The notes under the pieces are model-generated. The model searched no databases and was not told the DNA's origin. It was given only the letters and a program-made list of their open reading frames with translations. From assembly GCA_026395435.1 (NCBI GenBank), contig JAPLYT010000012.1, positions 86,332 through 150,331 on the forward strand: a stretch of DNA of 64,000 nucleotides. The letters are read 5' to 3'. Both the position numbers and the translations under genes were made by a program. Positions within the stretch are counted from its first letter, which is position 1; each line of letters opens with the position of its first letter. Source of the DNA: Candidatus Saccharimonadota bacterium (lineage in GTDB: Bacteria > Patescibacteriota > Saccharimonadia > Saccharimonadales > AWTP1-31). This document shows, piece after piece, positions 1 to 64,000 of the stretch.

Positions 1-89
1 GTACGCTCGTTCGATCGAAATGATGTTGTGTTTTGGTTACGACCAGCAAATTTCTGACGATTTGCTGCTAACCCGCTTGAATAAGTCAT
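1..89 (-). CDS. 5' end of an unidentified protein gene that runs off the left edge
   Basis: ATG at 89-87 (minus) opens the frame MTYSSGLAANRQKFAGRNQNTTSFRSNER, which stays open to position 1. The fragment is too short to assign a family. Confidence 0.3.
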   Translation of the reverse strand, partial: MTYSSGLAANRQKFAGRNQNTTSFRSNER

Positions 90-397
90 AATATTTTACT
101 TTTTTTATTTATTTTTGTTTTTTGTATGAAACCTTCTGTTCGTTAATTGCTCTCCACACTTGAGTCATTTTGGTCAGATGTATTGCGGAACGGAAGAAGG
201 CGTATCTAAATACGTCGACTGAGTACCGTAAAATACTAGGGCCAAAATGGCCAAGAGGCGACAGCGTTTGCGAGCAAAGCTCGCAAACAACTGTTGCCGC
301 TGTGGTGAGCGATTTAGAGTACTTTTACTCGTACTTTATAGGCTCGGGAAGAACTTTTAACCTGGATAGGCATGTATTTCCCCTCTCTTTTGTTTTT

Positions 398-1282
398 TTA
401 TTTTTTTACTGCGACTCGTAATTTTGCACTACGAGCACGCGGATTGGAAACGATTTCAAATTTGTCGGCAACACTCGGACGTTTGGTCAGGACAGTAAGT
501 TCCGAGTCATAGACACTACCAGACCTATCGGCAAATGCTTTCTTCACTATTCGGTCTTCTAAACTATGGAAGCTAATGATTCCAAGTCTACCGCCTGGTT
601 TTAGCAGACTCAACCAGATAGGAATAGCACGTTCGACTTGCCCAAGTTCATCATTCACGGCGATGCGGATACCTTGGAAGGTACGCGTTGCGGGATGAAC
701 TTTATGGTAGCCCCTAAACTGTTGGGCGACAATTTCTGCAAGCTGGTGAGTAGTTCGAATAGGTCGTCCGTGCATTATTGCTCGGGCGATTCGAAAAGCT
801 CTTGGCTCTTCTCCGTACTCACGTAATATTCGAACAAGATCTGACTCGCTATAGGTGTTAACTATTTTTTCGGCGGTAAGCGTCTGCGATTGATCCATTC
901 GCATATCGAGAGGTCCATCTTGCTTGATGGCGAATCCCCTGCTTGCGATATTAAGGTGCGGTGACGACACTCCTAGATCAGCCAAGATCATATCAAATTT
1001 TCGATTATTCTCGGCAAGCTCTTGGCTTGCGTGCAGAAAATCATCATGAATGATATCGACATGCTGACCCTCAAATCGCGATTCAAGAAATTCTACTGAA
1101 TTACTATCGCGGTCGACGAGTACCATCGGCCATCCATTAGTACGCGACTGTATTGCACTGGCATGTCCACCGTACCCCGCTGTCACATCCAAGTATGTTT
1201 CCTTGGGTTGTGGGTCGAGATACTGGAGTACTTGACCCAGTAATACGGGCGTATGTTCTGTTTGGCTTTTTGTTTTTGTCAT
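398..1282 (-). CDS. rsmH: 16S rRNA (cytosine1402-N4)-methyltransferase RsmH
   Basis: 294-aa ORF with HTPVLL, the SAM-binding motif DVTAGYGGH, and LGVSSPH and FHSLEDR motifs typical of RsmH/MraW. It lies downstream of mraZ. Confidence 0.95.
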   Translation of the reverse strand: MTKTKSQTEHTPVLLGQVLQYLDPQPKETYLDVTAGYGGHASAIQSRTNGWPMVLVDRDSNSVEFLESRFEGQHVDIIHDDFLHASQELAENNRKFDMILADLGVSSPHLNIASRGFAIKQDGPLDMRMDQSQTLTAEKIVNTYSESDLVRILREYGEEPRAFRIARAIMHGRPIRTTHQLAEIVAQQFRGYHKVHPATRTFQGIRIAVNDELGQVERAIPIWLSLLKPGGRLGIISFHSLEDRIVKKAFADRSGSVYDSELTVLTKRPSVADKFEIVSNPRARSAKLRVAVKK

Positions 1283-1679
1283 TTTGGTGTTTTTGTTTTA
1301 TTCCGTTACACATATTGTAACAGGTATTTTTCAAGATCACCTAATCAGCAGTCAACATTTTTGTTTTTTTGGTTGTTTTTGTTTTTGTTGTCAATGGCTA
1401 GAAGTTCTAAGGGAGCTGATGTTATGTGTAGGTTGCCCTATATAACGCTCCTTTGATTTTTAGCCACTTTGAGAGACTTATGTGTGAGGTGGAGTTTTGG
1501 GAGGTGTTTTTTTGAGTAAAGTGCAAAGGTTTTTTGAGTGGTGCCTTCTACCCACTTGTTGACTGCCGAATAGCTAACCTCGAATATTTTCTTGTAACGC
1601 TTCGATACAAAAAAATTAGGATTTTGTATTCTTTTGTTGCTGATTGATCTGTTAATTGTTAAAGGACGGTTTGCCTGGG

Positions 1680-2039
1680 TTACACAGCCATAATTCGCCA
1701 GTATCGCCCTGCCCTTACAGCAGTGACTGCTCGGTCAATGCCGGCATAGTCTATGAGCGCCGATTCAAGTGTGATTCTTCCCTGTTTTTGATCCAGAGGA
1801 CTTTCGCACTTGCCCATTCGGAATTTCACGTTTAGATCCGCAGTGTTTTCATCAAGGATATTTCCCTGAAGAAGCGGTTCTACCTGTTCATCCCAAACAG
1901 ATTTCGGATACACGTGTAGATATTTACCAAAGCCACGAGTCACTACTACTCCCGATTCAAACTCATTACGAATCTCCACAGGTATAGTTAACCTGCGCTT
2001 GTCGTCGAGTTTGCGTTCGAAATAGTCGACTGTAGCCAT
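1680..2039 (-). CDS. mraZ: transcriptional regulator MraZ (short form)
   Basis: 119-aa ORF with two SpoVT/AbrB-type repeats carrying DxxxR-like motifs (LDDKRRLTIP and LDQKQGRITL). Its position upstream of rsmH fits. Confidence 0.85.
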   Translation of the reverse strand: MATVDYFERKLDDKRRLTIPVEIRNEFESGVVVTRGFGKYLHVYPKSVWDEQVEPLLQGNILDENTADLNVKFRMGKCESPLDQKQGRITLESALIDYAGIDRAVTAVRAGRYWRIMAV

Positions 2040-2111
2040 TGTCCCTTTCTACGATGTAACTGGTTTTTTTGTTTTATGTGCCGCGGTTTGTCGATGTATA
2101 GGCTTTTTGCC

Positions 2112-2159
2112 TACCCACGATTACCCACTGAATTGAGCATACTACCCACGGTTACCCAC
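2112..2159 (-). promoter_or_regulatory. four GTGGGTA direct repeats, putative MraZ operator
   Basis: TACCCAC on the plus strand at 2112-2118, 2122-2128, 2143-2149 and 2153-2159 (GTGGGTA on the gene strand). Spacing is 10, 21 and 10 bp, 73-120 nt upstream of the mraZ ATG. E. coli MraZ binds GTGGG repeats with 10-bp periodicity. Confidence 0.55.
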
Positions 2160-2200
2160 TGCAAGTACTTTCCATGTAAAATGACCTGTTTGTACAACAG

Positions 2201-2252
2201 TTATCCACAGGTATACAAAATAGGACTTATCCACACGATATATGGTGGATAA
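2201..2252. promoter_or_regulatory. cluster of three DnaA-box-like 9-mers
   Basis: Perfect TTATCCACA at 2201-2209 and 2227-2235 (plus strand). TTATCCACC lies on the minus strand at 2244-2252. The latter two form the arms of the terminator hairpin. Confidence 0.3.
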
Positions 2253-2260
2253 GTCCTATT
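2219..2260 (-). terminator. rho-independent terminator after the 2291-2710 gene
   Basis: Perfect 16-bp inverted repeat AATAGGACTTATCCAC / GTGGATAAGTCCTATT with a 10-nt loop. On the minus strand it is followed by TTTTGTATAC. Confidence 0.7.
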
Positions 2261-2290
2261 GTCAGACACTATTGTGAGTTGAACTAATGT

Positions 2291-2710
2291 TTACTGATCC
2301 CTTAGTGTTCCACTATGATCAACGCAAGCCATCTGTCCAATTTTTTGAGCACCGCTAACTGTAATCTTGTCACCTTCATGGAGATCTGGAAATACGCCAT
2401 TTGAATCTATGAGAGCATCTCCTAAGTCTGTGTGTAAATCTCTACGTAAAGTGCTTATGTCTCTACCCTGAGCATCAGTTATAGTTATCTCGTTCGCTCG
2501 GACGTTAAAATCTCGAAGTAGTTCGCCCTCGCCTTGGCGTGCGTCATCCTTAGTAGCTATAAAATTACATACTTTTGCAGGTGCAGAAGCCGGAGCTTCA
2601 GACGGTTCGAGTGCAAGTCCTGTCAATGCAATTACTGTTCCGGCAGTCAGACCGGCAATCTTACGACGTTTTACGTATTTTGGATCTGAATCAATGCGAA
2701 TCTTTTTCAT
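2291..2710 (-). CDS. hypothetical membrane-anchored or exported protein
   Basis: 139-aa ORF with a basic N-terminus, then a hydrophobic segment IAGLTAGTVIALTGLAL and an Ala/Pro-rich linker. I recognised no family motif. Confidence 0.6.
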   Translation of the reverse strand: MKKIRIDSDPKYVKRRKIAGLTAGTVIALTGLALEPSEAPASAPAKVCNFIATKDDARQGEGELLRDFNVRANEITITDAQGRDISTLRRDLHTDLGDALIDSNGVFPDLHEGDKITVSGAQKIGQMACVDHSGTLRDQ

Positions 2711-2761
2711 GATAACACTATAGCAAGCATTAGCTCTTTTGTCAAGTATAGGTTAAGCTGT

Positions 2762-4042
2762 TTACAGTTCTCGCGTTGGCAAATCGCCCCTCTTGAGAGA
2801 TTTAATCTTTCTGGCGTACCAGATAGCACTTGGGCGAATCGTTCGCTTCATGCCATGTTCACGATCTACATGTACCAATCCAAATTTTGGCCACCAGCCA
2901 AACTTCCATTCAAAATTGTCCAGTAAACTCCAATGGAAGTACCCTCGGACATCTACTCCTTCACTCATCGCCCGCTCCATTGCTACAATAGTTTCTTCTA
3001 TCCACCATTGCCGGTATTGGTCGGTGCTGTCGGCTACGCCATTTTCGGTGATGATAATTGGAGTCTTGTAGTGAGCCCATACTCGCACCAGAAGTGGGTA
3101 CAAACCTTCTGGTTCCATATACCAACCAAGGTCGTTTTTTGGTGCCCCAGGGTTATCTGGCTTAAACCCTTTGTAGTAATCGGTAAAATAATAGTTGAAG
3201 CCCACAAAATCTTGTTGTTTACGGATTCGGTTCAAGAACCACCAATTCCAAGCAAATCGCATCCAAGCAGTTGCAAATTCATCAAGCACGTTGTGAGGGC
3301 GCTTCGCCTGTATATTGGCCAGCTGAGCAGCAATACCAATCTGAATACTAGGCTTGGTTTTTTTAAAAATCTTATACGCTTGGCGATGGGCGTATACCAA
3401 ATTAATATACACTTTCATACAAGTATAAAAACTCTTTTTCTCGGGCACCCATTCTCCAGTCACATAGCCGAACACTGCATAGACATTTGGCTCGTTGAGA
3501 GTGATGACATATTTGAGTTCTGAGCCGTATTCATCGCCAATCTTCTGGACAAATCGTCGCCAATGGACCAAATTTTTTCGCTTTTCAAGCCCACCTAGTT
3601 CTGTAAACCATGTAGGCATTGTCCAATGCCATAGATTCAAAAAAGGCTCAATGCCCCGCTCCTTGAGTTCGGCAATATAAGTATGGTAATGAGCGATAGC
3701 ATCCTCGTCCCATACTCCCTGTTCTGGTTCAATACGAGACCATTCAATGCCAAATCGAAATGCATTAAGTTGCAGTTTTCGTGCAATATCAAAATCTTCT
3801 TCAAATCGCCTATAGTGGTCGACACCTTTGCCAGATACGTAGTTATTGGGGTCGCTGGCTTGAGCCTTGACTGACGGCCAATCAGGCGTACTTTTCGATA
3901 ACCGTTCTGTGGAGGTCTTGGCAAGGTCTGATGCGTGCGCAAGCTCCCATTCACTCCACTGATTAACCGTGCCACCTTCTACCTGGTGACTGGCAGTACT
4001 CGCTCCCCAAAAAAACCCAGCTGGAAATATCTTTTTAGTCAT
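2762..4042 (-). CDS. glycoside hydrolase family 1 beta-glucosidase
   Basis: 426-aa ORF with FFWGASTASHQVEGG at the N-terminus. It has the acid/base motif TLNEPN and the nucleophile motif ITENG. Confidence 0.9.
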   Translation of the reverse strand: MTKKIFPAGFFWGASTASHQVEGGTVNQWSEWELAHASDLAKTSTERLSKSTPDWPSVKAQASDPNNYVSGKGVDHYRRFEEDFDIARKLQLNAFRFGIEWSRIEPEQGVWDEDAIAHYHTYIAELKERGIEPFLNLWHWTMPTWFTELGGLEKRKNLVHWRRFVQKIGDEYGSELKYVITLNEPNVYAVFGYVTGEWVPEKKSFYTCMKVYINLVYAHRQAYKIFKKTKPSIQIGIAAQLANIQAKRPHNVLDEFATAWMRFAWNWWFLNRIRKQQDFVGFNYYFTDYYKGFKPDNPGAPKNDLGWYMEPEGLYPLLVRVWAHYKTPIIITENGVADSTDQYRQWWIEETIVAMERAMSEGVDVRGYFHWSLLDNFEWKFGWWPKFGLVHVDREHGMKRTIRPSAIWYARKIKSLKRGDLPTREL

Positions 4043-4128
4043 TACACCCAGTATACGCTAAGAACCTAGGCGGGCGTTAGATCTTTTATGGTGGGTTCGA
4101 TCTTGTTTTCTTTTAGTCAGCTGTCTAT

Positions 4129-4746
4129 TTACTTGGTGTGCTCATTGGTTTTACTTGGAGCACTACTTTTCGGCTTGGACGCTCGACCGTTGACCCTGTA
4201 TGCGAGTGCGGCACGCTGTTTGTCGAGACGGTCGATGTATCGCTCGTAGGCATTATATAAGTTGGAATAATGTCCGTTAGGCGTGAGGAGATTCTCGAGT
4301 TTATTTTCACTGGCCAAATACTCAACGAGGCTATAAAAGTCACCATCGCCACTGACGATGACCGCTTTATCGTACTGTTTCATTTCTTTGACAGCCCACA
4401 GCACAAGTTCTGCGTCGACATTGCCTTTGACGGGCTTTTTTTCTTCCACTTTTGGCTCTTCATTTGGCTTCAGCGCAGCTTCTGGTTTATGCACCCGCGT
4501 CATATCGAATGTCGGCTTCAGTACCACGAGATACCCAAGTTCATGCATTTTTAAATACATTTCTTCGTGCTCAGGCATATGACCAATGAACATAAATGCT
4601 TTTTCTACTCCGTACTTATCGCTCAGAAAGGTCCGAAATTTACGCCAGTCCATTTTCCAGCCCATCTTCTGAACACCGAGATTAAGGTTTTGATTATCAA
4701 TAAATGCGTAGTTATGCGGTTTTGGTTGTTTTGCCATTTGATTCAA
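4129..4746 (-). CDS. NYN/LabA-like (PIN-fold) nuclease domain protein
   Basis: 205-aa ORF with YAFIDNQNL, GNVDAELV and VSGDGDF acidic motifs, characteristic of LabA-like NYN domains. It has a basic Ser/Lys-rich tail. Confidence 0.8.
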   Translation of the reverse strand: MNQMAKQPKPHNYAFIDNQNLNLGVQKMGWKMDWRKFRTFLSDKYGVEKAFMFIGHMPEHEEMYLKMHELGYLVVLKPTFDMTRVHKPEAALKPNEEPKVEEKKPVKGNVDAELVLWAVKEMKQYDKAVIVSGDGDFYSLVEYLASENKLENLLTPNGHYSNLYNAYERYIDRLDKQRAALAYRVNGRASKPKSSAPSKTNEHTK

Positions 4747-4768
4747 TAATACCAGAGTTTACTCGACT

Positions 4769-5794
4769 TTACTCAGATGCGCCGAAAGCCATATCCTCAG
4801 AAGCGCCCTCAGTGACCCGCAGCGGCTTCTTGCTCCTTATCTCGTAGCGACGTCCTGTCAGTGGTGATTCGATGTAATCGTCGTTCAGTAGGTTGATGAA
4901 TTTGGTCAGATCTTTGACATCCATAATGATAATTGCCCCGTCATTGTCAGTCATCAGGTTGATCCCAAGATCTTCAGCGTGATCCATAAGATCAGATTGT
5001 TTAATAGCACTAGCATCAATTTTTTGCAGTTTGTTTACGAGGCTCTTCTGCCCTTGCACCAAATTCTCCCAGCTGAGTCCAATGTCGAAATTAAACGTGA
5101 AGTTAGCCTGAATTTCTTGCATTTTCTTGAGCGCAATTCCGTACTTCTTGGCATTATAGCCAAATAGCTGTTCCAGACGGGTTTGGCTAAAAGCATAGAT
5201 ATCTTGATCGAGCACAAGCAGTTGATTGTCTCCGGGCATGCGCATACTACCTTCTGCGTCGAATGGTACGAACTTACCGTCTCGAAGCATCCACGAAGTT
5301 GCACCTTTCATGACCATACTTCCAGGTAAAAGTTTGATGATATAAAACGGATACGGAATATCTTTATGACGGCAGCGTGCAAGTACACCCTTTACGCGCT
5401 TGAGGTCATGCTCTTCTTCGACAAAATTCTCGATGACACTTTCCTGCGTCTTTACCCAATTAAGTAGCTCTTGAGCTTTCTGTACGTTTGCCAATCTAGT
5501 ACGTTGCAAAACGTTTTCTTCTGCTTCCCCGTCTTCAAAATCTCGAACTTGCAATCCTTCTGCTGCGCCTTGGAGGACATATTCCAGTAGGCCATCGATG
5601 AGCAACGGCTGGAAAGATCGAACCAAATCTTTACTCACTTTTGTACGGTATACAACGTAATTTTTATTGAAAAGAAAGAGGTCGATATCTAATTCTTCTT
5701 TGATGGGCACCAGGTTGTTGGCCCACAAAAATACGTCAGTTCGCTCTGTGCTTGGTTCTTGATCCGCTATAGCAGATACTGCTTCTTCATCCAT
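4769..5794 (-). CDS. hypothetical protein, possibly DUF4868/KwaB-like
   Basis: 341-aa soluble ORF with GGAG 7 nt before the ATG. The C-terminal FINLLNDDYIESPLTGRRYEIRSKKPL and central LLVLDQDIYAFSQTRLEQLF resemble my recollection of KwaB (DUF4868) motifs. This is unverified. Confidence 0.5.
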   Translation of the reverse strand: MDEEAVSAIADQEPSTERTDVFLWANNLVPIKEELDIDLFLFNKNYVVYRTKVSKDLVRSFQPLLIDGLLEYVLQGAAEGLQVRDFEDGEAEENVLQRTRLANVQKAQELLNWVKTQESVIENFVEEEHDLKRVKGVLARCRHKDIPYPFYIIKLLPGSMVMKGATSWMLRDGKFVPFDAEGSMRMPGDNQLLVLDQDIYAFSQTRLEQLFGYNAKKYGIALKKMQEIQANFTFNFDIGLSWENLVQGQKSLVNKLQKIDASAIKQSDLMDHAEDLGINLMTDNDGAIIIMDVKDLTKFINLLNDDYIESPLTGRRYEIRSKKPLRVTEGASEDMAFGASE

Positions 5795-5943
5795 AATTAC
5801 TCCGTTATTTATATCAATTTAAGCAGCAGTTGTATGCCGGCATTATGGTATTCTAGCGCATTGATGCATGAATGAATGGTGTAAAATTTTCAGTCCTCAA
5901 GATTATAGACTAAGGTGCCAATGGCCCATTGTCAGCGATCAAG

Positions 5944-6360
5944 CTAGATCTTCGCACCAGCACGAGCTTTGTTTGCCCAAACGTCAGCCAACTCATTGCC
6001 TTCATCATTATTATGCCCACGGACCCATATCAGCTCAGCTTTCGATGTTCTGTAGAGCGGGCAGACTTCTTGGACGATATCCAAATTTTTAATTACACCG
6101 CCCTTTTTCTTCCAGCCATTTGCCTCCCAAGCGAGGGACCATTTGGTAATTACATTTATCCAAAATTCACTATCGGTGTGTATTTTGCATGGCTCTCCAT
6201 TGGCATCTTGAAGTGCGGCAATAATTGCTTTACCTTCCATCCGAATATTGGTCGAGTCTTCCTCGCTACCCAGAATTGCTGGCTTCATGTGTTTAATTAC
6301 AGAAAAACCGCCAGGTCCTGGGTTGGGGCTACAACTTCCATCGGTATAGTAAATTATCAT
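5944..6360 (-). CDS. rnhA: ribonuclease HI
   Basis: 138-aa ORF with YTDGSC..NPGPGG, the catalytic E in MEGKA, HTDSEF and GHNNDEGNELAD motifs. Confidence 0.9.
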   Translation of the reverse strand: MIIYYTDGSCSPNPGPGGFSVIKHMKPAILGSEEDSTNIRMEGKAIIAALQDANGEPCKIHTDSEFWINVITKWSLAWEANGWKKKGGVIKNLDIVQEVCPLYRTSKAELIWVRGHNNDEGNELADVWANKARAGAKI

Positions 6361-6815
6361 TAGACGGCTGTCTCGGCTTCGATTGCTGCCTTAAAATGAT
6401 CAATTTCATTCTGCAGTTGTTCGCCCATATAAATACTATTTCGAGTTAGGAATGCGTCCATAAATCTACTTAATATTCCGCCGGGTCTTCCGCCGATACT
6501 TACCACCACTTTTGTGGCATTTAACCCAGCAAATTGAAAATTATAACGAGTCTTAAAAACGAGGCCTTTAGAGTGCGTAGTGAACGTTAGAGCACGCGGT
6601 TTATTGTATCCGGTGATCTCGATCGTTCCCTTTCGAACTACCCCATCTTCTGTGCGCTCTTCGTACCACTTCACCCCTTTGCCTTCTGCGAGTAGTGATT
6701 TAACTTTAAGATCGGTGATCGTTGGAAGATATTTCTTTCGATTTGGAATATCCGAAAATATTGCAAATGTGTCTGCAACTGACAATTTTATGAGCGTGCT
6801 GGCTGATGCCTTCAT
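6360..6815 (-). CDS. SRPBCC-fold (polyketide cyclase/START-like) protein
   Basis: 151-aa ORF whose length and N-terminal pattern (VADTFAIFSDIPNRKKYLP) are typical of SRPBCC ligand-binding proteins. It overlaps rnhA by 1 nt. Confidence 0.6.
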   Translation of the reverse strand: MKASASTLIKLSVADTFAIFSDIPNRKKYLPTITDLKVKSLLAEGKGVKWYEERTEDGVVRKGTIEITGYNKPRALTFTTHSKGLVFKTRYNFQFAGLNATKVVVSIGGRPGGILSRFMDAFLTRNSIYMGEQLQNEIDHFKAAIEAETAV

Positions 6816-6877
6816 GTTTTGAATTCTCGTTTATTCTATACCCTCAATAGTATCATGAGCAGTACAAGAATAGACCA

Positions 6878-8236
6878 CTAAAGATCAGCTATTGCGACCC
6901 GAATTTGTTCGGTGGTATCCCGGTCGCGGACAGTGACAGTGTCATCTTCTAGAGTCTGGAAATCAATTACGACACACTTTGGCGTTCCAATTTCGTCTTG
7001 CCGTCGATATCGTTTACCGATGTTGCCATTATCATCCCACATCACTGTACCGTATTTCTTCTTCATGGCTTTGTAGACTTCTTGTGCTTTTTCGATAAGT
7101 TCTGGTTTATTCTTCAATAGCGGCGATACAGCCATTTTGATTGGCGCTAAGTCAGGGTGAAGTTTAAGTACCGTACGACTTTCACCGTTTTCAAGTTTTT
7201 CGATTGTATATGCATCGCTTACTACGGCTAAGAACATTCTTCCTAGACCAACTGAAGTTTCAATAATCCAAGGAACATATTTCTCATGAGTAATAGGGTC
7301 TTGATAGTTTAAATCTACGCCGGAAAATTTCATATGCTGCGTCAAATCATAGTCTGTTCGATCATGAAGACCTTCGAGCTCGTCAAATCCAAGAGATGGA
7401 AAATTGTATTCAATATCCCATGCGTCTGCAGCATAGAAAACGAGATTTTCATGTTGCTTCCATCGTAAATTATTTTCATTGATCCCAATATCTAAGTACC
7501 ACTGCCATCGATTATTCTTTGCTTTCTCATAAGCTTCTTTATTTTCGTTTGGCTTAACAAAAAATTGAGTATCAGCTTGCTCCATTTCTCGAGTGCGAAA
7601 CAAGAAATTACGAGGGCTAATTTCATTTCTAAATGCCTTACCAATTTGAGCTATTCCAAATGGAATCTTCATAGGTGTAGTATCGACTACATTCTTAAAG
7701 TTAAGATAGATTCCTTGGCACGCTTCACCCGGGAGATATACGGGTCGATCGTTGTCTCCAGTGAAATCTCCAAGATTAGATTTTACAAGTAGATTAAAAG
7801 CCTTTGATTCCGTAAAGTCTTTTGAACCGCATTTAGGGCATTTTATATTGCTACGATTTTCGTCAAAAAGTGTATTTATTTCCGTATCACTCATTTTTTC
7901 ATCAGCAGTGACGCCAATTGCCTCGAGTTCTTTGTCGACTCGAATACGCGTATGACATACTTTACATTCTGCTAGCGGGTCAGAAAAACCAGTCGCATGC
8001 CCAGAGGCATCCCATACTGTTGGATGCTTAAATATCGCAGAATCAATACCAACGAAATCGTCCCTATCCCTTACGTTTGCTTTCCACCATGCTGCTTTTA
8101 AATTGTTTAGTAGTTCGACGCCATATGGCCCAAAATCGTATAATCCTGCTTCGCCACCATAGATAGCAGAACCCTGGTACACAAATCCACGGCGTTTACA
8201 TAGGCTAACAATATCTTCTAGTTTTACATCACTCAT
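6878..8236 (-). CDS. glyQS: glycine--tRNA ligase (alpha2 type)
   Basis: 452-aa ORF starting KRRGFVYQGSAIYGG..GLYDFGPYG, with class II motifs and a C-terminal anticodon-binding domain. Confidence 0.95.
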   Translation of the reverse strand: MSDVKLEDIVSLCKRRGFVYQGSAIYGGEAGLYDFGPYGVELLNNLKAAWWKANVRDRDDFVGIDSAIFKHPTVWDASGHATGFSDPLAECKVCHTRIRVDKELEAIGVTADEKMSDTEINTLFDENRSNIKCPKCGSKDFTESKAFNLLVKSNLGDFTGDNDRPVYLPGEACQGIYLNFKNVVDTTPMKIPFGIAQIGKAFRNEISPRNFLFRTREMEQADTQFFVKPNENKEAYEKAKNNRWQWYLDIGINENNLRWKQHENLVFYAADAWDIEYNFPSLGFDELEGLHDRTDYDLTQHMKFSGVDLNYQDPITHEKYVPWIIETSVGLGRMFLAVVSDAYTIEKLENGESRTVLKLHPDLAPIKMAVSPLLKNKPELIEKAQEVYKAMKKKYGTVMWDDNGNIGKRYRRQDEIGTPKCVVIDFQTLEDDTVTVRDRDTTEQIRVAIADL

Positions 8237-8284
8237 GCCACGCAGTATAACAGATTGACGGCCGGTGCGTAAGAACAGCCGTGC

Positions 8285-8980
8285 CTATGTGATCCTGGCA
8301 TGCTCCTGAAGCATCGTTTTACTAAGCTGTATTAGTGGTAAAATTATAGATTCAGTGCCCTGAATCTGAACTAATTTTTTGGGCGTTTCGAGCGACAACG
8401 CAAGCCGGAGAACTTTGATATGACGCGCATCAAATGGGCCCGAGGTATGCTCCGCAAATGTCATTTCATCAAAACTAAGTGTGTAGTGCGTATCAATAGT
8501 TAGTGGTTTACCTTTGGTATCAGTCTGCATATTTGGCACATGGCCGCCCAATTTAAGTAACTGCATATTATTCCATAATCGGATGTAATTGAGATCTATA
8601 GAAACGTCGTTTAGTGCTACAAATAGAATACGCAGTAATTCAAAATATTCTGGCTCGGGCGAATCTTCAGTTATTCGATTAAACATTTTTAGGATATCGT
8701 ATGCGTACATCGTCCTGTCAATGTCTTTCACGATGGTCCCGAAGTTTACCTGCAATCGTGCCGATACAAGCGTATGCAAATCGCCTTTTCCGACAATATA
8801 GGCAATGTCGTTCACGCTAAAAAGCTCGATGCCTCCTGCAAGACGACTTTTAATTTTTCTGACGCCTTTTGCCAGCAGCCGTATCTTGCCCTGGTATGGC
8901 GTAAGGACCGTTAAAATCCGATCGGCCTCACCATATGAAGTTCGAGCGAGAACGATAGCCTCTGTTGCCTGCTGTTTCAC
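8285..8980 (-). CDS. recO: DNA repair protein RecO
   Basis: 231-aa ORF with the N-terminal OB-fold pattern AIVLARTSYGEADRILTVLTPYQGKIRLLAKGVRK. Confidence 0.85.
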   Translation of the reverse strand: MKQQATEAIVLARTSYGEADRILTVLTPYQGKIRLLAKGVRKIKSRLAGGIELFSVNDIAYIVGKGDLHTLVSARLQVNFGTIVKDIDRTMYAYDILKMFNRITEDSPEPEYFELLRILFVALNDVSIDLNYIRLWNNMQLLKLGGHVPNMQTDTKGKPLTIDTHYTLSFDEMTFAEHTSGPFDARHIKVLRLALSLETPKKLVQIQGTESIILPLIQLSKTMLQEHARIT

Positions 8981-9363
8981 GAGGCGTGTGCCAAGAGTTC
9001 GGACTCTACAGCGTTTGTTAATTTTTCTAATGACGTTGTAGGTTTATATAAATGTACCTGTACATGCAGTTCCTTAGAAAGGACGTCGCCTTGATTGAGG
9101 GCACGAAACGGAACGCTCGTATGAAGGATTACAGGAATGCGCTGCCATTCAGGGTATGATCGCATTTCGTACAAAAATTCTATCCCATTATGTAGGGCTA
9201 TCTGAAGTTCAAGGACTATGAGGTCAATCTGGTGTTCATCTAATGTTTGTATCGCGTCACGAATATCGACAGAATGATGTACGGTATGATTGGCGTGTTG
9301 AAGGGCGCGTTTATATGTTGAGGCAAGTGATTCATCCGGCTCGATCAATAACAACGTAGCCAC
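8977..9363 (-). CDS. receiver-domain protein with Glu replacing the phospho-acceptor Asp
   Basis: 128-aa CheY-like pattern: LLLIEPDES, IDLIVLELQ (Glu where Asp is expected), ILHTS and YKP. It overlaps recO by 4 nt. Confidence 0.7.
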   Translation of the reverse strand: MATLLLIEPDESLASTYKRALQHANHTVHHSVDIRDAIQTLDEHQIDLIVLELQIALHNGIEFLYEMRSYPEWQRIPVILHTSVPFRALNQGDVLSKELHVQVHLYKPTTSLEKLTNAVESELLAHAS

Positions 9364-9366
9364 AAT

Positions 9367-10113
9367 TTATACCAACGCTAATTGCTGACTCGGTGCAAAT
9401 GTCGCAGCAAGTCCCGTTAACTTATTATGCCGCGCCACCCGTAAGCCTGATGACATCGAAACGAGTAACGAATCGGCCACGAACACCCCTGCTCCGTTTT
9501 GAGCAGTAAGCTGCGCAAGCGGTTGCCGTGCGGCTCCATACATCTTATGGGCACGCTTAAACATATCAACATTGAGGCCTTCTATGTCAGAGAACATCCC
9601 TGCTACAATCCCCTTGCTTGTTCGGTGAGCAGCAAGCGTTATGACTGGTCGCTTTGTATGAGTGCGTTCATGCTGGACGTCGATGAATACTTTACCGAGG
9701 TTCAATAGTGCCGCCTGCAAGCCTGCAGGGTGAGCCATAATGGGTCCATATCTACCGGCTATATGCAGCTCTAGGTCACACCTGTTTTCGTGAGCTATTT
9801 TTTCCATTTTATGGGCAATATCATCTAGCGTTGCAGACAACGAAACTGGTTCTAGTACGAGTGCGTCACCTGCTGCAGACAGACGTGTGCTGAGCAAATA
9901 GCTATCTAGTAGTTGTAGGGCATTATCTGCTACTTTTTCAATCATAGCAAGACGCGTGATGTCGCCGGTCATTGATGCCAGTTCGGACGCGCGAGCAATC
10001 TGAAGAAACGGTAGCTTCATCTGTTCTGTGAGAGCAAAAAACAGACGTTGTTCATCACTTTCAGCGTGCGTGCTTGGTGTCTTACCGTCATGCATCTCGT
10101 ATAAATCCCTCAC
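9367..10113 (-). CDS. degenerate histidine-kinase-like protein (no phospho-His)
   Basis: 248-aa ORF. The H-box-like LTEQMKLPFLQI has Glu where His is expected. It has an N-box-like LLNLGKVF and degenerate G boxes (SDIEGL, NGAGVFVA). It has no TM segments. Confidence 0.5.
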   Translation of the reverse strand: MRDLYEMHDGKTPSTHAESDEQRLFFALTEQMKLPFLQIARASELASMTGDITRLAMIEKVADNALQLLDSYLLSTRLSAAGDALVLEPVSLSATLDDIAHKMEKIAHENRCDLELHIAGRYGPIMAHPAGLQAALLNLGKVFIDVQHERTHTKRPVITLAAHRTSKGIVAGMFSDIEGLNVDMFKRAHKMYGAARQPLAQLTAQNGAGVFVADSLLVSMSSGLRVARHNKLTGLAATFAPSQQLALV

Positions 10114-10148
10114 TTACCTAGGGTTAGTATAGCGTATTCGGTAATTAT

Positions 10149-10820
10149 TTATGGTACAAAAACGAGATTTGGCAAAATTATTGTATTGAAGTCGTTTGCG
10201 TTTTGAGCAGCTTCAGTCCACACTTGCAGTGTTTTATCGCGAATTGGAAATACGACCAGTGAACCCTGCTTACCTGCCTGTACTTCACCGTCTACCCGCA
10301 ATCCAACAACACCAGGAACTTTTGGCGCACTGAATGGTGATACTTTGACTTTTCCGGCCTTAACACGTTGGTCAAATGTTTTAACTACATTGGAATATTG
10401 CGTTGCTAATACCTGAACTTTGAGAGCAATACTTGCATTACTGGTGAGCCCTGGCACAAATCCTGGATTCAAGGATCCATCGAGTGGTGCATTACCCGTT
10501 CCGGATTCGTCTACGTATAAACTCCATGTCTTTGGATAACTAATTCCAACACTTCCATACGCCGCTGGCCCAGTATATGTGCGAAGCGGGTTCTTTTCTT
10601 TTTCAGCAAATTCAGCATCTTTTTTAAGATTGTTTGCAGCGTCCGATGCAGTGACTGCTTCGGCAATTTTTGCATCAACATTATTTTTATAATCTTGCTT
10701 ACCAGCAAAAGCCCACACTCCAAAACCGGTTGATCCGAGAAACAGTAGCAACACGACGATAAAAGCAATCATCCAGGTATCGACGAGGCCTGATTGATCT
10801 AATTTTTGAATATTTGCCAT
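10149..10820 (-). CDS. hypothetical N-terminally membrane-anchored protein
   Basis: 223-aa ORF with a single TM segment WMIAFIVVLLLFLGSTGFGVWAF, then a soluble domain with no recognised motif. Confidence 0.6.
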   Translation of the reverse strand: MANIQKLDQSGLVDTWMIAFIVVLLLFLGSTGFGVWAFAGKQDYKNNVDAKIAEAVTASDAANNLKKDAEFAEKEKNPLRTYTGPAAYGSVGISYPKTWSLYVDESGTGNAPLDGSLNPGFVPGLTSNASIALKVQVLATQYSNVVKTFDQRVKAGKVKVSPFSAPKVPGVVGLRVDGEVQAGKQGSLVVFPIRDKTLQVWTEAAQNANDFNTIILPNLVFVP

Positions 10821-10880
10821 AATGCTTATGGTACCATATTGGCTTGTTCGTAGCCACTATTTACCCCTGCTTTTAGCAGT

Positions 10881-11078
10881 TTATTGAGAAAGTTTTTTAA
10901 TTTCGTTCTCGGCTTTCTCAAGATATTCTTCGAGCTCAGTTACTAGCTTTATAGCATGCTTGTAACGAACAATTGCCTCGTCTATGTCAATATTGTCACC
11001 TTCAAACCACGCGAGGGCGGTATTGAGTTCTTCTTTTCGTTCAGAGAACGTTTTCTGATCTTTTTTTGTAGCTGTCAT
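10881..11078 (-). CDS. xseB: exodeoxyribonuclease VII small subunit
   Basis: 65-aa helical ORF (FSERKEELNTALAWFE...DIDEAI..YK) lying directly downstream of xseA. Confidence 0.85.
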   Translation of the reverse strand: MTATKKDQKTFSERKEELNTALAWFEGDNIDIDEAIVRYKHAIKLVTELEEYLEKAENEIKKLSQ

Positions 11079-11107
11079 ATGCTTCTAGTATACTCCCGTC
11101 ACTTTGT

Positions 11108-12226
11108 TTACGATTTACTAATTACCTTTTTCACACGAGCCTCAACGATTCCATCGTCAAACCGCATCGTGATGTCAGAATCTTTTTGAATATTTTTTAC
11201 GGATAAGACGATATCTCCGTTCGATTGGCGCACTTGGGCATAGCCTAACCGTAATATTCGACGCGGATCATAACTTTCAAGAAGTGTCCTCGCTTGAATC
11301 AAATCCTTCCCCCGAGAATCAAGTGCCGATTGTATATTCAGTAGCGCAATGCGACTATCATGCTTGAACGCCTGTACATTGGTAATCACGGACTGATGAA
11401 CCAATGCTGAACAAGAGGACAAAGCCTGACGATAAAAGACTTTTACTTCTTTTTTGTCAGGAGTCAGCAATTCAGCCGCGTTACTGGGGGTACTGGCCCG
11501 CTTGTCAGCCGCTAACTCAGCGAGACTCTCATCACGTTCGTGACCAATTGCAACAAGTGTAGGAATTCTACTGGCGGCGATCTCTCGAACGACTTGTTCG
11601 ACATTAAAAGCGATAAGATCGTCGGCACTTCCTCCTCCCCGAGTTATCACAATAACATCGAGGTTCGATTCAGTATTTAATCGTTTGATAGCATCAATGA
11701 TTTGATTCGGCGCAGATTCTCCCTGAACTTGGACATCAAGGTGATATATTTCGATACCTCCCCACCTGGCATTGAGAATCTTCATGAAATCTATATATGC
11801 TGCTGACTCACCTGACGCAATAAGCCCAATACGTGCCGGCGGATAGAGTAATGATCGCTTACGCTCTATTGCAAAAAGACCTTCATTGGTGAGTTTGGCC
11901 TTTAGTAGTGCAGCGGCTTTTTTTATCGATCCTTCCCCGATTGGAGTGATAGACTGGGCAGTTACCGAAAATCCATACGCCGGGTGCATTTTGGGGGTTC
12001 CTGTGACCTGAACGATCATTCCGTCCTCTAAAGGTCCGGGCATCATATACACCGTGCCAAAGAACTTTACGCTTGCCCCCGCGTCTTTTAGGTCAAAATA
12101 TACCCATTTACCTTTACTGACTCGAAGATTAGACAGCTCACCAACAATCACAACAGAGCTATAGGCATATTCGAACGTCTGGTTAATTGACGCCACAAAA
12201 TCACTGACACTAAATGTTGGGCTCAT
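11108..12226 (-). CDS. xseA: exodeoxyribonuclease VII large subunit
   Basis: 372-aa ORF with an N-terminal OB fold (VVIVGELSNLRVSKGKWVYFDLKD), a central TRGGGSADDL motif and GHERD. Confidence 0.9.
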   Translation of the reverse strand: MSPTFSVSDFVASINQTFEYAYSSVVIVGELSNLRVSKGKWVYFDLKDAGASVKFFGTVYMMPGPLEDGMIVQVTGTPKMHPAYGFSVTAQSITPIGEGSIKKAAALLKAKLTNEGLFAIERKRSLLYPPARIGLIASGESAAYIDFMKILNARWGGIEIYHLDVQVQGESAPNQIIDAIKRLNTESNLDVIVITRGGGSADDLIAFNVEQVVREIAASRIPTLVAIGHERDESLAELAADKRASTPSNAAELLTPDKKEVKVFYRQALSSCSALVHQSVITNVQAFKHDSRIALLNIQSALDSRGKDLIQARTLLESYDPRRILRLGYAQVRQSNGDIVLSVKNIQKDSDITMRFDDGIVEARVKKVISKS

Positions 12227-13260
12227 GATGATGTTGTCTTAGACCGTATATTTTTGTTGTAAAAATAGAATCCTGGTGGAATTTGTACCGATATAGCGAG
12301 CACTCGATACATAACCGTCACGGGGATACTCACACCCGGGCTGACACCGCTCGCGGCAAGCACGGCGGTCATAAGTGCTTCGTAGATACCAATTCCTCCC
12401 GGTAACACCGAGAAGAATCCAGCGATGGTCGCAACTGCATATGCCAAGATAACTGCCCCTGGATTTACCCAGGCGCCAAATGCAACATAAACTACATAGA
12501 TTGTTGCGATCTCTGCAGAAAGTGCCAGTAACGACCAGATAAGTGGCATTTTGAGTGCACTAAAGTCATTTTTAATAAGCAAGTAATCTTCATGGAGTTC
12601 ATTAAACAGATTACGAACCTTTTCTATATTAATTGTTTCAGGGTGCCTAGGACGAACAACATAGATAACCTTATTTAAGGCCTGGCTTACTGCCACAAAG
12701 AATCGATTAATTCGATACTTACTGCCGATTATAAAAACGATACCCGCCGTACCAACCAGGATAAGCGTAGACAGAGACCCTCCCACCAACAGTACAAAAC
12801 GACTGGCCTTTCCATCAAGGGCTAGTAGGAGCAATCCTGTTCCTAATAGGATCTGGAATGAAATAAATACCATAATGTAACGCATGAGGTATACCAGAGA
12901 CGTTTTAGCAGTGCTCACGTCGGCATCTTTCATACGAATACCGAAGTAGGAAAGTCCCGTCACACCTCCACTCGGAAAAACAAGCCCAACAAAGTTCATT
13001 TCTAGCATCAATCTAAACATCGGCCTGTAGCGAAGTTTTTCGCCAAGTATGCTAAATAACGATCGAGATTGGTTGGTATAGGCGTGATAGTTTAGCAATT
13101 GAAGTGGAATAACCAAAAAAAGTGCCCAGGTGTCTACCTTACCAAGGTTATTGAGAGAGTCGACAATCTGATGTCGCAATGCGTATATCGCCCCAAAGAG
13201 CGCGATGATCGTGACAATATTGAGGACTACTTTCCACTTTGCTTTCGATTTTTTACTCAT
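12223..13260 (-). CDS. UPF0104 / lysyl-PG-synthase-TM-like (flippase-like) membrane protein
   Basis: Polytopic membrane ORF. The track ORF extends to 13329, but MSKKSKAKWK (ATG at 13260) is the more likely start, just before the first TM segment. Confidence 0.65.
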   Translation of the reverse strand: MSKKSKAKWKVVLNIVTIIALFGAIYALRHQIVDSLNNLGKVDTWALFLVIPLQLLNYHAYTNQSRSLFSILGEKLRYRPMFRLMLEMNFVGLVFPSGGVTGLSYFGIRMKDADVSTAKTSLVYLMRYIMVFISFQILLGTGLLLLALDGKASRFVLLVGGSLSTLILVGTAGIVFIIGSKYRINRFFVAVSQALNKVIYVVRPRHPETINIEKVRNLFNELHEDYLLIKNDFSALKMPLIWSLLALSAEIATIYVVYVAFGAWVNPGAVILAYAVATIAGFFSVLPGGIGIYEALMTAVLAASGVSPGVSIPVTVMYRVLAISVQIPPGFYFYNKNIRSKTTSS

Positions 13261-13268
13261 TGAAATAC

Positions 13269-13300
<32 letters not shown>

Positions 13301-13318
13301 AAGGCATAAGCGTTAGGT

Positions 13319-14530
13319 ATGACCTTCAAGAGGCGATATACTACTATTATGCAATCATCACTGTTTATTCTTGGCCGTCAACCAGCGCTTGGTATAGCCG
13401 AACTCGAATCATTATTTGGACCTGAATTAATCACGCCCATCGATACTCACGCCGCAATCGTAGCCGTAGATCCTGACGATATTCCCTTCAATCGCATCGG
13501 CGGGAGCATTAAGTTGGCAGGCGTACTTACTGAAATTCAGTCAACCGACTGGACTGCGCTCGCAAAATACATCGAAGATACACTTCCGAAGCATCTTAGC
13601 GGCATCCCGGAAGGAAAATTAAAACTAGGATTTAGCACATTCGGAATACACGTTGATGCAAATACGATAAACAAAAGTGCCCTGCAGATTAAAAAAGCAG
13701 TAAAGTCTGCCGGACGATCAGTGAGGATAATTCCTAATAATGATGTCGCCCTCAATAGTGCCCAAGTAATTCATAACCAACTCACTTCCCCGCTTGGAAT
13801 GGAATTAATTTTCTTACGCAACGGCAGTTCAACACTCATAGCGCAAACGATTAGCGAACAAGACATCGAGTCGTATGCTGCCCGTGACCAACAGCGACCC
13901 ATGAGAGACGCTCGCGTTGGGATGCTACCACCCAAACTTGCTCAAATTATCGTCAACCTAGCAACTGGAGCCAAAGCACCCGACAGAGACTTCACCGTAT
14001 TAGACCCCTTCTGTGGTACCGGTGTTGTACTCCAAGAAGCCGGATTGATGGGATTTTCTCCTCTCGGGTCAGATCTTGAACCTCGAATGACAGAATATTC
14101 AAAAAAGAACCTTGAGTGGCTGCAAGAAAAATGGGACACATCCTTTGACATCACACTAATCACGGGTGACGCAACAAATCTCGAATGGCAAGAAAACATC
14201 GATGCAATTGCTTGCGAGACATACCTTGGAAGACCATTTTCATCCTTGCCGGATACCGAAACACTTACAGAAGTCATGCAAGATGTAAACCTCATCCACA
14301 AACGATTCCTGCAAAATGTCGCACGTCAAACAAAACCAGGGCTCACCCTATGTCTTGCCGTCCCTGCCTGGAAAACTCCGGATGGATTTAAACACCTAAA
14401 ACTCCTTGATTCTCTCGAGGTATTGGGGTATACTAGACGAAGTTTTGTTCACGCTCGGGAGTCTGATTTAATCTACTACCGCGAAGGCCAAGTGGTCGCC
14501 CGTGAACTAGTATCACTAATAAGGAAGTAA
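13319..14530 (+). CDS. class I SAM-dependent methyltransferase, probably RNA-modifying
   Basis: 403-aa ORF with motif I VLDPFCGTGVVLQEAG, then GSDLEP and GDATNL. The usual (D/N)PPY is replaced by CETY. The start may instead be the ATG at 13349 (MQSSLFILGRQ). Confidence 0.6.
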   Translation: MTFKRRYTTIMQSSLFILGRQPALGIAELESLFGPELITPIDTHAAIVAVDPDDIPFNRIGGSIKLAGVLTEIQSTDWTALAKYIEDTLPKHLSGIPEGKLKLGFSTFGIHVDANTINKSALQIKKAVKSAGRSVRIIPNNDVALNSAQVIHNQLTSPLGMELIFLRNGSSTLIAQTISEQDIESYAARDQQRPMRDARVGMLPPKLAQIIVNLATGAKAPDRDFTVLDPFCGTGVVLQEAGLMGFSPLGSDLEPRMTEYSKKNLEWLQEKWDTSFDITLITGDATNLEWQENIDAIACETYLGRPFSSLPDTETLTEVMQDVNLIHKRFLQNVARQTKPGLTLCLAVPAWKTPDGFKHLKLLDSLEVLGYTRRSFVHARESDLIYYREGQVVARELVSLIRK

Positions 14531-14531
14531 T

Positions 14532-14804
14532 ATGTCACACGTAAAAGCTGGTGGAACAAGTAAGAATAACAGAGATAGTCCTGGGCAACGGCTCGGTGTA
14601 AAACTATTTGGTGGCGAAAAAGTTTCTCTTGGTCAAATCATCGTTCGACAAGTTGGCCTCACCAAGCGTTCTGGCGTTGGCACGACTCTCAGCCGTAACT
14701 TCACTATTCATGCAGCCAAAGACGGCGTTGTAGCTTTCAAAAGCCGAAAAGTCCGCACCTTCAGCGGCAAATCAGTCCGACGCACTGAAGTCACCGTCAT
14801 CTAA
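14532..14804 (+). CDS. rpmA: 50S ribosomal protein L27
   Basis: 90-aa ORF reading MSHVKAGGTSKNNRDSPGQRLGVKLFGG. Confidence 0.95.
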   Translation: MSHVKAGGTSKNNRDSPGQRLGVKLFGGEKVSLGQIIVRQVGLTKRSGVGTTLSRNFTIHAAKDGVVAFKSRKVRTFSGKSVRRTEVTVI

Positions 14805-14809
14805 ATCTA

Positions 14810-16294
14810 CTATTTAGTATTACGCTCTGCTCTAATAGCTTCAACTCTATCAAATAGAGTATCCGTAAAATGGTCTGAGCCAAAGCTTTTTCTGTAGCTT
14901 CTTACAAATTCAAAATCTGAAACGGTAGAATTAGCTAATTTTTGTGCATATTGCTCTACTCGTTTATCAATTTCTGCGACTAAAGCGGGATCGGTCTTCG
15001 ACTTTTCCAAAATTCTTCCTATTACACCGCTGAAGCCACCTGTATAATCAGCGATTTCGTTATGGATACTGCCAGACTGGTTGCTGAGATAGACACCTGG
15101 TGCTGCTGTTAATATATCAGGTAACAAATCTAATCCTACAACGGAAGCAATGTCTGCATAAATGTCTTCTTTGACGCCTCCCTTTACATGCGAATCAAAG
15201 TATTCGAGTACATCAAATCCTGTCGCAAGCTTTAGGTCATTAAAGAAAAATTTAACATCCTGATATCCTTGCATATCACCAGCAAAATATTCTGCTCTTC
15301 GTTCTTCTAGATTAATACCAAAGAATACTCCTTCTGTAGCCAATCCACCCTGTGTGTGGACATATTCATGCAATGCGATCGAACTATCCCGTATTAGGTC
15401 GTTTTCTGAATAATATTCGTGTCGGTTTTCTAGATCATTATCATATGCTATCTTTTCAGCATATCCAGCTGACACATTCAAAAGTGTCCTGTTCTTACTT
15501 TTTACGACAAATGCTGCGGCGACTGCATTAGAGCCAGTCTCATTAATGAAGGATTCTGTACGCTTTTCTAGACCTTTTAGCCATGATCTTGATGCGTCAA
15601 GATCATAGGTGCTATCATCATATTTTAAATTTGCAGCCACAGGGTCATCTCGGTACTCTTCAGCAGTTGGCCAACGGTCTTCGGATATCTTTCTACCAAC
15701 ACCGTGAGTGTCAGAACCGTCAGTAATACTAAGCACATGTACTTCATAAGGGTCTTCATTATCGTTTGTGATGCCCATTCTACTCTTTACACCGTCAAAC
15801 ATTCCATTTTTTATTTTTTCAGTTAGATCATGCGTTAAATCAGGCTGAGTATACCTATCTATTACGGCAGTTGTATTTCCTTCCGATCTGCTATGACCAG
15901 CCTCTACCTCGGTTTGCTTTTTTAAATCATCAAAAGCATCTGTATAATCTTTTGCTAAAGCATATACTCCGTTAGCTATAAATTCTTTTTCACGAACGTT
16001 AGAAGCCTTTGGATCGGTTTTGTCTAACGTTGCATAACGAAACGCAAAAGAACTCAATATGACTAACCTTGCTTGGGCATCCTCACCTTCAAAAAAAGTA
16101 GGGTTTATGCTAAATTCATTGACTAATTCAGAAATTGCCGGTGCGAGTTCTGGATGACTGAACTCTTCAACGGAAGGATAACTTTGAGCCATAATATCTA
16201 CTTGTGCATTAATATCAACGAGGGGAATGCCCAACTCGGGTTTGCTGACAACTTCTGTCGTTGGTATTGGTTGATATTGTAACTGTTCTGTCAT
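14810..16294 (-). CDS. hypothetical HExxH zinc-metallopeptidase-like protein
   Basis: 494-aa ORF with no signal peptide or TM segment. It contains HEYVH followed by Glu residues about 20 aa downstream (NLEERRAEYF), a gluzincin-like spacing. It is visibly more AT-rich than its neighbours. Confidence 0.6.
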   Translation of the reverse strand: MTEQLQYQPIPTTEVVSKPELGIPLVDINAQVDIMAQSYPSVEEFSHPELAPAISELVNEFSINPTFFEGEDAQARLVILSSFAFRYATLDKTDPKASNVREKEFIANGVYALAKDYTDAFDDLKKQTEVEAGHSRSEGNTTAVIDRYTQPDLTHDLTEKIKNGMFDGVKSRMGITNDNEDPYEVHVLSITDGSDTHGVGRKISEDRWPTAEEYRDDPVAANLKYDDSTYDLDASRSWLKGLEKRTESFINETGSNAVAAAFVVKSKNRTLLNVSAGYAEKIAYDNDLENRHEYYSENDLIRDSSIALHEYVHTQGGLATEGVFFGINLEERRAEYFAGDMQGYQDVKFFFNDLKLATGFDVLEYFDSHVKGGVKEDIYADIASVVGLDLLPDILTAAPGVYLSNQSGSIHNEIADYTGGFSGVIGRILEKSKTDPALVAEIDKRVEQYAQKLANSTVSDFEFVRSYRKSFGSDHFTDTLFDRVEAIRAERNTK

Positions 16295-16339
16295 GTTTTT
16301 ATTTTATACTTACAATAATAACATTAGCATAAAATATAC

Positions 16340-16374
16340 AAAAAAGCAATAGCGTTATTTACTATTGCTTTTTT
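16340..16374 (-). terminator. rho-independent terminator after the response regulator gene
   Basis: AAAAAAGCAATAG / CTATTGCTTTTTT hairpin with a 9-nt loop. The flanking A and T runs could make it bidirectional. Confidence 0.75.
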
Positions 16375-16390
16375 GATGTTCAAATGAAAT

Positions 16391-16795
16391 CTAGGCTGCG
16401 AGGTGGTGCTTGATGCGTTCTACGACATCAGCGATTACAACTTGTGATTTGACGAGGTAGTCGTCTGCTCCGAGGCTCATAGCGCGTTCTTTGTCGCTGT
16501 CTTGGCTAAGTGCAGTCAGCATGACAATCTTTACCTTTGCGGTTTCTGGAGTGTTTCTGAGGATGTCGAGAACATCGAAACCACTCACTTTAGGCATCAT
16601 GACATCAAGAACAATTAAGTTTGGTCGGTATTCAAGAGCACCTGCGAGTGCATCTTCCCCGTTTGGTACTCGCTTAACATCGAATCCTTCTGCCTGCAGA
16701 CGTGTTTGATATACACTCGCCAGTGCGTCGTCGTCTTCAACGAGCATAATTTTGAACTGTTTTGTTGCTGCTTGAGTTGTTTGTTGTTCTTCCAT
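16391..16795 (-). CDS. single-domain response regulator (CheY-like)
   Basis: 134-aa ORF with canonical receiver residues: VEDDD, LIVLDVMMP, MLTA and LVKS. Confidence 0.9.
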   Translation of the reverse strand: MEEQQTTQAATKQFKIMLVEDDDALASVYQTRLQAEGFDVKRVPNGEDALAGALEYRPNLIVLDVMMPKVSGFDVLDILRNTPETAKVKIVMLTALSQDSDKERAMSLGADDYLVKSQVVIADVVERIKHHLAA

Positions 16796-16862
16796 AATGC
16801 TTATACTAATATAATAAACTGTCTAGAGCAACATTTAGGCCTAAATTACAGCAGTGGTTACA

Positions 16863-18473
16863 CTATTTTTTTAAAAGGCTTTCGATAAATCCACTGAACA
16901 TTGGATGCGGCACATTAGGTCGAGACAGGAATTCTGGGTGAAATTGGCTCGCCACGAAGTAAGGATGATCGATCGCTTCAATCATTTCTACGAGCGACCC
17001 ATCTGGTGATGTACCAACAGCGCGGATTCCCCAAGATTCATACTGATCTAGATAATCATTATTTGCTTCATAGCGGTGACGATGGCGCTCAGTTATGTTC
17101 GTTCTTTTATATAATCGAGCGGAAATACTATCTTTTGCTATGACACACGGATAATCGCCAAGTCGCATAGTCCCGCCAGTATTCTCCTTGCCTGCTTGAT
17201 CATGCATCGTATCAATCACTTTATCAGGGCTAGAGGCATCAAATTCAGCAGAGTTAGCTTGCTTGAGGCCACTCAATCGAGCAGCAGCAATTACACCTAC
17301 TTGCATACCTAAGCAAAGTCCAAGATATGGCAACTTATTCATGAGCGCGTACTGTGCTGCCAAGATCTTGCCTTCAACTCCCCTAGCACCAAATCCACCA
17401 GGTACCACAATGCCATCGAGCTTTTGTAAATATTTTTTGGCATCAGCTGGGCTTTTAATGTTTTCAGCATCAACCCATTGAATATCAATACCGGTATCGT
17501 GCGCCCATGAGGCAGCCTTTATAGCTTCAAACACTGACATATACGTATCCTGGTTATCCATATATTTAGCCACGACGCCAATTTTCTTCGTTACTTTTGG
17601 AATAGCGACGATCGAATCAACCATTTTTTCCCATTCCTTGAGATTTGGTTTTTTGGTTTTGAGATCAAGTTTTTTGACGATAAATTCGGCAATTCCTTGT
17701 TCCTCTAATGTCAAAGGAACTTCATATACCGTGCGGGCATTGGGTAGAATCGCAATCCCTGCTTCTGGAACGCCACAAAATGCACTCAGTTTTGTCCGTG
17801 TAGAGCCATTTGTTGGAACTTCGCTTCGAGCTACAAGTACATTCGGCAAAATCCCCATACTCCGTAGGTCTCGCACGGCATTTTGGGCAGGTTTAGTTTT
17901 AATTTCCTTACTCGTTGAAAGATATGGCATATACACTACATGCACGTAAAGACAATTTTCAAGGCCTACAACCGCACCGAGCTCTCGAATAGCTTCAAAG
18001 AATGCAGGACTCTCGTAATCGCCAACTGTCCCGCCAATTTCTACGATGTGAACATCAAACCCTTTACCGGCAGATATCACGGCGTCCATAATTGCATTGG
18101 TGAAATGAGGTACTAACTGAACAGTCTGACCCAAGAACTTACCTGCTCGTTCATCGTCAATAAGTTTACGGATGATACGACCGCTCATAACTGAACTATT
18201 TCTCGTAAGTTGGACGTCTAAGAATCGTTCATAATGACCAAGGTCTAGATCAGTCTCGGCTCCGTCGCGTGTAACAAAACATTCACCATGTTCTGCGGGG
18301 TTAAGTGTACCGGCGTCGACGTTGAGATATGGGTCGAGTTTCTGAATGTTTACCGAGAGACCGCGGGCCTTTAAAGTATTGCCGATGGAGGCGGCTGTAA
18401 TGCCCTTGCCTAATCCGGAAAGAACACCACCTGTAACAAACACATACTTAACTGGCTTTGCCAACGCGTTCAC
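16863..18473 (-). CDS. pyrG: CTP synthase
   Basis: 536-aa ORF with KYVFVTGGVLSGLGKGI at the N-terminus and a glutamine amidotransferase domain (GLCLGMQ, HRHRYE). Confidence 0.97.
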   Translation of the reverse strand: MNALAKPVKYVFVTGGVLSGLGKGITAASIGNTLKARGLSVNIQKLDPYLNVDAGTLNPAEHGECFVTRDGAETDLDLGHYERFLDVQLTRNSSVMSGRIIRKLIDDERAGKFLGQTVQLVPHFTNAIMDAVISAGKGFDVHIVEIGGTVGDYESPAFFEAIRELGAVVGLENCLYVHVVYMPYLSTSKEIKTKPAQNAVRDLRSMGILPNVLVARSEVPTNGSTRTKLSAFCGVPEAGIAILPNARTVYEVPLTLEEQGIAEFIVKKLDLKTKKPNLKEWEKMVDSIVAIPKVTKKIGVVAKYMDNQDTYMSVFEAIKAASWAHDTGIDIQWVDAENIKSPADAKKYLQKLDGIVVPGGFGARGVEGKILAAQYALMNKLPYLGLCLGMQVGVIAAARLSGLKQANSAEFDASSPDKVIDTMHDQAGKENTGGTMRLGDYPCVIAKDSISARLYKRTNITERHRHRYEANNDYLDQYESWGIRAVGTSPDGSLVEMIEAIDHPYFVASQFHPEFLSRPNVPHPMFSGFIESLLKK

Positions 18474-18523
18474 CTCTCTTTAATCCTTTGATACTAGCAG
18501 ATTGAACGCTAACAATAAAGCTT

Positions 18524-19726
18524 TTATTGTAACTTCGTGATCGCTGCGTCAAGTTGCGGGTCACGACCGGCTTTGTAATCGTCTTCGCTTCTCTCGACTT
18601 TTTGATCGGGTTGGATACCTTCTTTGTCTATATTCTTGCCATTAGGTGTATACCACCTGGCGACCGTGATCTTGAGCAGTCCACCATTTTTAAGCGTCTG
18701 CGGCTCTTGTACGCTACCCTTACCAAAGCTTTTCACACCTAGAAGTGTCGCAGCCTTATTGTCATGTAATGCACCGGCTGTTATTTCACTGGCACTTGCG
18801 CTGCCCTCATCTATTAACACTGTTGTTTGTATTCCTTCCAGTGGCGCTGTCCCCCGAGAAGAATAGGTTTTTATAATTTTACCATCTCGCTTCTCTTGCA
18901 GGACTGTCTTATTGTTTAGCCACAAACTTGAGACATCTACAGCTGCCTCGAGATAACCCCCGGGGTTACCCCGTAGGTCTAAAATTACCTTTGAAACGCC
19001 ATCGTTCTTGAATTTTTCTGCTGCAGTTCTACTCAACTCTGCTGTGTCATCGCCGAATCGTGAAATCTTGATATAACCGATGCCACTGTCGAGAACTTTT
19101 GATTCTACACTCGGTATATTGATTTCTTCTCGAGTAATTTCAAAGGTCAGGTCTTCTTTCTCATCGCGTATAATGCGTAGTTTCACTTTCGTGCCTTTTG
19201 GACCACGAATTTTCTCTACTGCTTTATCTACTGCCAACGTCGATGCATCTTTGCCATCAATTTCGGCGATCACATCTCTTGGCTGCAACCCTGCTTTTTT
19301 AGCGGGGAATCCATCAATTGGTGAGATTACTATGACGTTACCTTTATCATTCTTTCCAAGAAGCGCTCCAATACCTTCAAAAGTACCGCTTAGCTGGCCC
19401 TTAAAATCATTTGCTTTCTCTGGCGGCATATATTCGGTATATGGGTCGCCACTTGCTGCAACGAGCCCTGTCTTTAAGCCATCGAGCAACTTAGCATTAT
19501 CAAGTTTACCGTCGAAATTCTGTCGTAACTCATCGTAAATCTGCTCAACACTCGAGTAATCAAGATTGTTTGGTGCATTAGTTTGAACCGAAGCGTTTTG
19601 TTGAATTAGGTTTATTTTCCCGCTGCCGAGAGACCACCCGGCACCAAAAATTAATAGCCCAACGAGTAGCACGCCGTAATATTTTACAATATTGTTTGAT
19701 TGTTTTTTATCATTAATTAACACCAA
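18524..19726 (-). CDS. S41 family C-terminal processing peptidase with PDZ domain
   Basis: 400-aa ORF with an N-terminal TM anchor and a PDZ domain (PAKKAGLQPRDVI). The catalytic region carries GSASASE and a downstream Lys. Confidence 0.9.
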   Translation of the reverse strand: MVLINDKKQSNNIVKYYGVLLVGLLIFGAGWSLGSGKINLIQQNASVQTNAPNNLDYSSVEQIYDELRQNFDGKLDNAKLLDGLKTGLVAASGDPYTEYMPPEKANDFKGQLSGTFEGIGALLGKNDKGNVIVISPIDGFPAKKAGLQPRDVIAEIDGKDASTLAVDKAVEKIRGPKGTKVKLRIIRDEKEDLTFEITREEINIPSVESKVLDSGIGYIKISRFGDDTAELSRTAAEKFKNDGVSKVILDLRGNPGGYLEAAVDVSSLWLNNKTVLQEKRDGKIIKTYSSRGTAPLEGIQTTVLIDEGSASASEITAGALHDNKAATLLGVKSFGKGSVQEPQTLKNGGLLKITVARWYTPNGKNIDKEGIQPDQKVERSEDDYKAGRDPQLDAAITKLQ

Positions 19727-19823
19727 AACCCCCCAAGTTTTATATACCGTTATGCGACTCTCATAGTACCTGTTTACTTTGTAATTTACTATACGTTTTG
19801 GATACTTAAGGAATCCTGAGGAT

Positions 19824-20996
19824 CTAGAAATTTCTTGTCTGGTATGTCAGCCTACCGTCAAGATAGGTATTGTACTCTGAAGTCGTAAAGGTACTGCCGG
19901 AAACTCCTTCAACATACATTGCGTGCCCCCAATATCCACTCGTACTGATGGCGACGTCTCCTGGTTGTGGCGAGCGTGTTACTTCTACACCCCGTGCATA
20001 TGCTGCAGCAACCCAATCTCGTGCGTTTCCATAGTACATCGGAGCAGAGCGTCCTGAGGCGGCTACGGCCCACGCTGCATAGGATACACATTGTCTCGTA
20101 CAATAGCCCCAAGCATCAGGACCATCGTTATCGACACATCCCGGCCCTGGGCTCATACCAAATCCAGCATTTGCATATGGGTAACTACTCGGACTAAATG
20201 ACCCGACAGTCCCAGCAAATCGTAGGAAATAATAGCCACCATCAGGGTTAAAGTTCGCACGACGCTGCGATGCGATCAATCCATCGATTTTTGATTGATT
20301 GTCTTTGGTCTTCTGATTAAATTCGTTTTGTTGACCTTCATTGTAGGCGAGTAAATTGCCTTGTTCGCTCCTACTTTCATTCAATTGCGTCTGTTGCTCA
20401 TTCTGGACCTTAAGTAATGCTTCTACGCTTTCTTTTTTGCCAGTAAGTTCTAATTTTATAGCGGTGATTTTCTCTAGCGTTACCCTGATTTTATCTTTAA
20501 CTGAGTTCCGATATTGCTCTTTATCGACAAACTCGCTAAGATCTTTGCTCGATGCAAGCATTTCAATCGTCGAGATTTTACCTTCAAGATAAATTGCCTT
20601 AATATTTTCACCAAGTAAGGCTTTTTGCTTCGCAAGTTCTGCTTCTGCCGTCGTTATATCAGCCTGAAGCTTTTGCTGCTCCGCGGTATTTGCATCGATT
20701 TGACCTTGCAATGCATCAATGGCTGCTTTTAGCTGTGCGATAGCGTCCTGATAGCTGGTAGCCTCCCCTTGCAAACGAGCAATAGTACTTTTATATTCAG
20801 CATTCTGTTGCTGTAAACTTGTTATTTGCTCTTGGACGCTTGCAGCTTTCACAAATCTGTCTTTTGGTACAACAGCAAATACCGTCAAAAGCACTGCGAT
20901 AAAAACAGTCAGTGTTTTGTATAGAATTTTTTTATGTAGGATTTTTTGTGTTAGCATAAGCTTTTTAATATTACCACAAAGCATAGGTTTCGGCAA
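19824..20996 (-). CDS. coiled-coil plus CHAP-domain peptidoglycan hydrolase (PcsB-like)
   Basis: 390-aa ORF with a signal anchor, about 200 aa of heptad-rich coiled coil, and a C-terminal CHAP domain (CTRQCVSYAAW ... GHAMYVEGV). It lies immediately downstream of ftsEX. Confidence 0.8.
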   Translation of the reverse strand: MPKPMLCGNIKKLMLTQKILHKKILYKTLTVFIAVLLTVFAVVPKDRFVKAASVQEQITSLQQQNAEYKSTIARLQGEATSYQDAIAQLKAAIDALQGQIDANTAEQQKLQADITTAEAELAKQKALLGENIKAIYLEGKISTIEMLASSKDLSEFVDKEQYRNSVKDKIRVTLEKITAIKLELTGKKESVEALLKVQNEQQTQLNESRSEQGNLLAYNEGQQNEFNQKTKDNQSKIDGLIASQRRANFNPDGGYYFLRFAGTVGSFSPSSYPYANAGFGMSPGPGCVDNDGPDAWGYCTRQCVSYAAWAVAASGRSAPMYYGNARDWVAAAYARGVEVTRSPQPGDVAISTSGYWGHAMYVEGVSGSTFTTSEYNTYLDGRLTYQTRNF

Positions 20997-21010
20997 TATC
21001 TAGGGCTACC

Positions 21011-21961
21011 CTATTTGCTCGTTTTAAATTTTAAGTAACGTCTGGTAGCGATTATGGACGAGACAGCCCCAATCAAGATCCCAACGCCGAGCTGCAAGCC
21101 AAGAAACATAAGGAATCGGCTGCTGAAATAGTTGCTTGAATATTTGATATCAAGGATGCCCAGGCTACTTGCCTCAAACGCCCTGGCTGATACGGTAAAT
21201 ATCGTCTTGATAATTACAATCGATAAAATTCCCGAGACAACGCCATACAGAATACTCTCTACAATAAACGGTCCCCGAATGAAATTAGTACTAGCCCCGA
21301 GTAATCGCATGATCGTTAATTCGTCTCTTCTATTAAAGATGGCCATCTGAATGGTATTGAAAATAATCAACATAGAGATGAACGCAAAGATGATAATTCC
21401 AGCGATACCGGCTTTCTTGAAGAAACTCGTTGCACTGGTAATTTTATCAATGGCGTCCTTACGGTCACCAGAGTATGACGTTTTATCAGATTGTAATATC
21501 GTAATTTCTTTTTTTTCAAGGAATTGCTTGATCGATTCTATTTTGTTCGGATCACGTGGTTTAATCTGAATTGTTGCAGGAAGTGGATTATCTGTCTGAG
21601 ATATCGCCTGCTGGAGACTGGCATCGTTTTCGTTCTGCTTTTTATACGCAGCGAGCGCTTGGTCTTTACTTATAAACGTAACGTCCCGTACATTATCAAG
21701 ATTTTTAATTTGAGTGATTAATTTGTCGCGAGAGCTTACCGAAACTGAGTCCTTCAGGTATACCGATACATCGATTTTATCGGTGAATTGCTGAATGGTG
21801 TTGCTAAATGTTGCGTTTGCAATAATTGAAAACAAAATAATGGTTAGTGTGATCACCATTACAGCCATCGCCGCTACACCGAGCCACGCATTACGAGCAA
21901 AGTTGGTTAACCCGGTCTTAAAAATTCTTCGCCCCATTATCATGCTGCGCGTAATATTCAT
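21011..21961 (-). CDS. ftsX: cell division ABC-transporter permease-like protein FtsX
   Basis: 316-aa ORF with 4 TM segments and a large first extracytoplasmic loop. It overlaps ftsE by 4 nt. Confidence 0.9.
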   Translation of the reverse strand: MNITRSMIMGRRIFKTGLTNFARNAWLGVAAMAVMVITLTIILFSIIANATFSNTIQQFTDKIDVSVYLKDSVSVSSRDKLITQIKNLDNVRDVTFISKDQALAAYKKQNENDASLQQAISQTDNPLPATIQIKPRDPNKIESIKQFLEKKEITILQSDKTSYSGDRKDAIDKITSATSFFKKAGIAGIIIFAFISMLIIFNTIQMAIFNRRDELTIMRLLGASTNFIRGPFIVESILYGVVSGILSIVIIKTIFTVSARAFEASSLGILDIKYSSNYFSSRFLMFLGLQLGVGILIGAVSSIIATRRYLKFKTSK

Positions 21962-22638
21962 GAACGATACTCCGCATTTGCTCGGTCGCTCACAATCTGA
22001 CCATCTTGCATGGTAATCACGCGACGTTTAAGTTTATTGACGATTTCTTGGTTGTGGGTGGTTAAGATTACTGTAGTACCAAAGCGATTTATCTTCTCGA
22101 GCACCCGTATAACGTCCCAGGCATGCTTAGGATCAAGGTTACCGGTTGGCTCATCAGCGATGAGAATTCGCGGCTGTCTCACAATTGCTCGGGCAATCGC
22201 AACTCTTTGACGCTCTCCTCCAGAAAGTTCACGCGGCATGCGCTTTTCTTTGCCCTTCAGACCTACTATGTCGAGAACCCGAGGGACCGTATGGTGAATT
22301 TCCTTGTTCCCCATGCCAACTATTTCAAGAGCAAAGGCAACATTTTCAAATACTGTTTTATTGGGAAGTAGTTTAAAATCCTGGAATACGACGCCAATTT
22401 TACGTCGAAGGAGTGGAATCTCTTTGTCCTTAAGCGTCTCGTAATCTATCCCACCGACGATTATCTTACCCGTTGTTGGCTTCTCTTCCCTAGTAAGTAA
22501 CTTAAGAAGCGTCGATTTACCGGCGCCACTAGGGCCAACGATAATTACGAATTCTTTAGGCTCAACGTGGAGGCTGATTCGCTCTAATGCTTGTCCATTT
22601 TTATTATACGTCTTGGTTACTCTGTCTAATAGAATCAT
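21958..22638 (-). CDS. ftsE: cell division ATP-binding protein FtsE
   Basis: Walker A GPSGAGKST, signature LSGGERQR and Walker B ILIADEPT. I prefer the start at MILLDRVTKTY; the track ORF extends to 22656. Confidence 0.92.
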   Translation of the reverse strand: MILLDRVTKTYNKNGQALERISLHVEPKEFVIIVGPSGAGKSTLLKLLTREEKPTTGKIIVGGIDYETLKDKEIPLLRRKIGVVFQDFKLLPNKTVFENVAFALEIVGMGNKEIHHTVPRVLDIVGLKGKEKRMPRELSGGERQRVAIARAIVRQPRILIADEPTGNLDPKHAWDVIRVLEKINRFGTTVILTTHNQEIVNKLKRRVITMQDGQIVSDRANAEYRS

Positions 22639-22701
22639 GTAGATCCAGTATAGCAAATTGCTAGCGTTTTGCGGGGGACTTTAATGATAATACGATGGCT
22701 A

Positions 22702-23784
22702 TTATGAAAAATTCATTTCTAGGTATGCAGAAATAAATGGTTCAATATTCCCAGCCAAGACGCCTTCGGCGTCACTCGTTTCATATCTGGTTCTCAGATC
22801 CTTCACTTGTTTGTATGGATGCAATACATAACTTCTAATCTGATTGCCCCATTCGGCAGACTGGTTAGGTCCTTTAATCTCATCAAGGTGATCTTTGTGC
22901 TGCTCGATTTGGAGGACGGCTAATCTTGACCGTATGACGGTCATGGCTGTCTCTTTGTTTTGAAGCTGTGATCGTTCGTTTTGGATTGATACGGTAACGC
23001 CACTGGGGATATGGGTGATTCGAACTGCCGAGTCTGTCGTGTTGACGCTCTGTCCTCCGTGGCCACCTGCCCTATAAACATCAATCTTAAGATCTTTAGG
23101 GTCGATTTCAAGTTCGTCTGGCCGGTCTATCTTGGGCATGACGTCTACTTTGGCGAAACTGGTCTGCCGTAAGCTATCTGAATTAAATGGACTCAAACGA
23201 ACTAAACGATGTACTCCATGCTCAGAGGCCAACTTGCCATAGGCGAATGGTCCATTAATTTCTAATGTAGCGCGCTTAAGGCCGGCTTCTTCCCCGGCTG
23301 ATTCTTCGATGAGCGTGATAGACATATTTTGCTGTTCTGCCCACCGTGTGTACATTCTCAGAAGCATTGCGGTCCAATCTTGGGCATCAGTGCCTCCAGC
23401 GCCAGCAGAAAGTGTGATAACCGCATCATGATCATCATACTTCCCATTAAATCTCAGTTCTGCTTTTAAGGCGTCAAATTTCGAAGTTGCTTGTTCAAGC
23501 GAAGTTTGTAGATCTGCTTGCAACGATTCATCACCGAGCGACGCCATTTCGGATAACTCTGTCAGTTGTGAGCCGAGCTGTTTCCAAGGCTCTACACGCG
23601 ATTGTAGCGCGGATTGCTTCTTCATTATCTCTTGAGCGGCAAGATTATCATCCCAGAAGCCAGTCTCTGCTATTTTCTCAGAAATTGATTGAAGTTCATG
23701 CTCTAATTGAGAGATATTGAGCCGTTCGATTGCAGTATCATATGCACTTCGAAGCACGTTAGTTTTTTTCTGTATTTCATCCAT
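22702..23784 (-). CDS. prfB: peptide chain release factor 2 (single uninterrupted frame)
   Basis: 360-aa ORF with the SPF tripeptide (RLSPFNS) and GGQ (GGHGGQSVN). The N-terminus is in the same frame, so no programmed +1 frameshift is needed. Confidence 0.95.
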   Translation of the reverse strand: MDEIQKKTNVLRSAYDTAIERLNISQLEHELQSISEKIAETGFWDDNLAAQEIMKKQSALQSRVEPWKQLGSQLTELSEMASLGDESLQADLQTSLEQATSKFDALKAELRFNGKYDDHDAVITLSAGAGGTDAQDWTAMLLRMYTRWAEQQNMSITLIEESAGEEAGLKRATLEINGPFAYGKLASEHGVHRLVRLSPFNSDSLRQTSFAKVDVMPKIDRPDELEIDPKDLKIDVYRAGGHGGQSVNTTDSAVRITHIPSGVTVSIQNERSQLQNKETAMTVIRSRLAVLQIEQHKDHLDEIKGPNQSAEWGNQIRSYVLHPYKQVKDLRTRYETSDAEGVLAGNIEPFISAYLEMNFS

Positions 23785-23844
23785 AGAGGTAGTATAAATC
23801 AGTTACTCTAATCTAGAAAGCAACGCTGTTGTCATCTATTTCTG

Positions 23845-25155
23845 CTATTTATCCTTAAGCCATAACACGGCGGCTTGGTCTTGGAGTTTACGAGCGAATT
23901 CTTCGCTGGCATTACCAAGTACGCCGAGCCCCCAAATGTTATCTTCGAACAACGACAAACTCACATCAACAATCCCCTGTTTCGTAATGGCCGCAATTCG
24001 TTCAGGAACTTTATAGTAATCATCAATTTCTCCGTCAAAGAAATATCGCCAGCTATATCCGCTGGCAGTACCGCCTACCGTCTGCCCACTCCGCTGGTAT
24101 CGCCCTAGTGCATATTGTTTAGCAGAGTCGATATCTTCGGGCGATATTTTGCCTCGAAATACTTCTGAAAGTTCATGCGTAATGATTTCAAATAGAGCTG
24201 GTGCGTTCTGAGGCATAACTTGCGCGCCGAACCACCAGTTTGAACTATTTGTTGCCTGACCAATACCAGAACTCATGCTATAGACGAGCCCTTTTTCGCG
24301 AGCGGTACCGAGAATCCGTGAATACAGAGTTTCGGTAAGCATGGTGTTTATCAAACTTAGATTATCCGATTCAGGATCGGTGAGCTGGTGGCAAGCGAAT
24401 GTATCGAGATAAAAATACATATTCTCAATAGTGTCATTGTGGATATACAGGGGTGTATCAATTTTCTTCGGATGCTCAACTGGTAGCTCGGGCCTCCCAT
24501 TACCAAGAGGTAGTTCTATCGTTGAGACAAGTTTTTCGATCAATTTTCTTCGAGTCGCATTCAGGTTACCAGCCATGACAAAACGAAGATTGCTACTGGT
24601 GTGCGTTTTTGTATAGTGCTCCCGGATATCATCTACCGATACATTACCCATCAGAAGCAATCTATCTTGGTCGGTTTTTGATACAAATCCATATTTTTCG
24701 CGGAGTGCTAAGTTGAGATGACGAAAATGATTATTAGACCTTGCATTGAGCTCTTCACGCACATTACCAAATTCGGCCTCAAATTCCTCATCTAAGAATA
24801 GTGGCTTCGTAATGGCGGTAAGAAGTAACCCCAGGATACGATCCCATTCGAAATCGGCACATTCTGCTTCATAAATCACATCATAGCTGCTTGTTGAGGC
24901 ATTACTATACGCTCCGTTTTTCTCAAATTCAGCTTGAAAAGCACGAGCTTTAGGCACCAGTTCATTCGCTCCAATCAGCATATGCTCCATTAAGTGTGCT
25001 GTTTCCCACTTTGCAGGATCGACAAGATAATCACCTGCCCGGAAGTTATATTCAAAGGACATGACGCTTGCGTCAGGTACATGGATGAGGAGACCAGCGG
25101 CCCCATTTTTGAGTTTTATTTCTGTAACCGTATGTTTCATAGCAGTATATGTCAT
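23845..25155 (-). CDS. M16 (pitrilysin/insulinase) family zinc peptidase
   Basis: 436-aa ORF with the inverted zinc motif HLMEH (HxxEH) and a downstream Glu. Confidence 0.85.
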   Translation of the reverse strand: MTYTAMKHTVTEIKLKNGAAGLLIHVPDASVMSFEYNFRAGDYLVDPAKWETAHLMEHMLIGANELVPKARAFQAEFEKNGAYSNASTSSYDVIYEAECADFEWDRILGLLLTAITKPLFLDEEFEAEFGNVREELNARSNNHFRHLNLALREKYGFVSKTDQDRLLLMGNVSVDDIREHYTKTHTSSNLRFVMAGNLNATRRKLIEKLVSTIELPLGNGRPELPVEHPKKIDTPLYIHNDTIENMYFYLDTFACHQLTDPESDNLSLINTMLTETLYSRILGTAREKGLVYSMSSGIGQATNSSNWWFGAQVMPQNAPALFEIITHELSEVFRGKISPEDIDSAKQYALGRYQRSGQTVGGTASGYSWRYFFDGEIDDYYKVPERIAAITKQGIVDVSLSLFEDNIWGLGVLGNASEEFARKLQDQAAVLWLKDK

Positions 25156-25202
25156 ACACCCGAGAGGACCGACAAAGTATCGAACCTTAGCGTGTGATTC
25201 GA

Positions 25203-27773
25203 CTAGTTCCTTTTACCCTTTTTACGACGTTGACGTTCTGCTTTTCGAGCTTTTTTGCGTGCATTTTCTGCAAGTTTTTTCTTACTTCCACCAGTTGTAG
25301 TAGTTTTAGTTGAGGCTACGAAGTCTTCTTCATTAAATTCTTCTGCTTCGATAATCTTATCGGCATTCGCAACAGAATTACGTGCCGCCTTCGTAAGTTC
25401 AGTCTCGATCGGAGCATCACTTACTTCAGTTGGTTCGGCGGCGAATAATGATCGAACCACGTCATGTCGCAACTCACCCTGCATTTCTTCAAACATATGC
25501 TGTCCTTGACGTCGATATTCAACCAATGGATCTCTCTGACCAACACTTATCCAGTGAATACCTTCGCGTAAATGATCCATATTCTCTAGATGTTGCATCC
25601 ACAGGTCGTCAAGAATCTGCAAGTAAATATCGCGCTCTACTTTACGGAGAGTATCGCTTGAAAATGCCTTTTCTTTTTCACCGTATAATTCAGTGACTGC
25701 CGTTCCTAATTCTTTTGAAAATGTATCCGGCGTATTATTGAAAAGTTTATCGAGAGTTTTTTCATCGAACGGAAATAGTTCCCGAAGGATAGCTTCATAC
25801 TTATCGGTTGTAGCAAGCGGTGATCCGGCAATCAGCTTAGCTTCTTCAGATAAGAATAGTTTAATCCGCTTACTAATGTCGGGTTGATTCAATATTTCTC
25901 GTCGCATGGCATAGGTTGCCTTACGGTGACGATTCATGACGTCGTCATATTGAACAACGTTTTTACGTTGATCGAAGTTATGTCCTTCAACTTTCTTTTG
26001 GGCAGATTCTAGACTCTTCGAAATAATTCTATTTTCGATTGGTGTTTCGTCATCAACCTTAAGTCGATCCATGACGCTCGCAATCCGCTCACCACCAAAT
26101 ATCCGCATAAGATCATCTTCGGTACTTACGAAGAATTGCGTAACACCAGGGTCACCCTGACGTCCTGCACGACCACGCAACTGATTATCGATTCGTCGTG
26201 ATTCGTGTCGCTCTGAGCCCAGGACGAAGAGACCTCCGAGTTCTTTTACATCGTCGGTCAAAACAATATCCGTTCCACGTCCAGCGATGTTTGTTGCGAG
26301 GGTTACTGCACCTGCTTCACCGGCATGAGAAATAATTTCTGCTTCACGTTCATTATTCTTGGCATTCAAAATTTGATGCGGAACACCTTGTTTTTCAAGA
26401 AGTCGAGCAAGTTTTTCATTTTTCTCGATGGATACCGTACCAATAAGAACAGGCTGCCCTTTTTGATGGAGTACTTTTACTTCGCGTGCGATAGCTTTGA
26501 ATTTGCCGTCTTCTGTCTTATAAATTCTATCTGGACGGTCAATACGAGCAATGCCTCGGTTTGACGGGATCTCCAGTACATCAAGTTTGTATACTTGATG
26601 GAATTCTTCACTTTCAGTCTGGGCGGTACCAGTCATTCCTGCTAATTTATCGTACAGTCGGAAATAATTCTGGAAACTAATCGTGGCAAGCGTCATCGAT
26701 TCTTCTTGTACTTCTACACCTTCTTTTGCCTCAATTGCCTGGTGAAGTCCTTCATTATACCGGCGACCCTTGAGCAGACGACCCGTGAAGTCATCTACAA
26801 TGACCACTTCACCGTCACTTGTCACCACATAGTCTTTGTCTCGCTTAAATAATGCCTGGGCTTTTAGTGCTTGATCGAGGTGATACAAAATTCGAATATT
26901 GTTGCTCGCGAATAAGGTTTTTACACCTAAAATCTTTTCAACAAATTCCACACCGTCGTCAGTAAGGACGGAGGCTTTTCGCTTCTCGTCTATCTCGTAA
27001 TGTTTCTCAACTTTTAGCTGACGGGCTACTTTCGCAAACTGTGCGTAGGAGCTTCCGCTTGTCATTGCTGGTGCAGAAATAATAAGCGGCGTTCGTGCTT
27101 CGTCAATCAGGATTGAATCCACCTCATCAACAATTGCAAAGTTAAGGTCGCGCTGACGGAGCTGCTCAACTTCTCGAACCATATTATCCCGAAGATAATC
27201 AAAGCCGAATTCATTGTTTGTACCATATGTCACGTCTGCAGCATATGCTTTATCTTGGTGGTTTTTGTTCACAAACTCTTCATCATAAATATATGATTCG
27301 TCGGCAATAATCACGCCCGTAGTTAAGCCTAGGAAGCTGTAAACTTGAGCCATCCAACCAGCATCACGCTGAGCAAGGTAGTCGTTCACCGTCACAACAT
27401 GGACACCTTTACCACTCAAAGCGTTCAAATATACCGGCGCCGTCGCGACCAGCGTCTTACCCTCACCAGTTTTCATTTCGGCTACGCTACCTTCGTGAAG
27501 TGCCATACCACCAACGAGTTGAACGTCGAAATGCCGTTGCCCTAACGCTCTGGTTGCTGCCTCACGCACTACGGCAAAAGCATCGGGCATAATTTTATCG
27601 AGTGACTCTTTTTTGAGTCTGTTTTTTAAGACCGTAGTCTGATCTTTCAGTTTTGCATCTGATAATTTAGAGTAAGTGTCTGCGAGCGCATTTATATCTT
27701 TTACGCGCTTTCGCAGCCGTTTAACGGTTTTCGCCTGTGGATCACCCAGAATTTTTTTAAATACCTTTTTCAT
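25203..27773 (-). CDS. secA: preprotein translocase ATPase SecA
   Basis: 856-aa ORF with MKTGEGKTL, DEVDSILIDEARTPLIIS and TNMAGRGTD-like (TNIAGRGTD) motifs. It has a Lys/Arg-rich C-terminal tail and no zinc-finger cysteines. Confidence 0.97.
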   Translation of the reverse strand: MKKVFKKILGDPQAKTVKRLRKRVKDINALADTYSKLSDAKLKDQTTVLKNRLKKESLDKIMPDAFAVVREAATRALGQRHFDVQLVGGMALHEGSVAEMKTGEGKTLVATAPVYLNALSGKGVHVVTVNDYLAQRDAGWMAQVYSFLGLTTGVIIADESYIYDEEFVNKNHQDKAYAADVTYGTNNEFGFDYLRDNMVREVEQLRQRDLNFAIVDEVDSILIDEARTPLIISAPAMTSGSSYAQFAKVARQLKVEKHYEIDEKRKASVLTDDGVEFVEKILGVKTLFASNNIRILYHLDQALKAQALFKRDKDYVVTSDGEVVIVDDFTGRLLKGRRYNEGLHQAIEAKEGVEVQEESMTLATISFQNYFRLYDKLAGMTGTAQTESEEFHQVYKLDVLEIPSNRGIARIDRPDRIYKTEDGKFKAIAREVKVLHQKGQPVLIGTVSIEKNEKLARLLEKQGVPHQILNAKNNEREAEIISHAGEAGAVTLATNIAGRGTDIVLTDDVKELGGLFVLGSERHESRRIDNQLRGRAGRQGDPGVTQFFVSTEDDLMRIFGGERIASVMDRLKVDDETPIENRIISKSLESAQKKVEGHNFDQRKNVVQYDDVMNRHRKATYAMRREILNQPDISKRIKLFLSEEAKLIAGSPLATTDKYEAILRELFPFDEKTLDKLFNNTPDTFSKELGTAVTELYGEKEKAFSSDTLRKVERDIYLQILDDLWMQHLENMDHLREGIHWISVGQRDPLVEYRRQGQHMFEEMQGELRHDVVRSLFAAEPTEVSDAPIETELTKAARNSVANADKIIEAEEFNEEDFVASTKTTTTGGSKKKLAENARKKARKAERQRRKKGKRN

Positions 27774-27902
27774 CGCAATGTAGGTCCTCCAAAAGACAAT
27801 CAGTACATAAATTAATGTCGACTTATATTGTAACGTATTTGTGCCTTCTTACCGAAGGTAATTTTTACCCCACCTGCAATTTAAGACCGTAGTTAAACAA
27901 AT

Positions 27903-28277
27903 CTATAAATCGTTTGCGCCAGAAACGCGCTTGAGCCGAGCAAGTATCCGATGGCGCAATTGTCCACTGGCATGTTTTTGCTTATATTTTTTTATCTGAT
28001 TCTTGAGCTTTTCTTCGACTACATCTATAGCTGCAAACATATTTACGGTTGTTTCTTTTGTGGTGATTGTCGCTTTTGGTAGAAAAAGAATCACTTCGCA
28101 GGTGCACTCTACGCGAGATTTAACTTTCTGTTCTTTTAGTTTAACCTCTGCATGTGCAGACTCTCGAGCGCTCATTGGCAAATATTGGTCGAGTTTACTA
28201 ATTTTTTTAACGATATATTTATGAAGATCTTCGGTTACCTCAGTATGTATGCCTGCGATTTCAATTTTTTTGATCAT
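27903..28277 (-). CDS. hpf: ribosome hibernation factor (short HPF/RaiA type)
   Basis: 124-aa ORF. The pattern IEIAGIHTEVTEDLHKYIVKKISKLDQY is typical of the sigma-54 modulation / S30AE family. Confidence 0.8.
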   Translation of the reverse strand: MIKKIEIAGIHTEVTEDLHKYIVKKISKLDQYLPMSARESAHAEVKLKEQKVKSRVECTCEVILFLPKATITTKETTVNMFAAIDVVEEKLKNQIKKYKQKHASGQLRHRILARLKRVSGANDL

Positions 28278-29518
28278 ATTTTTTCTTTTCCTCCCATATA
28301 CGCCCTTAGTACTTCCGGAATAATCACATCGCCGTCTGCGGTTTGATAGTTTTCAATAATCGCCACAAGTGAACGTGCGAGCGAAACGACAGTACCGTTG
28401 AGCGTGTGCACTGTAGCGATATCGCAGTTTGCTCGACGTACTCGAATATTAAGATTTCGCGCTTGGTAATCCGTGCAATTGCTACAGCTCGTTAACTCAC
28501 GATACATTTGATCAACTGGGGACCAGTATTCAATATCGTATTTCTTAAATGCCGGAGCACCTAGGTCGCCTGAGGCAATATTTATAACATGGTATGGAAT
28601 TCCAATTGCCTGCCACACTTCTTCTTCAATTTTAAGAATCTGCTCATGCATTTGTGCGCTATTTTCTGGTAATGAGAACGCGTACATTTCAAGTTTATTA
28701 AATTGATGCACTCGGAACAGTCCTCGATTGTGTTTACCGTACGTACCTGCTTCTTTGCGATAGCAAGGGCTTAAGCCTGCATAAAGGAGTGGAAGATCAC
28801 TCTCATTGAGTATTTCGTCTGCGTGATAGCCAGTAAGTGACATTTCTGCAGTTGCGATCAAACTTAAGTCTTCACCTTCGATAAAATACTCATCACTTTG
28901 ATCACTTGTTCGGGGGGCAAAGCCAGTTCCGCTCGCGGTACGAGCATTTACCATGTGTGGAACTGTCATAAATGTAAAATCTTTTTTGATGATAAAATCG
29001 AGTGCAAATTGAGTGATAGCATTCTCTAATAGGGCTAGATCTCCCTTTAGAAAATAGAACTTAGTGCCAGCGACTTTAGTGCCCCGTTCGAAATCTACCC
29101 AACCCTTTTCAGTGGCAATATCGAGGTGATCACGGGCATCAGTTTTCTGATCACCATATTTTTTAATCTCGATACTGGCATCTTCGCCTCCGACCGGTAC
29201 GTCATCTGCCGTAATATTAGGAATGCTATTTAGGGCTGCCATAAACTCAACATCAATAGTATTAAACTGAGGTTCGAGTGCTGCGAGTTGGTCCTTAAGC
29301 AATTTTCCCTTAGCAATTTGTTCTACTGAAGGCTTTCCGCCCTTCATACTGTCCGCAATAACATTACGTTGCTTGCGAATATCCTCTACTTCCGTAAGCA
29401 GTTCACGTCGACGGCTGTCAATTCCTAATAGCTGTTCAATATCTACGTCGTAACCTTTTTGTTTTGATTTCTCTGCGACTAATTCTGGATTTTCTCGAAT
29501 ATACTGAATATCTAACAT
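28274..29518 (-). CDS. serS: serine--tRNA ligase
   Basis: 414-aa ORF starting MLDIQYIRENPE, with a coiled-coil arm and class II motifs (FRVHQFNKLE, GLAxxR-like). Its TGA stop overlaps the hpf ATG. Confidence 0.95.
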   Translation of the reverse strand: MLDIQYIRENPELVAEKSKQKGYDVDIEQLLGIDSRRRELLTEVEDIRKQRNVIADSMKGGKPSVEQIAKGKLLKDQLAALEPQFNTIDVEFMAALNSIPNITADDVPVGGEDASIEIKKYGDQKTDARDHLDIATEKGWVDFERGTKVAGTKFYFLKGDLALLENAITQFALDFIIKKDFTFMTVPHMVNARTASGTGFAPRTSDQSDEYFIEGEDLSLIATAEMSLTGYHADEILNESDLPLLYAGLSPCYRKEAGTYGKHNRGLFRVHQFNKLEMYAFSLPENSAQMHEQILKIEEEVWQAIGIPYHVINIASGDLGAPAFKKYDIEYWSPVDQMYRELTSCSNCTDYQARNLNIRVRRANCDIATVHTLNGTVVSLARSLVAIIENYQTADGDVIIPEVLRAYMGGKEKI

Positions 29519-29532
29519 AGTACTAGTATAAC

Positions 29533-30330
29533 TTATGTCTTCTTAGATTTTATGCTAGAAATATGCTTTAGTGTTAACTCGGTTCGTTTTCGTGCATATA
29601 AGCAATAATCGCACTCGCCTCCCATTGCTGCTTGCCCAACAGCAGGCATGTCGCCTTCCATGCATTCTTTCATGGCTATAAGTGTTTTTTCTACCCAAGC
29701 ATCACTCCCATGGTGCGGGAATACATTTGTCCGAAATTCTACGACATCGTTAAAGCCATCTTTACTGGCATCTCCGTTTGCATAAACAAAGTATCCTGTG
29801 TCGCTTACTTTATGTCCGTTAGCTCTCAGTAGCCATTGATATGTTTCCATTTGTCGCCGATAGGCATCTTGCCAACCACCGACTGGTCCAAGGCTGGTGA
29901 TCTCTTTATCTTTAGCAGTCGCTTTATAATCAACCACTATCAGCTCATCGTCACTATTTATCCAGACGTCATCCACTGCCCCAAATACGTGAAGATTGGT
30001 AGGCTCATGAACGATGAATACACCAACAAAATTTTCTCGCCACGTGTCGATGTCGGCATGAACATACGGTTTAGCATCTATCTTGAACTTAACCTGCAGT
30101 GGGTGTTGCGTGCCAGCAGCTCTATGAATATCAAATTCTTTTTTAAACAATTCATCAATTGCTTTATTTATATTAAACGGCGGGCTGTTTGGTCGCGTAA
30201 TCTTGAGCCTGACATCAAGCCAAAAACAGCGGGGGCACTGGGTGAATAACTCTATTTTGCTTCGACTCACCTTAAAAGGCATGGTTTGCCCAGGCGAATA
30301 CGGCTGACTTCGTTCCCTCCAATAATTCAT
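29533..30330 (-). CDS. PD-(D/E)XK nuclease family protein (Cas4/RecB-like, Cys-containing)
   Basis: N-terminal CPRCFW, core D..VVDYK and C-terminal CDYC. I prefer the start at MNYWRER (30330) because the longer ORF overlaps rsmE. Confidence 0.7.
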   Translation of the reverse strand: MNYWRERSQPYSPGQTMPFKVSRSKIELFTQCPRCFWLDVRLKITRPNSPPFNINKAIDELFKKEFDIHRAAGTQHPLQVKFKIDAKPYVHADIDTWRENFVGVFIVHEPTNLHVFGAVDDVWINSDDELIVVDYKATAKDKEITSLGPVGGWQDAYRRQMETYQWLLRANGHKVSDTGYFVYANGDASKDGFNDVVEFRTNVFPHHGSDAWVEKTLIAMKECMEGDMPAVGQAAMGGECDYCLYARKRTELTLKHISSIKSKKT

Positions 30331-30334
30331 CTGT

Positions 30335-31018
30335 CTATTGTAACAGTTTTCCGCAAGCAATTACTGAAGCAGTCTCAGCCCTCAGGGTGAAATCATGGAG
30401 AGAGAGGTGATTAATATGACGTTCTTTAAATAATTGTTTTTCAGCATCACTCCAACCACCTTCTGGACCAATAAGTATACCGATCTTTTCTGCCGGTAAT
30501 GTAGAATTATCACTTCCTTGCTCGCATATATACAGCGGCATTGTATCGACATACTGTTCAATGGCATTTGTAACATGCATGGCGTCTCGAATACGCGGAA
30601 TATCACTTCGACCACATTGTTCAGAAGCCTCGATAACGATCTTTTGAGCACGCTCTATATTGAATCCGGCTTTCTCTGATCGGTCTGCAATTAGTGGTAT
30701 GAAGTGACTAACGCCCAATTCCGTACATTTCTGAAGCACCCAATCATTCTTATCTTTCTTTAGTAATGACCAGAACAAATAGAGCTCTCGCTTTGGTAGC
30801 TGTAAATCGCGGTCTGTAATGTATTCAAGACGAGCTTCAGTATTTGTGATTTCAGTAATTTTATATTGTGTATCTTGTTGCTGGCCATCAAATAGTACGA
30901 CTTCTTGGCCAGGACGAAAACGCAATACTTTTGTCCATTGATGAAGAATCGGACCATCCTTCAACCAAAAATTATGCTCAAAATTCATGTCTGGTACGTA
31001 AAATCTATGAATTTTCAT
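30335..31018 (-). CDS. rsmE: 16S rRNA (uracil1498-N3)-methyltransferase RsmE
   Basis: Starts MKIHRFYV. The C-terminus carries the SPOUT knot region GPEGGWS..E. The start at 31018 gives an ATGA overlap with the upstream gene. Confidence 0.85.
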   Translation of the reverse strand: MKIHRFYVPDMNFEHNFWLKDGPILHQWTKVLRFRPGQEVVLFDGQQQDTQYKITEITNTEARLEYITDRDLQLPKRELYLFWSLLKKDKNDWVLQKCTELGVSHFIPLIADRSEKAGFNIERAQKIVIEASEQCGRSDIPRIRDAMHVTNAIEQYVDTMPLYICEQGSDNSTLPAEKIGILIGPEGGWSDAEKQLFKERHINHLSLHDFTLRAETASVIACGKLLQ

Positions 31019-32289
31019 TTCCGCTCCAGTATACACAAACATTCAATATGTGGCGTTCGAGGGAAGAAATTATAACCTTCGGTAAATGAAAGGTTGTATT
31101 CATTTTTCAAGAGCGCAACGTCTCTTGCTTGGGTGGAAGGATTGCACGAAAGATAACAAATTTGCGCTGGCTTAACATCAAGAATTCTTTCTATAACATC
31201 CTTGTGGAGCCCACTCCTGGGAGGGTCTACGATCAGGCAAACTTCATGTGTTATATAATCAAGCGAATCTTCTGAACTGGCCTGAATCACTGTAATTTTA
31301 TGGTTTTCAGCATTGATTTTAGCAAGCTTAGTGTTTGCAGGATCAAGCTCGATAAGAGCCTCAACTCCTCCTATCGGAATACCGATCGACCCTACCCCTG
31401 CGTACATATCGATCTTGTGGTTGTGCGCTTTAGTCTTTTCGTCAATCCGCTGTAAGGCTTTTGTGAATACTGGAATATTTACCTGAAAGAATCCCGTAAC
31501 ATCGTACTTAATTTCTGTTCCGCCTAGATCATCTCCAAGCAAAGTGTCGCCAGACGAAAAGAGTAACTTTGTTGCCACTGATGCAGGACTTTTAGGATTG
31601 GAATAATATATTTTTAGACCTTTAATTTCTTGGATATCTGGTAACGGAGCGAAATCTTTAGTTTTAACGAATAATGCAGCGACAGTGTTGCCCTGCTGAT
31701 CACATCGGAGAATTACTGTTTTTAGATCTCCCGCACGAATGTCGAGTTTATTGAGACTGGCCAGGATGGCTTGGCCGGCTCGATTGAGGCATGGCATTGC
31801 AAGCGCGCTGCCAATGACTATTTGTTTCTGATGCGAACCTCTATTATAAAAAGCAAAATGAATCCCGTCGTCATCGCCAAAAAATGAAAATTCTATTTTA
31901 TTACGATAACCAAAATCTAAATTATCAGTAATCATTGGTACATCATCGATATCAATGTTTTCACGCGTGAATGCCTCTTTGAGGATTTGGCTCTTGGCCA
32001 TATTCTCTGCGCCGAATTCTAGAACTTGCCATGGAGACGTCGCCAGGAATATCGATTCTTTCGGAGCTACTCGATCTTTCGATGCAATCAAAATCTCCTC
32101 TGCAATACCTTCGCAAAAATCTTTTTTAGCTCGAGTGATCCTGGCACGTACCTTCTCTCCAGGAAGTGCATTCCATAGGAAAACTTTTCGTCCGTCTGGA
32201 AGCGTACCCAAGCCTTGCCCTCCATGGACTAATTTTTCTATAACTACTTCTTCAAATCGTACGACATTCTTCCGCATACAGGAGCTCAT
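31015..32289 (-). CDS. TrmA/RlmD family RNA (uracil-5-)-methyltransferase
   Basis: TRAM-like N-terminus (VHGGQGLG...GEKV) and a SAM-binding region (DMYAGVGSIGI, DPPRSG, YLSCNP). The start is probably at 32289 or 32277. The longer track ORF overlaps the heliorhodopsin gene. Confidence 0.8.
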   Translation of the reverse strand: MSSCMRKNVVRFEEVVIEKLVHGGQGLGTLPDGRKVFLWNALPGEKVRARITRAKKDFCEGIAEEILIASKDRVAPKESIFLATSPWQVLEFGAENMAKSQILKEAFTRENIDIDDVPMITDNLDFGYRNKIEFSFFGDDDGIHFAFYNRGSHQKQIVIGSALAMPCLNRAGQAILASLNKLDIRAGDLKTVILRCDQQGNTVAALFVKTKDFAPLPDIQEIKGLKIYYSNPKSPASVATKLLFSSGDTLLGDDLGGTEIKYDVTGFFQVNIPVFTKALQRIDEKTKAHNHKIDMYAGVGSIGIPIGGVEALIELDPANTKLAKINAENHKITVIQASSEDSLDYITHEVCLIVDPPRSGLHKDVIERILDVKPAQICYLSCNPSTQARDVALLKNEYNLSFTEGYNFFPRTPHIECLCILERK

Positions 32290-32291
32290 AT

Positions 32292-33101
32292 CTACGGACG
32301 AAGGGTGCCGATGAATACCTGCCACGCGAGTGCTGTCTTTGCTACTAAACTCAAGATCATATATGCTCGTTCCCCGTACAGATAGTTTGCCCACTTACCC
32401 TTCTTTGTATATTGCAGGTACATATTGATAGCAAAACTGTTAAAGAAAATAAACATACTGCCGTATATGAAGTACACAAATGTTGGGATACCACTTCCGT
32501 TAACCGTTGCGCCTGCAACATAGATGCCAAACACAATCCAAGGCACAATCCCGGCTAAACAGCCAATCCAATACGTCAGCCAATTTACTTTTTTAGCACC
32601 TTGATTATGTGTCTCCATGACTAGTCCCATGAGGTTCATAATGAGATCAAGAACAAAGATCATAATGAGAGAAGATAGATCATTGATGCCGCTCAAAAGA
32701 GCAATGGCAACCATCATCGTACTGGCACTTACGCCATATTCTATCCAACGTGCCTTATTAACACCTTTTTTGAGGTCAGCTTCGTAGGTTTTTCTGTATT
32801 TGGTAGCAATAATTGCATGAGCGATCGCTGACATGAAGAAGAACGCCGCAACGAAATAGCCAAGGTTAACATTAAATAGCGTACGTGAAGCGGATGCTAA
32901 AACCGGCTTGCCCGCCCCTTTGGTTGCGAGTGTATCAAGTGTCAGATACGAAGTTGTAATTGGCCATGCGACAGCCTTACTTAAAATAAGTACTGCAATT
33001 CCTTGGACAGCATGCAGTAAAGCCATGCGCTTATTCCATGAATTTAATGATTCGGTTGTTATTTTTTTAGCACTTTTGAGTTCGGGTTTTTTAAATTTCA
33101 T
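32292..33101 (-). CDS. heliorhodopsin
   Basis: 269-aa 7-TM ORF that aligns by eye along its length with heliorhodopsin 48C12. Matching segments: RWIEYGVSAS (counterion Glu), WIGCLAGIVPWI, FFNSFAINMYLQYTKKGKWANYLYGERAYMILSLVAKTALAWQVF (Schiff-base Lys in SLVAK), and both conserved His. Confidence 0.85.
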   Translation of the reverse strand: MKFKKPELKSAKKITTESLNSWNKRMALLHAVQGIAVLILSKAVAWPITTSYLTLDTLATKGAGKPVLASASRTLFNVNLGYFVAAFFFMSAIAHAIIATKYRKTYEADLKKGVNKARWIEYGVSASTMMVAIALLSGINDLSSLIMIFVLDLIMNLMGLVMETHNQGAKKVNWLTYWIGCLAGIVPWIVFGIYVAGATVNGSGIPTFVYFIYGSMFIFFNSFAINMYLQYTKKGKWANYLYGERAYMILSLVAKTALAWQVFIGTLRP

Positions 33102-33156
33102 ACCTGTACTATAGCATATATTCTGAATCGATGAGTGCTATACTAGTAATACGTTT

Positions 33157-33825
33157 ATGAAAAAAAAACTCAAAATCACTCAACGCAAATCAATTAAAAA
33201 AGATATCGTAAAATGGCGCACGCGATCACGTAAAACAAAAATAATTCTCATATTATTGACTGTAGTTGCAACGGCAAGTTTGGTCATAATTGCACTTCCA
33301 TATCTACCCCGGTTACATTACCTCATTTTCAGGCCCAAAATTAATCCGGCACCGTATCAACAAGCGGCTGTAGTAACAAAGAAAAAAGAGATTGTAGCAC
33401 CGCTTCCGGAAGAGGTCAAAAAAGGCAATCGTCTCATATTGCCCCAAATTGGGGTTAATGCCCAAATTATTGAAGGTCAGAACATATATGTGATCGGCAA
33501 GAATCAGGGAGTTTGGCATGAGACATCAAATATTGATCCTACACAGACCGGCAATATTGTCATAGCCGGTCATCGATTCCTGTATACCGCAACAAACGGT
33601 GGATATTTTTATAACCTTCCTGAATTGAAAGTAGACGACAAGATTTTTATACGATGGAACAGTAGCGTCTTTGAGTACCAGGTTTACAACACTCGAACTG
33701 TATTGCCGACAGAAGTAGATATCAAAGATCCAGACCCGCAAGTGCCAAAAAAACTAACCATGTATACTTGTTACCCTCTTGGGAGTACCGCTAAGCGTTT
33801 TGTTGTGGAAGCAAAACAGTTGTAA
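33157..33825 (+). CDS. sortase family transpeptidase
   Basis: 222-aa ORF with an N-terminal TM anchor, the catalytic His in IAGHR, the Cys in LTMYTCYP (TLxTC-like) and a C-terminal Arg. Confidence 0.85.
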   Translation: MKKKLKITQRKSIKKDIVKWRTRSRKTKIILILLTVVATASLVIIALPYLPRLHYLIFRPKINPAPYQQAAVVTKKKEIVAPLPEEVKKGNRLILPQIGVNAQIIEGQNIYVIGKNQGVWHETSNIDPTQTGNIVIAGHRFLYTATNGGYFYNLPELKVDDKIFIRWNSSVFEYQVYNTRTVLPTEVDIKDPDPQVPKKLTMYTCYPLGSTAKRFVVEAKQL

Positions 33826-33826
33826 G

Positions 33827-34360
33827 TTATCGAAGTTTGCTCGTAAATTTTGCTCTGAGTTTAGCCAATTTTGGATTAATAATTACCTGGCAATATCCCT
33901 GTTCTGGGTGCTTTTCAAAGTAGTTCTGATGCTCATCCTCCGCTGGATAAAAGACGTCCAGTTCTTTCACTTCGGTGACTATAGGATCATCCCATAGTTT
34001 TGCAGCCTCTTTAAGTGAATGTTCTACGGCTTTCTTCTGATCTTCACTGGCATATAAAATTACCGAACGATATTGGGTCCCATGATCTGCGCCTTGATAA
34101 TTAAGGGTTGTTGGGTTGTGCATGGCCCAAAAAATATCAAGTATATCTGAAATAGTAATTACGCTAGGATCATACGAGACTTTAACAACTTCTGCATGTC
34201 CAGTATTTCCTGATCCAACAGAATAATAATCGGGGTTTTTAGTTGTTCCTCCGGCATAACCCGAAATGACTTCAGTAATGCCTTCTATGAGTCTAAATCC
34301 GGCGTCTAGACACCAAAAACAGCCACCTCCTAATACAATTGATTCAATTTTATCCGTCAT
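33827..34360 (-). CDS. msrA: peptide-methionine (S)-S-oxide reductase MsrA
   Basis: 177-aa ORF with the GGGCFWC active site and GHAEVV, HDPT-like (HNPT) and QYRS motifs. Confidence 0.95.
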   Translation of the reverse strand: MTDKIESIVLGGGCFWCLDAGFRLIEGITEVISGYAGGTTKNPDYYSVGSGNTGHAEVVKVSYDPSVITISDILDIFWAMHNPTTLNYQGADHGTQYRSVILYASEDQKKAVEHSLKEAAKLWDDPIVTEVKELDVFYPAEDEHQNYFEKHPEQGYCQVIINPKLAKLRAKFTSKLR

Positions 34361-34361
34361 A

Positions 34362-34664
34362 TTATTCGGACACCGTCACATCTCGCCAAAAGGCAACGTA
34401 ATTGCTAAAATCTTTCTTTACTTGATCGATAGCTGTCGGCTTTGGATCTGGGTAGCTAAAGGCGCTATCTTGGCTTGATTCCCCATCAATTGTAACCGTA
34501 AAATACTGACAGACGCCTTTCCAAGGGCATGTGTACGGCGTATCACTTTTTACAAGATACTCTTTTTTGACTGAAGATGGCGGAAAATACCAGTTTCCTT
34601 CAATATAAATCAAATCTTTTCGTTCTGCTTCTGCGATTACATGCTCTTTCCATAGTGCTTTCAT
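34362..34664 (-). CDS. DUF427 domain protein
   Basis: 100-aa ORF. EGNWYFP....T.CPWKG.A.YF is the hallmark of DUF427. Confidence 0.75.
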   Translation of the reverse strand: MKALWKEHVIAEAERKDLIYIEGNWYFPPSSVKKEYLVKSDTPYTCPWKGVCQYFTVTIDGESSQDSAFSYPDPKPTAIDQVKKDFSNYVAFWRDVTVSE

Positions 34665-34684
34665 ATATGCTCCTTGTTAGTTAA

Positions 34685-36046
34685 TTATTCGGTTCGCAAT
34701 GCTTCGATAGGGTCTAATTTTGCTGCTTTTCTGGCTGGTAGTAAACCGGCAAAGATCGCCACAAGCACCAAGAGGACGATCAATATCGAAATCTGTTTTA
34801 AGTCAAAAATAAGTAATTTTTGAGTACCAAGGTCTAGCCGTTTTGTGATCCACGGGTTAAGCACTGTGCCAAGTAGGAATGCAGCAAGAGACCCGATAGC
34901 ACCGCCCAAAAACCCAATCCATGCTGCTTCAAATCTAAAGAGACGACTTATGTCTTTGCGGCGAGTACCAAGTGCTTTCATGAGACCAATCTCCCTGGTT
35001 CTTTGGAGTACACTTATGTACATTGTATTTACGACGCCAAAGACTGATGCAATCACTGCGATAAAGCCAAATGCAGCTACGATTGCTTTCAATACATCAA
35101 TTATTTGTGTCAAGAATTTTTGGGTTTCTTCTACACTTTGAGAGGTATAGCCATCCTTCTTGAGCCTTGCCTGAACCGTTGCTATATTAGCTTTGTTTTC
35201 ACCGTTCTTAACGCGGGCGTAGGCATAGGTGTACTTCCGGTATTGATTTGTGCCAATTTTCGCAATATCATTCAAGGCTTTGGCGTCTTTATTGCTAATA
35301 AACAGATACAACTCTGTTCCCGGCTGTGATGTAGTCGGCTTTTTCAAGACGGCTGCTATCTTAAATTGCTCTAGGGCAGACGATGATTTGGCTAATTCTT
35401 GAATGTCATTTGTGTTAGATGGTATTCCATTCTGAAGGATACTGGCGATATCAATTGATTTTCTAACGGCGAGCGTTATACTCTTCCCCACTGCTTCTTG
35501 AGGATTCTTGAATCCTAATGAAGATACGTACGCCTCGGGAAGAAGCACTGTTTTATCTGAAAGAGGCTTTACTATCGCTCCGGCAACAACTTCGGGGTTC
35601 TGAGCAGGACTAAAATCTATAGCATTTGCAACATATTTCTTAGCACCTGGCCTCGTGATGTATTCCAAAGTTAGTGTTACGCCCTCACGGACTTGTGATA
35701 CCTCTGGATATTGACGAATTTTTTGGATATCTTTATCAGTAAGTTGCTTAATTTGAACGCTTGCGCCACTGTTTACGACAGCCGAGCCAAATGATTCATC
35801 GTATTCTTTGGGTTTGTTTGTGTCTCCTCTGCCCAAAATACTCTCGTCTTTTGCCACAATTATTTCTGTTGGATCAAAATTATCGCTGATTACTCGATTT
35901 ACAAAACTTTGTGCCCCGTTGCTTGCAGCCAGAGTGAGGGTCAGTGCGAACGCTCCAACGCCAATAGCCAATGCAGTTAGAAGTGTTCTTGCTTTAGCCT
36001 GTTTGAGGTTTCGTGCGCTACGTCTGGTGATATCTATTATTCTCAT
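34685..36046 (-). CDS. ABC transporter permease (FtsX/MacB-like)
   Basis: 453-aa ORF with an N-terminal TM segment, a large extracytoplasmic domain and a C-terminal FtsX-type 3-TM bundle. It overlaps the ATPase gene by 4 nt. Confidence 0.85.
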   Translation of the reverse strand: MRIIDITRRSARNLKQAKARTLLTALAIGVGAFALTLTLAASNGAQSFVNRVISDNFDPTEIIVAKDESILGRGDTNKPKEYDESFGSAVVNSGASVQIKQLTDKDIQKIRQYPEVSQVREGVTLTLEYITRPGAKKYVANAIDFSPAQNPEVVAGAIVKPLSDKTVLLPEAYVSSLGFKNPQEAVGKSITLAVRKSIDIASILQNGIPSNTNDIQELAKSSSALEQFKIAAVLKKPTTSQPGTELYLFISNKDAKALNDIAKIGTNQYRKYTYAYARVKNGENKANIATVQARLKKDGYTSQSVEETQKFLTQIIDVLKAIVAAFGFIAVIASVFGVVNTMYISVLQRTREIGLMKALGTRRKDISRLFRFEAAWIGFLGGAIGSLAAFLLGTVLNPWITKRLDLGTQKLLIFDLKQISILIVLLVLVAIFAGLLPARKAAKLDPIEALRTE

Positions 36047-36735
36047 TTTGAAACCTTTTTCCGTTGCTTAAAGTCGATAATTTTTCCATCTTTCAGTGTG
36101 ATTCTTATCTGGCACTTTGCTGCAAGCTCGTCGTCATGGGTGACAATGATGAGCGTGTTTTTGTTTGTTTTATTAAGCTTAAATAGTAAGTCGATGATCT
36201 TGTCACCAGTAACGCTATCAAGATTTCCGGTTGGCTCATCGGCAAAAATGAGTTGCGGCTTATTGACGATCGCACGAGCTACAGCAAGGCGCTGCTTTTG
36301 GCCACCCGATAACTCACTAGCTTTGGCATTAATCTTATCCGAGAGTCCAACGGCCGCAAGAGCTTCTGTAACTTTTGCTTTTCGTTGTTTAAGTTCTGAT
36401 ATTTCCAAGGGTAATGATACATTTTGAAAACATGTTTGGTTAGCCTCTACGAAAAAAGACTGGAAGATAAAACTCATCTCGTTGGCGCGGAATGCATCCA
36501 TCGCTTTACCTTTTAGATCATGTAGTACTTCTCCCGCTATTACCACCTGACCACTGTTTGGATGATCGAGCCCACTCATGATGTGCATCAGTGTTGATTT
36601 TCCAGAGCCACTTTTTCCAATGATGGCAACCGTTGAACCTTCCGGAATATTGAAGCTTACATCGTTAAGCGCTGTCACTAAACTATCTTTTTTACCGTAT
36701 GTCTTTGATATATGTTTAACTTCAATCATATACAA
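36043..36735 (-). CDS. ABC transporter ATP-binding protein (MacB/LolD-like)
   Basis: Walker A GKSGSGKST, signature LSGGQKQR and Walker B LIFADEPT. Confidence 0.92.
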   Translation of the reverse strand: MYMIEVKHISKTYGKKDSLVTALNDVSFNIPEGSTVAIIGKSGSGKSTLMHIMSGLDHPNSGQVVIAGEVLHDLKGKAMDAFRANEMSFIFQSFFVEANQTCFQNVSLPLEISELKQRKAKVTEALAAVGLSDKINAKASELSGGQKQRLAVARAIVNKPQLIFADEPTGNLDSVTGDKIIDLLFKLNKTNKNTLIIVTHDDELAAKCQIRITLKDGKIIDFKQRKKVSK

Positions 36736-36759
36736 AGTATACCAGACACTTTCAAGATT

Positions 36760-38277
36760 CTATTGGTTGAACAGGTCAGGATAGATTGTCTTTGTGACTT
36801 CATCTATTTCACTTCGAAGCTGCGGGAATGGCACTCCTTCGCGGGCTGTTACACCTTCGAATATCCAGAATACTCGTTCCGCATAACCCCAGCCACAAGC
36901 TGGTGGCATGCCATATTCAAGCATTTCAACATAGTCAATATCAAGCATCATAGCTTCTTCGTCACCAGAATCGCGCATATCTTGTTGTTCCAAGAATCTA
37001 TTTAATTGGTCGATAGGGTCATTTAATTCACTAAAGCCGTTTCCTAACTCACTCCCAGCAATGATTGGCTGGAAACGCTGCACCGTATTGGGGTTATCTA
37101 GATTTGTCTTTGCGAGCGGGCTAATAAATAATGGGGTATTAACCAGCCAGATAGGGCCTGCTACATCTTTACGGATATTCTTCCAGAGCTTATCAATGCC
37201 ACGGGCCTTGTTCTCAGTCTGCTCAACTTCAAGTTTGTTGTTCAAAAGGGCCTGCTTAACCTGATCGATAGTGCAATCAAATACATCAATGTCGTAACGT
37301 TTTTTAATAATCTCAGCATAGTCCCATTGCTCCCACTTTTGTGAAAGATCTATATCAAATTTACCGAGCTTAAACTGTAATTTTCCAAATGTTTGTTCGA
37401 TTACATAACGATACATGTCTTCCATGAACGACATACCCTTTTCCCAATCCCAATATGCAGCGTACCATTCCATCGCAATATGCTCAGGTAGATGTTCATC
37501 GCTATAGTTCTCGTTTCGGAATCGGGGCCCAAGATCATACACTTTCTCATACCCTGCACCGATGAGTCTTTTGAGGGGAAGTTCATGACTAATTCGCAAG
37601 TAGAAGTCCTGATCTAGGGCATCCATATGAGTTACGAAAGGATTCGCATCTGCTCCGCCGGTGGTATGCTCAAGAACTGGTACATTGATCTCTATAAAGC
37701 CTTCTTTGTTCAGGTAGTCACGAGTGGCTTGCCAGAATTTACTTCGACGAATAAAGCGGTCATATACGTCTTTATTGACATTCATGTCGACATAGCGCCG
37801 GCGCAAACGCTCTTCTTTGTTCGAGAATCCATCTTGTGCAGTAGGCATCGGGCGGAGACTCTTAGTCAGGATACGAAGTTTGTGAACTGTAATTGATTTT
37901 TCGCCCGTTTTACTAGTTGCAGCAACTCCACTAACAGCAATAAAGTCACCTGAATCAAGTAAATTAAGATGTTCAAAACCGAGCTCACTGTCGGCATAAT
38001 TAGGCCTCTGGACCTCATCTTCGCTCATGAATAACTGTATGGTGTCTTGAACGTCTCGTATGACAACAAATGCTATTTTGCCAAATTTACGGATATTAGT
38101 GATCCGTCCAGCTATCGTAATTCCCTTTTTGCTATTTTCAAGATTTTCATAATCTTCTAAAACGTTTCCTACCGACATCTCACGGTGAGATGTAGCTGGA
38201 TATGGGTTTACTCCGAGATTTCGTATCTCTTCTAGTTTCCGTAATCGCTCGTCGCGAAGTTCTTTAAGTGTTGCCAT
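36760..38277 (-). CDS. lysS: lysine--tRNA ligase (class II)
   Basis: 505-aa ORF with an N-terminal OB anticodon-binding domain and class II motifs (FRNE, GxGxGxDR-like at the C-terminus). Confidence 0.95.
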   Translation of the reverse strand: MATLKELRDERLRKLEEIRNLGVNPYPATSHREMSVGNVLEDYENLENSKKGITIAGRITNIRKFGKIAFVVIRDVQDTIQLFMSEDEVQRPNYADSELGFEHLNLLDSGDFIAVSGVAATSKTGEKSITVHKLRILTKSLRPMPTAQDGFSNKEERLRRRYVDMNVNKDVYDRFIRRSKFWQATRDYLNKEGFIEINVPVLEHTTGGADANPFVTHMDALDQDFYLRISHELPLKRLIGAGYEKVYDLGPRFRNENYSDEHLPEHIAMEWYAAYWDWEKGMSFMEDMYRYVIEQTFGKLQFKLGKFDIDLSQKWEQWDYAEIIKKRYDIDVFDCTIDQVKQALLNNKLEVEQTENKARGIDKLWKNIRKDVAGPIWLVNTPLFISPLAKTNLDNPNTVQRFQPIIAGSELGNGFSELNDPIDQLNRFLEQQDMRDSGDEEAMMLDIDYVEMLEYGMPPACGWGYAERVFWIFEGVTAREGVPFPQLRSEIDEVTKTIYPDLFNQ

Positions 38278-38354
38278 TGGTTATCAAGTATACCTGACTC
38301 AAGTCCTTAGTGCCAGGTGCGATTAATACAACTTGGCTTCAAAATATTCGTCAG

Positions 38355-38816
38355 CTATGAAATATCTACGATCTTGTAGGTCGTGGTTTCGGCTGGAGTG
38401 ACGATTTCGACACTATCGTTTTCTTTTTTACCGAGCAAGGCCTGACCAATTGGAGATTCATCTGAGATCTTACCATTAAGTGGGTCTGCCTCAACAGTAC
38501 CGACAACCTGGAACTCCTTAGTCACGCCTGATTCGCTCTTAAGCTTTACTTGTGAGCCAATCTGCACTTTGCTATCGCCTTTTGGCTTTTTGATAACTTC
38601 TACGTTTTGAAGTATATTTTCAACTTCAGCAATTCGAGCTTCGCATCGTTCTTGTTCAAGACGGGCTGAGCTATATTCAGCGTTCTCCGCTAGATCACCA
38701 AACTCCCGAGCAGTTTTGATTCGATCCGCTATTGGACCTCGTTCTGCCGTTAATTCAGCTAATTCTCGTTCTAATTCTGTTATACCATCTTTTGTTAGTA
38801 AGAATTGTTTTTTCAT
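38355..38816 (-). CDS. greA: transcription elongation factor GreA
   Basis: 153-aa ORF with an N-terminal coiled coil carrying acidic-tip residues (GDLAENAEY) and a C-terminal FKBP-like domain. Confidence 0.92.
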   Translation of the reverse strand: MKKQFLLTKDGITELERELAELTAERGPIADRIKTAREFGDLAENAEYSSARLEQERCEARIAEVENILQNVEVIKKPKGDSKVQIGSQVKLKSESGVTKEFQVVGTVEADPLNGKISDESPIGQALLGKKENDSVEIVTPAETTTYKIVDIS

Positions 38817-38915
38817 ATTCTTCCCCTTAATTTCTGATCAATCTTGATTAATTATTCTAATTACTGGCCTAGTTTACTTTGTTAATAGCAATAATGCTAG
38901 CTAATAACTGCTTAA

Positions 38916-40343
38916 CTAATAACTTTGAGCAAACAACCACTGTCTGGTAGCTGGCTCTCCAGTAAAGAAGTCCACTCCGTTTCCCTCTGGCCAGTCTATA
39001 GGACTACAGCTAGACTTTGCTTTCGTCTCTTCTTTTATTTTTTTCTCTATATCTGGGTTATCGTTCCAGTAAACCTTAATATATCCTTTGTGTTCAGCTA
39101 ATATTTTCTTAAACTCATCATAATTCTTAGCTTCGCGTGTATTTTCTTCAATAAAAGTTTTCGATTGCAATAGCATGGTTGACTGGATTTCATCAAGCAA
39201 CTTTTTAACATCGTCTACTAGATTCTTTCTATCTAACGTAACTTCTTCTTGGGTATCACGTCTCTTTACCGTAATGGTTTGTGCTTCTACTTCTTTTTCG
39301 CCAATTTTAAATATCAATGGTGCTCCTTTGACTTCCCACCTATTCAATCTAAAACCAAAGCTAGAATCACCGCGCGCATCAGTTTTAACTCGAACATTTA
39401 TGCTCGTTAATACATCGCTGATTTCCTTGCAATAATCAAGCATTTTGTCTTCAGCTCGAACAGGGACGATTGCAATCTGTACAGGCGCCAACTTTGGCGG
39501 CAAGCGTAGACCATTATTATCGCCATGGGCTAATATCAAACCCCCGATAGATCGCGTCGATAGCCCCCAGCTTGTTTGCCAGACATAAGTATCGATCGAG
39601 TTCTGATCTTGAAATTTAACATCAAACGCTTTTGCAAAGTTCTGGCCTAGATCATGCGAAGTGCATGATTGCAGAACTTTTCCACTTGGCATCATCGTTT
39701 CATAGCTAAGAGTAGTATCGGCCCCAGCAAATGTTTCTGCTTTAGACTTATAGCCTACATATCCGCTCATAGCAAAATATTCTTTATAGAGATCTGAGTA
39801 TGTCTTCATAGCCCATTCTTGCATTGCTTTAGCTTCTTCGTGTGTAGCGTGTGCAGTATGGCCCTCTTGCCAAAGAAACTCACTCGTTCTAATAAAAGGC
39901 ATCGTCCTCTTTTCCCAGCGTACTACACTTCCCCATTGATTTATTAAGATCGGAAGATCGCGCCAAGAATGAACCCATTTTGAAAATGAGCTATACATGA
40001 TGGTTTCACTAGTTGGTCTAACCACGACAGGTTCCTGCAATTTCTCGCCACCACCATGAGTTACTACTGCAAGTTCAGGTGCAAAACCTTCCACATGACT
40101 TTTTTCTTTTTCCAAGAAGGACATTGGAATGAACATAGGAAAATACACATTCTCAACGCCTTTTTCTTTAATACTTTTATCTAGAGTTTTCTGAACTTGT
40201 TCCCAAATTGCATATCCATAGGGCTTAAAGATCATTGTCCCTTTTACAGGCCCATAGTCAGCCAAATCAGCAAGCTGTATAAGTGTCGTATACCAATCTG
40301 ACATGTCGCCTGTCTTCTCTGGAAGTAATTTCTTTGATGTCAT
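38916..40343 (-). CDS. proS: proline--tRNA ligase (archaeal/eukaryotic-like type, no INS editing domain)
   Basis: DMSDWYT...RPTSE.. class II motifs and the C-terminal tail ...AQSY. The start at 40343 has AGGAG 7 nt upstream; the track ORF extends to 40358. Confidence 0.93.
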   Translation of the reverse strand: MTSKKLLPEKTGDMSDWYTTLIQLADLADYGPVKGTMIFKPYGYAIWEQVQKTLDKSIKEKGVENVYFPMFIPMSFLEKEKSHVEGFAPELAVVTHGGGEKLQEPVVVRPTSETIMYSSFSKWVHSWRDLPILINQWGSVVRWEKRTMPFIRTSEFLWQEGHTAHATHEEAKAMQEWAMKTYSDLYKEYFAMSGYVGYKSKAETFAGADTTLSYETMMPSGKVLQSCTSHDLGQNFAKAFDVKFQDQNSIDTYVWQTSWGLSTRSIGGLILAHGDNNGLRLPPKLAPVQIAIVPVRAEDKMLDYCKEISDVLTSINVRVKTDARGDSSFGFRLNRWEVKGAPLIFKIGEKEVEAQTITVKRRDTQEEVTLDRKNLVDDVKKLLDEIQSTMLLQSKTFIEENTREAKNYDEFKKILAEHKGYIKVYWNDNPDIEKKIKEETKAKSSCSPIDWPEGNGVDFFTGEPATRQWLFAQSY

Positions 40344-40364
40344 TAGTTTTCTCCTCATGTTATT

Positions 40365-40823
40365 CTACCTTACAATTCTAATTCTAGTCATATCGAACAT
40401 GCCTATTCCTAATTTTGCTGCCTGCCACCGAACAGCATCTCGGCTAGCCAATGTTTGACTATGACGAAATCTGTAGTTAGTTCTCAAAAATTCACTACCA
40501 ACATTACTCAAAGCATTTCTGCCTGCGTGATGGGCAATCCTACGTGAAACAGCCTCTAATTTATCAAACTCATCTATTCCGTCTCCGAATATATTGCCCA
40601 GTGTCTTTGTCGCGTCGGCGTCTAATTTACTGGCTCTTGTTGCCATAACATTTAGTGACTTTAGGCCAAGCTCACCCATCATTACTGCCTCTGCCAGGCC
40701 AACACCTTCAACAGTATCACCTCTTTTTAGGACGCCTCCGGCTAGCAAGAAATCCTCGGCCACATTCCGCCAACCAAAGTCAATTAACGCCTGGGTGTCT
40801 TCTAATATTCTTTCTTTACTCAT
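40365..40823 (-). CDS. hypothetical protein co-oriented and nearly contiguous with proS
   Basis: 152-aa ORF with AAGGAG 7 nt before the ATG. It is probably helical. I recognised no motif and it does not look like YbaK/ProX. Confidence 0.6.
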   Translation of the reverse strand: MSKERILEDTQALIDFGWRNVAEDFLLAGGVLKRGDTVEGVGLAEAVMMGELGLKSLNVMATRASKLDADATKTLGNIFGDGIDEFDKLEAVSRRIAHHAGRNALSNVGSEFLRTNYRFRHSQTLASRDAVRWQAAKLGIGMFDMTRIRIVR

Positions 40824-40851
40824 AGTTATCTCCTTATCAACATCAAGAAAT

Positions 40852-40873
40852 AAAAAATCGGCCCGGAGGCCGC
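40852..40873 (-). terminator. intrinsic terminator/attenuator hairpin upstream of the 40823 gene and proS
   Basis: Minus strand: CGGCC-UCCG-GGCCG (40872-40859), then A and U6 (40858-40852). Confidence 0.6.
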
Positions 40874-40907
40874 TCTTGATGCTGATGATTTAATTTTTAT
40901 GGTAAAT

Positions 40908-40976
40908 CTAGCCAAGCCTCCGGTGACGAATCGGTGCTGGGGGAGTAATAAATGTTACTAGATTAAATGTAATCAT
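40908..40976 (-). CDS. candidate 22-aa leader peptide MITFNLVTFITPPAPIRHRRLG
   Basis: The ATG at 40976 lies 7 nt after a -10 hexamer, suggesting a leaderless mRNA. Pro codons are at 40943-40938 and 40934-40932. The TAG stop is at 40910-40908. The ORF's 3' end contains the antiterminator strand. Confidence 0.4.
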   Translation of the reverse strand: MITFNLVTFITPPAPIRHRRLG

Positions 40977-40983
40977 AAACAAT

Positions 40984-41012
40984 ATTTTAACACTATTATT
41001 TCTATTTGACAA
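40984..41012 (-). promoter_or_regulatory. sigma70-like promoter TTGTCA-N17-TAAAAT
   Basis: The -35 is at 41012-41007 and the -10 at 40989-40984 (minus strand), with a 17-nt spacer. It overlaps the stop codon of the CPBP protease gene. Confidence 0.5.
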
Positions 41013-41841
41013 TATGAAATACGAATATACTTAAAAAAGCGATGCCATTTTTAAGAGCATGAAGCGTTATTGACGACCAAAGACTGCCGGTTTTTTCACG
41101 AAGAGCAATTAGGAATAGGGATAACACAAAAGTGTCGATAGCTGCCACCCAAAGGAGTGGCTCTCCTGTCCCTGCCTGTAGATGAGCCATGGCGAACAAA
41201 CCACTCGTCACAATTACGGCTACTGCTGCGGGTGCGCCTTTCTTTAGTCCCGTATACAAAAACCCTCTCACCATGAGCTCTTCTGCAAGTGGGGGTAATA
41301 CAACAAGACTTATGAAAACCAATGGTAGTTGAATATCCATCACACTCTTAAAGCCAATCTGTTGTTCTTGATCAAGATTCAGAGACGGAATTACTGCTTT
41401 TAGCAGTGACGTTGCAGCCATATAGGCTAAAAAATACCCAATAAGTGCGAGTAAGGCAAATCCAACATCACTATATTTTGGTCGTCTTCCTAATCCGATT
41501 GTTTTGAGTGTTGCCGATCGTCGCCGTAAAAACCAGATGAGTAAACCTACTGTAATCACTTCGATTAGGAGTACGGCAATAAACTGACCAACCGCATCGT
41601 TACTGATCCAATCAACAATCCTATTTTTATCCCAACCAAAAAGCGCTGGAAACCCAAATGCTATGAGGCTCCCAATAATTTGTCCTGCAAAATAAATGAA
41701 TAGCGTTACACCGACCGACTCTATAGGTGACCAAGTAAAACGTTTTTTAGCTCCTTCTTCTGTTTTTCTGTGTCTTCCGAAGAATGCTACGAGTCCATAA
41801 AGTGCAATTATATACAGCGGTGTTGCCCAGCTAAGTTGCAT
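41002..41841 (-). CDS. CPBP family intramembrane glutamic endopeptidase (CAAX protease-like)
   Basis: 279-aa polytopic ORF with EELMVRG, FAMAH and HALKN motifs. Confidence 0.85.
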   Translation of the reverse strand: MQLSWATPLYIIALYGLVAFFGRHRKTEEGAKKRFTWSPIESVGVTLFIYFAGQIIGSLIAFGFPALFGWDKNRIVDWISNDAVGQFIAVLLIEVITVGLLIWFLRRRSATLKTIGLGRRPKYSDVGFALLALIGYFLAYMAATSLLKAVIPSLNLDQEQQIGFKSVMDIQLPLVFISLVVLPPLAEELMVRGFLYTGLKKGAPAAVAVIVTSGLFAMAHLQAGTGEPLLWVAAIDTFVLSLFLIALREKTGSLWSSITLHALKNGIAFLSIFVFHIVK

Positions 41842-41880
41842 AGTGATTTCCTTCAGTTATTACTGTGGTATGCATAATTA

Positions 41881-43011
41881 TTATTTCCATATAAATCTTT
41901 GGACATCTACGAAGGTTATTAATACAAATAAGATCATAAGTGCTACGAAGCCAGACCCGTGAACTTTTTCTTCGGTCGATTGCTTCAAAGGTTTACGAAT
42001 AAGTCGATAGAACAGTGTGAGATATAACCTTCCACCGTCTAGCGCCGGGATTGGCAAAGCGTTCATGATTGCTAAGGTCAATGAAATGACAGCTATTATC
42101 ATAAGTATGAATCGGATGCCAAGACTGCTGTTGTCTTTTAGAATAACGAATATGCCTATTGGCCCTGATACTTGCTTACTTGCTTCCGAACCATGGCCTC
42201 GCGCGGCATTGCCTACCATCGACCCAAGAGCTCGCATTGTCTCTACAGTGATCTGCTTTATAAGACCCGCAGCAACGATAGGTGCAGACCATGTTGATCG
42301 TCTCATTGTTAATTCAAACGGTGATATGCCCAAGTAACCCTTGGGTTCATTAGTCTTTTTACTTGCCACTACCTCCGCTTGCGATAGCAGTTTTGCATTG
42401 AGATTCGAAGTTTTTTTGTCTCGAACAATTTCAATTACGACATCTTTACCAGCCAAAGATTTTGTCGCTTTGGGGAGATCATCTGTCGACATAATCGCGT
42501 ACGTTTTCCCGCCTGAAGTCAGCCGGGTAATTTGATCACGCTGTTTTAAGCCAGCTTTTTCTGATGGCGAATTTTTTTCAATAGATCCGACAAGCACCCG
42601 ACTATTCGATATCTTCGTATCCGATCCAACAGTAAATTGATTTTCAATTATTTTGGGTAATCCAATGAGAGCCAAGAAGGTAAACAGCGCAAATGCTGTC
42701 AGCAGGTTCATTAATACGCCGGCGATCATGACCTGAACCTTAACACCAAGAGGAGCGGCGCCAAAACTGCCCCTGGCAGTTGCTGAATCATGCTCACCTT
42801 TGAGGCGGACGAAACCACCCAAAGGCAGCCAGTTGATCGTAAATTCCATACCACTTGCAAGTTTCTTACCCCAAGCTTTGGGCGGGAAACCTATGCCGAA
42901 TTCTTCGACATCAACGCCTCCCTTACGGGCAGCGAGATAGTGCCCATACTCGTGTACAACCACCAAACCCATGAACATTATTAAACCCAAAATAAGTAGA
43001 AATACTGACAT
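41881..43011 (-). CDS. rseP: site-2 protease RseP/RasP (M50 family, PDZ-containing)
   Basis: 376-aa ORF with HEYGH in TM1, a PDZ domain (SPSEKAGLKQRDQI) and NALPIPALDGG (the LDG motif). Confidence 0.9.
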   Translation of the reverse strand: MSVFLLILGLIMFMGLVVVHEYGHYLAARKGGVDVEEFGIGFPPKAWGKKLASGMEFTINWLPLGGFVRLKGEHDSATARGSFGAAPLGVKVQVMIAGVLMNLLTAFALFTFLALIGLPKIIENQFTVGSDTKISNSRVLVGSIEKNSPSEKAGLKQRDQITRLTSGGKTYAIMSTDDLPKATKSLAGKDVVIEIVRDKKTSNLNAKLLSQAEVVASKKTNEPKGYLGISPFELTMRRSTWSAPIVAAGLIKQITVETMRALGSMVGNAARGHGSEASKQVSGPIGIFVILKDNSSLGIRFILMIIAVISLTLAIMNALPIPALDGGRLYLTLFYRLIRKPLKQSTEEKVHGSGFVALMILFVLITFVDVQRFIWK

Positions 43012-43048
43012 CCCTCAAGTATACAATATTGGTTGTGCCTTTTGGTAT

Positions 43049-43765
43049 TTAATTACCAAAACGTCGTTTTCTGCGACCAAACTCAGCCAAAGCTATCTCG
43101 AGATCAGAAACAGTAAAAGCCGGCCAATAGGTGTCGGTAAAATACAATTCACTGTACGACACCCGCCAGAGCATAAAATTACTCAGTCTCTTTTCGCCTG
43201 ATGTTCGTATCATAAAATCAATCGGAGGAATATCTGCCCCGTAAAGATTTTGCTCAATATCTTGCGCTGTAATTTCTTGTTTTGTAGGGTCGTTTTTGAG
43301 GGCACTGTTAACAGCTGCTACGATCTCCTGTTGCCCACCATAGTTAAGGCATAAAGCAAGTGTCCCGGCTGTATTATTCTTCGTTAGTTCCTCGGCCGAT
43401 GTAATAGCTTTTATAATCTGATCACTCAGTTTGTCATTTGAACCAAGGAATCGAACTCGGATATTCTCTTTATGGAGTTGCTTGACTTCTGTCTTGGCAA
43501 TTCTAAGCAGGAGTTTCATGAGATAATCTACCTCTTGCTCGCTCCTGTTCCAGTTTTCTGTAGAAAATACATAGGCAGACACATATTGAATTCCCTGCGC
43601 TATTGCCTCTATGCCGATTGTCTTGAGATTTTCGTAGCCCTTACGATGGCCTTCAAGTGTTGGCAGCCCATTTTCTGTCGCCCAGCGTCTGTTGCCGTCA
43701 AGTATGAGCCCAAGATGCACAGGAGTTGTAGATGATTTTTTGGTCAAACTTACACTGCCTTTCAA
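43049..43765 (-). CDS. uppS: isoprenyl transferase (undecaprenyl diphosphate synthase)
   Basis: 238-aa ORF with HLGLILDGNRRWA, FSTENW and RTSGE.RLSNF motifs. Confidence 0.93.
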   Translation of the reverse strand: MKGSVSLTKKSSTTPVHLGLILDGNRRWATENGLPTLEGHRKGYENLKTIGIEAIAQGIQYVSAYVFSTENWNRSEQEVDYLMKLLLRIAKTEVKQLHKENIRVRFLGSNDKLSDQIIKAITSAEELTKNNTAGTLALCLNYGGQQEIVAAVNSALKNDPTKQEITAQDIEQNLYGADIPPIDFMIRTSGEKRLSNFMLWRVSYSELYFTDTYWPAFTVSDLEIALAEFGRRKRRFGN

Positions 43766-43785
43766 TTTTTGCGCCCTCTCGGATG

Positions 43786-44346
43786 CTAGATTTTCATGAT
43801 TTCGGCTTCTTTAGCCTTACCGTTTGCTTCAGCATCTGATTTTGCTTTAGCCATGTGTTCATCAACCTGGCTAGCCAAGCGTTTTGCATCGTCCTCACCA
43901 ATAGACTTATCTTTTTTAGCGGCATCAATAGCATTCAAGGCGTCATGTCGCACTGCACGCATAGCAATCATGCATTCTTCAAGCTTAACACCTACTTGCT
44001 TGGTGATCTCACGACGACGCTCTTCATTCAGAGCTGGAATTGCTACTCGTACTACACGGCCATCATCACTTGGGTTTAAGCCCAATGATTGCGCATCGCG
44101 AATTGCATTTGCGATAGCCTGAATACTGGTGGGATCAAATGGTGTAATTTGCAATAATTGTGCTTCTGGAGCAGTGACGTTTGCAACTTGATTCAGGGGC
44201 ATACTACTGCCGTAGACTTCAACCATTATCCCATCAAGCATACCGGCACTTGCGCGGCCTGTTCGAAGCTTTTTTAGCTCATCTTTAAAGCGTTCTACCG
44301 ATTGAGCGAACTTTGTTTGTGCTTGCTGTACGATGTTTTCATTCAT
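43786..44346 (-). CDS. frr: ribosome recycling factor
   Basis: 186-aa ORF with the typical pattern LRTGRASAGMLD..V..YG and P.LNEERRRE. Confidence 0.95.
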   Translation of the reverse strand: MNENIVQQAQTKFAQSVERFKDELKKLRTGRASAGMLDGIMVEVYGSSMPLNQVANVTAPEAQLLQITPFDPTSIQAIANAIRDAQSLGLNPSDDGRVVRVAIPALNEERRREITKQVGVKLEECMIAMRAVRHDALNAIDAAKKDKSIGEDDAKRLASQVDEHMAKAKSDAEANGKAKEAEIMKI

Positions 44347-44372
44347 ACCAATTAGTATACCACTCCCAGTGA

Positions 44373-44969
44373 TTAGGCTACTTCGCCAAGTGCAATTCTG
44401 CTGAAGCGGCGAACGACGATGTTTTCACCCATCCGAGCATTGGCATCTTTGACGATTTGACCGACACTTAGATCAGGGTTCTTAACAAAAGGCTGTTCTA
44501 GTAAGCATCGTTCTGCAAAATATTTTTTAAGCATACCTTCGACGATATTTTCGAGCATTGCGTCAGGCTTACCTTCCGATTTTGCTTTTTCGGTAAATTC
44601 AACTTTTTTCTCTTCTCGAGCCTGGGCAGGAATTTCTTCCATACTGAGGAATTCAGGAGAAACGGCAGCAATATGCATGCCAAGATCTTTAACGAGTTCT
44701 GCAAATTCATCAGTTTTGGCAACAAAGTCGGTCTCACAGTTTACTTCGATCAAAACACCGATACGGCCATCATGATTGTATGTTCCAATGAGTCCTGCTC
44801 GAGCTTCTCTCTCGCCACGTTTTTCGGCCTTAGTAAGACCTTTTTTTCGCATTGCTTCGAGTGCTTTATCGAAATCACCATCTACTTCTTCAAGCGCTTT
44901 TTTGGCGTCGGTTAGTCCAACCCCAGTGAGGCTTTTTAGTCGTTTGATGTCTTCAATTGCAACTTTCAT
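44373..44969 (-). CDS. tsf: translation elongation factor Ts (short form)
   Basis: 198-aa ORF with an N-terminal UBA-like region (IKRLKSLTGVGLTDAKKALEE), then LIEVNCETDFVA. Confidence 0.93.
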   Translation of the reverse strand: MKVAIEDIKRLKSLTGVGLTDAKKALEEVDGDFDKALEAMRKKGLTKAEKRGEREARAGLIGTYNHDGRIGVLIEVNCETDFVAKTDEFAELVKDLGMHIAAVSPEFLSMEEIPAQAREEKKVEFTEKAKSEGKPDAMLENIVEGMLKKYFAERCLLEQPFVKNPDLSVGQIVKDANARMGENIVVRRFSRIALGEVA

Positions 44970-45703
44970 TTATCTTCTCCATCCTCTTTTTTATCTGCAA
45001 CTGGTGCAGCTTTCTGTTTTGCTTTACCTTCGGCAATTGCGCTCTTAATGTAATCAAGAATAAGTTGAATCGTCTTGATTGCGTCATCATTTGCCGGGAT
45101 AGGATACGTAATATCTGATGGATCAGCATTCGTGTCAGCAATCGCGATTGTCTTAAGGCCTAGTTTTTTAGCTTCCTTGAGCGCATTGGTTTCGTTAATT
45201 ACATCAACGACAAACACAGCTCCTGGGCGGGCAGCAAGATCTTTGACACCACCATACAAGAAGTTCATCTGATCAATCTCTTCCTGGAATCGTTGAATTT
45301 CAAGCTTATTGTATTTAGCTTCAAGTTGGCCATTTTCCATTCGAGCTTCGATGTCTTTGAGGTGCTTAATTCGCTCACCAATAGTTTTCTTGTTTGTGAG
45401 CATTCCACCGAGCCATCGCTCTGTGACAAACGGCATTCCTGCTTCTTTGGCAGCTAACTGGACGATGTCTTTAGCTTGTCGCTTAGTACCAACGAAAAGT
45501 ATTTGCTTGCCTTCAGAGACTGTCTTTGTGATAAATGGCAGTACTTCTTCGAGAGCTGTCACTGTTTTAGTTAAGTCGATAATATGAGTACCGTCTCTTT
45601 TGCTATGTATATACTGTGCCATTTTTGGGTGCCAACGGCTTGTCTTGTGGCCAAAATGTGCGCCAGCTTGTAGTAAATCTTTAATGTCTACTTCTGTAGC
45701 CAT
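44966..45703 (-). CDS. rpsB: 30S ribosomal protein S2
   Basis: 245-aa ORF with LLQAGAHFGH, ILFVGTKRQA and ERWLGGMLTN motifs. Confidence 0.97.
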   Translation of the reverse strand: MATEVDIKDLLQAGAHFGHKTSRWHPKMAQYIHSKRDGTHIIDLTKTVTALEEVLPFITKTVSEGKQILFVGTKRQAKDIVQLAAKEAGMPFVTERWLGGMLTNKKTIGERIKHLKDIEARMENGQLEAKYNKLEIQRFQEEIDQMNFLYGGVKDLAARPGAVFVVDVINETNALKEAKKLGLKTIAIADTNADPSDITYPIPANDDAIKTIQLILDYIKSAIAEGKAKQKAAPVADKKEDGEDK

Positions 45704-45866
45704 GATTAGTAAATCCTTTCACTTCGATAGTTGGTTGCCTGGTTTCATCCCGCGAGGACGAATCAGGAGGATTATTCCATCTATCTGATTAATAATAAGT
45801 ATTCATATACTACCAGGTAACCACCTCTGTTGCAACCCTAATAATGCGGCTGAGCTGTAAACATGA

Positions 45867-45895
45867 TTGACGTATCCACCCCTGATGTGTATAAT
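45867..45895 (+). promoter_or_regulatory. sigma70-like promoter TTGACG-N17-TATAAT for rpmE
   Basis: The -35 is at 45867-45872 and the -10 at 45890-45895, 12 nt before the ATG at 45908. Confidence 0.6.
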
Positions 45896-45907
45896 TTAGC
45901 TCTGATT

Positions 45908-46234
45908 ATGAAAAAAGAACTACACCCAAAGAACTACCGCCCTGTCGTATTTAAAGACCTCAATAACGATGTCATGTTTTTGACACAGTCGACTGTTGCG
46001 AGTGATGCAACTATCAAGTGGGAAGATGGCAACGAATACCCTCTTATAACAGTCCATATCAGCAGCGCCTCACATCCATTCTTCACTGGTCAAGAAAAGA
46101 TGATCGACATTGAAGGTCGAGTTGACCGATTCAAGGCTCGTCAAGATGCTGCTGCAAAGCGTAAAGAAGCGTCTATCGCCAAAGCGAACAAAGTTCGTGT
46201 CCGTAAAAACGCCGACACTGTCGACGCAAAATAG
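45908..46234 (+). CDS. rpmE: 50S ribosomal protein L31, type B (no CxxC)
   Basis: [10 protein letters not shown]...HPFFTG. It has no zinc-binding cysteines and a Lys/Ala-rich C-terminal extension. The track ORF start at 45863 lies inside the promoter. Confidence 0.9.
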
Positions 46235-46248
46235 CTACATTCATTAAA

Positions 46249-46285
46249 AACAGCCAGAATTATATCTTTCTGGCTGTTTTCTTTT
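46249..46285 (+). terminator. rho-independent terminator after rpmE
   Basis: 11-bp stem AACAGCCAGAA / TTCTGGCTGTT with an 8-nt loop, followed by TTCTTTT. Confidence 0.75.
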
Positions 46286-46311
46286 ATACTACCTAAGCAG
46301 ACATAGAAATC

Positions 46312-47373
46312 ATGAATAGCAAACAACAACATCTCCAAGAAGAATTCAATATCCTACAGGAACAACTACAAGATCCTGCTATTTTTAGTTCCAAAAACTA
46401 TCCCAAGATGGCAAAAAGATCGAGCGAGCTTGAAAAGACGCTTCAACTCTTCAATGCAATTACAGAACTCAAGGAACATAGCCTAGAAGCAAACACTATG
46501 AGCCAAGATTCTGACGCAGATATTGCCGCAATGGCCAAAGAAGAGCTTGATGAGTTAACTGCTTCTATCGAAAAAGCCGAACAAGAACTAGCCCTCCTGC
46601 TGACTCCAAAAGACCCTAATGATGAACGTGACGCAATAGTAGAAATTCGAGGAGCAGCCGGAGGCGACGAAGCGAGCTTATTTGCCGGAGATCTATTTAG
46701 AATGTATACCCGTTGGTGTGAGACGAAAAACTTCAAAGTGGAACTCATAAACGAAAACGTCAATGAAGTTGGCGGATTCAAAGAAGTAGTCTTTGCCGTT
46801 CGTGGAGTGGATGTATTTAAAGTATTAAAATTTGAAGCCGGCGTCCATCGAGTCCAGAGAGTGCCAAGCACTGAATCACAAGGCAGAATCCATACTAGTA
46901 CCGTAACGGTCTCGATTCTGCCCGAAGCAGAAGAAACAGATATAGAAATAAGTCCTCAAGACCTCCGTATCGACGTCTATCGAAGTAGTGGCCACGGAGG
47001 ACAGAGCGTGAATACAACCGATTCTGCCGTTAGGATCACCCATATACCATCCGGTTTAGTAGTTACATGCCAAGATGAGAAATCTCAGATCAAAAATAAA
47101 GATAAGGCTATGGGTGTGCTTCGGTCTCGCCTTCTCCAGATCAAGATCGATGAAGAGCAAAAGCAACTATCGGATGCTCGCAAAAAACTTGTCGGTTCAG
47201 GTGATAGAAGTGAAAAAATCCGGACCTACAACTTCCCTCAAGATCGGATAACCGACCATCGCATTGGCTATAGTCGCAGTAACATTCCCGGTGCCTTAAA
47301 TGGGGAGATTGATGATCTTATCGAGGCGCTCCAATTGTACGAACAACAGTTGATCCATAATGAAAATAGCTGA
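46312..47373 (+). CDS. prfA: peptide chain release factor 1
   Basis: 353-aa ORF with a PxT tripeptide (PST) and GGQ (GHGGQSVN). Confidence 0.96.
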
Positions 47374-48169
47374 TTGGCTTAAACAAAGCACCCTTGTTTT
47401 ACTAAACGAGGGTATCACGTCAGCCCGTCTCGATTGCCTCATTCTTCTAGAATACGTTCTTAAAAAAGACCGCATTTTTATTCTCAGCCATGACGATTCA
47501 CTTCTTACAGAGGCCCAAATAGAACAACTTAATGCATATATTACGAGGCGGAAAATACATGAACCTATTGCATACATTTGTGGTTCAAAAGAGTTTTATG
47601 GCAGAAATTTTATTGTGTCTCCCAGGGTACTCATTCCGAGACCTGAATCAGAAACAATTATCGACATCCTGAAGACGCTTCAACTTCCTAATGATCCGTT
47701 AATAATTGATGTTGGAACAGGTTCGGGGGCTCTGGCAATTACAGCTTCGCTCGAATACCCTTCTGCCCGCGTGCATGGCTATGATATTGATCCAGATGCA
47801 CTTATAATTGCGACTAAAAACAATAAGTCACTGAATGGTAGCGTCGAATTCAGTCACAGAGACTTACTCACAGGATTAACGGAGCCAGCTCATTGTATAA
47901 TTGCCAATCTTCCCTATGTAGCCAATAATCAACCCGTTTCACCTGATGCAAATTTCGAACCTTCATTAGCCCTTTTCGCAGACAATGATGGGCTTGATCT
48001 AATATATTCCCTCATAGATCAAATTACGGAAAAAACTTTAGTGCCTGGAGGTTATTTACTTCTAGAGTCAGAGCCCAGGCAACATGCACGAATCCAAACG
48101 CATGCAGAAGCAAAAGGATTTATACTCAAACAGAATATTGGATTCATTCAACTATTCCAGCAAGGATAG
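47360..48169 (+). CDS. prmC: release factor glutamine methyltransferase PrmC
   Basis: 269-aa ORF with the SAM motif DVGTGSGA and an NPPY-type motif, NLPY. It overlaps prfA by 14 nt. Confidence 0.88.
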
Positions 48170-48187
48170 TTTGAGTCAATACTCCAG

Positions 48188-49393
48188 CTACTGCTCGGGT
48201 GCCGCTTGAAGTACTGTCTTTAGTGAGACCTCCTTGCCGTCCCTCAATATATTTAAAACTATAGAGTCACCAACACTTCGTCTTCCCAAAATTGATGTAA
48301 GACTATTCTTTTCATCAATGTTCACTTTATCTATAGAGAGAATGATATCTTTAGCCCTAAGTCCAGCTTTTTCTGCGGGACTACCGGGAATCACCACAGA
48401 AACACCATCTTGAGATTCAAGATAGGCGCCCCTCTTTACAGGTAGGTTTAATTGATACGCATAGTCATCGGTTAATGAGATGTATCGAACTCCAAGGAAT
48501 GGCCGTATCAGTTTACCTTTTTCTAACACACTCTTAATTAACCCTTGTACATCGTTTATCGGGATTGCGAATCCAATATTCTCTGCGTTGCCTGCAATTG
48601 CAGTATTAATGGCGATAACTTCGCCGTTTGCGTCGACAAGCGGACCGCCTGAATTACCGGGATTTATAGCTGTGTCTGTTTGGAATAAGTTCTGTAATGT
48701 CTCAGTACCGCCCCCACTCTCGCTTCCCGCCTCTAGGTTTCTGCCGAATCCTGATATTATCCCTGCAGTAACAGTGTTTTGAAATTGCCCAAGTGCATTC
48801 CCGATTGCGACAACCTTGTCGCCAACCAAGACCTTACTTGAATCGGCAAGTTTCACGGGGACAAGTGTTTTGCCTTTTTTATCCGTAATTTTTAGGAATG
48901 CTACGTCTAGACTATCTGAGTCGTTCGTTCGGCCAATGACGTCAACTTTATCTAATTTAGTTCCGTCAGATAACGTAACACTTACCGAGTTAGTGCCTAC
49001 TGGGACTACGTGACGATTAGTGATTATGACACCGTCTTCGTTAAGAATAAAACCTGTTCCGGCACTCTTTTGGTCGCCATAACTTTGTCCAAATATATTT
49101 TGAGTATTCGATTTTGAAGTAACATCTACAGATACCACGCTCTGCCCAACATCTTTTGCGATGTCGTTAATAAGCCTGCTCTCATTTACTACTACTTTTT
49201 TTGTAACGCTTGTAGATGAATTCCCCGAATTATGTGACTCCGCAGAACCGAATCGACCACCGATAAACCCAACGCTAAGACATAGAAGAAGTAAAAATAG
49301 CCGGTCAAACATTTTTTTACTTGCAGCAGTGTTTATTTGCTTGAAACGATTAAACCGCTGCTTAGAATTTTGATTATTTTTTAGCACTTCCAT
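48188..49393 (-). CDS. htrA: HtrA/DegP-like trypsin-fold serine protease with PDZ domain
   Basis: 401-aa ORF with an N-terminal anchor, the catalytic triad context (TNRHVV, D, GNSGGPL) and a C-terminal PDZ domain. Confidence 0.88.
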   Translation of the reverse strand: MEVLKNNQNSKQRFNRFKQINTAASKKMFDRLFLLLLCLSVGFIGGRFGSAESHNSGNSSTSVTKKVVVNESRLINDIAKDVGQSVVSVDVTSKSNTQNIFGQSYGDQKSAGTGFILNEDGVIITNRHVVPVGTNSVSVTLSDGTKLDKVDVIGRTNDSDSLDVAFLKITDKKGKTLVPVKLADSSKVLVGDKVVAIGNALGQFQNTVTAGIISGFGRNLEAGSESGGGTETLQNLFQTDTAINPGNSGGPLVDANGEVIAINTAIAGNAENIGFAIPINDVQGLIKSVLEKGKLIRPFLGVRYISLTDDYAYQLNLPVKRGAYLESQDGVSVVIPGSPAEKAGLRAKDIILSIDKVNIDEKNSLTSILGRRSVGDSIVLNILRDGKEVSLKTVLQAAPEQ

Positions 49394-49419
49394 ACATACC
49401 CCCCTATAACATAGATTAA

Positions 49420-50169
49420 TTAAATTGTTTTATCAGCCCAGTCAGAAAACAATAGTACGATGATGATGACCGATATTACGACGAAGATAATTTGTCTCCT
49501 CAGTAAAACAGATAATTTATCAGTTTTTTCAAGATAATAGATACCGCCGAGCCCAAAACCGAGTACAGACAAAAGAAGCGCGGGCTGAGCGATCGCACCG
49601 TAAAAAATTAGCCAGTGGCATAGCACCCAAACGAGGGCCGCTCCGAAATAAGACCAAGCCCCTGCCAAATATCTCGACATTGATTCCTCGAAACCAGCAA
49701 AAAAATGGCGTGCTGCGCTATAACAAATGATCCAAGTGAGTAGAATAAGAACCAGTGATGAAGCCTGACCCCATGCAATAAAAATTGCAGATAAGCCAAT
49801 TGCCTGACTTATTAATGCCTGTAAAGAAACGCCGAGAGACGTAGCCATCGGCTTTATCGTTAAGAGCCAAAATCCGTAAGCTGCTGTCCATACAAGTTGT
49901 ATTAGCTGGGAATCGGTATGAGTCATAAAAACTAATACTGATATACCTACTATTATATCTACCGCGTTAGCGCGTATGTTTGCTGGCCAATGTCGTGGTT
50001 TAACCGAAAACATTCGCCATTTACTGAGCAAAATTAAACTTGCTGCAATTTGGATAAACCCAGTTCGTACAAAAATAAATACGAGTGCCGGCAATAAGCT
50101 CGTTAGTCCAATATGAACGATATGTGAAAAACCTGCTGCTGGTTTAATTCTTGCTGTTATTTTTCCCAT
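49420..50169 (-). CDS. hypothetical polytopic membrane protein
   Basis: 249-aa ORF with about 7-8 hydrophobic segments. I recognised no motif. Confidence 0.6.
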   Translation of the reverse strand: MGKITARIKPAAGFSHIVHIGLTSLLPALVFIFVRTGFIQIAASLILLSKWRMFSVKPRHWPANIRANAVDIIVGISVLVFMTHTDSQLIQLVWTAAYGFWLLTIKPMATSLGVSLQALISQAIGLSAIFIAWGQASSLVLILLTWIICYSAARHFFAGFEESMSRYLAGAWSYFGAALVWVLCHWLIFYGAIAQPALLLSVLGFGLGGIYYLEKTDKLSVLLRRQIIFVVISVIIIVLLFSDWADKTI

Positions 50170-50271
50170 AGTGTAGCTACTATTATATCAAATAACCTGC
50201 AATGTGTACGATTAGAATCATTACCGTTTTTTCCGTGCACGATATAGTAATTTCGAGTATAGTACTTTCAT

Positions 50272-50973
50272 ATGCCTCCACAAAATACCAATGAAGTACC
50301 AGAGCCAGAAACACCGCAAGTTAGCGTTGTATCCAACGAACAAACAAGTGGTATAGTCGATCAAGATAACCCAGAAGAGAGTGATTCGAATAGTAAGAAA
50401 GATTCGATTAAAGGCATCCTTTCTACAGTCGCTATCTTAGTTATTGCTCCTCTCATCGCTCTAAGCCTTACTGCCTTCGTATTTCAGTCGTATGAAGTTG
50501 ACGGCCCGAGTATGCAAACAACGCTTCAGAATCATGATCGACTAATTGTGTATAAATTACCTCGAACAATTGCTAAAATTACTCGAAAACCATACATCCC
50601 AAAGCGAACGGATATTATAATTTTTACTCGTCACGACAGTTTTGAGTTCGGTACGGATAAACCCCGGCAGCTTGTTAAGCGCGTAATCGCCTTGCCAGGA
50701 GAAAGAATCACCGTCAAGAAAAGTGTAGTTACGGTTTATAACGAAGAGCATCCTGAAGGTTTTAAACCCGACGAAGAAAATAAATATGGCAAAGTAATCA
50801 CCAATACTTCGGGTGATATCGACTTAGTTGTCCCAACTGACTCTATATTTGTTTGCGGAGATAACCGCCCAAATTCATTAGATTCAAGAGCTTTTGGGCC
50901 AGTCCCGCTTACTGATGTTGTCGGCAAACTATCTCTCAGAGTATATCCGTTTAAATCTGGTCAATCTTTCTAG
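50272..50973 (+). CDS. lepB: signal peptidase I
   Basis: 233-aa ORF with the catalytic Ser in DGPSMQTTL and the Lys in VKRVIALPGE, plus GDNRPNSLDSR. Confidence 0.9.
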   Translation: MPPQNTNEVPEPETPQVSVVSNEQTSGIVDQDNPEESDSNSKKDSIKGILSTVAILVIAPLIALSLTAFVFQSYEVDGPSMQTTLQNHDRLIVYKLPRTIAKITRKPYIPKRTDIIIFTRHDSFEFGTDKPRQLVKRVIALPGERITVKKSVVTVYNEEHPEGFKPDEENKYGKVITNTSGDIDLVVPTDSIFVCGDNRPNSLDSRAFGPVPLTDVVGKLSLRVYPFKSGQSF

Positions 50974-50981
50974 CAAACAGT

Positions 50982-51845
50982 TTACTTAGAAATTATCGAA
51001 ATCAATCGTTTTAACTCTGCTTCACTTGAAAATTTTATCTCTAATTTCCCGCCTTTGGCAGTTCTTCGAAGTGTAACGGGTGTTTTTAAGTATTTAGTCA
51101 ATCGTTCAGTCTGGGGGGATGTGGTGGCAACTTTCTTCTCCGCACCTGTACTGCTGGTAGTTCCTTTTTTGTGCGCAACCACGTAACGCTCAGTTTCTCG
51201 GACAGACCATTTTTTTTGAATGATTAATTTCAATAAATGTATTCTGTCTGTGTCGAGTTTTATGCCCAGAATTGCTCGGGCGTGACCTTCAGAAATCTTT
51301 TCATCTCTGAGCGCTTGTTGCACTTCATCGGGTAATTGCAATAACCGTGCGCTGTTTTGGACTGTTGCAGCTGCCTTACCGAGTCGAGTACCGATAGTGG
51401 CGTAATCGAGACTAAACTGCTGGTGTAGATATTCTATCGAAACCGCCTGTTCGAGTGGAGATAAATTTACTCGCTGCACATTCTCTACTAAAGCGAGCTC
51501 TAGACGTTCAAGTTGCTCAGCGGATCTGACTATAGCCGGTACCGTCTTGAGCCCAGATAATTTTGCTGCACGCCATCTTCGCTCCCCCGCAATAATATAG
51601 TACTTCTCGCCATTCGGAGTCACCACGAGTGGCTGGATGATGCCATGTTGTTTTATAGATTGAGATAATTCTTTCAAATTTTCTTCGTCAAAGTGTACCC
51701 GAGGCTGTTCCGGATTTGCTTGCAAGGCAGCAATCGATATATTTTGTATACGATTATCTTCCGAAGACAAAATAGACGTATCAAAATTTTTCGGTATAAG
51801 TGAATCAAAACCTCGACCTAATTTACTTGCTGACACGATTATCAA
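50982..51845 (-). CDS. parB: chromosome partitioning protein ParB
   Basis: 287-aa ORF with GIIQPLVV, IIAGERRWRAA and an HTH region. Confidence 0.9.
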   Translation of the reverse strand: MIIVSASKLGRGFDSLIPKNFDTSILSSEDNRIQNISIAALQANPEQPRVHFDEENLKELSQSIKQHGIIQPLVVTPNGEKYYIIAGERRWRAAKLSGLKTVPAIVRSAEQLERLELALVENVQRVNLSPLEQAVSIEYLHQQFSLDYATIGTRLGKAAATVQNSARLLQLPDEVQQALRDEKISEGHARAILGIKLDTDRIHLLKLIIQKKWSVRETERYVVAHKKGTTSSTGAEKKVATTSPQTERLTKYLKTPVTLRRTAKGGKLEIKFSSEAELKRLISIISK

Positions 51846-52584
51846 TCTCCTTTGCTAGATTCTTATAACTTCTTGCACCCTTAGACCATTTATCGTGCTC
51901 TAGGATTGATTTACCAAAACTAGGTGCTTCTGCCAGTCGAACATTACGAGGGATAACGGTCTTAAGGAGCTTCGTATTAAAGTGTTTTTTTACTTCAGCT
52001 ACAACTTGCTCAGACAATGAAGTACGGGCATCATACATTGTGATGACTATCCCCAGAAGTTCTAATGAACTATTTAACCCAGCTCGTACTCGTTGGATAA
52101 CATCAAGTAATTGGCCAAGTCCTTCTAACGCATAGTATTCGGCTTGAACAGGGACCAATACCAAGTTTGCAGCAGTGAGTGCATTGAGACTCAATAGACC
52201 AAGCGATGGTGGGCAGTCGATCAATACATAGTCATATATAACATCCGCTAATGCTACCTTGAGCCTAAATTCTCGTTTTTCTTCACTGGCTAAATCTACC
52301 TCAGCTGCGGCAAGTTGAGAATTAGTCGGCATGATATGGACGCCGGCTAGACCAGTCTCAGTAATAAGTCCTGATGCAGGAATTGTTCCAAACAGGACAT
52401 CATACACCGTACTGTCTAAATGCTGTTTCTCAAGACCCAAACCACTTGTTGCATTTCCCTGAGGATCAAGATCGACTATCAGCACTGAACGCCCTAGCTT
52501 AGCTAAGTAGGCTGCAAGATTAATGACAGTCGTCGTTTTACCGACACCGCCCTTCTGGTTTAAGACTGCAATTATTTTTCCCAT
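51823..52584 (-). CDS. parA: chromosome partitioning ATPase ParA/Soj
   Basis: 253-aa ORF with the deviant Walker A NQKGGVGKTT and DCPPSLG. Confidence 0.92.
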   Translation of the reverse strand: MGKIIAVLNQKGGVGKTTTVINLAAYLAKLGRSVLIVDLDPQGNATSGLGLEKQHLDSTVYDVLFGTIPASGLITETGLAGVHIMPTNSQLAAAEVDLASEEKREFRLKVALADVIYDYVLIDCPPSLGLLSLNALTAANLVLVPVQAEYYALEGLGQLLDVIQRVRAGLNSSLELLGIVITMYDARTSLSEQVVAEVKKHFNTKLLKTVIPRNVRLAEAPSFGKSILEHDKWSKGARSYKNLAKEIDNRVSK

Positions 52585-52693
52585 TTTGTTTTCCCTAATG
52601 CTTCTAGCCTATCATTTTAAGCCTTCTTTCGCCAGTACACATTGATAGAGATTAAAGAGCTAGCCGTATAATACTAATGGTTTACGTAGGATT

Positions 52694-52717
52694 AAAAAAC
52701 ACCCCAGTTGGGGTGTT
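52694..52717 (-). terminator. rho-independent terminator after rplU
   Basis: Minus strand: AACACCCC-AACU-GGGGUGUU followed by UUUUUAAU. Confidence 0.75.
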
Positions 52718-52744
52718 CATTGTTTGCAGGGGTACAGTGTACGC

Positions 52745-53062
52745 TTAGGCTATCTTGGTGATCTTGATAACAGTACTGCGTTGTCGGTGTCCGTGGATTT
52801 TATGAACGCGCTTTTTCGCTTTGTAGCGGATTGCGAGAACTTTGTCTCCGAGGATCTGCTGTTCTACGATCTCGGCTTGTACCTTAGATCCGGTTACTTC
52901 AGGAGTACCAACAGCAACATTATCACCATCAATCACCATGAGAGGAACGAAACTAGCCGTTTTCTCATCATCGTTCAAAAGCTCAACTTCAAGAGTTTGG
53001 CCTTCAGTTACTAGATATTGTTTTCCGCCTGTAGCGATAACTGCTTTTTTAGTGTTGCGCAT
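52745..53062 (-). CDS. rplU: 50S ribosomal protein L21
   Basis: 105-aa ORF with AVIATGGKQYLV...KKRVHKIHGHRQ. Confidence 0.93.
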   Translation of the reverse strand: MRNTKKAVIATGGKQYLVTEGQTLEVELLNDDEKTASFVPLMVIDGDNVAVGTPEVTGSKVQAEIVEQQILGDKVLAIRYKAKKRVHKIHGHRQRSTVIKITKIA

Positions 53063-53129
53063 TACATTCTTTCTTAGAAAAAGTTATACCAATAGATCTT
53101 AACAGATTGAGGGCCCGCTGTAAAGAGTC

Positions 53130-56018
53130 TTAGACCTTGCCCAAACTAATTATCAACTCATGTCCTTCGACCTTAACTGTTTCCTCGTAGTCGTAGCTTA
53201 CTTTTTTGCTAGACAGCGTTGTTGCGAGAGTCTCAGCACTTATCTCTTTTTCGAAAACTTTTACCGCCTCAGTTACCGTGTCAACAGTACTACTAAGGTC
53301 CAGATTGATACGATCATCGACATCCAATCCAGCTTGTTTACGAGCGTTTTGAATCTGTCGGACAATTTCTCGCATAAGCCCTTCTTGGCGTAATTCAGCG
53401 TTGAGAGATGTGTCAATTTCTGCCGAGATTTCAGCGTCTGGATTGGTAGCTTCTACAACTTTGACTTCTTTAACATTAAGCTCTTCGGTAATTATCTCGA
53501 TCAACTCAGGCGCTAGATCGCTCACACCATGTACCGAGACCTTTTTAAGCGGCTGCCTGACTTTAATACCTGCGGCTGCTCGCTGCGACAACCCTTGGTT
53601 AATGAGTTCTCTAACAGTCTGCATGTGCGATATTGATAGCTCGTTAATATGCCCAGCTATTGGCCAATCCAATAGGTGAACCGATTCACCGCCTGTAAGC
53701 TTCCTGTACAGCTCTTCAGCCAAGAATGGGGTGAATGGAGCCAATACTATCGAAAGCTGCGTCAGGACGTAGTGTAGCGTGTGATAGGCATCATTCTTAT
53801 CCTCTGCCTCATCGCTTTTCCAAAATCTTCGTCGACTGCGGCGGACATACCAATTACTGGCATCATCAATAAATGGTAAAATTGGTTTCATTGCGTTTGG
53901 TATATCGTATCCGTCGATGTGTTTTTCTACTTCTGCCGTTAGCTGGTGTACTCTGCTAATAATCCAGGTATCAAGAGGGTTATTGCAAAGCTCGGTAGGA
54001 TCATCATGTTTCCCGTCCCATTCCCAGCCATCAACTTCGGCATACATCGTAAAGAAGTCGTACATATTCCAAATCATAGACAATTTGCGTGCAACATCCC
54101 CTACCTCCTTGTCCTGTAGCGTGAAGTCTTCCCCGTTAAGTAACGGGCTTGAACTCAAGAGAAATCGAAGACTATCAGCTGAAAACTTGTCCATAAGCTC
54201 GTTTGGATCCGTATAGTTACCGTAACTCTTGCTCATTTTGCGGCCATCATTACCTGCCACGTTACCAGTGACGATTACATTCTTGAATGAGTTACCTCCG
54301 AAAAGTGCCACACTCATTGAATGCATATAATAGAACCAGGCACGTACTTGTCCGATGTATTCTACAATGAAATCACCAGGATAATTTTGTTCAAACTTCT
54401 CTTTGTTTTCGAACGGATAATGGAACTGGGCAAAGGGCATACTGCCTGCTTCAAACCAGCTATCCATGACTTTATCTATCCGCGAATACTGGACACCGTC
54501 AATTTCAAAGGTGATATCGTCAACCCAAGGACGGTGATAGTCGTCAAGCTCCTTGCCTGATAGTACTTTTAGTTCCGCATAACTCCCGACAACTTTAACG
54601 TGTTCTGCGCCATTCTCATCAGTCCCCTTCCAGACAGGCATAGCCGTCGCCCAGAATCGATCACGAGAAATGTTCCAATCTGGCGCCTGCTCTATTGTCT
54701 TTGCGAACCGGCCATTTTTTACATGCTCAGGAAACCAATTAACATTTCCGTTTTGCTCAAGCATGGTTTGGCGCTGAGAGTCGATATCCATGAACCAACT
54801 CGGATGGGCGCGGTACATGAGGCGCGTCCCACAGCGATGGCAATGTGGGTAACTATGGCGGTAGTAGTCGATTTTCCAGACAACACCGCGTTCTTTAAGG
54901 TCCTTGGCTATTGGTTTATTTACTTCCCATACATTCTGTCCAGCCCAGTCTCCTTCAGTGTAATTACCATTCGCATCAAGTACGTGGACAACTGGAATGC
55001 CCTTTTCCAAAGCAAGCGCAAAGTCTTCTTCTCCATATGCAGGTGCAAGATGCACGATACCAGTTCCACTGTCGGTAGTTACGTATTCGGCATTCCAAAT
55101 TGTATGCGCATTTTTACCATAATTAGCGTACAAAGGCTCATAACTTTTGCCGACTAATTCTTGGCCACTTAGTACCCTGACTTTTTTATAATCCAAAATG
55201 TTGTGTTTTTCGTCAGTTAAAACTTTATCTAGGAGCTCTTCAGCCAGTATTAACGTCTGACCATCTATGACAACTTCCGCATAGTCAATATCTTGATTTA
55301 CCGCTAAGGCAGTATTTGCTTGTAAGGTCCAGGGTGTAGTAGTCCACGCCAACAAATATGCATCGCTATCAATGAGCTTGAATTTTACGTAAACACTTGG
55401 ATCAGTGACGTCCTGATAGGCGCCAGCATCCATAGTTACTTCCGCCTTGCTCAGAGGTGTTGCATCAAGGGTGCAATACATCAGGACTTTCTCGCCTTCG
55501 TAAATCTTACCCTTCTCGTATAGCTCCTTAAAAGCCCACCAAACAGACTCCATGTAGTCTTTGTCCATGGTCTTATAGGCACCCTTGAAGTCTACCCATC
55601 TACCGATACGATCTACGGTATCTTCCCACTCGCTACTGGTCTGAACCATATTTTCTCGGCAAGCCACGATATACTTTTCAATTCCATATTCTAGTACTTC
55701 TTCGCGACTATGAATTCCGAGTTTCTTCTCTGTAAAACGCTCTGCCGGTAAACCATGACAATCCCAACCCCAAACACGCTCAACCCGCTTGCCTTTCATG
55801 GTCTGATACCGTGGAACTACATCTTTAACAATTGAGCTCAGAAGAGTTCCGTGATGTGGAGACCCGCTAATAAACGGAGGACCATCATAGAAAACAAATG
55901 AATTATCTTTAGGACGGTTTTCTACCGACTTTTCAAAGGTCTTGTTCTTCTTCCAATAATCAACGAGGTCTTTTTCATATTCGAGTGCTCGCCTTCTTGA
56001 TCCTGCTTTAAACTTCAT
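53130..56018 (-). CDS. ileS: isoleucine--tRNA ligase (type 2, eukaryote-like)
   Basis: 962-aa ORF with an HIGH-type motif (SPHHGT), KMSKS and a CP1 editing domain. It has no C-terminal zinc-finger cysteines. Confidence 0.97.
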   Translation of the reverse strand: MKFKAGSRRRALEYEKDLVDYWKKNKTFEKSVENRPKDNSFVFYDGPPFISGSPHHGTLLSSIVKDVVPRYQTMKGKRVERVWGWDCHGLPAERFTEKKLGIHSREEVLEYGIEKYIVACRENMVQTSSEWEDTVDRIGRWVDFKGAYKTMDKDYMESVWWAFKELYEKGKIYEGEKVLMYCTLDATPLSKAEVTMDAGAYQDVTDPSVYVKFKLIDSDAYLLAWTTTPWTLQANTALAVNQDIDYAEVVIDGQTLILAEELLDKVLTDEKHNILDYKKVRVLSGQELVGKSYEPLYANYGKNAHTIWNAEYVTTDSGTGIVHLAPAYGEEDFALALEKGIPVVHVLDANGNYTEGDWAGQNVWEVNKPIAKDLKERGVVWKIDYYRHSYPHCHRCGTRLMYRAHPSWFMDIDSQRQTMLEQNGNVNWFPEHVKNGRFAKTIEQAPDWNISRDRFWATAMPVWKGTDENGAEHVKVVGSYAELKVLSGKELDDYHRPWVDDITFEIDGVQYSRIDKVMDSWFEAGSMPFAQFHYPFENKEKFEQNYPGDFIVEYIGQVRAWFYYMHSMSVALFGGNSFKNVIVTGNVAGNDGRKMSKSYGNYTDPNELMDKFSADSLRFLLSSSPLLNGEDFTLQDKEVGDVARKLSMIWNMYDFFTMYAEVDGWEWDGKHDDPTELCNNPLDTWIISRVHQLTAEVEKHIDGYDIPNAMKPILPFIDDASNWYVRRSRRRFWKSDEAEDKNDAYHTLHYVLTQLSIVLAPFTPFLAEELYRKLTGGESVHLLDWPIAGHINELSISHMQTVRELINQGLSQRAAAGIKVRQPLKKVSVHGVSDLAPELIEIITEELNVKEVKVVEATNPDAEISAEIDTSLNAELRQEGLMREIVRQIQNARKQAGLDVDDRINLDLSSTVDTVTEAVKVFEKEISAETLATTLSSKKVSYDYEETVKVEGHELIISLGKV

Positions 56019-56232
56019 ATTTTCTCCTTACATAGAAAAATCACTTCTTTTAGCTGCCAGATCCCGCAAGTGTTATCAAGGGGAGGTACCATCTGGCTTC
56101 CAAAAGAAGTGATTCTTTTTGGCTCTTACTTATCGCTATTACGGGCGGTCCGGCTGAGTCTACTACGTGTTACCGTTTCTTTCAGCTGCTTCGTGGGTGA
56201 TAGCCACTTATCTGTGAACAGAATGCATTTGT
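56019..56232 (-). promoter_or_regulatory. T-box riboswitch leader (Ile) upstream of ileS
   Basis: Minus strand. The antiterminator is GCCAGA-[UGGUACC bulge]-UCCC...GGGA-UCUGGC (56096-56055). A candidate specifier AUC-A sits in a 7-nt loop, GUGG-CUAUCAC-CCAC (56207-56193). The Stem III-like hairpin is at 56122-56099. A U-run lies at 56039-56035 and the SD AAGGAG precedes the ATG. Confidence 0.7.
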
Positions 56233-56239
56233 AATTTTT

Positions 56240-56268
56240 ACTATACTCTATCTGCTTATCTCCGGCAA
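56240..56268 (-). promoter_or_regulatory. sigma70-like promoter TTGCCG-N17-TATAGT for the ileS leader
   Basis: The -35 is at 56268-56263 and the -10 at 56245-56240 (minus strand), with a 17-nt spacer. Confidence 0.55.
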
Positions 56269-56288
56269 GTCATGGCATGCACGAAAAC

Positions 56289-56600
56289 CTAGTCTTGGAT
56301 GTAGTACATTAATTCATTCATTAATGGCAAGACGGGACCCTGCCAAGAGCGAAGAATCTCACCGCTATTACTCAAGGCCAGAATTGCTGGATATCGGACG
56401 ATATCATACAACGATGCCGCAGCTGCCCCATCTCGAGATTCTAGACTAATGAGCTCTAGTTCATGCGATGTTTGACGAGCGAAATCGCGAGCGAAATCTT
56501 CTACAACTCGAGCACTTTCAGAGACTGGATGATAGAGTATTATAACTTTCATATGTATTATTCTAACGCTTTTCACTCGGCGCCCAAAGCCGATATTCAA
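56289..56600 (-). CDS. hypothetical small protein, possibly a thioredoxin-like fold without cysteines
   Basis: A TTG start at 56600 is preceded by AAGGAG; an alternative start is the ATG at 56552 (MKVIILYHP). The beta-alpha-beta pattern and the RYPAIL cis-Pro-like motif resemble Grx/NrdH, but CxxC is absent. Confidence 0.5.
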   Translation of the reverse strand: MNIGFGRRVKSVRIIHMKVIILYHPVSESARVVEDFARDFARQTSHELELISLESRDGAAAASLYDIVRYPAILALSNSGEILRSWQGPVLPLMNELMYYIQD

Positions 56601-56634
56601 AATGCACTCCTTAGGTTAAACACCGAGGAGTGCA
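56598..56634 (-). terminator. hairpin plus U4 after the nrdJ C-terminal ORF
   Basis: 9-bp stem TGCACTCCT / AGGAGTGCA (56603-56611 with 56626-56634) and a 14-nt loop. On the minus strand it is followed by UUUUGAAU. The 3' arm contains the SD of the next ORF. Confidence 0.5.
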
Positions 56635-56662
56635 TCGAATGACCCTATAGGCGTCGCTGAGA

Positions 56663-57148
56663 CTAGCTACAGCCGGTAGTACTTCCGCAAGAAGTACACA
56701 CATAACACGAGCCTGAGCGTTGGGTTTGGTTACCGCAACTATAGCAGAGTGGTGCTGTGTCATCTCCCGACTTCGTACTGGTCTTAACTGAAGTCTCTAC
56801 AGGTGCAGGTACCTCTGACTGCTGTGACGCCTGAGTAGGCTGATCATCGGTCGTCTTTTCTACGAGTAGACTTGTCTGCATGTCAGGCATATCATCGAGC
56901 GATGCGAGTCCGAGCTCTAAACGATCGTCAAACGATAGGTAATCGAGCGCAAGACGACGGATAATATAGTCAGTGATAGAACTTGCGGTTCTAATCTCTA
57001 CATCGTCTGTGATGCCAGCTGGTGCAAAACTTGTGCCTCGCAGCGTCTTGACGTAGCTCTTGAGAGGTACGCCGTATTGTAAGCCGTGGCTTACGCTTAT
57101 AGCGAATGAATCCATGAGCCCAGATAGTGTTGAACCCTGTTTTGACAC
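56663..57148 (-). CDS. nrdJ: class II ribonucleotide reductase, C-terminal segment (frame-shifted relative to the upstream part)
   Basis: SKQGSTLSGLMDSFAISVSHGLQYGVPL is the conserved NrdJ region. The C-terminal tail CYSCGN...CYVCTSCG is a Cys-rich zinc-finger tail. The ORF start is only a GTG with no SD. Confidence 0.85.
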   Translation of the reverse strand: MSKQGSTLSGLMDSFAISVSHGLQYGVPLKSYVKTLRGTSFAPAGITDDVEIRTASSITDYIIRRLALDYLSFDDRLELGLASLDDMPDMQTSLLVEKTTDDQPTQASQQSEVPAPVETSVKTSTKSGDDTAPLCYSCGNQTQRSGSCYVCTSCGSTTGCS

Positions 57149-59388
57149 ATTGATGAACAGCCACTGACCGTGAAGAACCCGCTCAAATCTGCAATATGGA
57201 ACTTATAGGTGCTACTAGTACGTCGTTTTGGAAGTAATCGTCGAACGGTACCTTTTACGATTATCTTATCTTCGATCGAAGAAGCTGCAGGTTTTTCCTC
57301 GGCTCCTTCTTTTTTAGCCATGCTCAGTGGTTGCCCGACTTTACAGTTGTCGCGATAGACGGCAACTGCCTTGAGGCCGAGCTTCCAGGCATCAATATGG
57401 AGTTGCTCAATATCTTCCACTGTAGCGTCTTCTGGCATATTGACGGTCTTACTAATTGCACCAGATAAGAACGGTTGAACTGCCGACATCATCTTGACGT
57501 GGCCAAGGTAATGAATAGAGTTGTCACCCATTGAACAAGCAAAGACTGCTCGGTGTTCTGGCTTCAAATGAGGCGCCCCGGTAATTGTCTTCTCGACATC
57601 TATGTAGGCAATAATCTCATCATTCTGTTTATTAGTGTAGCCAAGTGCCGTAAGTGCTCGAGGGACTGTTTGGTTTACGATATGCATAGTGCCACCACCG
57701 ACTAATTTCTTCACCTTAACAAGTCCGAGATCAGGTTCGATACCGGTAGTGTCACAATCCATCATCAGACCAATTGTGCCTGTAGGAGCCAAGACGCTTG
57801 CTTGTGAGTTACGGACACCATAGAGTTGACCAAGCTCAACAGCCTCATCCCATGAAGATGCAGCAGCACTCAATAGGTCTTCGGCAACGAGGCTAGCGTC
57901 TATTTCTGAAACAGCTTTTCGGTGCTTCTTGAGAACTCTAATCATTCCCTCTTGATCCTTATGGAATCCTGCAAATGGTCCGACACGACGTGCCATACGT
58001 GCACTTGTTGCATAAGCATGACCTGTCATGAGTGCAGTAATTGCAGCTGCTTGAGCTCGACCATCATCTGAATCATATGGAAGTCCTTGAGCCATAAGAA
58101 GCGCTCCCAAGTTGGCGTAACCAAGACCGAGCTCGCGGTATGCTCGAGCATTTTTGTTGATATTCTCTGTTGGGTACTCTGAGTAGCCCACAAGAATTTC
58201 TTGGGCTGTGAACATGAGTTCGACCGTATGCTTGAAAGCTTCGATGTCAAAACTAAAGTCGTCGTTCAAATACTTAAGGAGGTTAATGCTCGAAAGATTA
58301 CATGCCGAGTTATCAAGGTGCATATATTCACTACACGGGTTTGATCCGTTAATCCGTCCAGCGTTGGGCGTTGTGTGCCAGTCGTTAATCGTCGTATCAA
58401 ACTGCATGCCTGGATCAGCACATTCCCATGCTGCCTCTGCAAATTGACGGAATAAATCTCGAGCTTTGATTGTCTTCACGACAGCACCTGATGTGACCGC
58501 CTTCAAGTCCCAATCGGCATCATTCTCTACGGCGATCATAAAATCATCAGATACGCGCATTGAGTTATTAGCATTTTGGTACTGGACCGAGAAAGAATCC
58601 TTACCATCTAGGCTCATGTCAAAACCGAATTCTTGAAGTGCACGAGCTTTTCGCTCTTCGATAGCCTTGCACCAGATGAATTCAAGAATATCTGGATGAT
58701 CTGAATTCAAGATGACCATTTTGGCTGCTCTTCGAGTCTTTCCACCGCTCTTGATTGCTCCAGCAGAGGCATCAGCGCCCCGCATGAAACTTAGTGGACC
58801 AGAAGCAGTACCAGCACTCTTACCGAGCTTTTCAACAGATGAGCGAATATTGCTCAAGTTGATACCAGAACCGGAACCGCCCTTAAAGATCATTCCCTCT
58901 TCTTTATACCAATTCAAAATTGCTGGCATAGTATCTTCTGCGGCCAAAATGAAACAAGCACTCGCCTGCTGCGCGCGGCTTGGTACCCCAATATTGAACC
59001 AAACAGGAGAGTTAAATGCCGCTCGTTGCGTGGCTAATACGTATTTAAGTTCTTGAGTGAAATCTTCAACTTCGTCAGAACTCTCAAAATATCCTTCTTG
59101 CAGACCTTGTCTTGCGACAGTGTCTACGACTCTATCAATAAGATGGCGAAGTGAGGATTCTCGGGTTTTTGTACCCGGTGTGCCAGTAAAATATTTTTGG
59201 GCGACAATATTGATGGCGTTCAAAGACCACCCTTCTGGAAATTCAACGTCTTTTTGTTCGAAGACCGGTTTACCCAGCATCGGATTGACGATAATTGAAT
59301 CTGTCTTGATCCACTTTAATGCATCGTACCCTTTAGTTTTTGGCTGAGTGAACAGCCTCCTGTGACCCAGGATTGTCGTTTGTCCCAT
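57097..59388 (-). CDS. nrdJ: class II (B12-dependent) ribonucleotide reductase, N-terminal 740-aa segment
   Basis: 763-aa ORF with NPCSEY...SACNLSSINL active-site motifs. Homology ends near GFFTV, and the last 22 aa are out-of-frame read-through. Confidence 0.92.
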   Translation of the reverse strand: MGQTTILGHRRLFTQPKTKGYDALKWIKTDSIIVNPMLGKPVFEQKDVEFPEGWSLNAINIVAQKYFTGTPGTKTRESSLRHLIDRVVDTVARQGLQEGYFESSDEVEDFTQELKYVLATQRAAFNSPVWFNIGVPSRAQQASACFILAAEDTMPAILNWYKEEGMIFKGGSGSGINLSNIRSSVEKLGKSAGTASGPLSFMRGADASAGAIKSGGKTRRAAKMVILNSDHPDILEFIWCKAIEERKARALQEFGFDMSLDGKDSFSVQYQNANNSMRVSDDFMIAVENDADWDLKAVTSGAVVKTIKARDLFRQFAEAAWECADPGMQFDTTINDWHTTPNAGRINGSNPCSEYMHLDNSACNLSSINLLKYLNDDFSFDIEAFKHTVELMFTAQEILVGYSEYPTENINKNARAYRELGLGYANLGALLMAQGLPYDSDDGRAQAAAITALMTGHAYATSARMARRVGPFAGFHKDQEGMIRVLKKHRKAVSEIDASLVAEDLLSAAASSWDEAVELGQLYGVRNSQASVLAPTGTIGLMMDCDTTGIEPDLGLVKVKKLVGGGTMHIVNQTVPRALTALGYTNKQNDEIIAYIDVEKTITGAPHLKPEHRAVFACSMGDNSIHYLGHVKMMSAVQPFLSGAISKTVNMPEDATVEDIEQLHIDAWKLGLKAVAVYRDNCKVGQPLSMAKKEGAEEKPAASSIEDKIIVKGTVRRLLPKRRTSSTYKFHIADLSGFFTVSGCSSMCQNRVQHYLGSWIHSL

Positions 59389-59548
59389 AATAGTACCCTC
59401 ACTATTTAGTTATATTTGTTGTTTTTGTTAGAGTTTGCAATTATCGTATGCTCTCACTATACGCTTGCCTGCTCCCCGCTATCCTCTAATACATGGTCGA
59501 TTATACATGCTTATGAACATAGTGGGGAGCCGTCAAAAAAACTACAAA

Positions 59549-60022
59549 TTATTTTTGACGATCTCTGTTTTTTTGGTCTCGAATTTGAGAAAGTTCTTTT
59601 TCGAAGCCTGCAATATCTTTGAACCGACGATACACGCTGGCGAATCGTACATAGGCCACTTCATCGAGTAATGCGAGTCTGTCCATGACAAGTTGACCTA
59701 TTTTAGATGTTGGAACTTCTGAGTCGCTAGAGTTATATAATTCATGTTCAACTTCAGACACTAGTCGTTCAAGATCAAAACTAGCTACTGCTGTTTTTTC
59801 ACACGCCCTATACAATCCACCGAGAAGTTTATCTCTATTGAAAATCTCACGAATACCGTTGTTCTTCACGACGATAAGTTGCGGGCGTTCAATGCGTTCA
59901 TATGTCGTAAAACGGTAACTGCATTTCAGACATGCTCTTCTTCTGCGAATTGCTTCGCCATCAGATACATCTCTGGATTCAATTACTTTTGTCTCTACTT
60001 GCTGGCATTGGCTACACTTCAT
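59549..60022 (-). CDS. nrdR: transcriptional repressor NrdR
   Basis: MKCSQCQ...CLKC zinc ribbon plus an ATP-cone. I prefer the start at 60022; the track ORF adds 14 aa up to 60064. Confidence 0.92.
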   Translation of the reverse strand: MKCSQCQQVETKVIESRDVSDGEAIRRRRACLKCSYRFTTYERIERPQLIVVKNNGIREIFNRDKLLGGLYRACEKTAVASFDLERLVSEVEHELYNSSDSEVPTSKIGQLVMDRLALLDEVAYVRFASVYRRFKDIAGFEKELSQIRDQKNRDRQK

Positions 60023-60073
60023 GTTCTCAACTCTCTCATATTCAATCTCAATGTACAATGGCACTGATACATA

Positions 60074-60129
60074 CTACTATATATAGCGTCTATGCTTACT
60101 ATCATAGCTATAGCTATAGCGTAATGCAA
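60074..60129 (-). promoter_or_regulatory. promoter TTGCAT-N17-TATGAT with two NrdR-box-like palindromes
   Basis: The -35 is at 60129-60124 and the -10 at 60106-60101 (minus strand). The palindrome CTATAGCTATAG (60108-60119) sits in the spacer. CTACTATATATAGCGT (60074-60089) resembles the acaCwAtATaTwGtgt consensus. The box centres are 32 bp apart. Confidence 0.55.
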
Positions 60130-60188
60130 GTGTATTGTTGCTGTAATATTTAATACGCTCCTGCCCACTCATAAGGGATAGTCTGGTC

Positions 60189-61457
60189 TTATGCGTTAGT
60201 ATCGTCTTTATTAGAACGACGATTCTTGAGTCGTCGTAAGAACGATGGCTTCTCAAGTTCATCCTCTTCAATAGCTGGTTGGTTATCTGATTCGTCAGTG
60301 TTCGTATCTTCGGCGTGATCTATTGACCAAATATTTGGGATTGATGGCTCACTATGAAAATCATGACTTTCACTACTGTCGCTCATTGGCTCACTGAGAT
60401 TCATGTCAATATTTGAAACATCTTCTGATTCGTCTGATTTCTTTACAGGTTCAGATGATTCTTTAGCCGATGGTTCTATTTTTTTAGCTTGTTTCGTAAA
60501 ATAGGTTGCGTCGAAACCGGTAGCAACAACCGTCACGATTAGTTCGCCGACTATATCAGGGTTAATGGTGGCACCAAATATAATATTGGCATCAGGATCT
60601 GCGGCTGCTGTAATAGTTTCGGCCGCAGTATTAATCTCATGCATTGAGATATCATTGCCGCCAATAATATTAAACAGAACACCACGAGCTCCATCGATAG
60701 AAACCTCTAAGAGTGGCGATTCAATAGCCTGTTGTGCAGCTTGAATTGCTCGGTTATCGCCACTCGCCCGCCCAATACCCATAAGGGCTGTTCCTGCATT
60801 ACTCATGACAGTTTTAACATCGGCAAAATCGAGGTTTATAAGTCCATGAACCGTAATTAAGTCTGAAATTCCCTGGACACCCTGTCGAAGCACGTCGTCG
60901 GCAACTTTAAAAGCTTCTAGAAGCGGTGTTTGTCTATCGATTGTTTGCAATAGTCTATCATTTGGAATGATTATAAGTGTGTCGACACTACCACGCAGAT
61001 TATCAATTGCTGTCTCAGCATTTTTACGTCTGCGCTCTCCTTCAAAAGCAAACGGTTTTGTTGCAAAAGCAACGACTAAAATATCGAGTTCTTTGGCGAC
61101 TTCAGCAACGACATGACCAGCGCCACTACCAGTCCCGCCACCGGCACCGAGTGTTATAAACACCATATCAGCACCTTCTATCGCTTTTTTGATGTCATCA
61201 CGAGATTCGATAGCCGCTTTTTCTCCGATGCTCGGATCTGCACCGGCACCGAGCCCCCTAGTAGTGTCTTTGCCAATGTGAATCTTTGTAGATGCTTTAG
61301 AGAAATGAAGAGCTTGTGCGTCAGTATTGACTACGATAAACTCTACGCCGTCTACCCCTGATTCAATCATGCGATTAACTGCAGCGCCGCCAGCGCCACC
61401 GACGCCAACAACTTTAATTCGTGCAAATGTTTCTATTACTGGAGCGACTTGTGGCAT
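60189..61457 (-). CDS. ftsZ: cell division protein FtsZ
   Basis: [13 protein letters not shown] and GGGTGSG motifs, an acidic linker and a C-terminal peptide, KPSFLRRL. I prefer the start at MPQVAP (61457); the track ORF extends to 61529. Confidence 0.96.
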
Positions 61458-61585
61458 TGTATATTCCTTGAACTCATTCTTTATTACATCAAAAGTATAC
61501 TTCAATATGCAAACTCTATCAATGAACAACTATTGAACTCCGCTAGGTCCTGATGCTAGCTGTGTACATATTAATTGTGTGCAGA

Positions 61586-62821
61586 TTACTTACGAAAACG
61601 CTTCAACATACCGTCAAAGAGGTTAGAAACATCGATTACTGATTTGCTTTGGCTCTCAGACTCTTGTGTACCACCAAGCAACATGTCTAACTGCATAAGC
61701 CCTACTGCACTAAACGATGCTGGATCTTGAATGGAATCCATAATTCCCGCAATTGGCTGGAGCTTGCCTACACGAGCCGCCAATTCAAGCTTATCTTTAG
61801 CAAAATCAGCTATGCCAGGTAGTTTCGCCGTTCCTCCGACAAGTACGACTCCCCCTGGCAGTTTACGTGAACGTTGAATTCTCTTTAATTCCTTATCGAC
61901 ATACTCAAAAAGCTCATCTACTCGTGCTTCAATAATCATATGGACTTCTTCAGCGTCAAATTCATATCTGTTTTTTTGGACAATCACTGAAATCGGTCCG
62001 TTTTTAGAATACTTTCCGAGTCCACCATGTTGTAGTTTTACGATTTCCGCTATATCAAGATCAGTCTTGAGACCTATCGCTAAGTCATTCGTAATATTCA
62101 TTCCTCCAATTGGTAGTACCGCGACGTGTTGCACTTCACCTTCCTCTAAGACAACGAGATTTGTCGTTCCGAGGCCAATATCAATGAGGACAGTTCCTGA
62201 TTCCTTTTGCTGGCGCGTCAATACAACTTCTGCAGCAGCAAGACTAGAAATCGTATGGTGCGAAGTCCGTACATTAGCTTTTTCTAGAACAAGATCAAGA
62301 CTTCGAAGAGCCGGAGTCGATGCGGTAACGATATGAGTATCTACTTCAAGGCGCACACCCTGCATTCCAACGGGGTCTTTTATATTATCGTGGCCATCTA
62401 GACGGTAATTCTTGGCAAATACTTGGATAATTTCACGATTAGGTGGAAGCTTTACGATAGTTGCTGCTTCTTCGACACGCATTCTATCGTCGACGGTTAT
62501 TTCGCGATTACCGGCACTAATCGCAATAACCCCTCTTGAGTTAGTACCTTGAACTTGTGCACCATTAACATTAATCGTTGCTGCTCCTACATGCACACCA
62601 GAAACTCTTTCTGCTTCCGTTATCGCCTGTATAACCGCGTCGACGACATCATCAACCCGTACAACCACACCTTTTCTCATGCCACTATTTGGAGAACTCC
62701 CAAAGCCGATAACCGATAAAATACTTGTTTCGTCTTGGGTTTCGAGCGATCCGATGACACATCGGACAGTGCCACTACCTATGTCTATACCGATATAATT
62801 CTGTGAGTTTTGTTCACGCAT
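61586..62821 (-). CDS. ftsA: cell division protein FtsA
   Basis: 411-aa actin-like ATPase (GIDIGSGTV, VLIDIGLGTT, GGTAKLPG) with a C-terminal amphipathic helix, LFDGMLKRFRK. Confidence 0.93.
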   Translation of the reverse strand: MREQNSQNYIGIDIGSGTVRCVIGSLETQDETSILSVIGFGSSPNSGMRKGVVVRVDDVVDAVIQAITEAERVSGVHVGAATINVNGAQVQGTNSRGVIAISAGNREITVDDRMRVEEAATIVKLPPNREIIQVFAKNYRLDGHDNIKDPVGMQGVRLEVDTHIVTASTPALRSLDLVLEKANVRTSHHTISSLAAAEVVLTRQQKESGTVLIDIGLGTTNLVVLEEGEVQHVAVLPIGGMNITNDLAIGLKTDLDIAEIVKLQHGGLGKYSKNGPISVIVQKNRYEFDAEEVHMIIEARVDELFEYVDKELKRIQRSRKLPGGVVLVGGTAKLPGIADFAKDKLELAARVGKLQPIAGIMDSIQDPASFSAVGLMQLDMLLGGTQESESQSKSVIDVSNLFDGMLKRFRK

Positions 62822-62862
62822 AATACAAAGTATACCGCTTGTGTATTGTACTCACAAGAAAT

Positions 62863-63618
62863 CTATATTTTTGTTAAGATTTCATACCCGTCTTGAGTGA
62901 TCAAAATTGTGTGTTCGAAGTGAGCAGAGTCTGAAGAGTCTTGTGTTCGGATGGTCCATCCGTCACTGTCGGTTACTACTGCATAACCACCCAGTGTAGC
63001 CATAGGTTCTATGGCGATCGTCATGCCAGCCTTAAGTATCATCCCTGTATCTGACTTTCCGTAGTTAGGTATATTAGGTTCTTCATGAAGTTCGTGCCCT
63101 ACACCATGCCCAACTAAGTCGCGTACAATACCGTAATGATGTTTATTTAACACTTTTTCTATAGCGTTTGATATTGTTCCTACTCGAACACCATCTCGAA
63201 GGGTTTCAATACCTGCGAGCAAAGCTTCTTCGGTAATAGCAACGAGTTTACGTCGCGACGTTTTTTCTGTAGTGCCAACAACAACACTTATTGCGGCATC
63301 CGTTATCATTCCGTCCAGCTTGACGCCAAAGTCCATACTGACAATATCACCGTCTTCTATGATCTTGTTTGCCTGAGGTATGCCATGTACTACCTCATCA
63401 TTTAATGAGATACAGAGCACATCCGGAAAGCCATACATACCTAAGAATGCAGGCTTACCCCCAACCCTGGCTAATTCGTCACGAGCGATATCGGCAACTT
63501 CTTTTGTGCTCATTCCTACTTCAACAGTATTCCTAAGATGATTTAAAACGTGCCCTAGTCTCTGGCCACTTTGTCGCATTGCGATAATTTCGCTCTTTGT
63601 TTTTACACGAGTAATCAT
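62863..63618 (-). CDS. map: type I methionine aminopeptidase
   Basis: 251-aa ORF with metal ligands in the contexts DIVSMDFG, GHGVG, EPM and FEHT. Confidence 0.95.
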   Translation of the reverse strand: MITRVKTKSEIIAMRQSGQRLGHVLNHLRNTVEVGMSTKEVADIARDELARVGGKPAFLGMYGFPDVLCISLNDEVVHGIPQANKIIEDGDIVSMDFGVKLDGMITDAAISVVVGTTEKTSRRKLVAITEEALLAGIETLRDGVRVGTISNAIEKVLNKHHYGIVRDLVGHGVGHELHEEPNIPNYGKSDTGMILKAGMTIAIEPMATLGGYAVVTDSDGWTIRTQDSSDSAHFEHTILITQDGYEILTKI

Positions 63619-64000
63619 GCTTGTATCGTTTTATCTTTTAAAACTGAGAGTATCTGTGATTGTACTTCCTTAACTGGTTTTGATCCATCGATATCAAAGA
63701 TAGGGACCCCAGCAGCAGTAAAATGTTGCAGTATTGGCTTAGCTGCTTGATCATATTCGCTCAGTCTCTCTGCGATAGCCTCAATAGTGTCGTCTGGACG
63801 GCCACGTGATAGCAACCGCTCATGTACAGCCTCCTTGGAAACTACAAGATGAATCACTGCAGTCGCATGTAGCTGACCGTGTTTTATTTGCCCTATCAGC
63901 CAGTCGGCTTGCGCAGTCGTACGAGGGAACCCATCAAGAATAAATTCTTTACTTGGATCAATGATTGTAAAAATTCTTTGTACGAGCGCAATAATCTCAT
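63615..64000 (-). CDS. adk: adenylate kinase (5' end beyond the right edge)
   Basis: The frame is open from position 64000: ...KEFILDGFPRTTAQADWL...GRPDD. The GTG at 63857 in the ORF track is internal. It has a short lid with no cysteines. Confidence 0.85.
   Translation of the reverse strand, partial: EIIALVQRIFTIIDPSKEFILDGFPRTTAQADWLIGQIKHGQLHATAVIHLVVSKEAVHERLLSRGRPDDTIEAIAERLSEYDQAAKPILQHFTAAGVPIFDIDGSKPVKEVQSQILSVLKDKTIQA

Follow-up and report, generated by a model that had tools for sequence, protein, structure and literature searches.

Heliorhodopsins (HeRs) are represented structurally by the founding member, 48C12 (PDB 6SU3, 6UH3), and by TaHeR from Thermoplasmatales archaeon SG8-52-1 (PDB 6IS6, 7U55), the best solved relative of the protein described here. 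Eighty HeRs have been reported in Saccharimonadia, with SLVAK as the commonest motif in the seventh transmembrane helix, TM7 (Chiriac 2022, PMC9166423). Elsewhere, HeRs regulate glutamine synthetase, photolyase and an ABC exporter, and ten classes of operon partner recur beside HeR genes: glutamine synthetase (GS), NAD+ synthetase, photolyase, MerR, TerC, ABC transporter, SDR, alpha/beta hydrolase, DUF2177 and DUF2238 (Cho 2024, PMC11109279). Saccharibacteria also carry the SacR type-1 rhodopsins, DTS-motif proton pumps that function as retinal proteins without blh and are loaded externally (Jaffe 2022, PMC9296517). The same study found no blh in rhodopsin-bearing Saccharibacteria, proposed that retinal is scavenged from hosts or the environment, and noted that HeR binds external retinal rapidly.

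The stretch of DNA analysed here (64 kb, hereafter the window) carries a HeR coding sequence at 32292..33101 on the minus strand, encoding a protein of 269 aa. The preliminary description of this DNA had assigned the open reading frame to the heliorhodopsins over its full length, and profile and structure-database searches upheld that assignment. The protein scored 306 bits against Pfam PF18761 (cutoff 26.7; E 2e-91), covering profile positions 1-242 of 242, and 308.7 bits against the NCBIfam HeR equivalog NF038020 (cutoff 100). A search of the PDB returned TaHeR at E 3e-67 with 47 % identity and 48C12 at E 1e-55 with 42-43 % identity over the full length. The type-1 rhodopsin family PF01036 gave no match to the protein at E <= 0.01. 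Judged from its sequence, the product is a genuine, intact and canonical heliorhodopsin.

The protein is already known: GenBank entry MCX6727996.1, "heliorhodopsin HeR [Candidatus Saccharibacteria bacterium]", is identical to it in sequence, and the heliorhodopsins of the group have been published. The best 120 database matches were 65-100 % identical, all named ones belonging to Saccharibacteria or Patescibacteria, and relatives occur in at least 80 species of these groups. The result is thus a confirmation of an existing annotation, adding one more canonical HeR where at least 80 species have one; the earlier identification was correct, but the significance attached to it was overstated, since the protein is in GenBank and HeRs are common in Saccharimonadia. 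Compared with the Saccharimonadia and other CPR HeRs of Chiriac 2022 (PMC9166423), the window protein shares the organism group and the SLVAK motif, and no difference was found. The GC content of the gene (0.417) is in line with that of the window (0.428) and of its neighbours, giving no signal of horizontal transfer. Rfam and tRNA scans of the 64-kb window returned nothing.

All four motifs quoted in the preliminary description were recovered at the expected positions, namely LLHAVQ (H30), IAHAII (H95), RWIEY (E121) and LSLVAKTALAWQVF (K255). Alignment to 48C12 identified K255 (codon AAG, 32337..32339, minus strand) as the retinal Schiff-base lysine of the SLVAK motif, equivalent to K241, and E121 (codon GAA, 32739..32741, minus) in TM3 as the Schiff-base counterion, equivalent to E107. 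H30 in TM1 (codon CAT, 33012..33014, minus) and H95 in TM2 (codon CAT, 32817..32819, minus) correspond to H23 and H80, respectively. The segment S251-L-V-A-K255, aligned to S237/K241 of 48C12, lies inside helix 245-267 of the AF2 model, the last one, so that the location of the lysine in TM7, on which the identification had been made to depend, was borne out. As modelled, K255 is positioned for a protonated Schiff-base linkage to retinal. The counterion E121 is held by S91, S125 and S251, and the polar Schiff-base cavity is lined by H30, H95, N115, R118, Y122 and E244. Within the clade, K255, H30 and H95 are each invariant in 36 of 36 sequences, while position 121 is Glu in 35 and Asp in one.

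Among the 29 structurally important residues listed by Kovalev 2020 (PMC7049168), 27 are identical between the window HeR and 48C12; the identities with 48C12 include K241, E107, H23, H80, S237, R104 and E230. The two changes are Q213M, a frequent variant according to the same paper, and S242T. Met at the Q213 position is shared with TaHeR, as are the SxxxK lysine, the Glu counterion, the two histidines, the Arg-Trp-x-Glu-Tyr motif of TM3 and the beta-hairpin between TM1 and TM2. At the level of sequence, the residues of the lateral TM5-TM6 opening are kept (Y177, C181, G184, F220, N221, A224). At the two fenestration-narrowing positions the window HeR has I185 and F217, the residues found in 48C12, whereas TaHeR has F and A. 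The window HeR further differs from the archaeal TaHeR at its N-terminus, which is longer and rich in Lys, and in its TM1-TM2 loop, which has 6 additional residues; relative to 48C12 this loop is 8 residues longer.

The AF2 model (pLDDT 85.9, pTM 0.82) predicts seven transmembrane helices at residues 16-40, 80-99, 116-136, 142-166, 175-200, 207-232 and 245-267 (TM1 to TM7), a beta-hairpin at 46-78 between TM1 and TM2 (strands 46-55 and 68-78) and a short cytoplasmic helix at 103-111. The top 10 Foldseek matches to the model were all HeR structures, with TM-scores of 0.78-0.90 and 42-47 % identity; TaHeR scored 0.83-0.90. Lys and Arg residues number 16 on the N-terminal side of the membrane and 5 on the other, and the N-terminus is predicted by the positive-inside rule to be cytoplasmic, the inverted topology. 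Assignment as a type-1 microbial rhodopsin was rejected: PF01036 is not matched, the TM7 motif is SxxxK and not DxxxK, the N-terminus is placed inside, and type-1 rhodopsins reached a TM-score of ~0.6 at most with 11-17 % identity. The SacR pumps of the same host group are likewise of type 1, and their orientation in the membrane is opposite to that of the window HeR. The C-terminus of the window HeR ends in an invariant GTLRP and carries no sorting signal.

The gene is under strong purifying selection, as judged from comparison with two relatives. Against the HeR of locus L001, pN was 0.043 and pS 0.73, and 20 of the 25 nucleotide differences from L081, a ~95 % identical relative, are silent. 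The protein is full-length for a heliorhodopsin, its retinal-binding site is intact, and it is therefore probably photoactive; the earlier reading of it as probably retinal-binding and photoactive was supported by all sequence and structure tests run.

A Pfam search covering the 62 ORFs in the window with lengths of 110 aa or more, together with the shorter DUF427 ORF, gave no match to Blh, CrtB/I/Y or type-1 rhodopsins, in agreement with the preliminary description, which had listed no retinal-synthesis gene. That description had also asked where the chromophore comes from and what the signalling partner is. The first question has a published answer in scavenging, but for the second the locus supplies none. 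By analogy with the published rhodopsin-bearing Saccharibacteria, the cell would make no retinal of its own, and the apoprotein would be loaded through the lateral opening with retinal from the host or the environment; the content of the 64-kb window is consistent with such scavenging.

Initiation of transcription at the HeR gene was examined through cross-species conservation of an extended -10 element, TGCTATAGT (33108..33116, minus strand), upon which the promoter call is based. Its TATAGT hexamer ends exactly 6 nt upstream of the HeR ATG, as had been stated, and no Shine-Dalgarno sequence was found upstream of the gene. The arrangement TGn-TAnnnT, 6 nt and ATG is kept in ten relatives (L081, L001-L005, L008, L085, L087, L088) within diverged flanks, and the same layout of extended -10, 6 nt and ATG occurs at ~12 other genes of the window. 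The seryl-tRNA synthetase gene serS is preceded by a separate TATACT box, 6 nt from its ATG. Since the element ends 6 nt before the ATG, the transcript would be leaderless or nearly so, starting at ~33101; the conserved box implies that the HeR gene has its own promoter of the leaderless type. A generic promoter/terminator scan listed no full -35/-10 site at the HeR start, and its site counts were not above shuffled expectation.

Downstream and on the same strand lie the genes that the preliminary description had listed: a 420-aa protein with TRAM and uracil-5 RNA methyltransferase domains of the RlmD/TrmA family (31015..32277, minus; PF01938 and PF05958), an RsmE-family 16S rRNA methyltransferase (30335..31042, minus; PF04452 and PF20260; TIGR00046 159 bits), a PD-(D/E)XK nuclease-family protein (29533..30360, minus; PF12705), which is the last gene before SerS, and SerS itself (28274..29518, minus). 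The gap between the HeR and methyltransferase genes had been given as 2 nt, which corresponds merely to the first in-frame ATG. The true gap is 14 nt, because that first ATG reads AAG in L081 and the 420-aa NCBI product (P0135), 100 % identical to the methyltransferase, starts at the second ATG, at 32277. L081, a locus of 1.7 kb, was the one match when metagenome contigs were searched with the RlmD-like protein for gene strings without HeR; it informed the start of the methyltransferase and not its neighborhood. The label "RlmD-like" holds at the level of the family; as RlmD proper it fails, the TIGR00479 score of 149.9 bits lying below the equivalog cutoff of 183.55, and what is established goes no further than the TRAM and U5-methyltransferase domains. 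The 14-nt gap contains no terminator-like or promoter-like element, so the methyltransferase and HeR probably share a transcript in this genome. The RsmE gene overlaps the end of the methyltransferase gene and is a probable member of the same transcription unit. Transcription would thus begin at the extended -10 of HeR, yield a leaderless mRNA and probably continue past HeR into the genes for the RlmD-like protein, RsmE and the nuclease.

Upstream of HeR, a sortase gene (33157..33825, plus; PF04203) is transcribed divergently from a shared intergenic region of 55 nt. It is followed by MsrA (33827..34360, minus; PF01625), DUF427 (34362..34664, minus; PF04248) and, beyond the sortase gene as seen from HeR, an ABC system of MacB/FtsX type (34685..36735), which belongs to a different transcription unit.

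Taken as a whole, these results favor a canonical, functional Saccharibacteria heliorhodopsin acting as a retinal-loaded, non-pumping sensor or regulator with its own leaderless promoter, a reading to which a probability of roughly 0.75 is assigned. By homology to 48C12 and TaHeR, at 42-47 % identity, the protein would bind all-trans retinal, undergo a slow photocycle and pump no ions. From the behavior of characterized relatives its role may be to sense light or to regulate, with the cytoplasmic face acting to alter a partner protein, and the regulatory HeRs of Cho 2024 (HeR-glutamine synthetase, HeR-photolyase and OcHeR-OmrDE; PMC11109279) likely share this non-pumping, cytoplasmic-face mode. 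The partners of those HeRs are encoded in their operons. The window HeR may also be co-transcribed with genes downstream, but none of the ten partner classes is present in its transcription unit, and therefore no candidate is available for the step in which a partner is regulated.

The precedent of OcHeR-OmrDE suggested an ABC transporter as a possible partner, but this was rejected as unsupported. OmrDE is a heterodimeric ABC exporter, whereas the window system is of the MacB/FtsX type. The ABC matches near non-syntenic HeR genes are just 25-32 % identical and are therefore generic ABC ATPases, and the orthologous MacB/FtsX pair shifts its position relative to HeR within one gene backbone. 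The neighbors identify no partner, and signalling by CPR HeRs is no more testable here than at dozens of other loci. For choosing a Saccharibacteria HeR, the locus is useful in offering a gene with its own conserved promoter, a stable position in its clade and an intact lateral opening.

Conservation of the neighborhood was assessed across 81 HeR loci. In the syntenic clade the gene order is DUF427-MsrA-HeR-(HAD)-RlmD-like-RsmE-nuclease-SerS, and conservation extends over the full run of genes from LysS through SecA. At ~50 other HeR loci of Saccharibacteria the surroundings are unrelated. MsrA lies at most three genes upstream of HeR in 18 of the 81 loci. In L087, L088, L090 and the P0224 locus it immediately precedes HeR in the same orientation, 17-166 nt away. 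The sortase of the window (C14) is found at HeR in 12 of the 81 loci and a different sortase, C37, in five; in L085, L087, L088 and L090 the sortase is missing from this place. By this comparison, the sortase was inserted between MsrA and HeR in the window's subclade only. Saccharibacteria probably carry several sortases.

On this upstream side, HeR could be the light-sensing arm of a response to photo-oxidative damage, linked to MsrA and DUF427. The recurrence of MsrA near HeR is in keeping with such a role, particularly the two more distant syntenic loci in which MsrA directly precedes HeR on the same strand by 17-25 nt, and HeRs have been proposed to mitigate light-induced oxidative stress because of glutaredoxin, peroxidase and catalase neighbors (Bulzu 2021; Chiriac 2022, PMC9166423). 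However, the MsrA-HeR cases all fall within one syntenic clade and hence amount to a single evolutionary observation, and the other ~50 loci have no MsrA close to HeR. In addition, HeR retains a separate promoter even with MsrA as close as 25 nt upstream, the opposite-strand sortase gene separates the two in the window, and no HeR-MsrA link was found in the literature searched. This role is accordingly unlikely.

A function in energy capture, with HeR as an ion transporter (like some viral HeRs) or as an antenna combining retinal with a scavenged xanthophyll, appears distinctly unlikely. A 2025 preprint proposes HeRs to be two-chromophore light harvesters and not sensors, and defines a fenestration/carotenoid-site motif at 48C12 positions 162, 166, 169, 206, 207 and 210. 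The motif is fully present in the window HeR: the pair is aromatic, positions 166 and 210 carry non-bulky residues, and 169 is Gly. Viral HeRs are cited as able to transport protons in a passage of Cho 2024 (PMC11109279), and type-1 rhodopsins serve energy metabolism in some Saccharibacteria (Jaffe 2022, PMC9296517). The agreement with 48C12 at nearly all of the key residues nevertheless argues against this role, and the transporting viral subfamily is reported in the preprint to be without the carotenoid site that the window HeR has. The antenna model is itself based on structure and docking in that preprint.

Direct modulation by light-activated HeR of any neighboring enzyme, whether the HAD phosphatase, the RlmD-like protein, RsmE, the nuclease, MsrA or DUF427, is very improbable. 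If true, a minimal episymbiont of this Saccharimonadales clade would have a single light-gated protein controlling the modification of its ribosomes or the repair of oxidative damage; RNA-modification or oxidative-repair partners are unreported for any heliorhodopsin in the literature searched. A narrower proposal is that HeR binds or regulates the RlmD-like enzyme (and RsmE), the partner implied in the preliminary description, and so makes rRNA or tRNA methylation light-dependent. The uninterrupted 14-nt gap favors such coupling, as does the finding that HeR precedes the methyltransferase orthologue by one or two genes at 8 of the 10 orthologue loci sampled, and HeRs do regulate cytosolic enzymes of their own operons (Cho 2024, PMC11109279). 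Yet with the entire LysS-SecA string conserved, a "link" to HeR could be claimed just as well for any other gene of the string. The two genes directly adjoin in only 12 of the 81 HeR loci, an HAD hydrolase or His_Phos_1 gene is interposed in six, and the methyltransferase is absent beside HeR in three (L006, L007, L009) and 3.5 kb away in two (L012, L013). Clear intrinsic terminators follow HeR in two loci (L026, L034), the string is retained without HeR in two others (L086, L089), and the ~50 HeR loci of unrelated context have no such methyltransferase within 8 kb. RNA methyltransferases are likewise not among the ten recurrent operon partners. The adjacency of HeR and methyltransferase is best read, from these gene orders, as inherited from the clade and neither a specific pairing nor evidence of partnership, and coupling of HeR to the RNA enzymes is highly improbable.

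That the gene is a relic or acts independently of light, since the cell cannot make retinal, is barely credible: the window has no retinal-pathway gene and the relative L016 has a lysine-less HeR paralogue next to a canonical one, but purifying selection on the window gene is strong, the Schiff-base lysine and the entire pocket do not vary among the 36 clade members, the promoter is conserved, and both HeR and the rhodopsins of Saccharibacteria are documented to take up external retinal (PMC9296517). The L016 paralogue does indicate that retinal-free HeR-like proteins occur in the Saccharibacteria group.

HeR hosts have been described as monoderms (Bulzu 2021). The Saccharibacteria and Patescibacteria names of the homologues and the sortase gene adjacent to HeR are consistent with a monoderm envelope.

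The open reading frame at 32292..33101 on the minus strand was confirmed to encode a protein of 269 amino acids, henceforth referred to as HeR, and every motif quoted for it in the preliminary description was found in the product. HeR covers the whole Pfam profile PF18761 (Heliorhodopsin) with 306 bits (E 2e-91) and scores 308.7 bits against the NCBIfam equivalog NF038020 'heliorhodopsin HeR' (cutoff 100). The top sequence match among solved structures is the archaeal TaHeR (6IS6/7U55, E 3e-67), followed by the founding heliorhodopsin 48C12 (6SU3/6UH3/9LJJ, E ~1e-55), both aligned end to end. The heliorhodopsin assignment is correct and well supported, and it is already known for this exact sequence and organism group. 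An identical sequence is deposited as GenBank MCX6727996.1 under the title 'MAG: heliorhodopsin HeR [Candidatus Saccharibacteria bacterium]', 5,954 database clusters match HeR at E <= 1e-20, and the best 80 HeR loci in a species-level genome collection (55-93 % identity) are almost all from MAGs of Saccharibacteria/Saccharimonadales or other Patescibacteria. A screen of 1,326 CPR genomes reported 80 heliorhodopsins in Saccharimonadia, with SLVAK as the commonest TM7 motif (Chiriac et al. 2022, PMC9166423); HeR carries the same motif. The only mildly new items here are a conserved, putatively leaderless promoter, the stable place of HeR after DUF427-MsrA within a single clade and, in a related locus, an HeR paralogue lacking the lysine.

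A confident AlphaFold2 model of HeR, built from an alignment of 36 clade sequences (pLDDT 85.9, pTM 0.82), predicts seven helices, a long TM1/TM2 beta-hairpin and a short helix in cytoplasmic loop 1. The ten best Foldseek matches to this model in the PDB are exclusively heliorhodopsins (TM 0.78-0.90, identity 42-47 %), with type-1 rhodopsins well below them (TM ~0.6, identity 11-17 %). Residues listed as structurally important in 48C12 by Kovalev et al. 2020 (PMC7049168) were transferred to HeR by sequence alignment, and 27 of the 29 are identical. They include the Schiff-base lysine K255 (K241 in 48C12), S251 (S237), the counterion E121 (E107), S91 and S125 (S76 and S111), H30 and H95 (H23 and H80), as well as R118, W119, Y122, N115, Y106, E163, E244, Y240, Q230, F220 and W260. 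The two differences are Q213 of 48C12, which is M in HeR as in TaHeR and is described as a frequent variant (Kovalev et al. 2020, PMC7049168), and S242, which is T. K255 lies inside the last helix (TM7, residues 245-267), and the original reading of a retinal-binding protein survives this check. With 16 lysines and arginines at the N-terminal face and 5 at the opposite one, the positive-inside rule indicates a cytoplasmic N-terminus, which is the inverted heliorhodopsin orientation. At the sequence level, HeR is compatible at each of the six positions by which a 2025 preprint recognises the lateral fenestration and the carotenoid site of heliorhodopsins (Y177, C181, G184, F220, N221, A224).

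Substitution patterns point to strong purifying selection on HeR. Comparison with the related locus L001 (93 % amino-acid identity) gave pN 0.043 and pS 0.73, 20 of the 25 nucleotide differences from a second relative, L081, are silent, and every hallmark residue is invariant or nearly so across the 36 aligned clade sequences. The features of sequence and predicted structure that mark a retinal-binding heliorhodopsin are all intact and conserved, and the data do not favour HeR being a light-independent relic. By analogy with characterised homologues, all-trans retinal would attach to K255, with E121 serving as counterion; light would isomerise the chromophore and yield a long-lived intermediate with no net ion transport, and the altered cytoplasmic surface would act on a partner protein. 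Neither an ion transporter nor a two-chromophore light harvester is favoured over this retinal-binding, partner-acting protein. Partners shown in other bacteria are glutamine synthetase, photolyase and an ABC exporter (Cho et al. 2024, PMC11109279).

The preliminary description asked where the chromophore comes from and what the signalling partner is. Both questions are already in print (Chiriac et al. 2022; Jaffe et al. 2022), and for the first a working answer has been published. In rhodopsin-bearing Saccharibacteria blh was not found, retinal uptake from actinobacterial hosts was proposed, and heliorhodopsin was noted to bind external retinal rapidly via a small opening (Jaffe et al. 2022, PMC9296517). 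Judging from this published genomics, the cell would not make retinal itself and would take it up from its host or surroundings by way of the TM5-TM6 opening. The window content is consistent with such scavenging. Pfam scans covering 62 ORFs (110 aa or longer) in the 64 kb bear out the original statement that no retinal-synthesis gene is present: Blh, CrtB, CrtI, CrtY and type-1 rhodopsin were all absent, as were glutamine synthetase, photolyase and histidine kinase.

The preliminary description placed HeR within an rRNA-modification and translation gene run. That arrangement is present; read most simply, it is inherited synteny and conveys no functional signal. Along the HeR strand the genes run LysS, ABC ATPase, MacB/FtsX permease, DUF427, MsrA, an opposite-strand sortase, HeR, a TRAM/U5 (RlmD-like) methyltransferase, RsmE, a PD-(D/E)XK nuclease, SerS, HPF and SecA. 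Gene order was compared around HeR in 81 loci (80 relatives and the window), and this string is discernible in the ~25-30 closest; ~50 have contexts unrelated to the window's, including several small independent syntenic groups. The methyltransferase immediately follows HeR in 12 of the 81; elsewhere it is missing beside HeR (L006, L007, L009), lies 3.5 kb away (L012, L013) or, in several loci, has another ORF between it and HeR. A comparison centred on ten methyltransferase orthologues (53-64 % identity) found HeR one or two genes upstream in eight (three direct neighbours, four with a HAD hydrolase between, one with a His_Phos_1 gene between); L086 and L089 retain the string and lack HeR. 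In the more distant syntenic members MsrA is the immediate same-strand neighbour upstream of HeR (gaps 17-166 nt), which marks the sortase as a later insertion in the window's subclade.

On the simplest reading, an ancestral order DUF427-MsrA-HeR-(HAD)-RlmD-like-(RsmE)-nuclease-SerS-HPF-SecA was inherited vertically in one Saccharimonadales clade. No gene of the string is then more closely associated with HeR than any other, and the whole clade amounts to a single evolutionary observation. Coupling of HeR to MsrA and oxidative repair, which the data do not favour, would match the tie of heliorhodopsins to oxidative-stress mitigation (Chiriac et al. 2022, after Bulzu et al. 2021), and DUF427-MsrA (33827-34664 in the window; also L087, L088, L090 and L085) lies directly upstream of HeR throughout the clade, with MsrA-HeR gaps down to 17-25 nt; all cases fall in this one syntenic clade, and the proximity may reflect inheritance only. 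No paper treating heliorhodopsin and methionine sulfoxide reductase together was found in the literature searched. Coupling to the methyltransferase is likewise not favoured: RNA methyltransferases are not among ten recurrent HeR operon partners (Cho et al. 2024), and Bulzu et al. 2021 mention neither methyltransferase, MsrA, DUF427 nor sortase. Synteny gives no specific evidence for either as signalling partner.

The commonest insertion between HeR and the methyltransferase is a HAD-family hydrolase (cluster C16; L085, L087, L088, L015, L017-L019, L024), which is absent from the window. In L085, L088 and the P0224 locus just 6-8 nt lie between the HeR stop and the hydrolase start. The divergent sortase beside HeR (33157-33825) is present in 12 loci. 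A second, non-orthologous sortase family (C37) lies within two or three genes of HeR in L047, L054, L058, L060 and L078, five loci that otherwise share no context with the window; this proximity could be chance.

The TATAGT hexamer reported near the HeR start is real and, beyond a chance hexamer, belongs to a conserved, putative extended -10 element. The minus-strand sequence into the start reads TGCTATAGT-ACAGGT-ATG, without a Shine-Dalgarno before the ATG. TGn-TAnnnT followed by six nt and ATG is kept in L081, L001-L005, L008 and, from more distant syntenic loci, L085, L087 and L088, and the lowest HeR identity measured among these relatives is 68 %. Beyond the box the upstream sequence has diverged; the box itself persists, including where MsrA stops only 25 nt upstream. 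We infer an extended -10 promoter with transcription starting at or beside the ATG, which would give a leaderless mRNA. About 12 other genes of the 62 have TATA(C/G)T 6-8 nt before ATG without a Shine-Dalgarno, for example 2291-2710, 2762-4042, 6878-8236, 22702-23784, 28274-29518 (SerS), 41881-43011, 43786-44346, 50272-50973 and 61586-62821, often with TGn in front. Other window genes have clear AAGGAG-type ribosome-binding sites. The box is therefore not peculiar to HeR, and the pattern suggests that this genome generally transcribes the first genes of its operons without a leader.

The methyltransferase was originally placed 2 nt after the HeR stop, at ATG 32289. The start is instead the second in-frame ATG at 32277 (gap 14 nt), where NCBI's identical 420-aa product begins; ATG 32289 is AAG in the ~95 % identical L081. 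The GTG at 32394, which opens the longest ORF and overlaps HeR by ~100 nt, is an ORF-listing artefact. No terminator-like or promoter-like element was found in the 14-nt gap, so HeR, methyltransferase, RsmE and nuclease probably form one transcript in this genome, with SerS probably restarting from its own box. This co-transcription is not conserved, as clear hairpin and T-run terminators (L026, L034) or hairpins (L002, L003) directly follow HeR in relatives.

Apart from HeR and the minor items described here, the 62 ORFs are housekeeping genes: MraW, MraZ, FtsZ, FtsA, FtsE, FtsX, six aminoacyl-tRNA synthetases, RF1, RF2, PrmC, S2, Ts, RRF, UppS, RseP, SecA, HPF, class II ribonucleotide reductase with NrdR, CTP synthase, ParA, ParB and others. 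The window has no tRNA genes or Rfam matches. Two stand-alone receiver-domain response regulators lacking an output domain (8977-9363, 16391-16795) lie 16-24 kb from HeR; two-component genes occur near some HeRs (Bulzu 2021). Six ORFs of 139-494 aa are without a Pfam match at E <= 1e-3 (2291-2710, 9367-10113, 10149-10820, 14810-16294, 40365-40823, 49420-50169), and 14810-16294 (494 aa) is the window's largest unannotated gene. At 4129-5794, an NYN-domain protein (PF01936) adjoins one of 341 aa that carries a KwaB-like domain from Kiwa anti-phage defence (PF16162, E 1e-8), and the pair could be a small defence locus in this housekeeping stretch.

A second, divergent HeR-family ORF of 306 aa was observed in L016, a Saccharibacteria MAG locus (CAZPWF010000003.1), at 8840-9760, 60 nt downstream of the canonical HeR at 7977-8780. 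It is 24-28 % identical (E 1e-24 to 1e-27), has arginine in place of the Schiff-base lysine (SSLVIRTMF) and RWLDM in place of RWIEY, and bears a long Lys/Thr-rich N-terminal extension. The tandem pairs a normal heliorhodopsin with a lysine-less paralogue, and L016 is the only one of the 81 loci with two HeR-family ORFs.

Follow-up and report, generated by a model that had tools for sequence, protein, structure and literature searches.

A candidate leader-peptide attenuator with a leaderless proline-codon ORF upstream of a small gene and proS in Saccharibacteria

INTRODUCTION

Leader-peptide attenuators of aminoacyl-tRNA synthetase genes have been described for pheST and predicted for trpS and leuS of Streptomyces (PMC1262725). 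In E. coli pheST (with the leader peptide PheM) and in the Streptomyces systems, a short ORF with codons for the cognate amino acid is combined with alternative hairpins, the target is the cognate synthetase, and the outcome is homeostatic control of tRNA charging. Clustered Pro codons occur in the leader ORFs of Salmonella mgtP (upstream of mgtCBR) and mgtL (upstream of mgtA), where slow translation at low levels of Pro-tRNA(Pro) switches the RNA and raises transcription (PMC3641672). Mycobacteria have leaderless short ORFs with poly-Cys stretches, and stalling on these frees a sequestered ribosome-binding site, which is a form of translational control (10.1101/834739).

Saccharibacteria are ultra-small, host-dependent bacteria, and CPR bacteria in general lack most amino-acid biosynthesis. 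Gene regulation in this group is, to our knowledge, almost unexplored. In a saccharibacterial window of 64 kb (the whole stretch of DNA that was analysed), a leader region precedes a small gene and proS, the gene for prolyl-tRNA synthetase (ProRS). We consider it likely that a ribosome-mediated (leader-peptide) transcription attenuator sets the expression of these two genes according to the passage of the ribosome through a few Pro codons. Such an attenuator would most likely raise ProRS when charged proline tRNA is low.

The locus shares with pheST, trpS and leuS the cognate-codon ORF, the alternative hairpins, the cognate synthetase target and the homeostatic logic. It differs in that their leaders start from a Shine-Dalgarno sequence, whereas the leader in the window is apparently leaderless, is directed at proline and proS, and belongs to a CPR host. 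It also has a conserved gene before the synthetase and a helix that encloses the terminator, and there is no sequence homology. The same logic is found in trpL and hisL, which are also similar in spacing (regulatory codons about 20 nt ahead of region 2, terminator ending 50-60 nt past the stop codon). Compared to these, the 1:2 hairpin is weak and not significant, only two to three regulatory codons are present, and the target is a synthetase rather than a biosynthetic operon. The resemblance to mgtP and mgtL (PMC3641672) lies in the short Pro-codon leader ORF and is functional only. Those leaders serve Mg2+ transport and virulence targets, have a Shine-Dalgarno start, are long and integrate multiple signals, and are unrelated in sequence to the window leader, which is found in the context of proS in Saccharibacteria, belongs to no Rfam leader family, and would act on ProRS itself in a direct feedback loop. 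As in the mycobacterial poly-Cys ORFs, a leaderless first cistron would act as sensor, with stalling on the codons of a single amino acid controlling the downstream operon; in contrast to them, a terminator with a co-evolving antiterminator points to transcription control.

The novelty thus lies in the target gene and the lineage, not in the principle. The initial annotation knew of no Pro-codon leader that controls proS. This holds for the literature that was searched, but Pro-codon leaders as such were already known from mgtP and mgtL. If confirmed, this would be, as far as we know and within the literature that was searched, the first report of a leader-peptide attenuator for proS, and a case of a leaderless ORF that feeds a classical terminator/antiterminator switch. 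It would also mean that an organism without proline biosynthesis still monitors the charging of its proline tRNA and adjusts the synthetase in response.

RESULTS AND DISCUSSION

The leader region and its homologues

The initial annotation had proposed a promoter, a short ORF with Pro codons, an octamer complementary to a terminator, and the starts of two downstream genes on the minus strand. All of these were recovered at their positions and are listed, together with additional features, in Table 1.

Table 1. Features of the leader region and of the downstream genes, in order of transcription. Coordinates refer to the window.
Feature	Coordinates	Strand	Details
Promoter	40984..41012	(-)	-35 TTGTCA 41012-41007, 17-nt spacer, extended -10 TGtTAAAAT 40992-40984
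Leader ORF	40908..40976	(-)	ATG 40976, 22 codons, MITFNLVTFITPPAPIRHRRLG, stop TAG 40910-40908
Putative regulatory codons	40932..40943	(-)	CCC CCA GCA CCG (Pro Pro Ala Pro); second and fourth codons conserved as Pro in groups A and B
Region 2, antiterminator 5' arm	40915..40923	(-)	CCGGAGGCU, within the final codons of the leader ORF; 9 bp with 40871-40863
Lower stem, 5' strand	40873..40886	(-)	AUCAGCAUCAAGAG, adjoins the terminator hairpin; minimum-free-energy fold
Intrinsic terminator	40852..40872	(-)	CGGCC-UCCG-GGCCG (40872-40859), then A and U6 to 40852
Region 3, antiterminator 3' arm	40863..40871	(-)	GGCCUCCGG, covers 4 nt of the terminator 5' arm, all of the loop and one base (the first) of the 3' arm
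Lower stem, 3' strand	40836..40849	(-)	UUCUUGAUGUUGAU, transcribed after the U-tract; ends right before the Shine-Dalgarno sequence
Small gene	40365..40835	(-)	Shine-Dalgarno AAGGAG 40835-40830; 152 aa, ATG 40823 to stop 40365
proS	38916..40343	(-)	archaeal/eukaryote-like prolyl-tRNA synthetase, 475 aa, ATG 40343

Ten further distinct leader sequences were found, all of them located before a homologous small gene (113-152 aa) and proS. The leaders have a common architecture, in which the promoter and the start codon of a short ORF are followed by a spacer, a terminator, and a Shine-Dalgarno sequence. Despite different sequences, this architecture is the same in groups A and B, including a strong extended -10 element and a P-x-P motif encoded at nt 37-45 of the transcript. 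Locus L006 was discarded as evidence for conservation. Over 41385-40785, this mosaic sequence matches the window exactly and thus carries no independent information.

Promoter and presumably leaderless leader ORF

The promoter, which overlaps the final codons of the CPBP/Rce1-like gene upstream, scores 10/12 and is one of the four best promoter-like sites in 10 kb. Its -10 hexamer TAAAAT (40989-40984) is preceded by the TG of an extended -10 element (40992-40991). Relatives retain the consensus features despite substitutions, with TTGGCA-16-TGtTACAAT in L001 and TATAAT, TATAGT or TATACT as the -10 hexamer in others.

The AUG of the leader ORF is located 7 nt 3' of the -10 hexamer in the window, and this distance is 6-8 nt in every leader variant (11 distinct leaders). 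The AUG is thus at, or directly adjoining, the predicted 5' end of the transcript, which makes a Shine-Dalgarno sequence impossible. Judged from this spacing, the leader ORF is leaderless, a point that had been missed by the initial annotation. Starts of this type, with TAnnnT 6-7 nt before the ATG and without a Shine-Dalgarno sequence, are seen for about 17 of the 64 genes in the window.

At the presumed transcript 5' end, there is thus a short ORF that appears to be translatable, and its pattern of change resembles that of a coding sequence. Its length is fixed at 22 codons throughout group A and at 16 codons throughout group B. In the aligned leaders, indels are absent from the ORF, compared to several in the spacer behind it. 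The stop codon is swapped between TAG and TGA without any change in its position. Between L098 and L099, the ORF shows 6, 2, and 10 differences at codon positions 1, 2, and 3, respectively, among them a synonymous change in each of the three Pro codons, and the two changes between the leaders of L014 and L097 are both synonymous. At the peptide level, the N-terminal half is not conserved, and only P-x-P is common to groups A and B. The peptide C-terminus is conserved in group A as I-[RC]-H-R-x-L-[GC], with two synonymous changes.

The proline codons

The conserved short ORF with clustered Pro codons, which the initial annotation had suggested as a check in related genomes, is indeed found in groups A and B. 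Every leader of these groups has Pro at the second and fourth of the four codons listed in Table 1 (transcript nt 37-39 and 43-45). In L099, the four codons are CCG CCC GCT CCT, so that all three Pro codons differ from those of the window at the wobble base only. The Pro motifs of the leaders upstream of proS read PPAP, PPTP, PVPTP, PTPTP, and (L)VPTP. Proline makes up 3.6 % of the encoded proteins, and CCC is its rarest codon. Clustered codons that match the synthetase to be regulated are thus seen in groups A and B; they are not seen in group C or in L011. It should be considered that CCN codons are C-rich partners of the G-rich region 2, so that the conserved CC dinucleotides could partly reflect RNA pairing.

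The PPxP motif of the window leader had initially been taken as a possible reporter of proline or of EF-P. The proline part of this proposal agrees with the conservation of P-x-P, which indicates that the conserved signal is the supply of Pro-tRNA. Sensing of EF-P is optional at best and was rejected as the conserved signal: the Pro-Pro pair is confined to group A, and group B is devoid of consecutive prolines.

Terminator and antiterminator

An intrinsic terminator follows the leader ORF and precedes the first structural gene. Its stem is short, with 5 bp in the window and 4 bp in group B, where the terminator reads CCCC-AGCMAA-GGGG-UAUUUUU. In the comparison of groups A and B, pairing of the stem is complete (100 %), and two of its four pairs are compensatory changes from G-C to C-G. 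The observed score was reached by none of 500 shuffles.

The octamer CCGGAGGC (40923-40916), together with the U that follows it, forms 9 bp with GGCCUCCGG at 40871-40863. This pairing of regions 2 and 3 uses bases of the terminator stem and loop, so that it excludes the terminator hairpin. Its length is 9 bp in group A compared to 7 bp in group B, and region 2 begins at transcript nt 54 in both groups. A complementarity to the 5' arm and loop of the terminator as good as that observed was attained by 13 of 2000 dinucleotide shuffles for the window, by 9 of 2000 for L014, and by 1 of 2000 for L093. In groups A and B alike, region 2 is complementary to the terminator loop, and an A-to-G change in region 2 of L099 retains the pair as G.U. 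Compensatory changes in this pairing had likewise been suggested as a check, and they were found both in the G-C to C-G swaps of the stem and in the strength of the duplexes between regions 2 and 3, which is -17 to -21 kcal/mol for cognate pairs compared to -8 to -12 kcal/mol for cross-group swaps. The alignments thus point to an antiterminator that excludes the terminator and co-varies with it. Regions 2, 3, and 4 are invariant within each group, and the covariation therefore rests on essentially one split, that between groups A and B.

The fold of the entire leader has a z-score of -4.2. In the absence of a ribosome, the terminator and the antiterminator are nearly equal in energy. Ribosome footprints were imposed as constraints on the folds of all eight leaders of groups A and B. 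Placing the A site on the stop codon masks the antiterminator and makes the terminator the best fold in 8/8 leaders; placing it on the first or second Pro codon favours the antiterminator by 1-6 kcal/mol. In the modelled geometry, the antiterminator is thus hidden from pairing when the ribosome is at the stop codon and free when it is at the Pro codons, which bears out the comparison with attenuation of the trp/his/pheST type. A 1:2 hairpin, which might act as pause site or anti-antiterminator, can be drawn in every leader (-7 to -11 kcal/mol). It is no more stable than in shuffled sequences and was not accepted as a significant element.

Proposed mechanism

We propose that transcription begins at or directly adjoining the AUG at 40976 and that the leader ORF is translated from a leaderless transcript. 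With ample Pro-tRNA(Pro), the ribosome would reach the UAG and cover region 2. Region 3 would then pair with region 4, and the CGGCC/GGCCG hairpin followed by U6 would stop transcription at about 125 nt from its start, with 40852 as the predicted end. When Pro-tRNA(Pro) is scarce, the ribosome would stall with the first or second Pro codon in the A site, 17-20 nt before region 2. Region 2 would remain free and form its 9 bp with region 3, the terminator would be blocked, and RNA polymerase would enter the small gene and proS. The additional ProRS would restore charging. An alteration of region 2 from CCGGAGGC to CCGCUGGC is expected to result in constitutive termination under the attenuator model.

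The small gene and proS

The small gene of 152 codons is the first structural gene of the two-gene unit which is presumably controlled by the leader. The distance from the U-tract to its Shine-Dalgarno sequence is only 20-45 nt, which leaves no room for a second promoter, so that the operon transcript must pass the terminator. The encoded protein belongs to a family of 13 clusters with lengths of 101-152 aa; the 101-aa member seems to be truncated, and all others have 113-152 aa. There is no match to sequences in Pfam, NCBIfam, or PDB. An AlphaFold model is all-helical, with a mean pLDDT of 64, and a Foldseek comparison with PDB returned no fold match (best E = 1.1). The protein has a conserved Arg-rich segment, ERVARRLMHxAGRxAL, and always accompanies the leader.

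The start of proS is located 21 nt past the small-gene stop, and proS has its own GAGGAG 8 nt upstream. At the family loci, proS is the next gene after the small gene wherever downstream sequence exists. The leader module is kept before a ProRS of archaeal type, of bacterial type, and one of 414 aa. The loci L014 and L091 are syntenic (78-91 % nucleotide identity), with proS replaced in place. Since the types of ProRS have been exchanged behind a retained module, the link appears to be to proline charging and not to one particular enzyme. The small-protein family is firmly attached to ProRS biology, which provides a testable context for it.

A lower stem that encloses the terminator

The minimum-free-energy fold includes a lower stem that was missed by the initial annotation. 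It is conserved with compensatory changes in both groups. Its 3' strand is made after the U-tract, so that the stem can exist only in transcripts that have passed the terminator and comes too late to influence termination. The ribosome-stalling model assigns no role to this stem.

It is conceivable, even if rather unlikely, that the locus is a three-part proline-charging module, composed of a leaderless Pro-codon sensor, a covarying helix present only upon read-through, and an obligate helical protein with a basic tail. To the same low degree, we may entertain that this module has been kept in place while ProRS was exchanged, and that the small protein is a factor associated with ProRS or tRNA(Pro), or else a feedback regulator that binds the lower stem. 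If so, the small protein on the lower stem would provide the attenuator with a second input.

Alternative explanations

The hairpin with U6 might simply be the end-of-operon terminator of the upstream genes frr-uppS-rseP-CPBP, with promoter and ORF being functionless and the small gene and proS being expressed by leaky read-through. It lies 130 nt past the CPBP stop, canonical intrinsic terminators are rare (only about five in the 64-kb window, including that of the leader) and one might be expected at the end of an operon, and promoter-like sites in the 10-kb region are no more frequent than in shuffles. A plain terminator, however, needs neither a promoter, nor a fixed start position and ORF length, nor Pro codons, nor complementarity to region 2, all of which are conserved or co-vary. 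The closest species representative (L021), which is devoid of leader and small gene, retains a similar promoter directly before proS and has no terminator there. Further, in a relative with 88 % identity, the 100 nt from the Pro codons to the lower stem (40935-40840) are the best-conserved stretch of 3 kb, with about 2 differences compared to about 11 expected, and we regard a mere end-of-operon terminator as most improbable. Strong conservation at the nucleotide level, in combination with an own promoter and terminator, would also be compatible with a trans-acting small RNA of about 125 nt, or with the 16-22-aa peptide being the actual product, in which case the link to proS would be positional only. 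Trans-acting small RNAs derived from attenuators are known, with rnTrpL as a precedent (PMC6614838), and the C-terminal peptide residues of group A are conserved, with the two synonymous changes noted above. These codons coincide with region 2, however, so that the constraint may act on the RNA. The N-terminal half of the peptide is unconserved, groups A and B have just P-x-P in common, no Rfam family was matched, and the element was never seen apart from the small gene and proS. We thus consider this reading highly improbable, while a trans-acting role could exist alongside attenuation.

A bound factor might set the switch instead of the ribosome: uncharged tRNA(Pro) as in a T-box, ProRS as in a thrS-like operator, or the small protein on the lower stem. 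This is quite improbable in our view. In its favour, proS is a classic T-box target in Firmicutes (PMC2836559), where both the input (tRNA(Pro) charging) and the output (terminator read-through upstream of proS) are the same as proposed here. The constant presence of the small protein with its Arg-rich segment, and the covarying lower stem for which the ribosome model has no explanation, also speak for it. Stem I, a specifier loop, and a T-box sequence are all absent from the leader, however, and the proposed sensor is the ribosome rather than the binding of a tRNA. Rfam returned no match for the 64-kb window at the gathering threshold, and only chance-level matches at permissive E-values for the leader regions of the window, L091, and L095. 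A T-box hit was not obtained in the 1-kb region even at E = 10, nor in L091 and L095 with an E-value limit of 1. With no Rfam match above chance, a T-box or another known leader or small RNA is excluded. The 50 nt before region 2 diverge freely and have neither a conserved helix nor anything that resembles Stem I; the different ProRS architectures behind an unchanged leader argue against ProRS-specific binding; and the 3' strand of the lower stem is made too late for the termination decision. A bound factor would also leave the in-frame start, the fixed ORF length, and the wobble-only changes of the Pro codons unexplained. Control by the leaderless ORF might alternatively be exerted on translation, with a ribosome stalled on the Pro codons keeping these from base-pairing to the small-gene Shine-Dalgarno sequence. 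The mycobacterial poly-Cys ORFs (10.1101/834739) are a precedent, and CUCC from the Pro-codon region is paired with GGAG from the Shine-Dalgarno sequence when the leaders of the window and L001 adopt their minimum-free-energy folds. This pairing is just 4 bp, however, and is absent from the folds of L098, L099, and group B, and the lower stem stops just before the Shine-Dalgarno sequence, leaving it free. Neither the Pro-codon region nor the lower stem sequesters this sequence in a manner conserved among the leaders, and sequestration was rejected. As a hairpin and U-tract with a co-evolving antiterminator are the hallmark of transcription-termination control, we rate translational control as extremely improbable and adhere to transcription attenuation by the leader peptide.

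Distribution and further candidates

In the sequences analysed, the leader is always accompanied by the small gene and proS and is never seen away from both. The reverse does not apply. Among 80 proS loci of species representatives, a leader sequence search returned no homologue, and the small gene is present only in L014. In the Saccharibacteria proS loci for which the upstream region was read, neither a leader of groups A or B nor the small gene was encountered, with L011 as a possible analogue. Since proS loci are mostly without leader and small gene, the element may primarily serve the small gene.

L011 was not accepted as a further example. It has a single Pro codon, and its antiterminator is not significant (889/2000 shuffles). 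The leaders of group C (L095 and L101) have a single terminal Pro codon and neither a clear terminator nor a clear antiterminator. The same mechanism could not be fitted to them: the ORF ends with Pro-stop, a hairpin extends over the stop codon, and the U-run is in the hairpin loop.

When metagenomes were scanned with the small-protein alignment, the first scan yielded no locus. A second scan, for which the alignment had been reordered, resulted in one new locus, L103, the leader of which has a GTG start and a PTPTP motif.

Leader elements upstream of proS

The window belongs to a Candidatus Saccharibacteria genome and has the gene order uppS, rseP, a CPBP/Rce1-like protease gene, a 178-nt intergenic region, a gene for a 152-aa protein without a recognisable domain, an archaeal-type proS, greA, and lysS. 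We consider it likely that the leader ahead of the 152-aa gene acts by ribosome-mediated, Pro-codon-dependent attenuation, with transcription start, termination, and stalling deduced from the sequence. All elements proposed in the initial annotation (promoter, small ORF, Pro codons, octamer with its complement, terminator, downstream genes) were confirmed on the minus strand (see table). Within 10 kb, the promoter ranks in the top four by match, and no perfect G+C stem other than that of the terminator is followed by a U-tract; our scan of all 64 kb turned up just about five canonical terminators. Folding of the window leader gave z = −4.2. A search of the window and the leader region against Rfam, permissive thresholds included, revealed neither a family match nor a T-box.

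Features of the proS leader region in the window and in further loci (L handles)
Feature	Locus	Position	Strand	Sequence or remark
Promoter −35	window	41012-41007	minus	TTGTCA
Promoter extended −10	window	40989-40984	minus	TAAAAT preceded by TG; 17-nt spacer to −35
Group A ORF, 22 codons	window	ATG 40976, TAG 40910-40908	minus	MITFNLVTFITPPAPIRHRRLG
Pro codons in ORF	window	40943-40932	minus	CCC CCA GCA CCG
Antiterminator arm	window	40923-40916	minus	CCGGAGGC
Complement of antiterminator arm	window	40870-40863	minus	inside terminator hairpin
Terminator hairpin	window	40872-40859	minus	CGGCC-UCCG-GGCCG, then A + U6
Lower stem	window	40886-40873 with 40849-40836	minus	encloses terminator
Downstream genes	window	152-aa gene ATG 40823; proS from 40343	minus	AAGGAG ahead of 152-aa gene
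Leaderless gene starts (examples)	window	4042, 8236, 23784, 29518, 38277 (lysS), 43011 (rseP), 44346, 62821	minus	
Other terminator	window	52699-52716	minus	ACACCCC-AACT-GGGGTGT-T6; between co-oriented genes 52745-53062 and 51823-52584
Bidirectional terminator hairpin	window	46248-46279	both	between genes ending at 46234 and starting at 46312
Group A ORF, 22 codons	L001			MIKFNLVIFVTPPAPNRHRRLG
Group A ORF, 22 codons	L098			MSLAQKVYFNVPPTPICHRRLC
Group A ORF, 22 codons	L099			MSLAHALLFQVPPAPICHRGLC
Group B ORF, 16 codons	L014, L091, L097			MSYQYTLSVLPVPTPV
Group B ORF, 16 codons	L093			MSYQYIFSVLLVPTPA
Group B ORF, 16 codons	L103			MKYQNIFSVLPTPTPV; GTG start
Group B 4:5 hairpin	L014	3503-3522		equivalents in L093, L103
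Group C leaders	L095; L101; L094	610-700; 365-460; 1-100		upstream of small gene and 414-aa ProRS
Leader directly upstream of proS	L011	3830-3960		ORF MQKCLKIVVPKYS; terminator AACCCCUC...GAGGGGUU-U5
proS, archaeal-type	L014	4001-5419		472 aa
proS, bacterial-type	L091	3453-5150		565 aa; editing domain
Repeated 22-nt hairpin	L012	3383-3404; 3919-3940		ACCCCGCGGCTTGCCGCGTGGG
Inverted repeats	L097; L091	1075-1140, 1205-1290; 2650-2700		e.g. GTCATCCTGAACTTGTTTCAGGATC...GATCCTGAAACAAGTTCAGGATGAC

Conservation of the leader ORF

Leaders were assigned by sequence to groups A (22-codon ORF), B (16-codon ORF), and C. Because every group A and B leader has its start codon 6-8 nt past the end of the −10 hexamer, the ORF would begin at or next to the transcript 5' end. 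Leaderless mRNAs seem to be common in this Saccharibacterium, since in about 17 of the 64 window genes a hexamer resembling TATACT or TATAGT ends 6-7 nt ahead of the ATG, with no Shine-Dalgarno sequence present; literature on leaderless mRNAs in Saccharibacteria was not found.

The contigs L001-L005, which are ca. 88% identical to the window, share the leader. Among these close relatives, 40935-40840 is the best-conserved stretch of 3 kb (ca. 2 differences vs. ca. 11 expected), and all six ORF substitutions are located in or next to the 5' two-thirds of the ORF. Contig L006 was rejected as a case of extreme leader conservation: it is a mosaic that shows no difference from the window over 41385-40785 and therefore carries no independent information on conservation.

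The group A and group B ORFs can be aligned in frame: all leaders have Pro codons at nt 37-39 and 43-45, and all but L093 have an additional Pro codon one or two codons earlier; proline accounts for 3.6% of the encoded proteins. All three Pro codons of L099 (CCG CCC GCT CCT) differ from those of the window at the wobble base only. Differences between L098 and L099 number 6, 2, and 10 at codon positions 1, 2, and 3, respectively, and both changes between L014 and L097 are synonymous. The stop codon TAG is replaced by TGA at the same position in L093 and L103, and the ORFs are free of indels while several occur in the spacer just behind. A short ORF with clustered Pro codons, as proposed in the initial annotation, is thus retained in these relatives, and its pattern of change speaks for translation.

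The PPxP motif had been considered to report possibly on EF-P. P-x-P is indeed conserved, but the Pro-Pro pair is confined to group A. Because P-x-P alone is shared by both groups, the conserved input would be the supply of Pro-tRNA, and EF-P sensing is not upheld as a conserved input.

Mutually exclusive pairings

Region 2, the upstream antiterminator strand, begins at nt 54 in groups A and B alike. The group A pairing joins CCGGAGGCU to GGCCUCCGG, a segment spanning 4 nt of the terminator 5' arm, the loop, and one base of the 3' arm. In group B, GCUGGGG pairs with CCCCAGC, that is, the 5' arm and the first three loop bases of the terminator CCCC-AGCMAA-GGGG-UAUUUUU. The terminator stems of the two groups align column for column and are always paired, with two of the four shared pairs swapped from G-C to C-G. 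Antiterminator (2:3) duplexes have energies of −17 to −21 kcal/mol when cognate vs. −8 to −12 across groups. Judged from these sequences, region 2 has changed together with region 3 between the groups, which is the kind of compensatory change anticipated for this pairing. Group A varies here at one base only, an A-to-G change in L099 which preserves the pairing as G.U. Dinucleotide shuffles reached complementarity of equal strength in 13/2000 cases for the window, 9/2000 for L014, and 1/2000 for L093. A pause (1:2) hairpin was no better than chance.

Eight leaders were folded up to the hairpin end under constraints imposed by the position of the ribosomal A site, and all eight behaved alike. 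When the A site is placed at the stop codon, region 2 lies under the ribosome and the terminator is the structure of lowest energy; placing it at Pro codon 1 or 2 shifts the preference to the antiterminator by 1-6 kcal/mol; and without a ribosome both folds have nearly equal energy. The proposed attenuation logic would agree with these folds and is supported by the comparative evidence.

The lower stem is kept in groups A and B with compensatory changes. All 10 bp remain paired in group B (100%) despite two double and two one-sided changes; further variants occur in group A. Since RNA polymerase reaches its 3' strand only past the U-tract, the lower stem cannot take part in the termination decision and would form in read-through RNA. 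Group B carries an extra 4:5 hairpin with the U-run (UUUU) as loop, in which region 4 plus UAU pairs with AUGCCC, AUACC, or GUACC just past the U-run (100% paired, three one-sided changes). It appears to correspond to a group C hairpin.

Group C leaders have a leaderless 16-codon ORF with CCC UAA as last codons, a hairpin (CRCCC-UAAG-GGGUG) spanning this Pro-stop, and a U-run in the loop of a second hairpin. As the ORF ends Pro-stop and a clear terminator was not found, group C (L095, L101) cannot be claimed as the same device. The same applies to L011, from a Saccharimonadales relative (69% ProRS identity) devoid of the small gene: it has a promoter, a leaderless 13-codon ORF, and a strong terminator, with only one Pro codon and an antiterminator that is not significant.

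Relation to known attenuators

Architecture and logic are those of classical leader-peptide attenuation, the target here being the synthetase for the sensed amino acid. This likens the proS leader to pheST, where such attenuation is known, and to Streptomyces trpS and leuS, where it is predicted (PMC1262725). Pro-codon leader ORFs at mgtCBR and mgtA respond to Pro-tRNA(Pro) (PMC3641672), and leaderless sensory short ORFs acting on translation occur in mycobacteria (10.1101/834739). We found no leader peptide described for proS in the literature. The mechanism is textbook, but novelty lies in its target, in the lineage, and in the leaderless form; the conserved helix and the partner protein are left unexplained by attenuation.

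The small gene and exchange of ProRS

In a set of 80 proS loci taken from GTDB species representatives, most Saccharibacteria have proS directly after the CPBP or rseP gene and without a leader. This includes the closest species representative (L021), which has a similar promoter sequence directly before proS. In L014, a diverged but alignable leader precedes a homologue of the 152-aa gene that encodes 138 aa. Profile search yielded 13 clusters of the small protein, which is modelled as all-helical, contains a conserved Arg-rich segment, and has no detectable relatives of known function. Wherever downstream sequence is available, the small gene is immediately upstream of proS, regardless of whether ProRS is archaeal-type (window, L014, L103), bacterial-type with editing domain (L091, L093, L096), or of the 414-aa type (L094, L095). 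The loci L014 and L091 share synteny to either side (78%-91% nucleotide identity), with near-identical leader and small gene. Because their proS genes are nevertheless unrelated at the nucleotide level, comparison of the two loci indicates that ProRS was exchanged at this site while the leader and the small gene ahead of it stayed as they were. Since the leader always travels with the small gene and is lacking at most proS loci of Saccharibacteria, the main product under regulation may be the small protein, which may even belong to the circuit itself.

The 152-aa gene (window 40365-40823 (−); L006 651-1109) is unusually variable. Past the identical stretch, L006 and the window show 60%-83% nucleotide identity (60-nt windows) across most of this gene, and the proteins share 75% of their residues. 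Such a pattern suggests that recombination or diversifying selection has acted on this gene alone.

In L012, two copies of a G+C-rich hairpin flank an unrelated 143-aa ORF upstream of proS; this element looks like a REP- or MITE-like repeat. Possible miniature mobile elements are the large perfect inverted repeats that L097 and L091 carry in the long intergenic stretch preceding the group B leader promoter.
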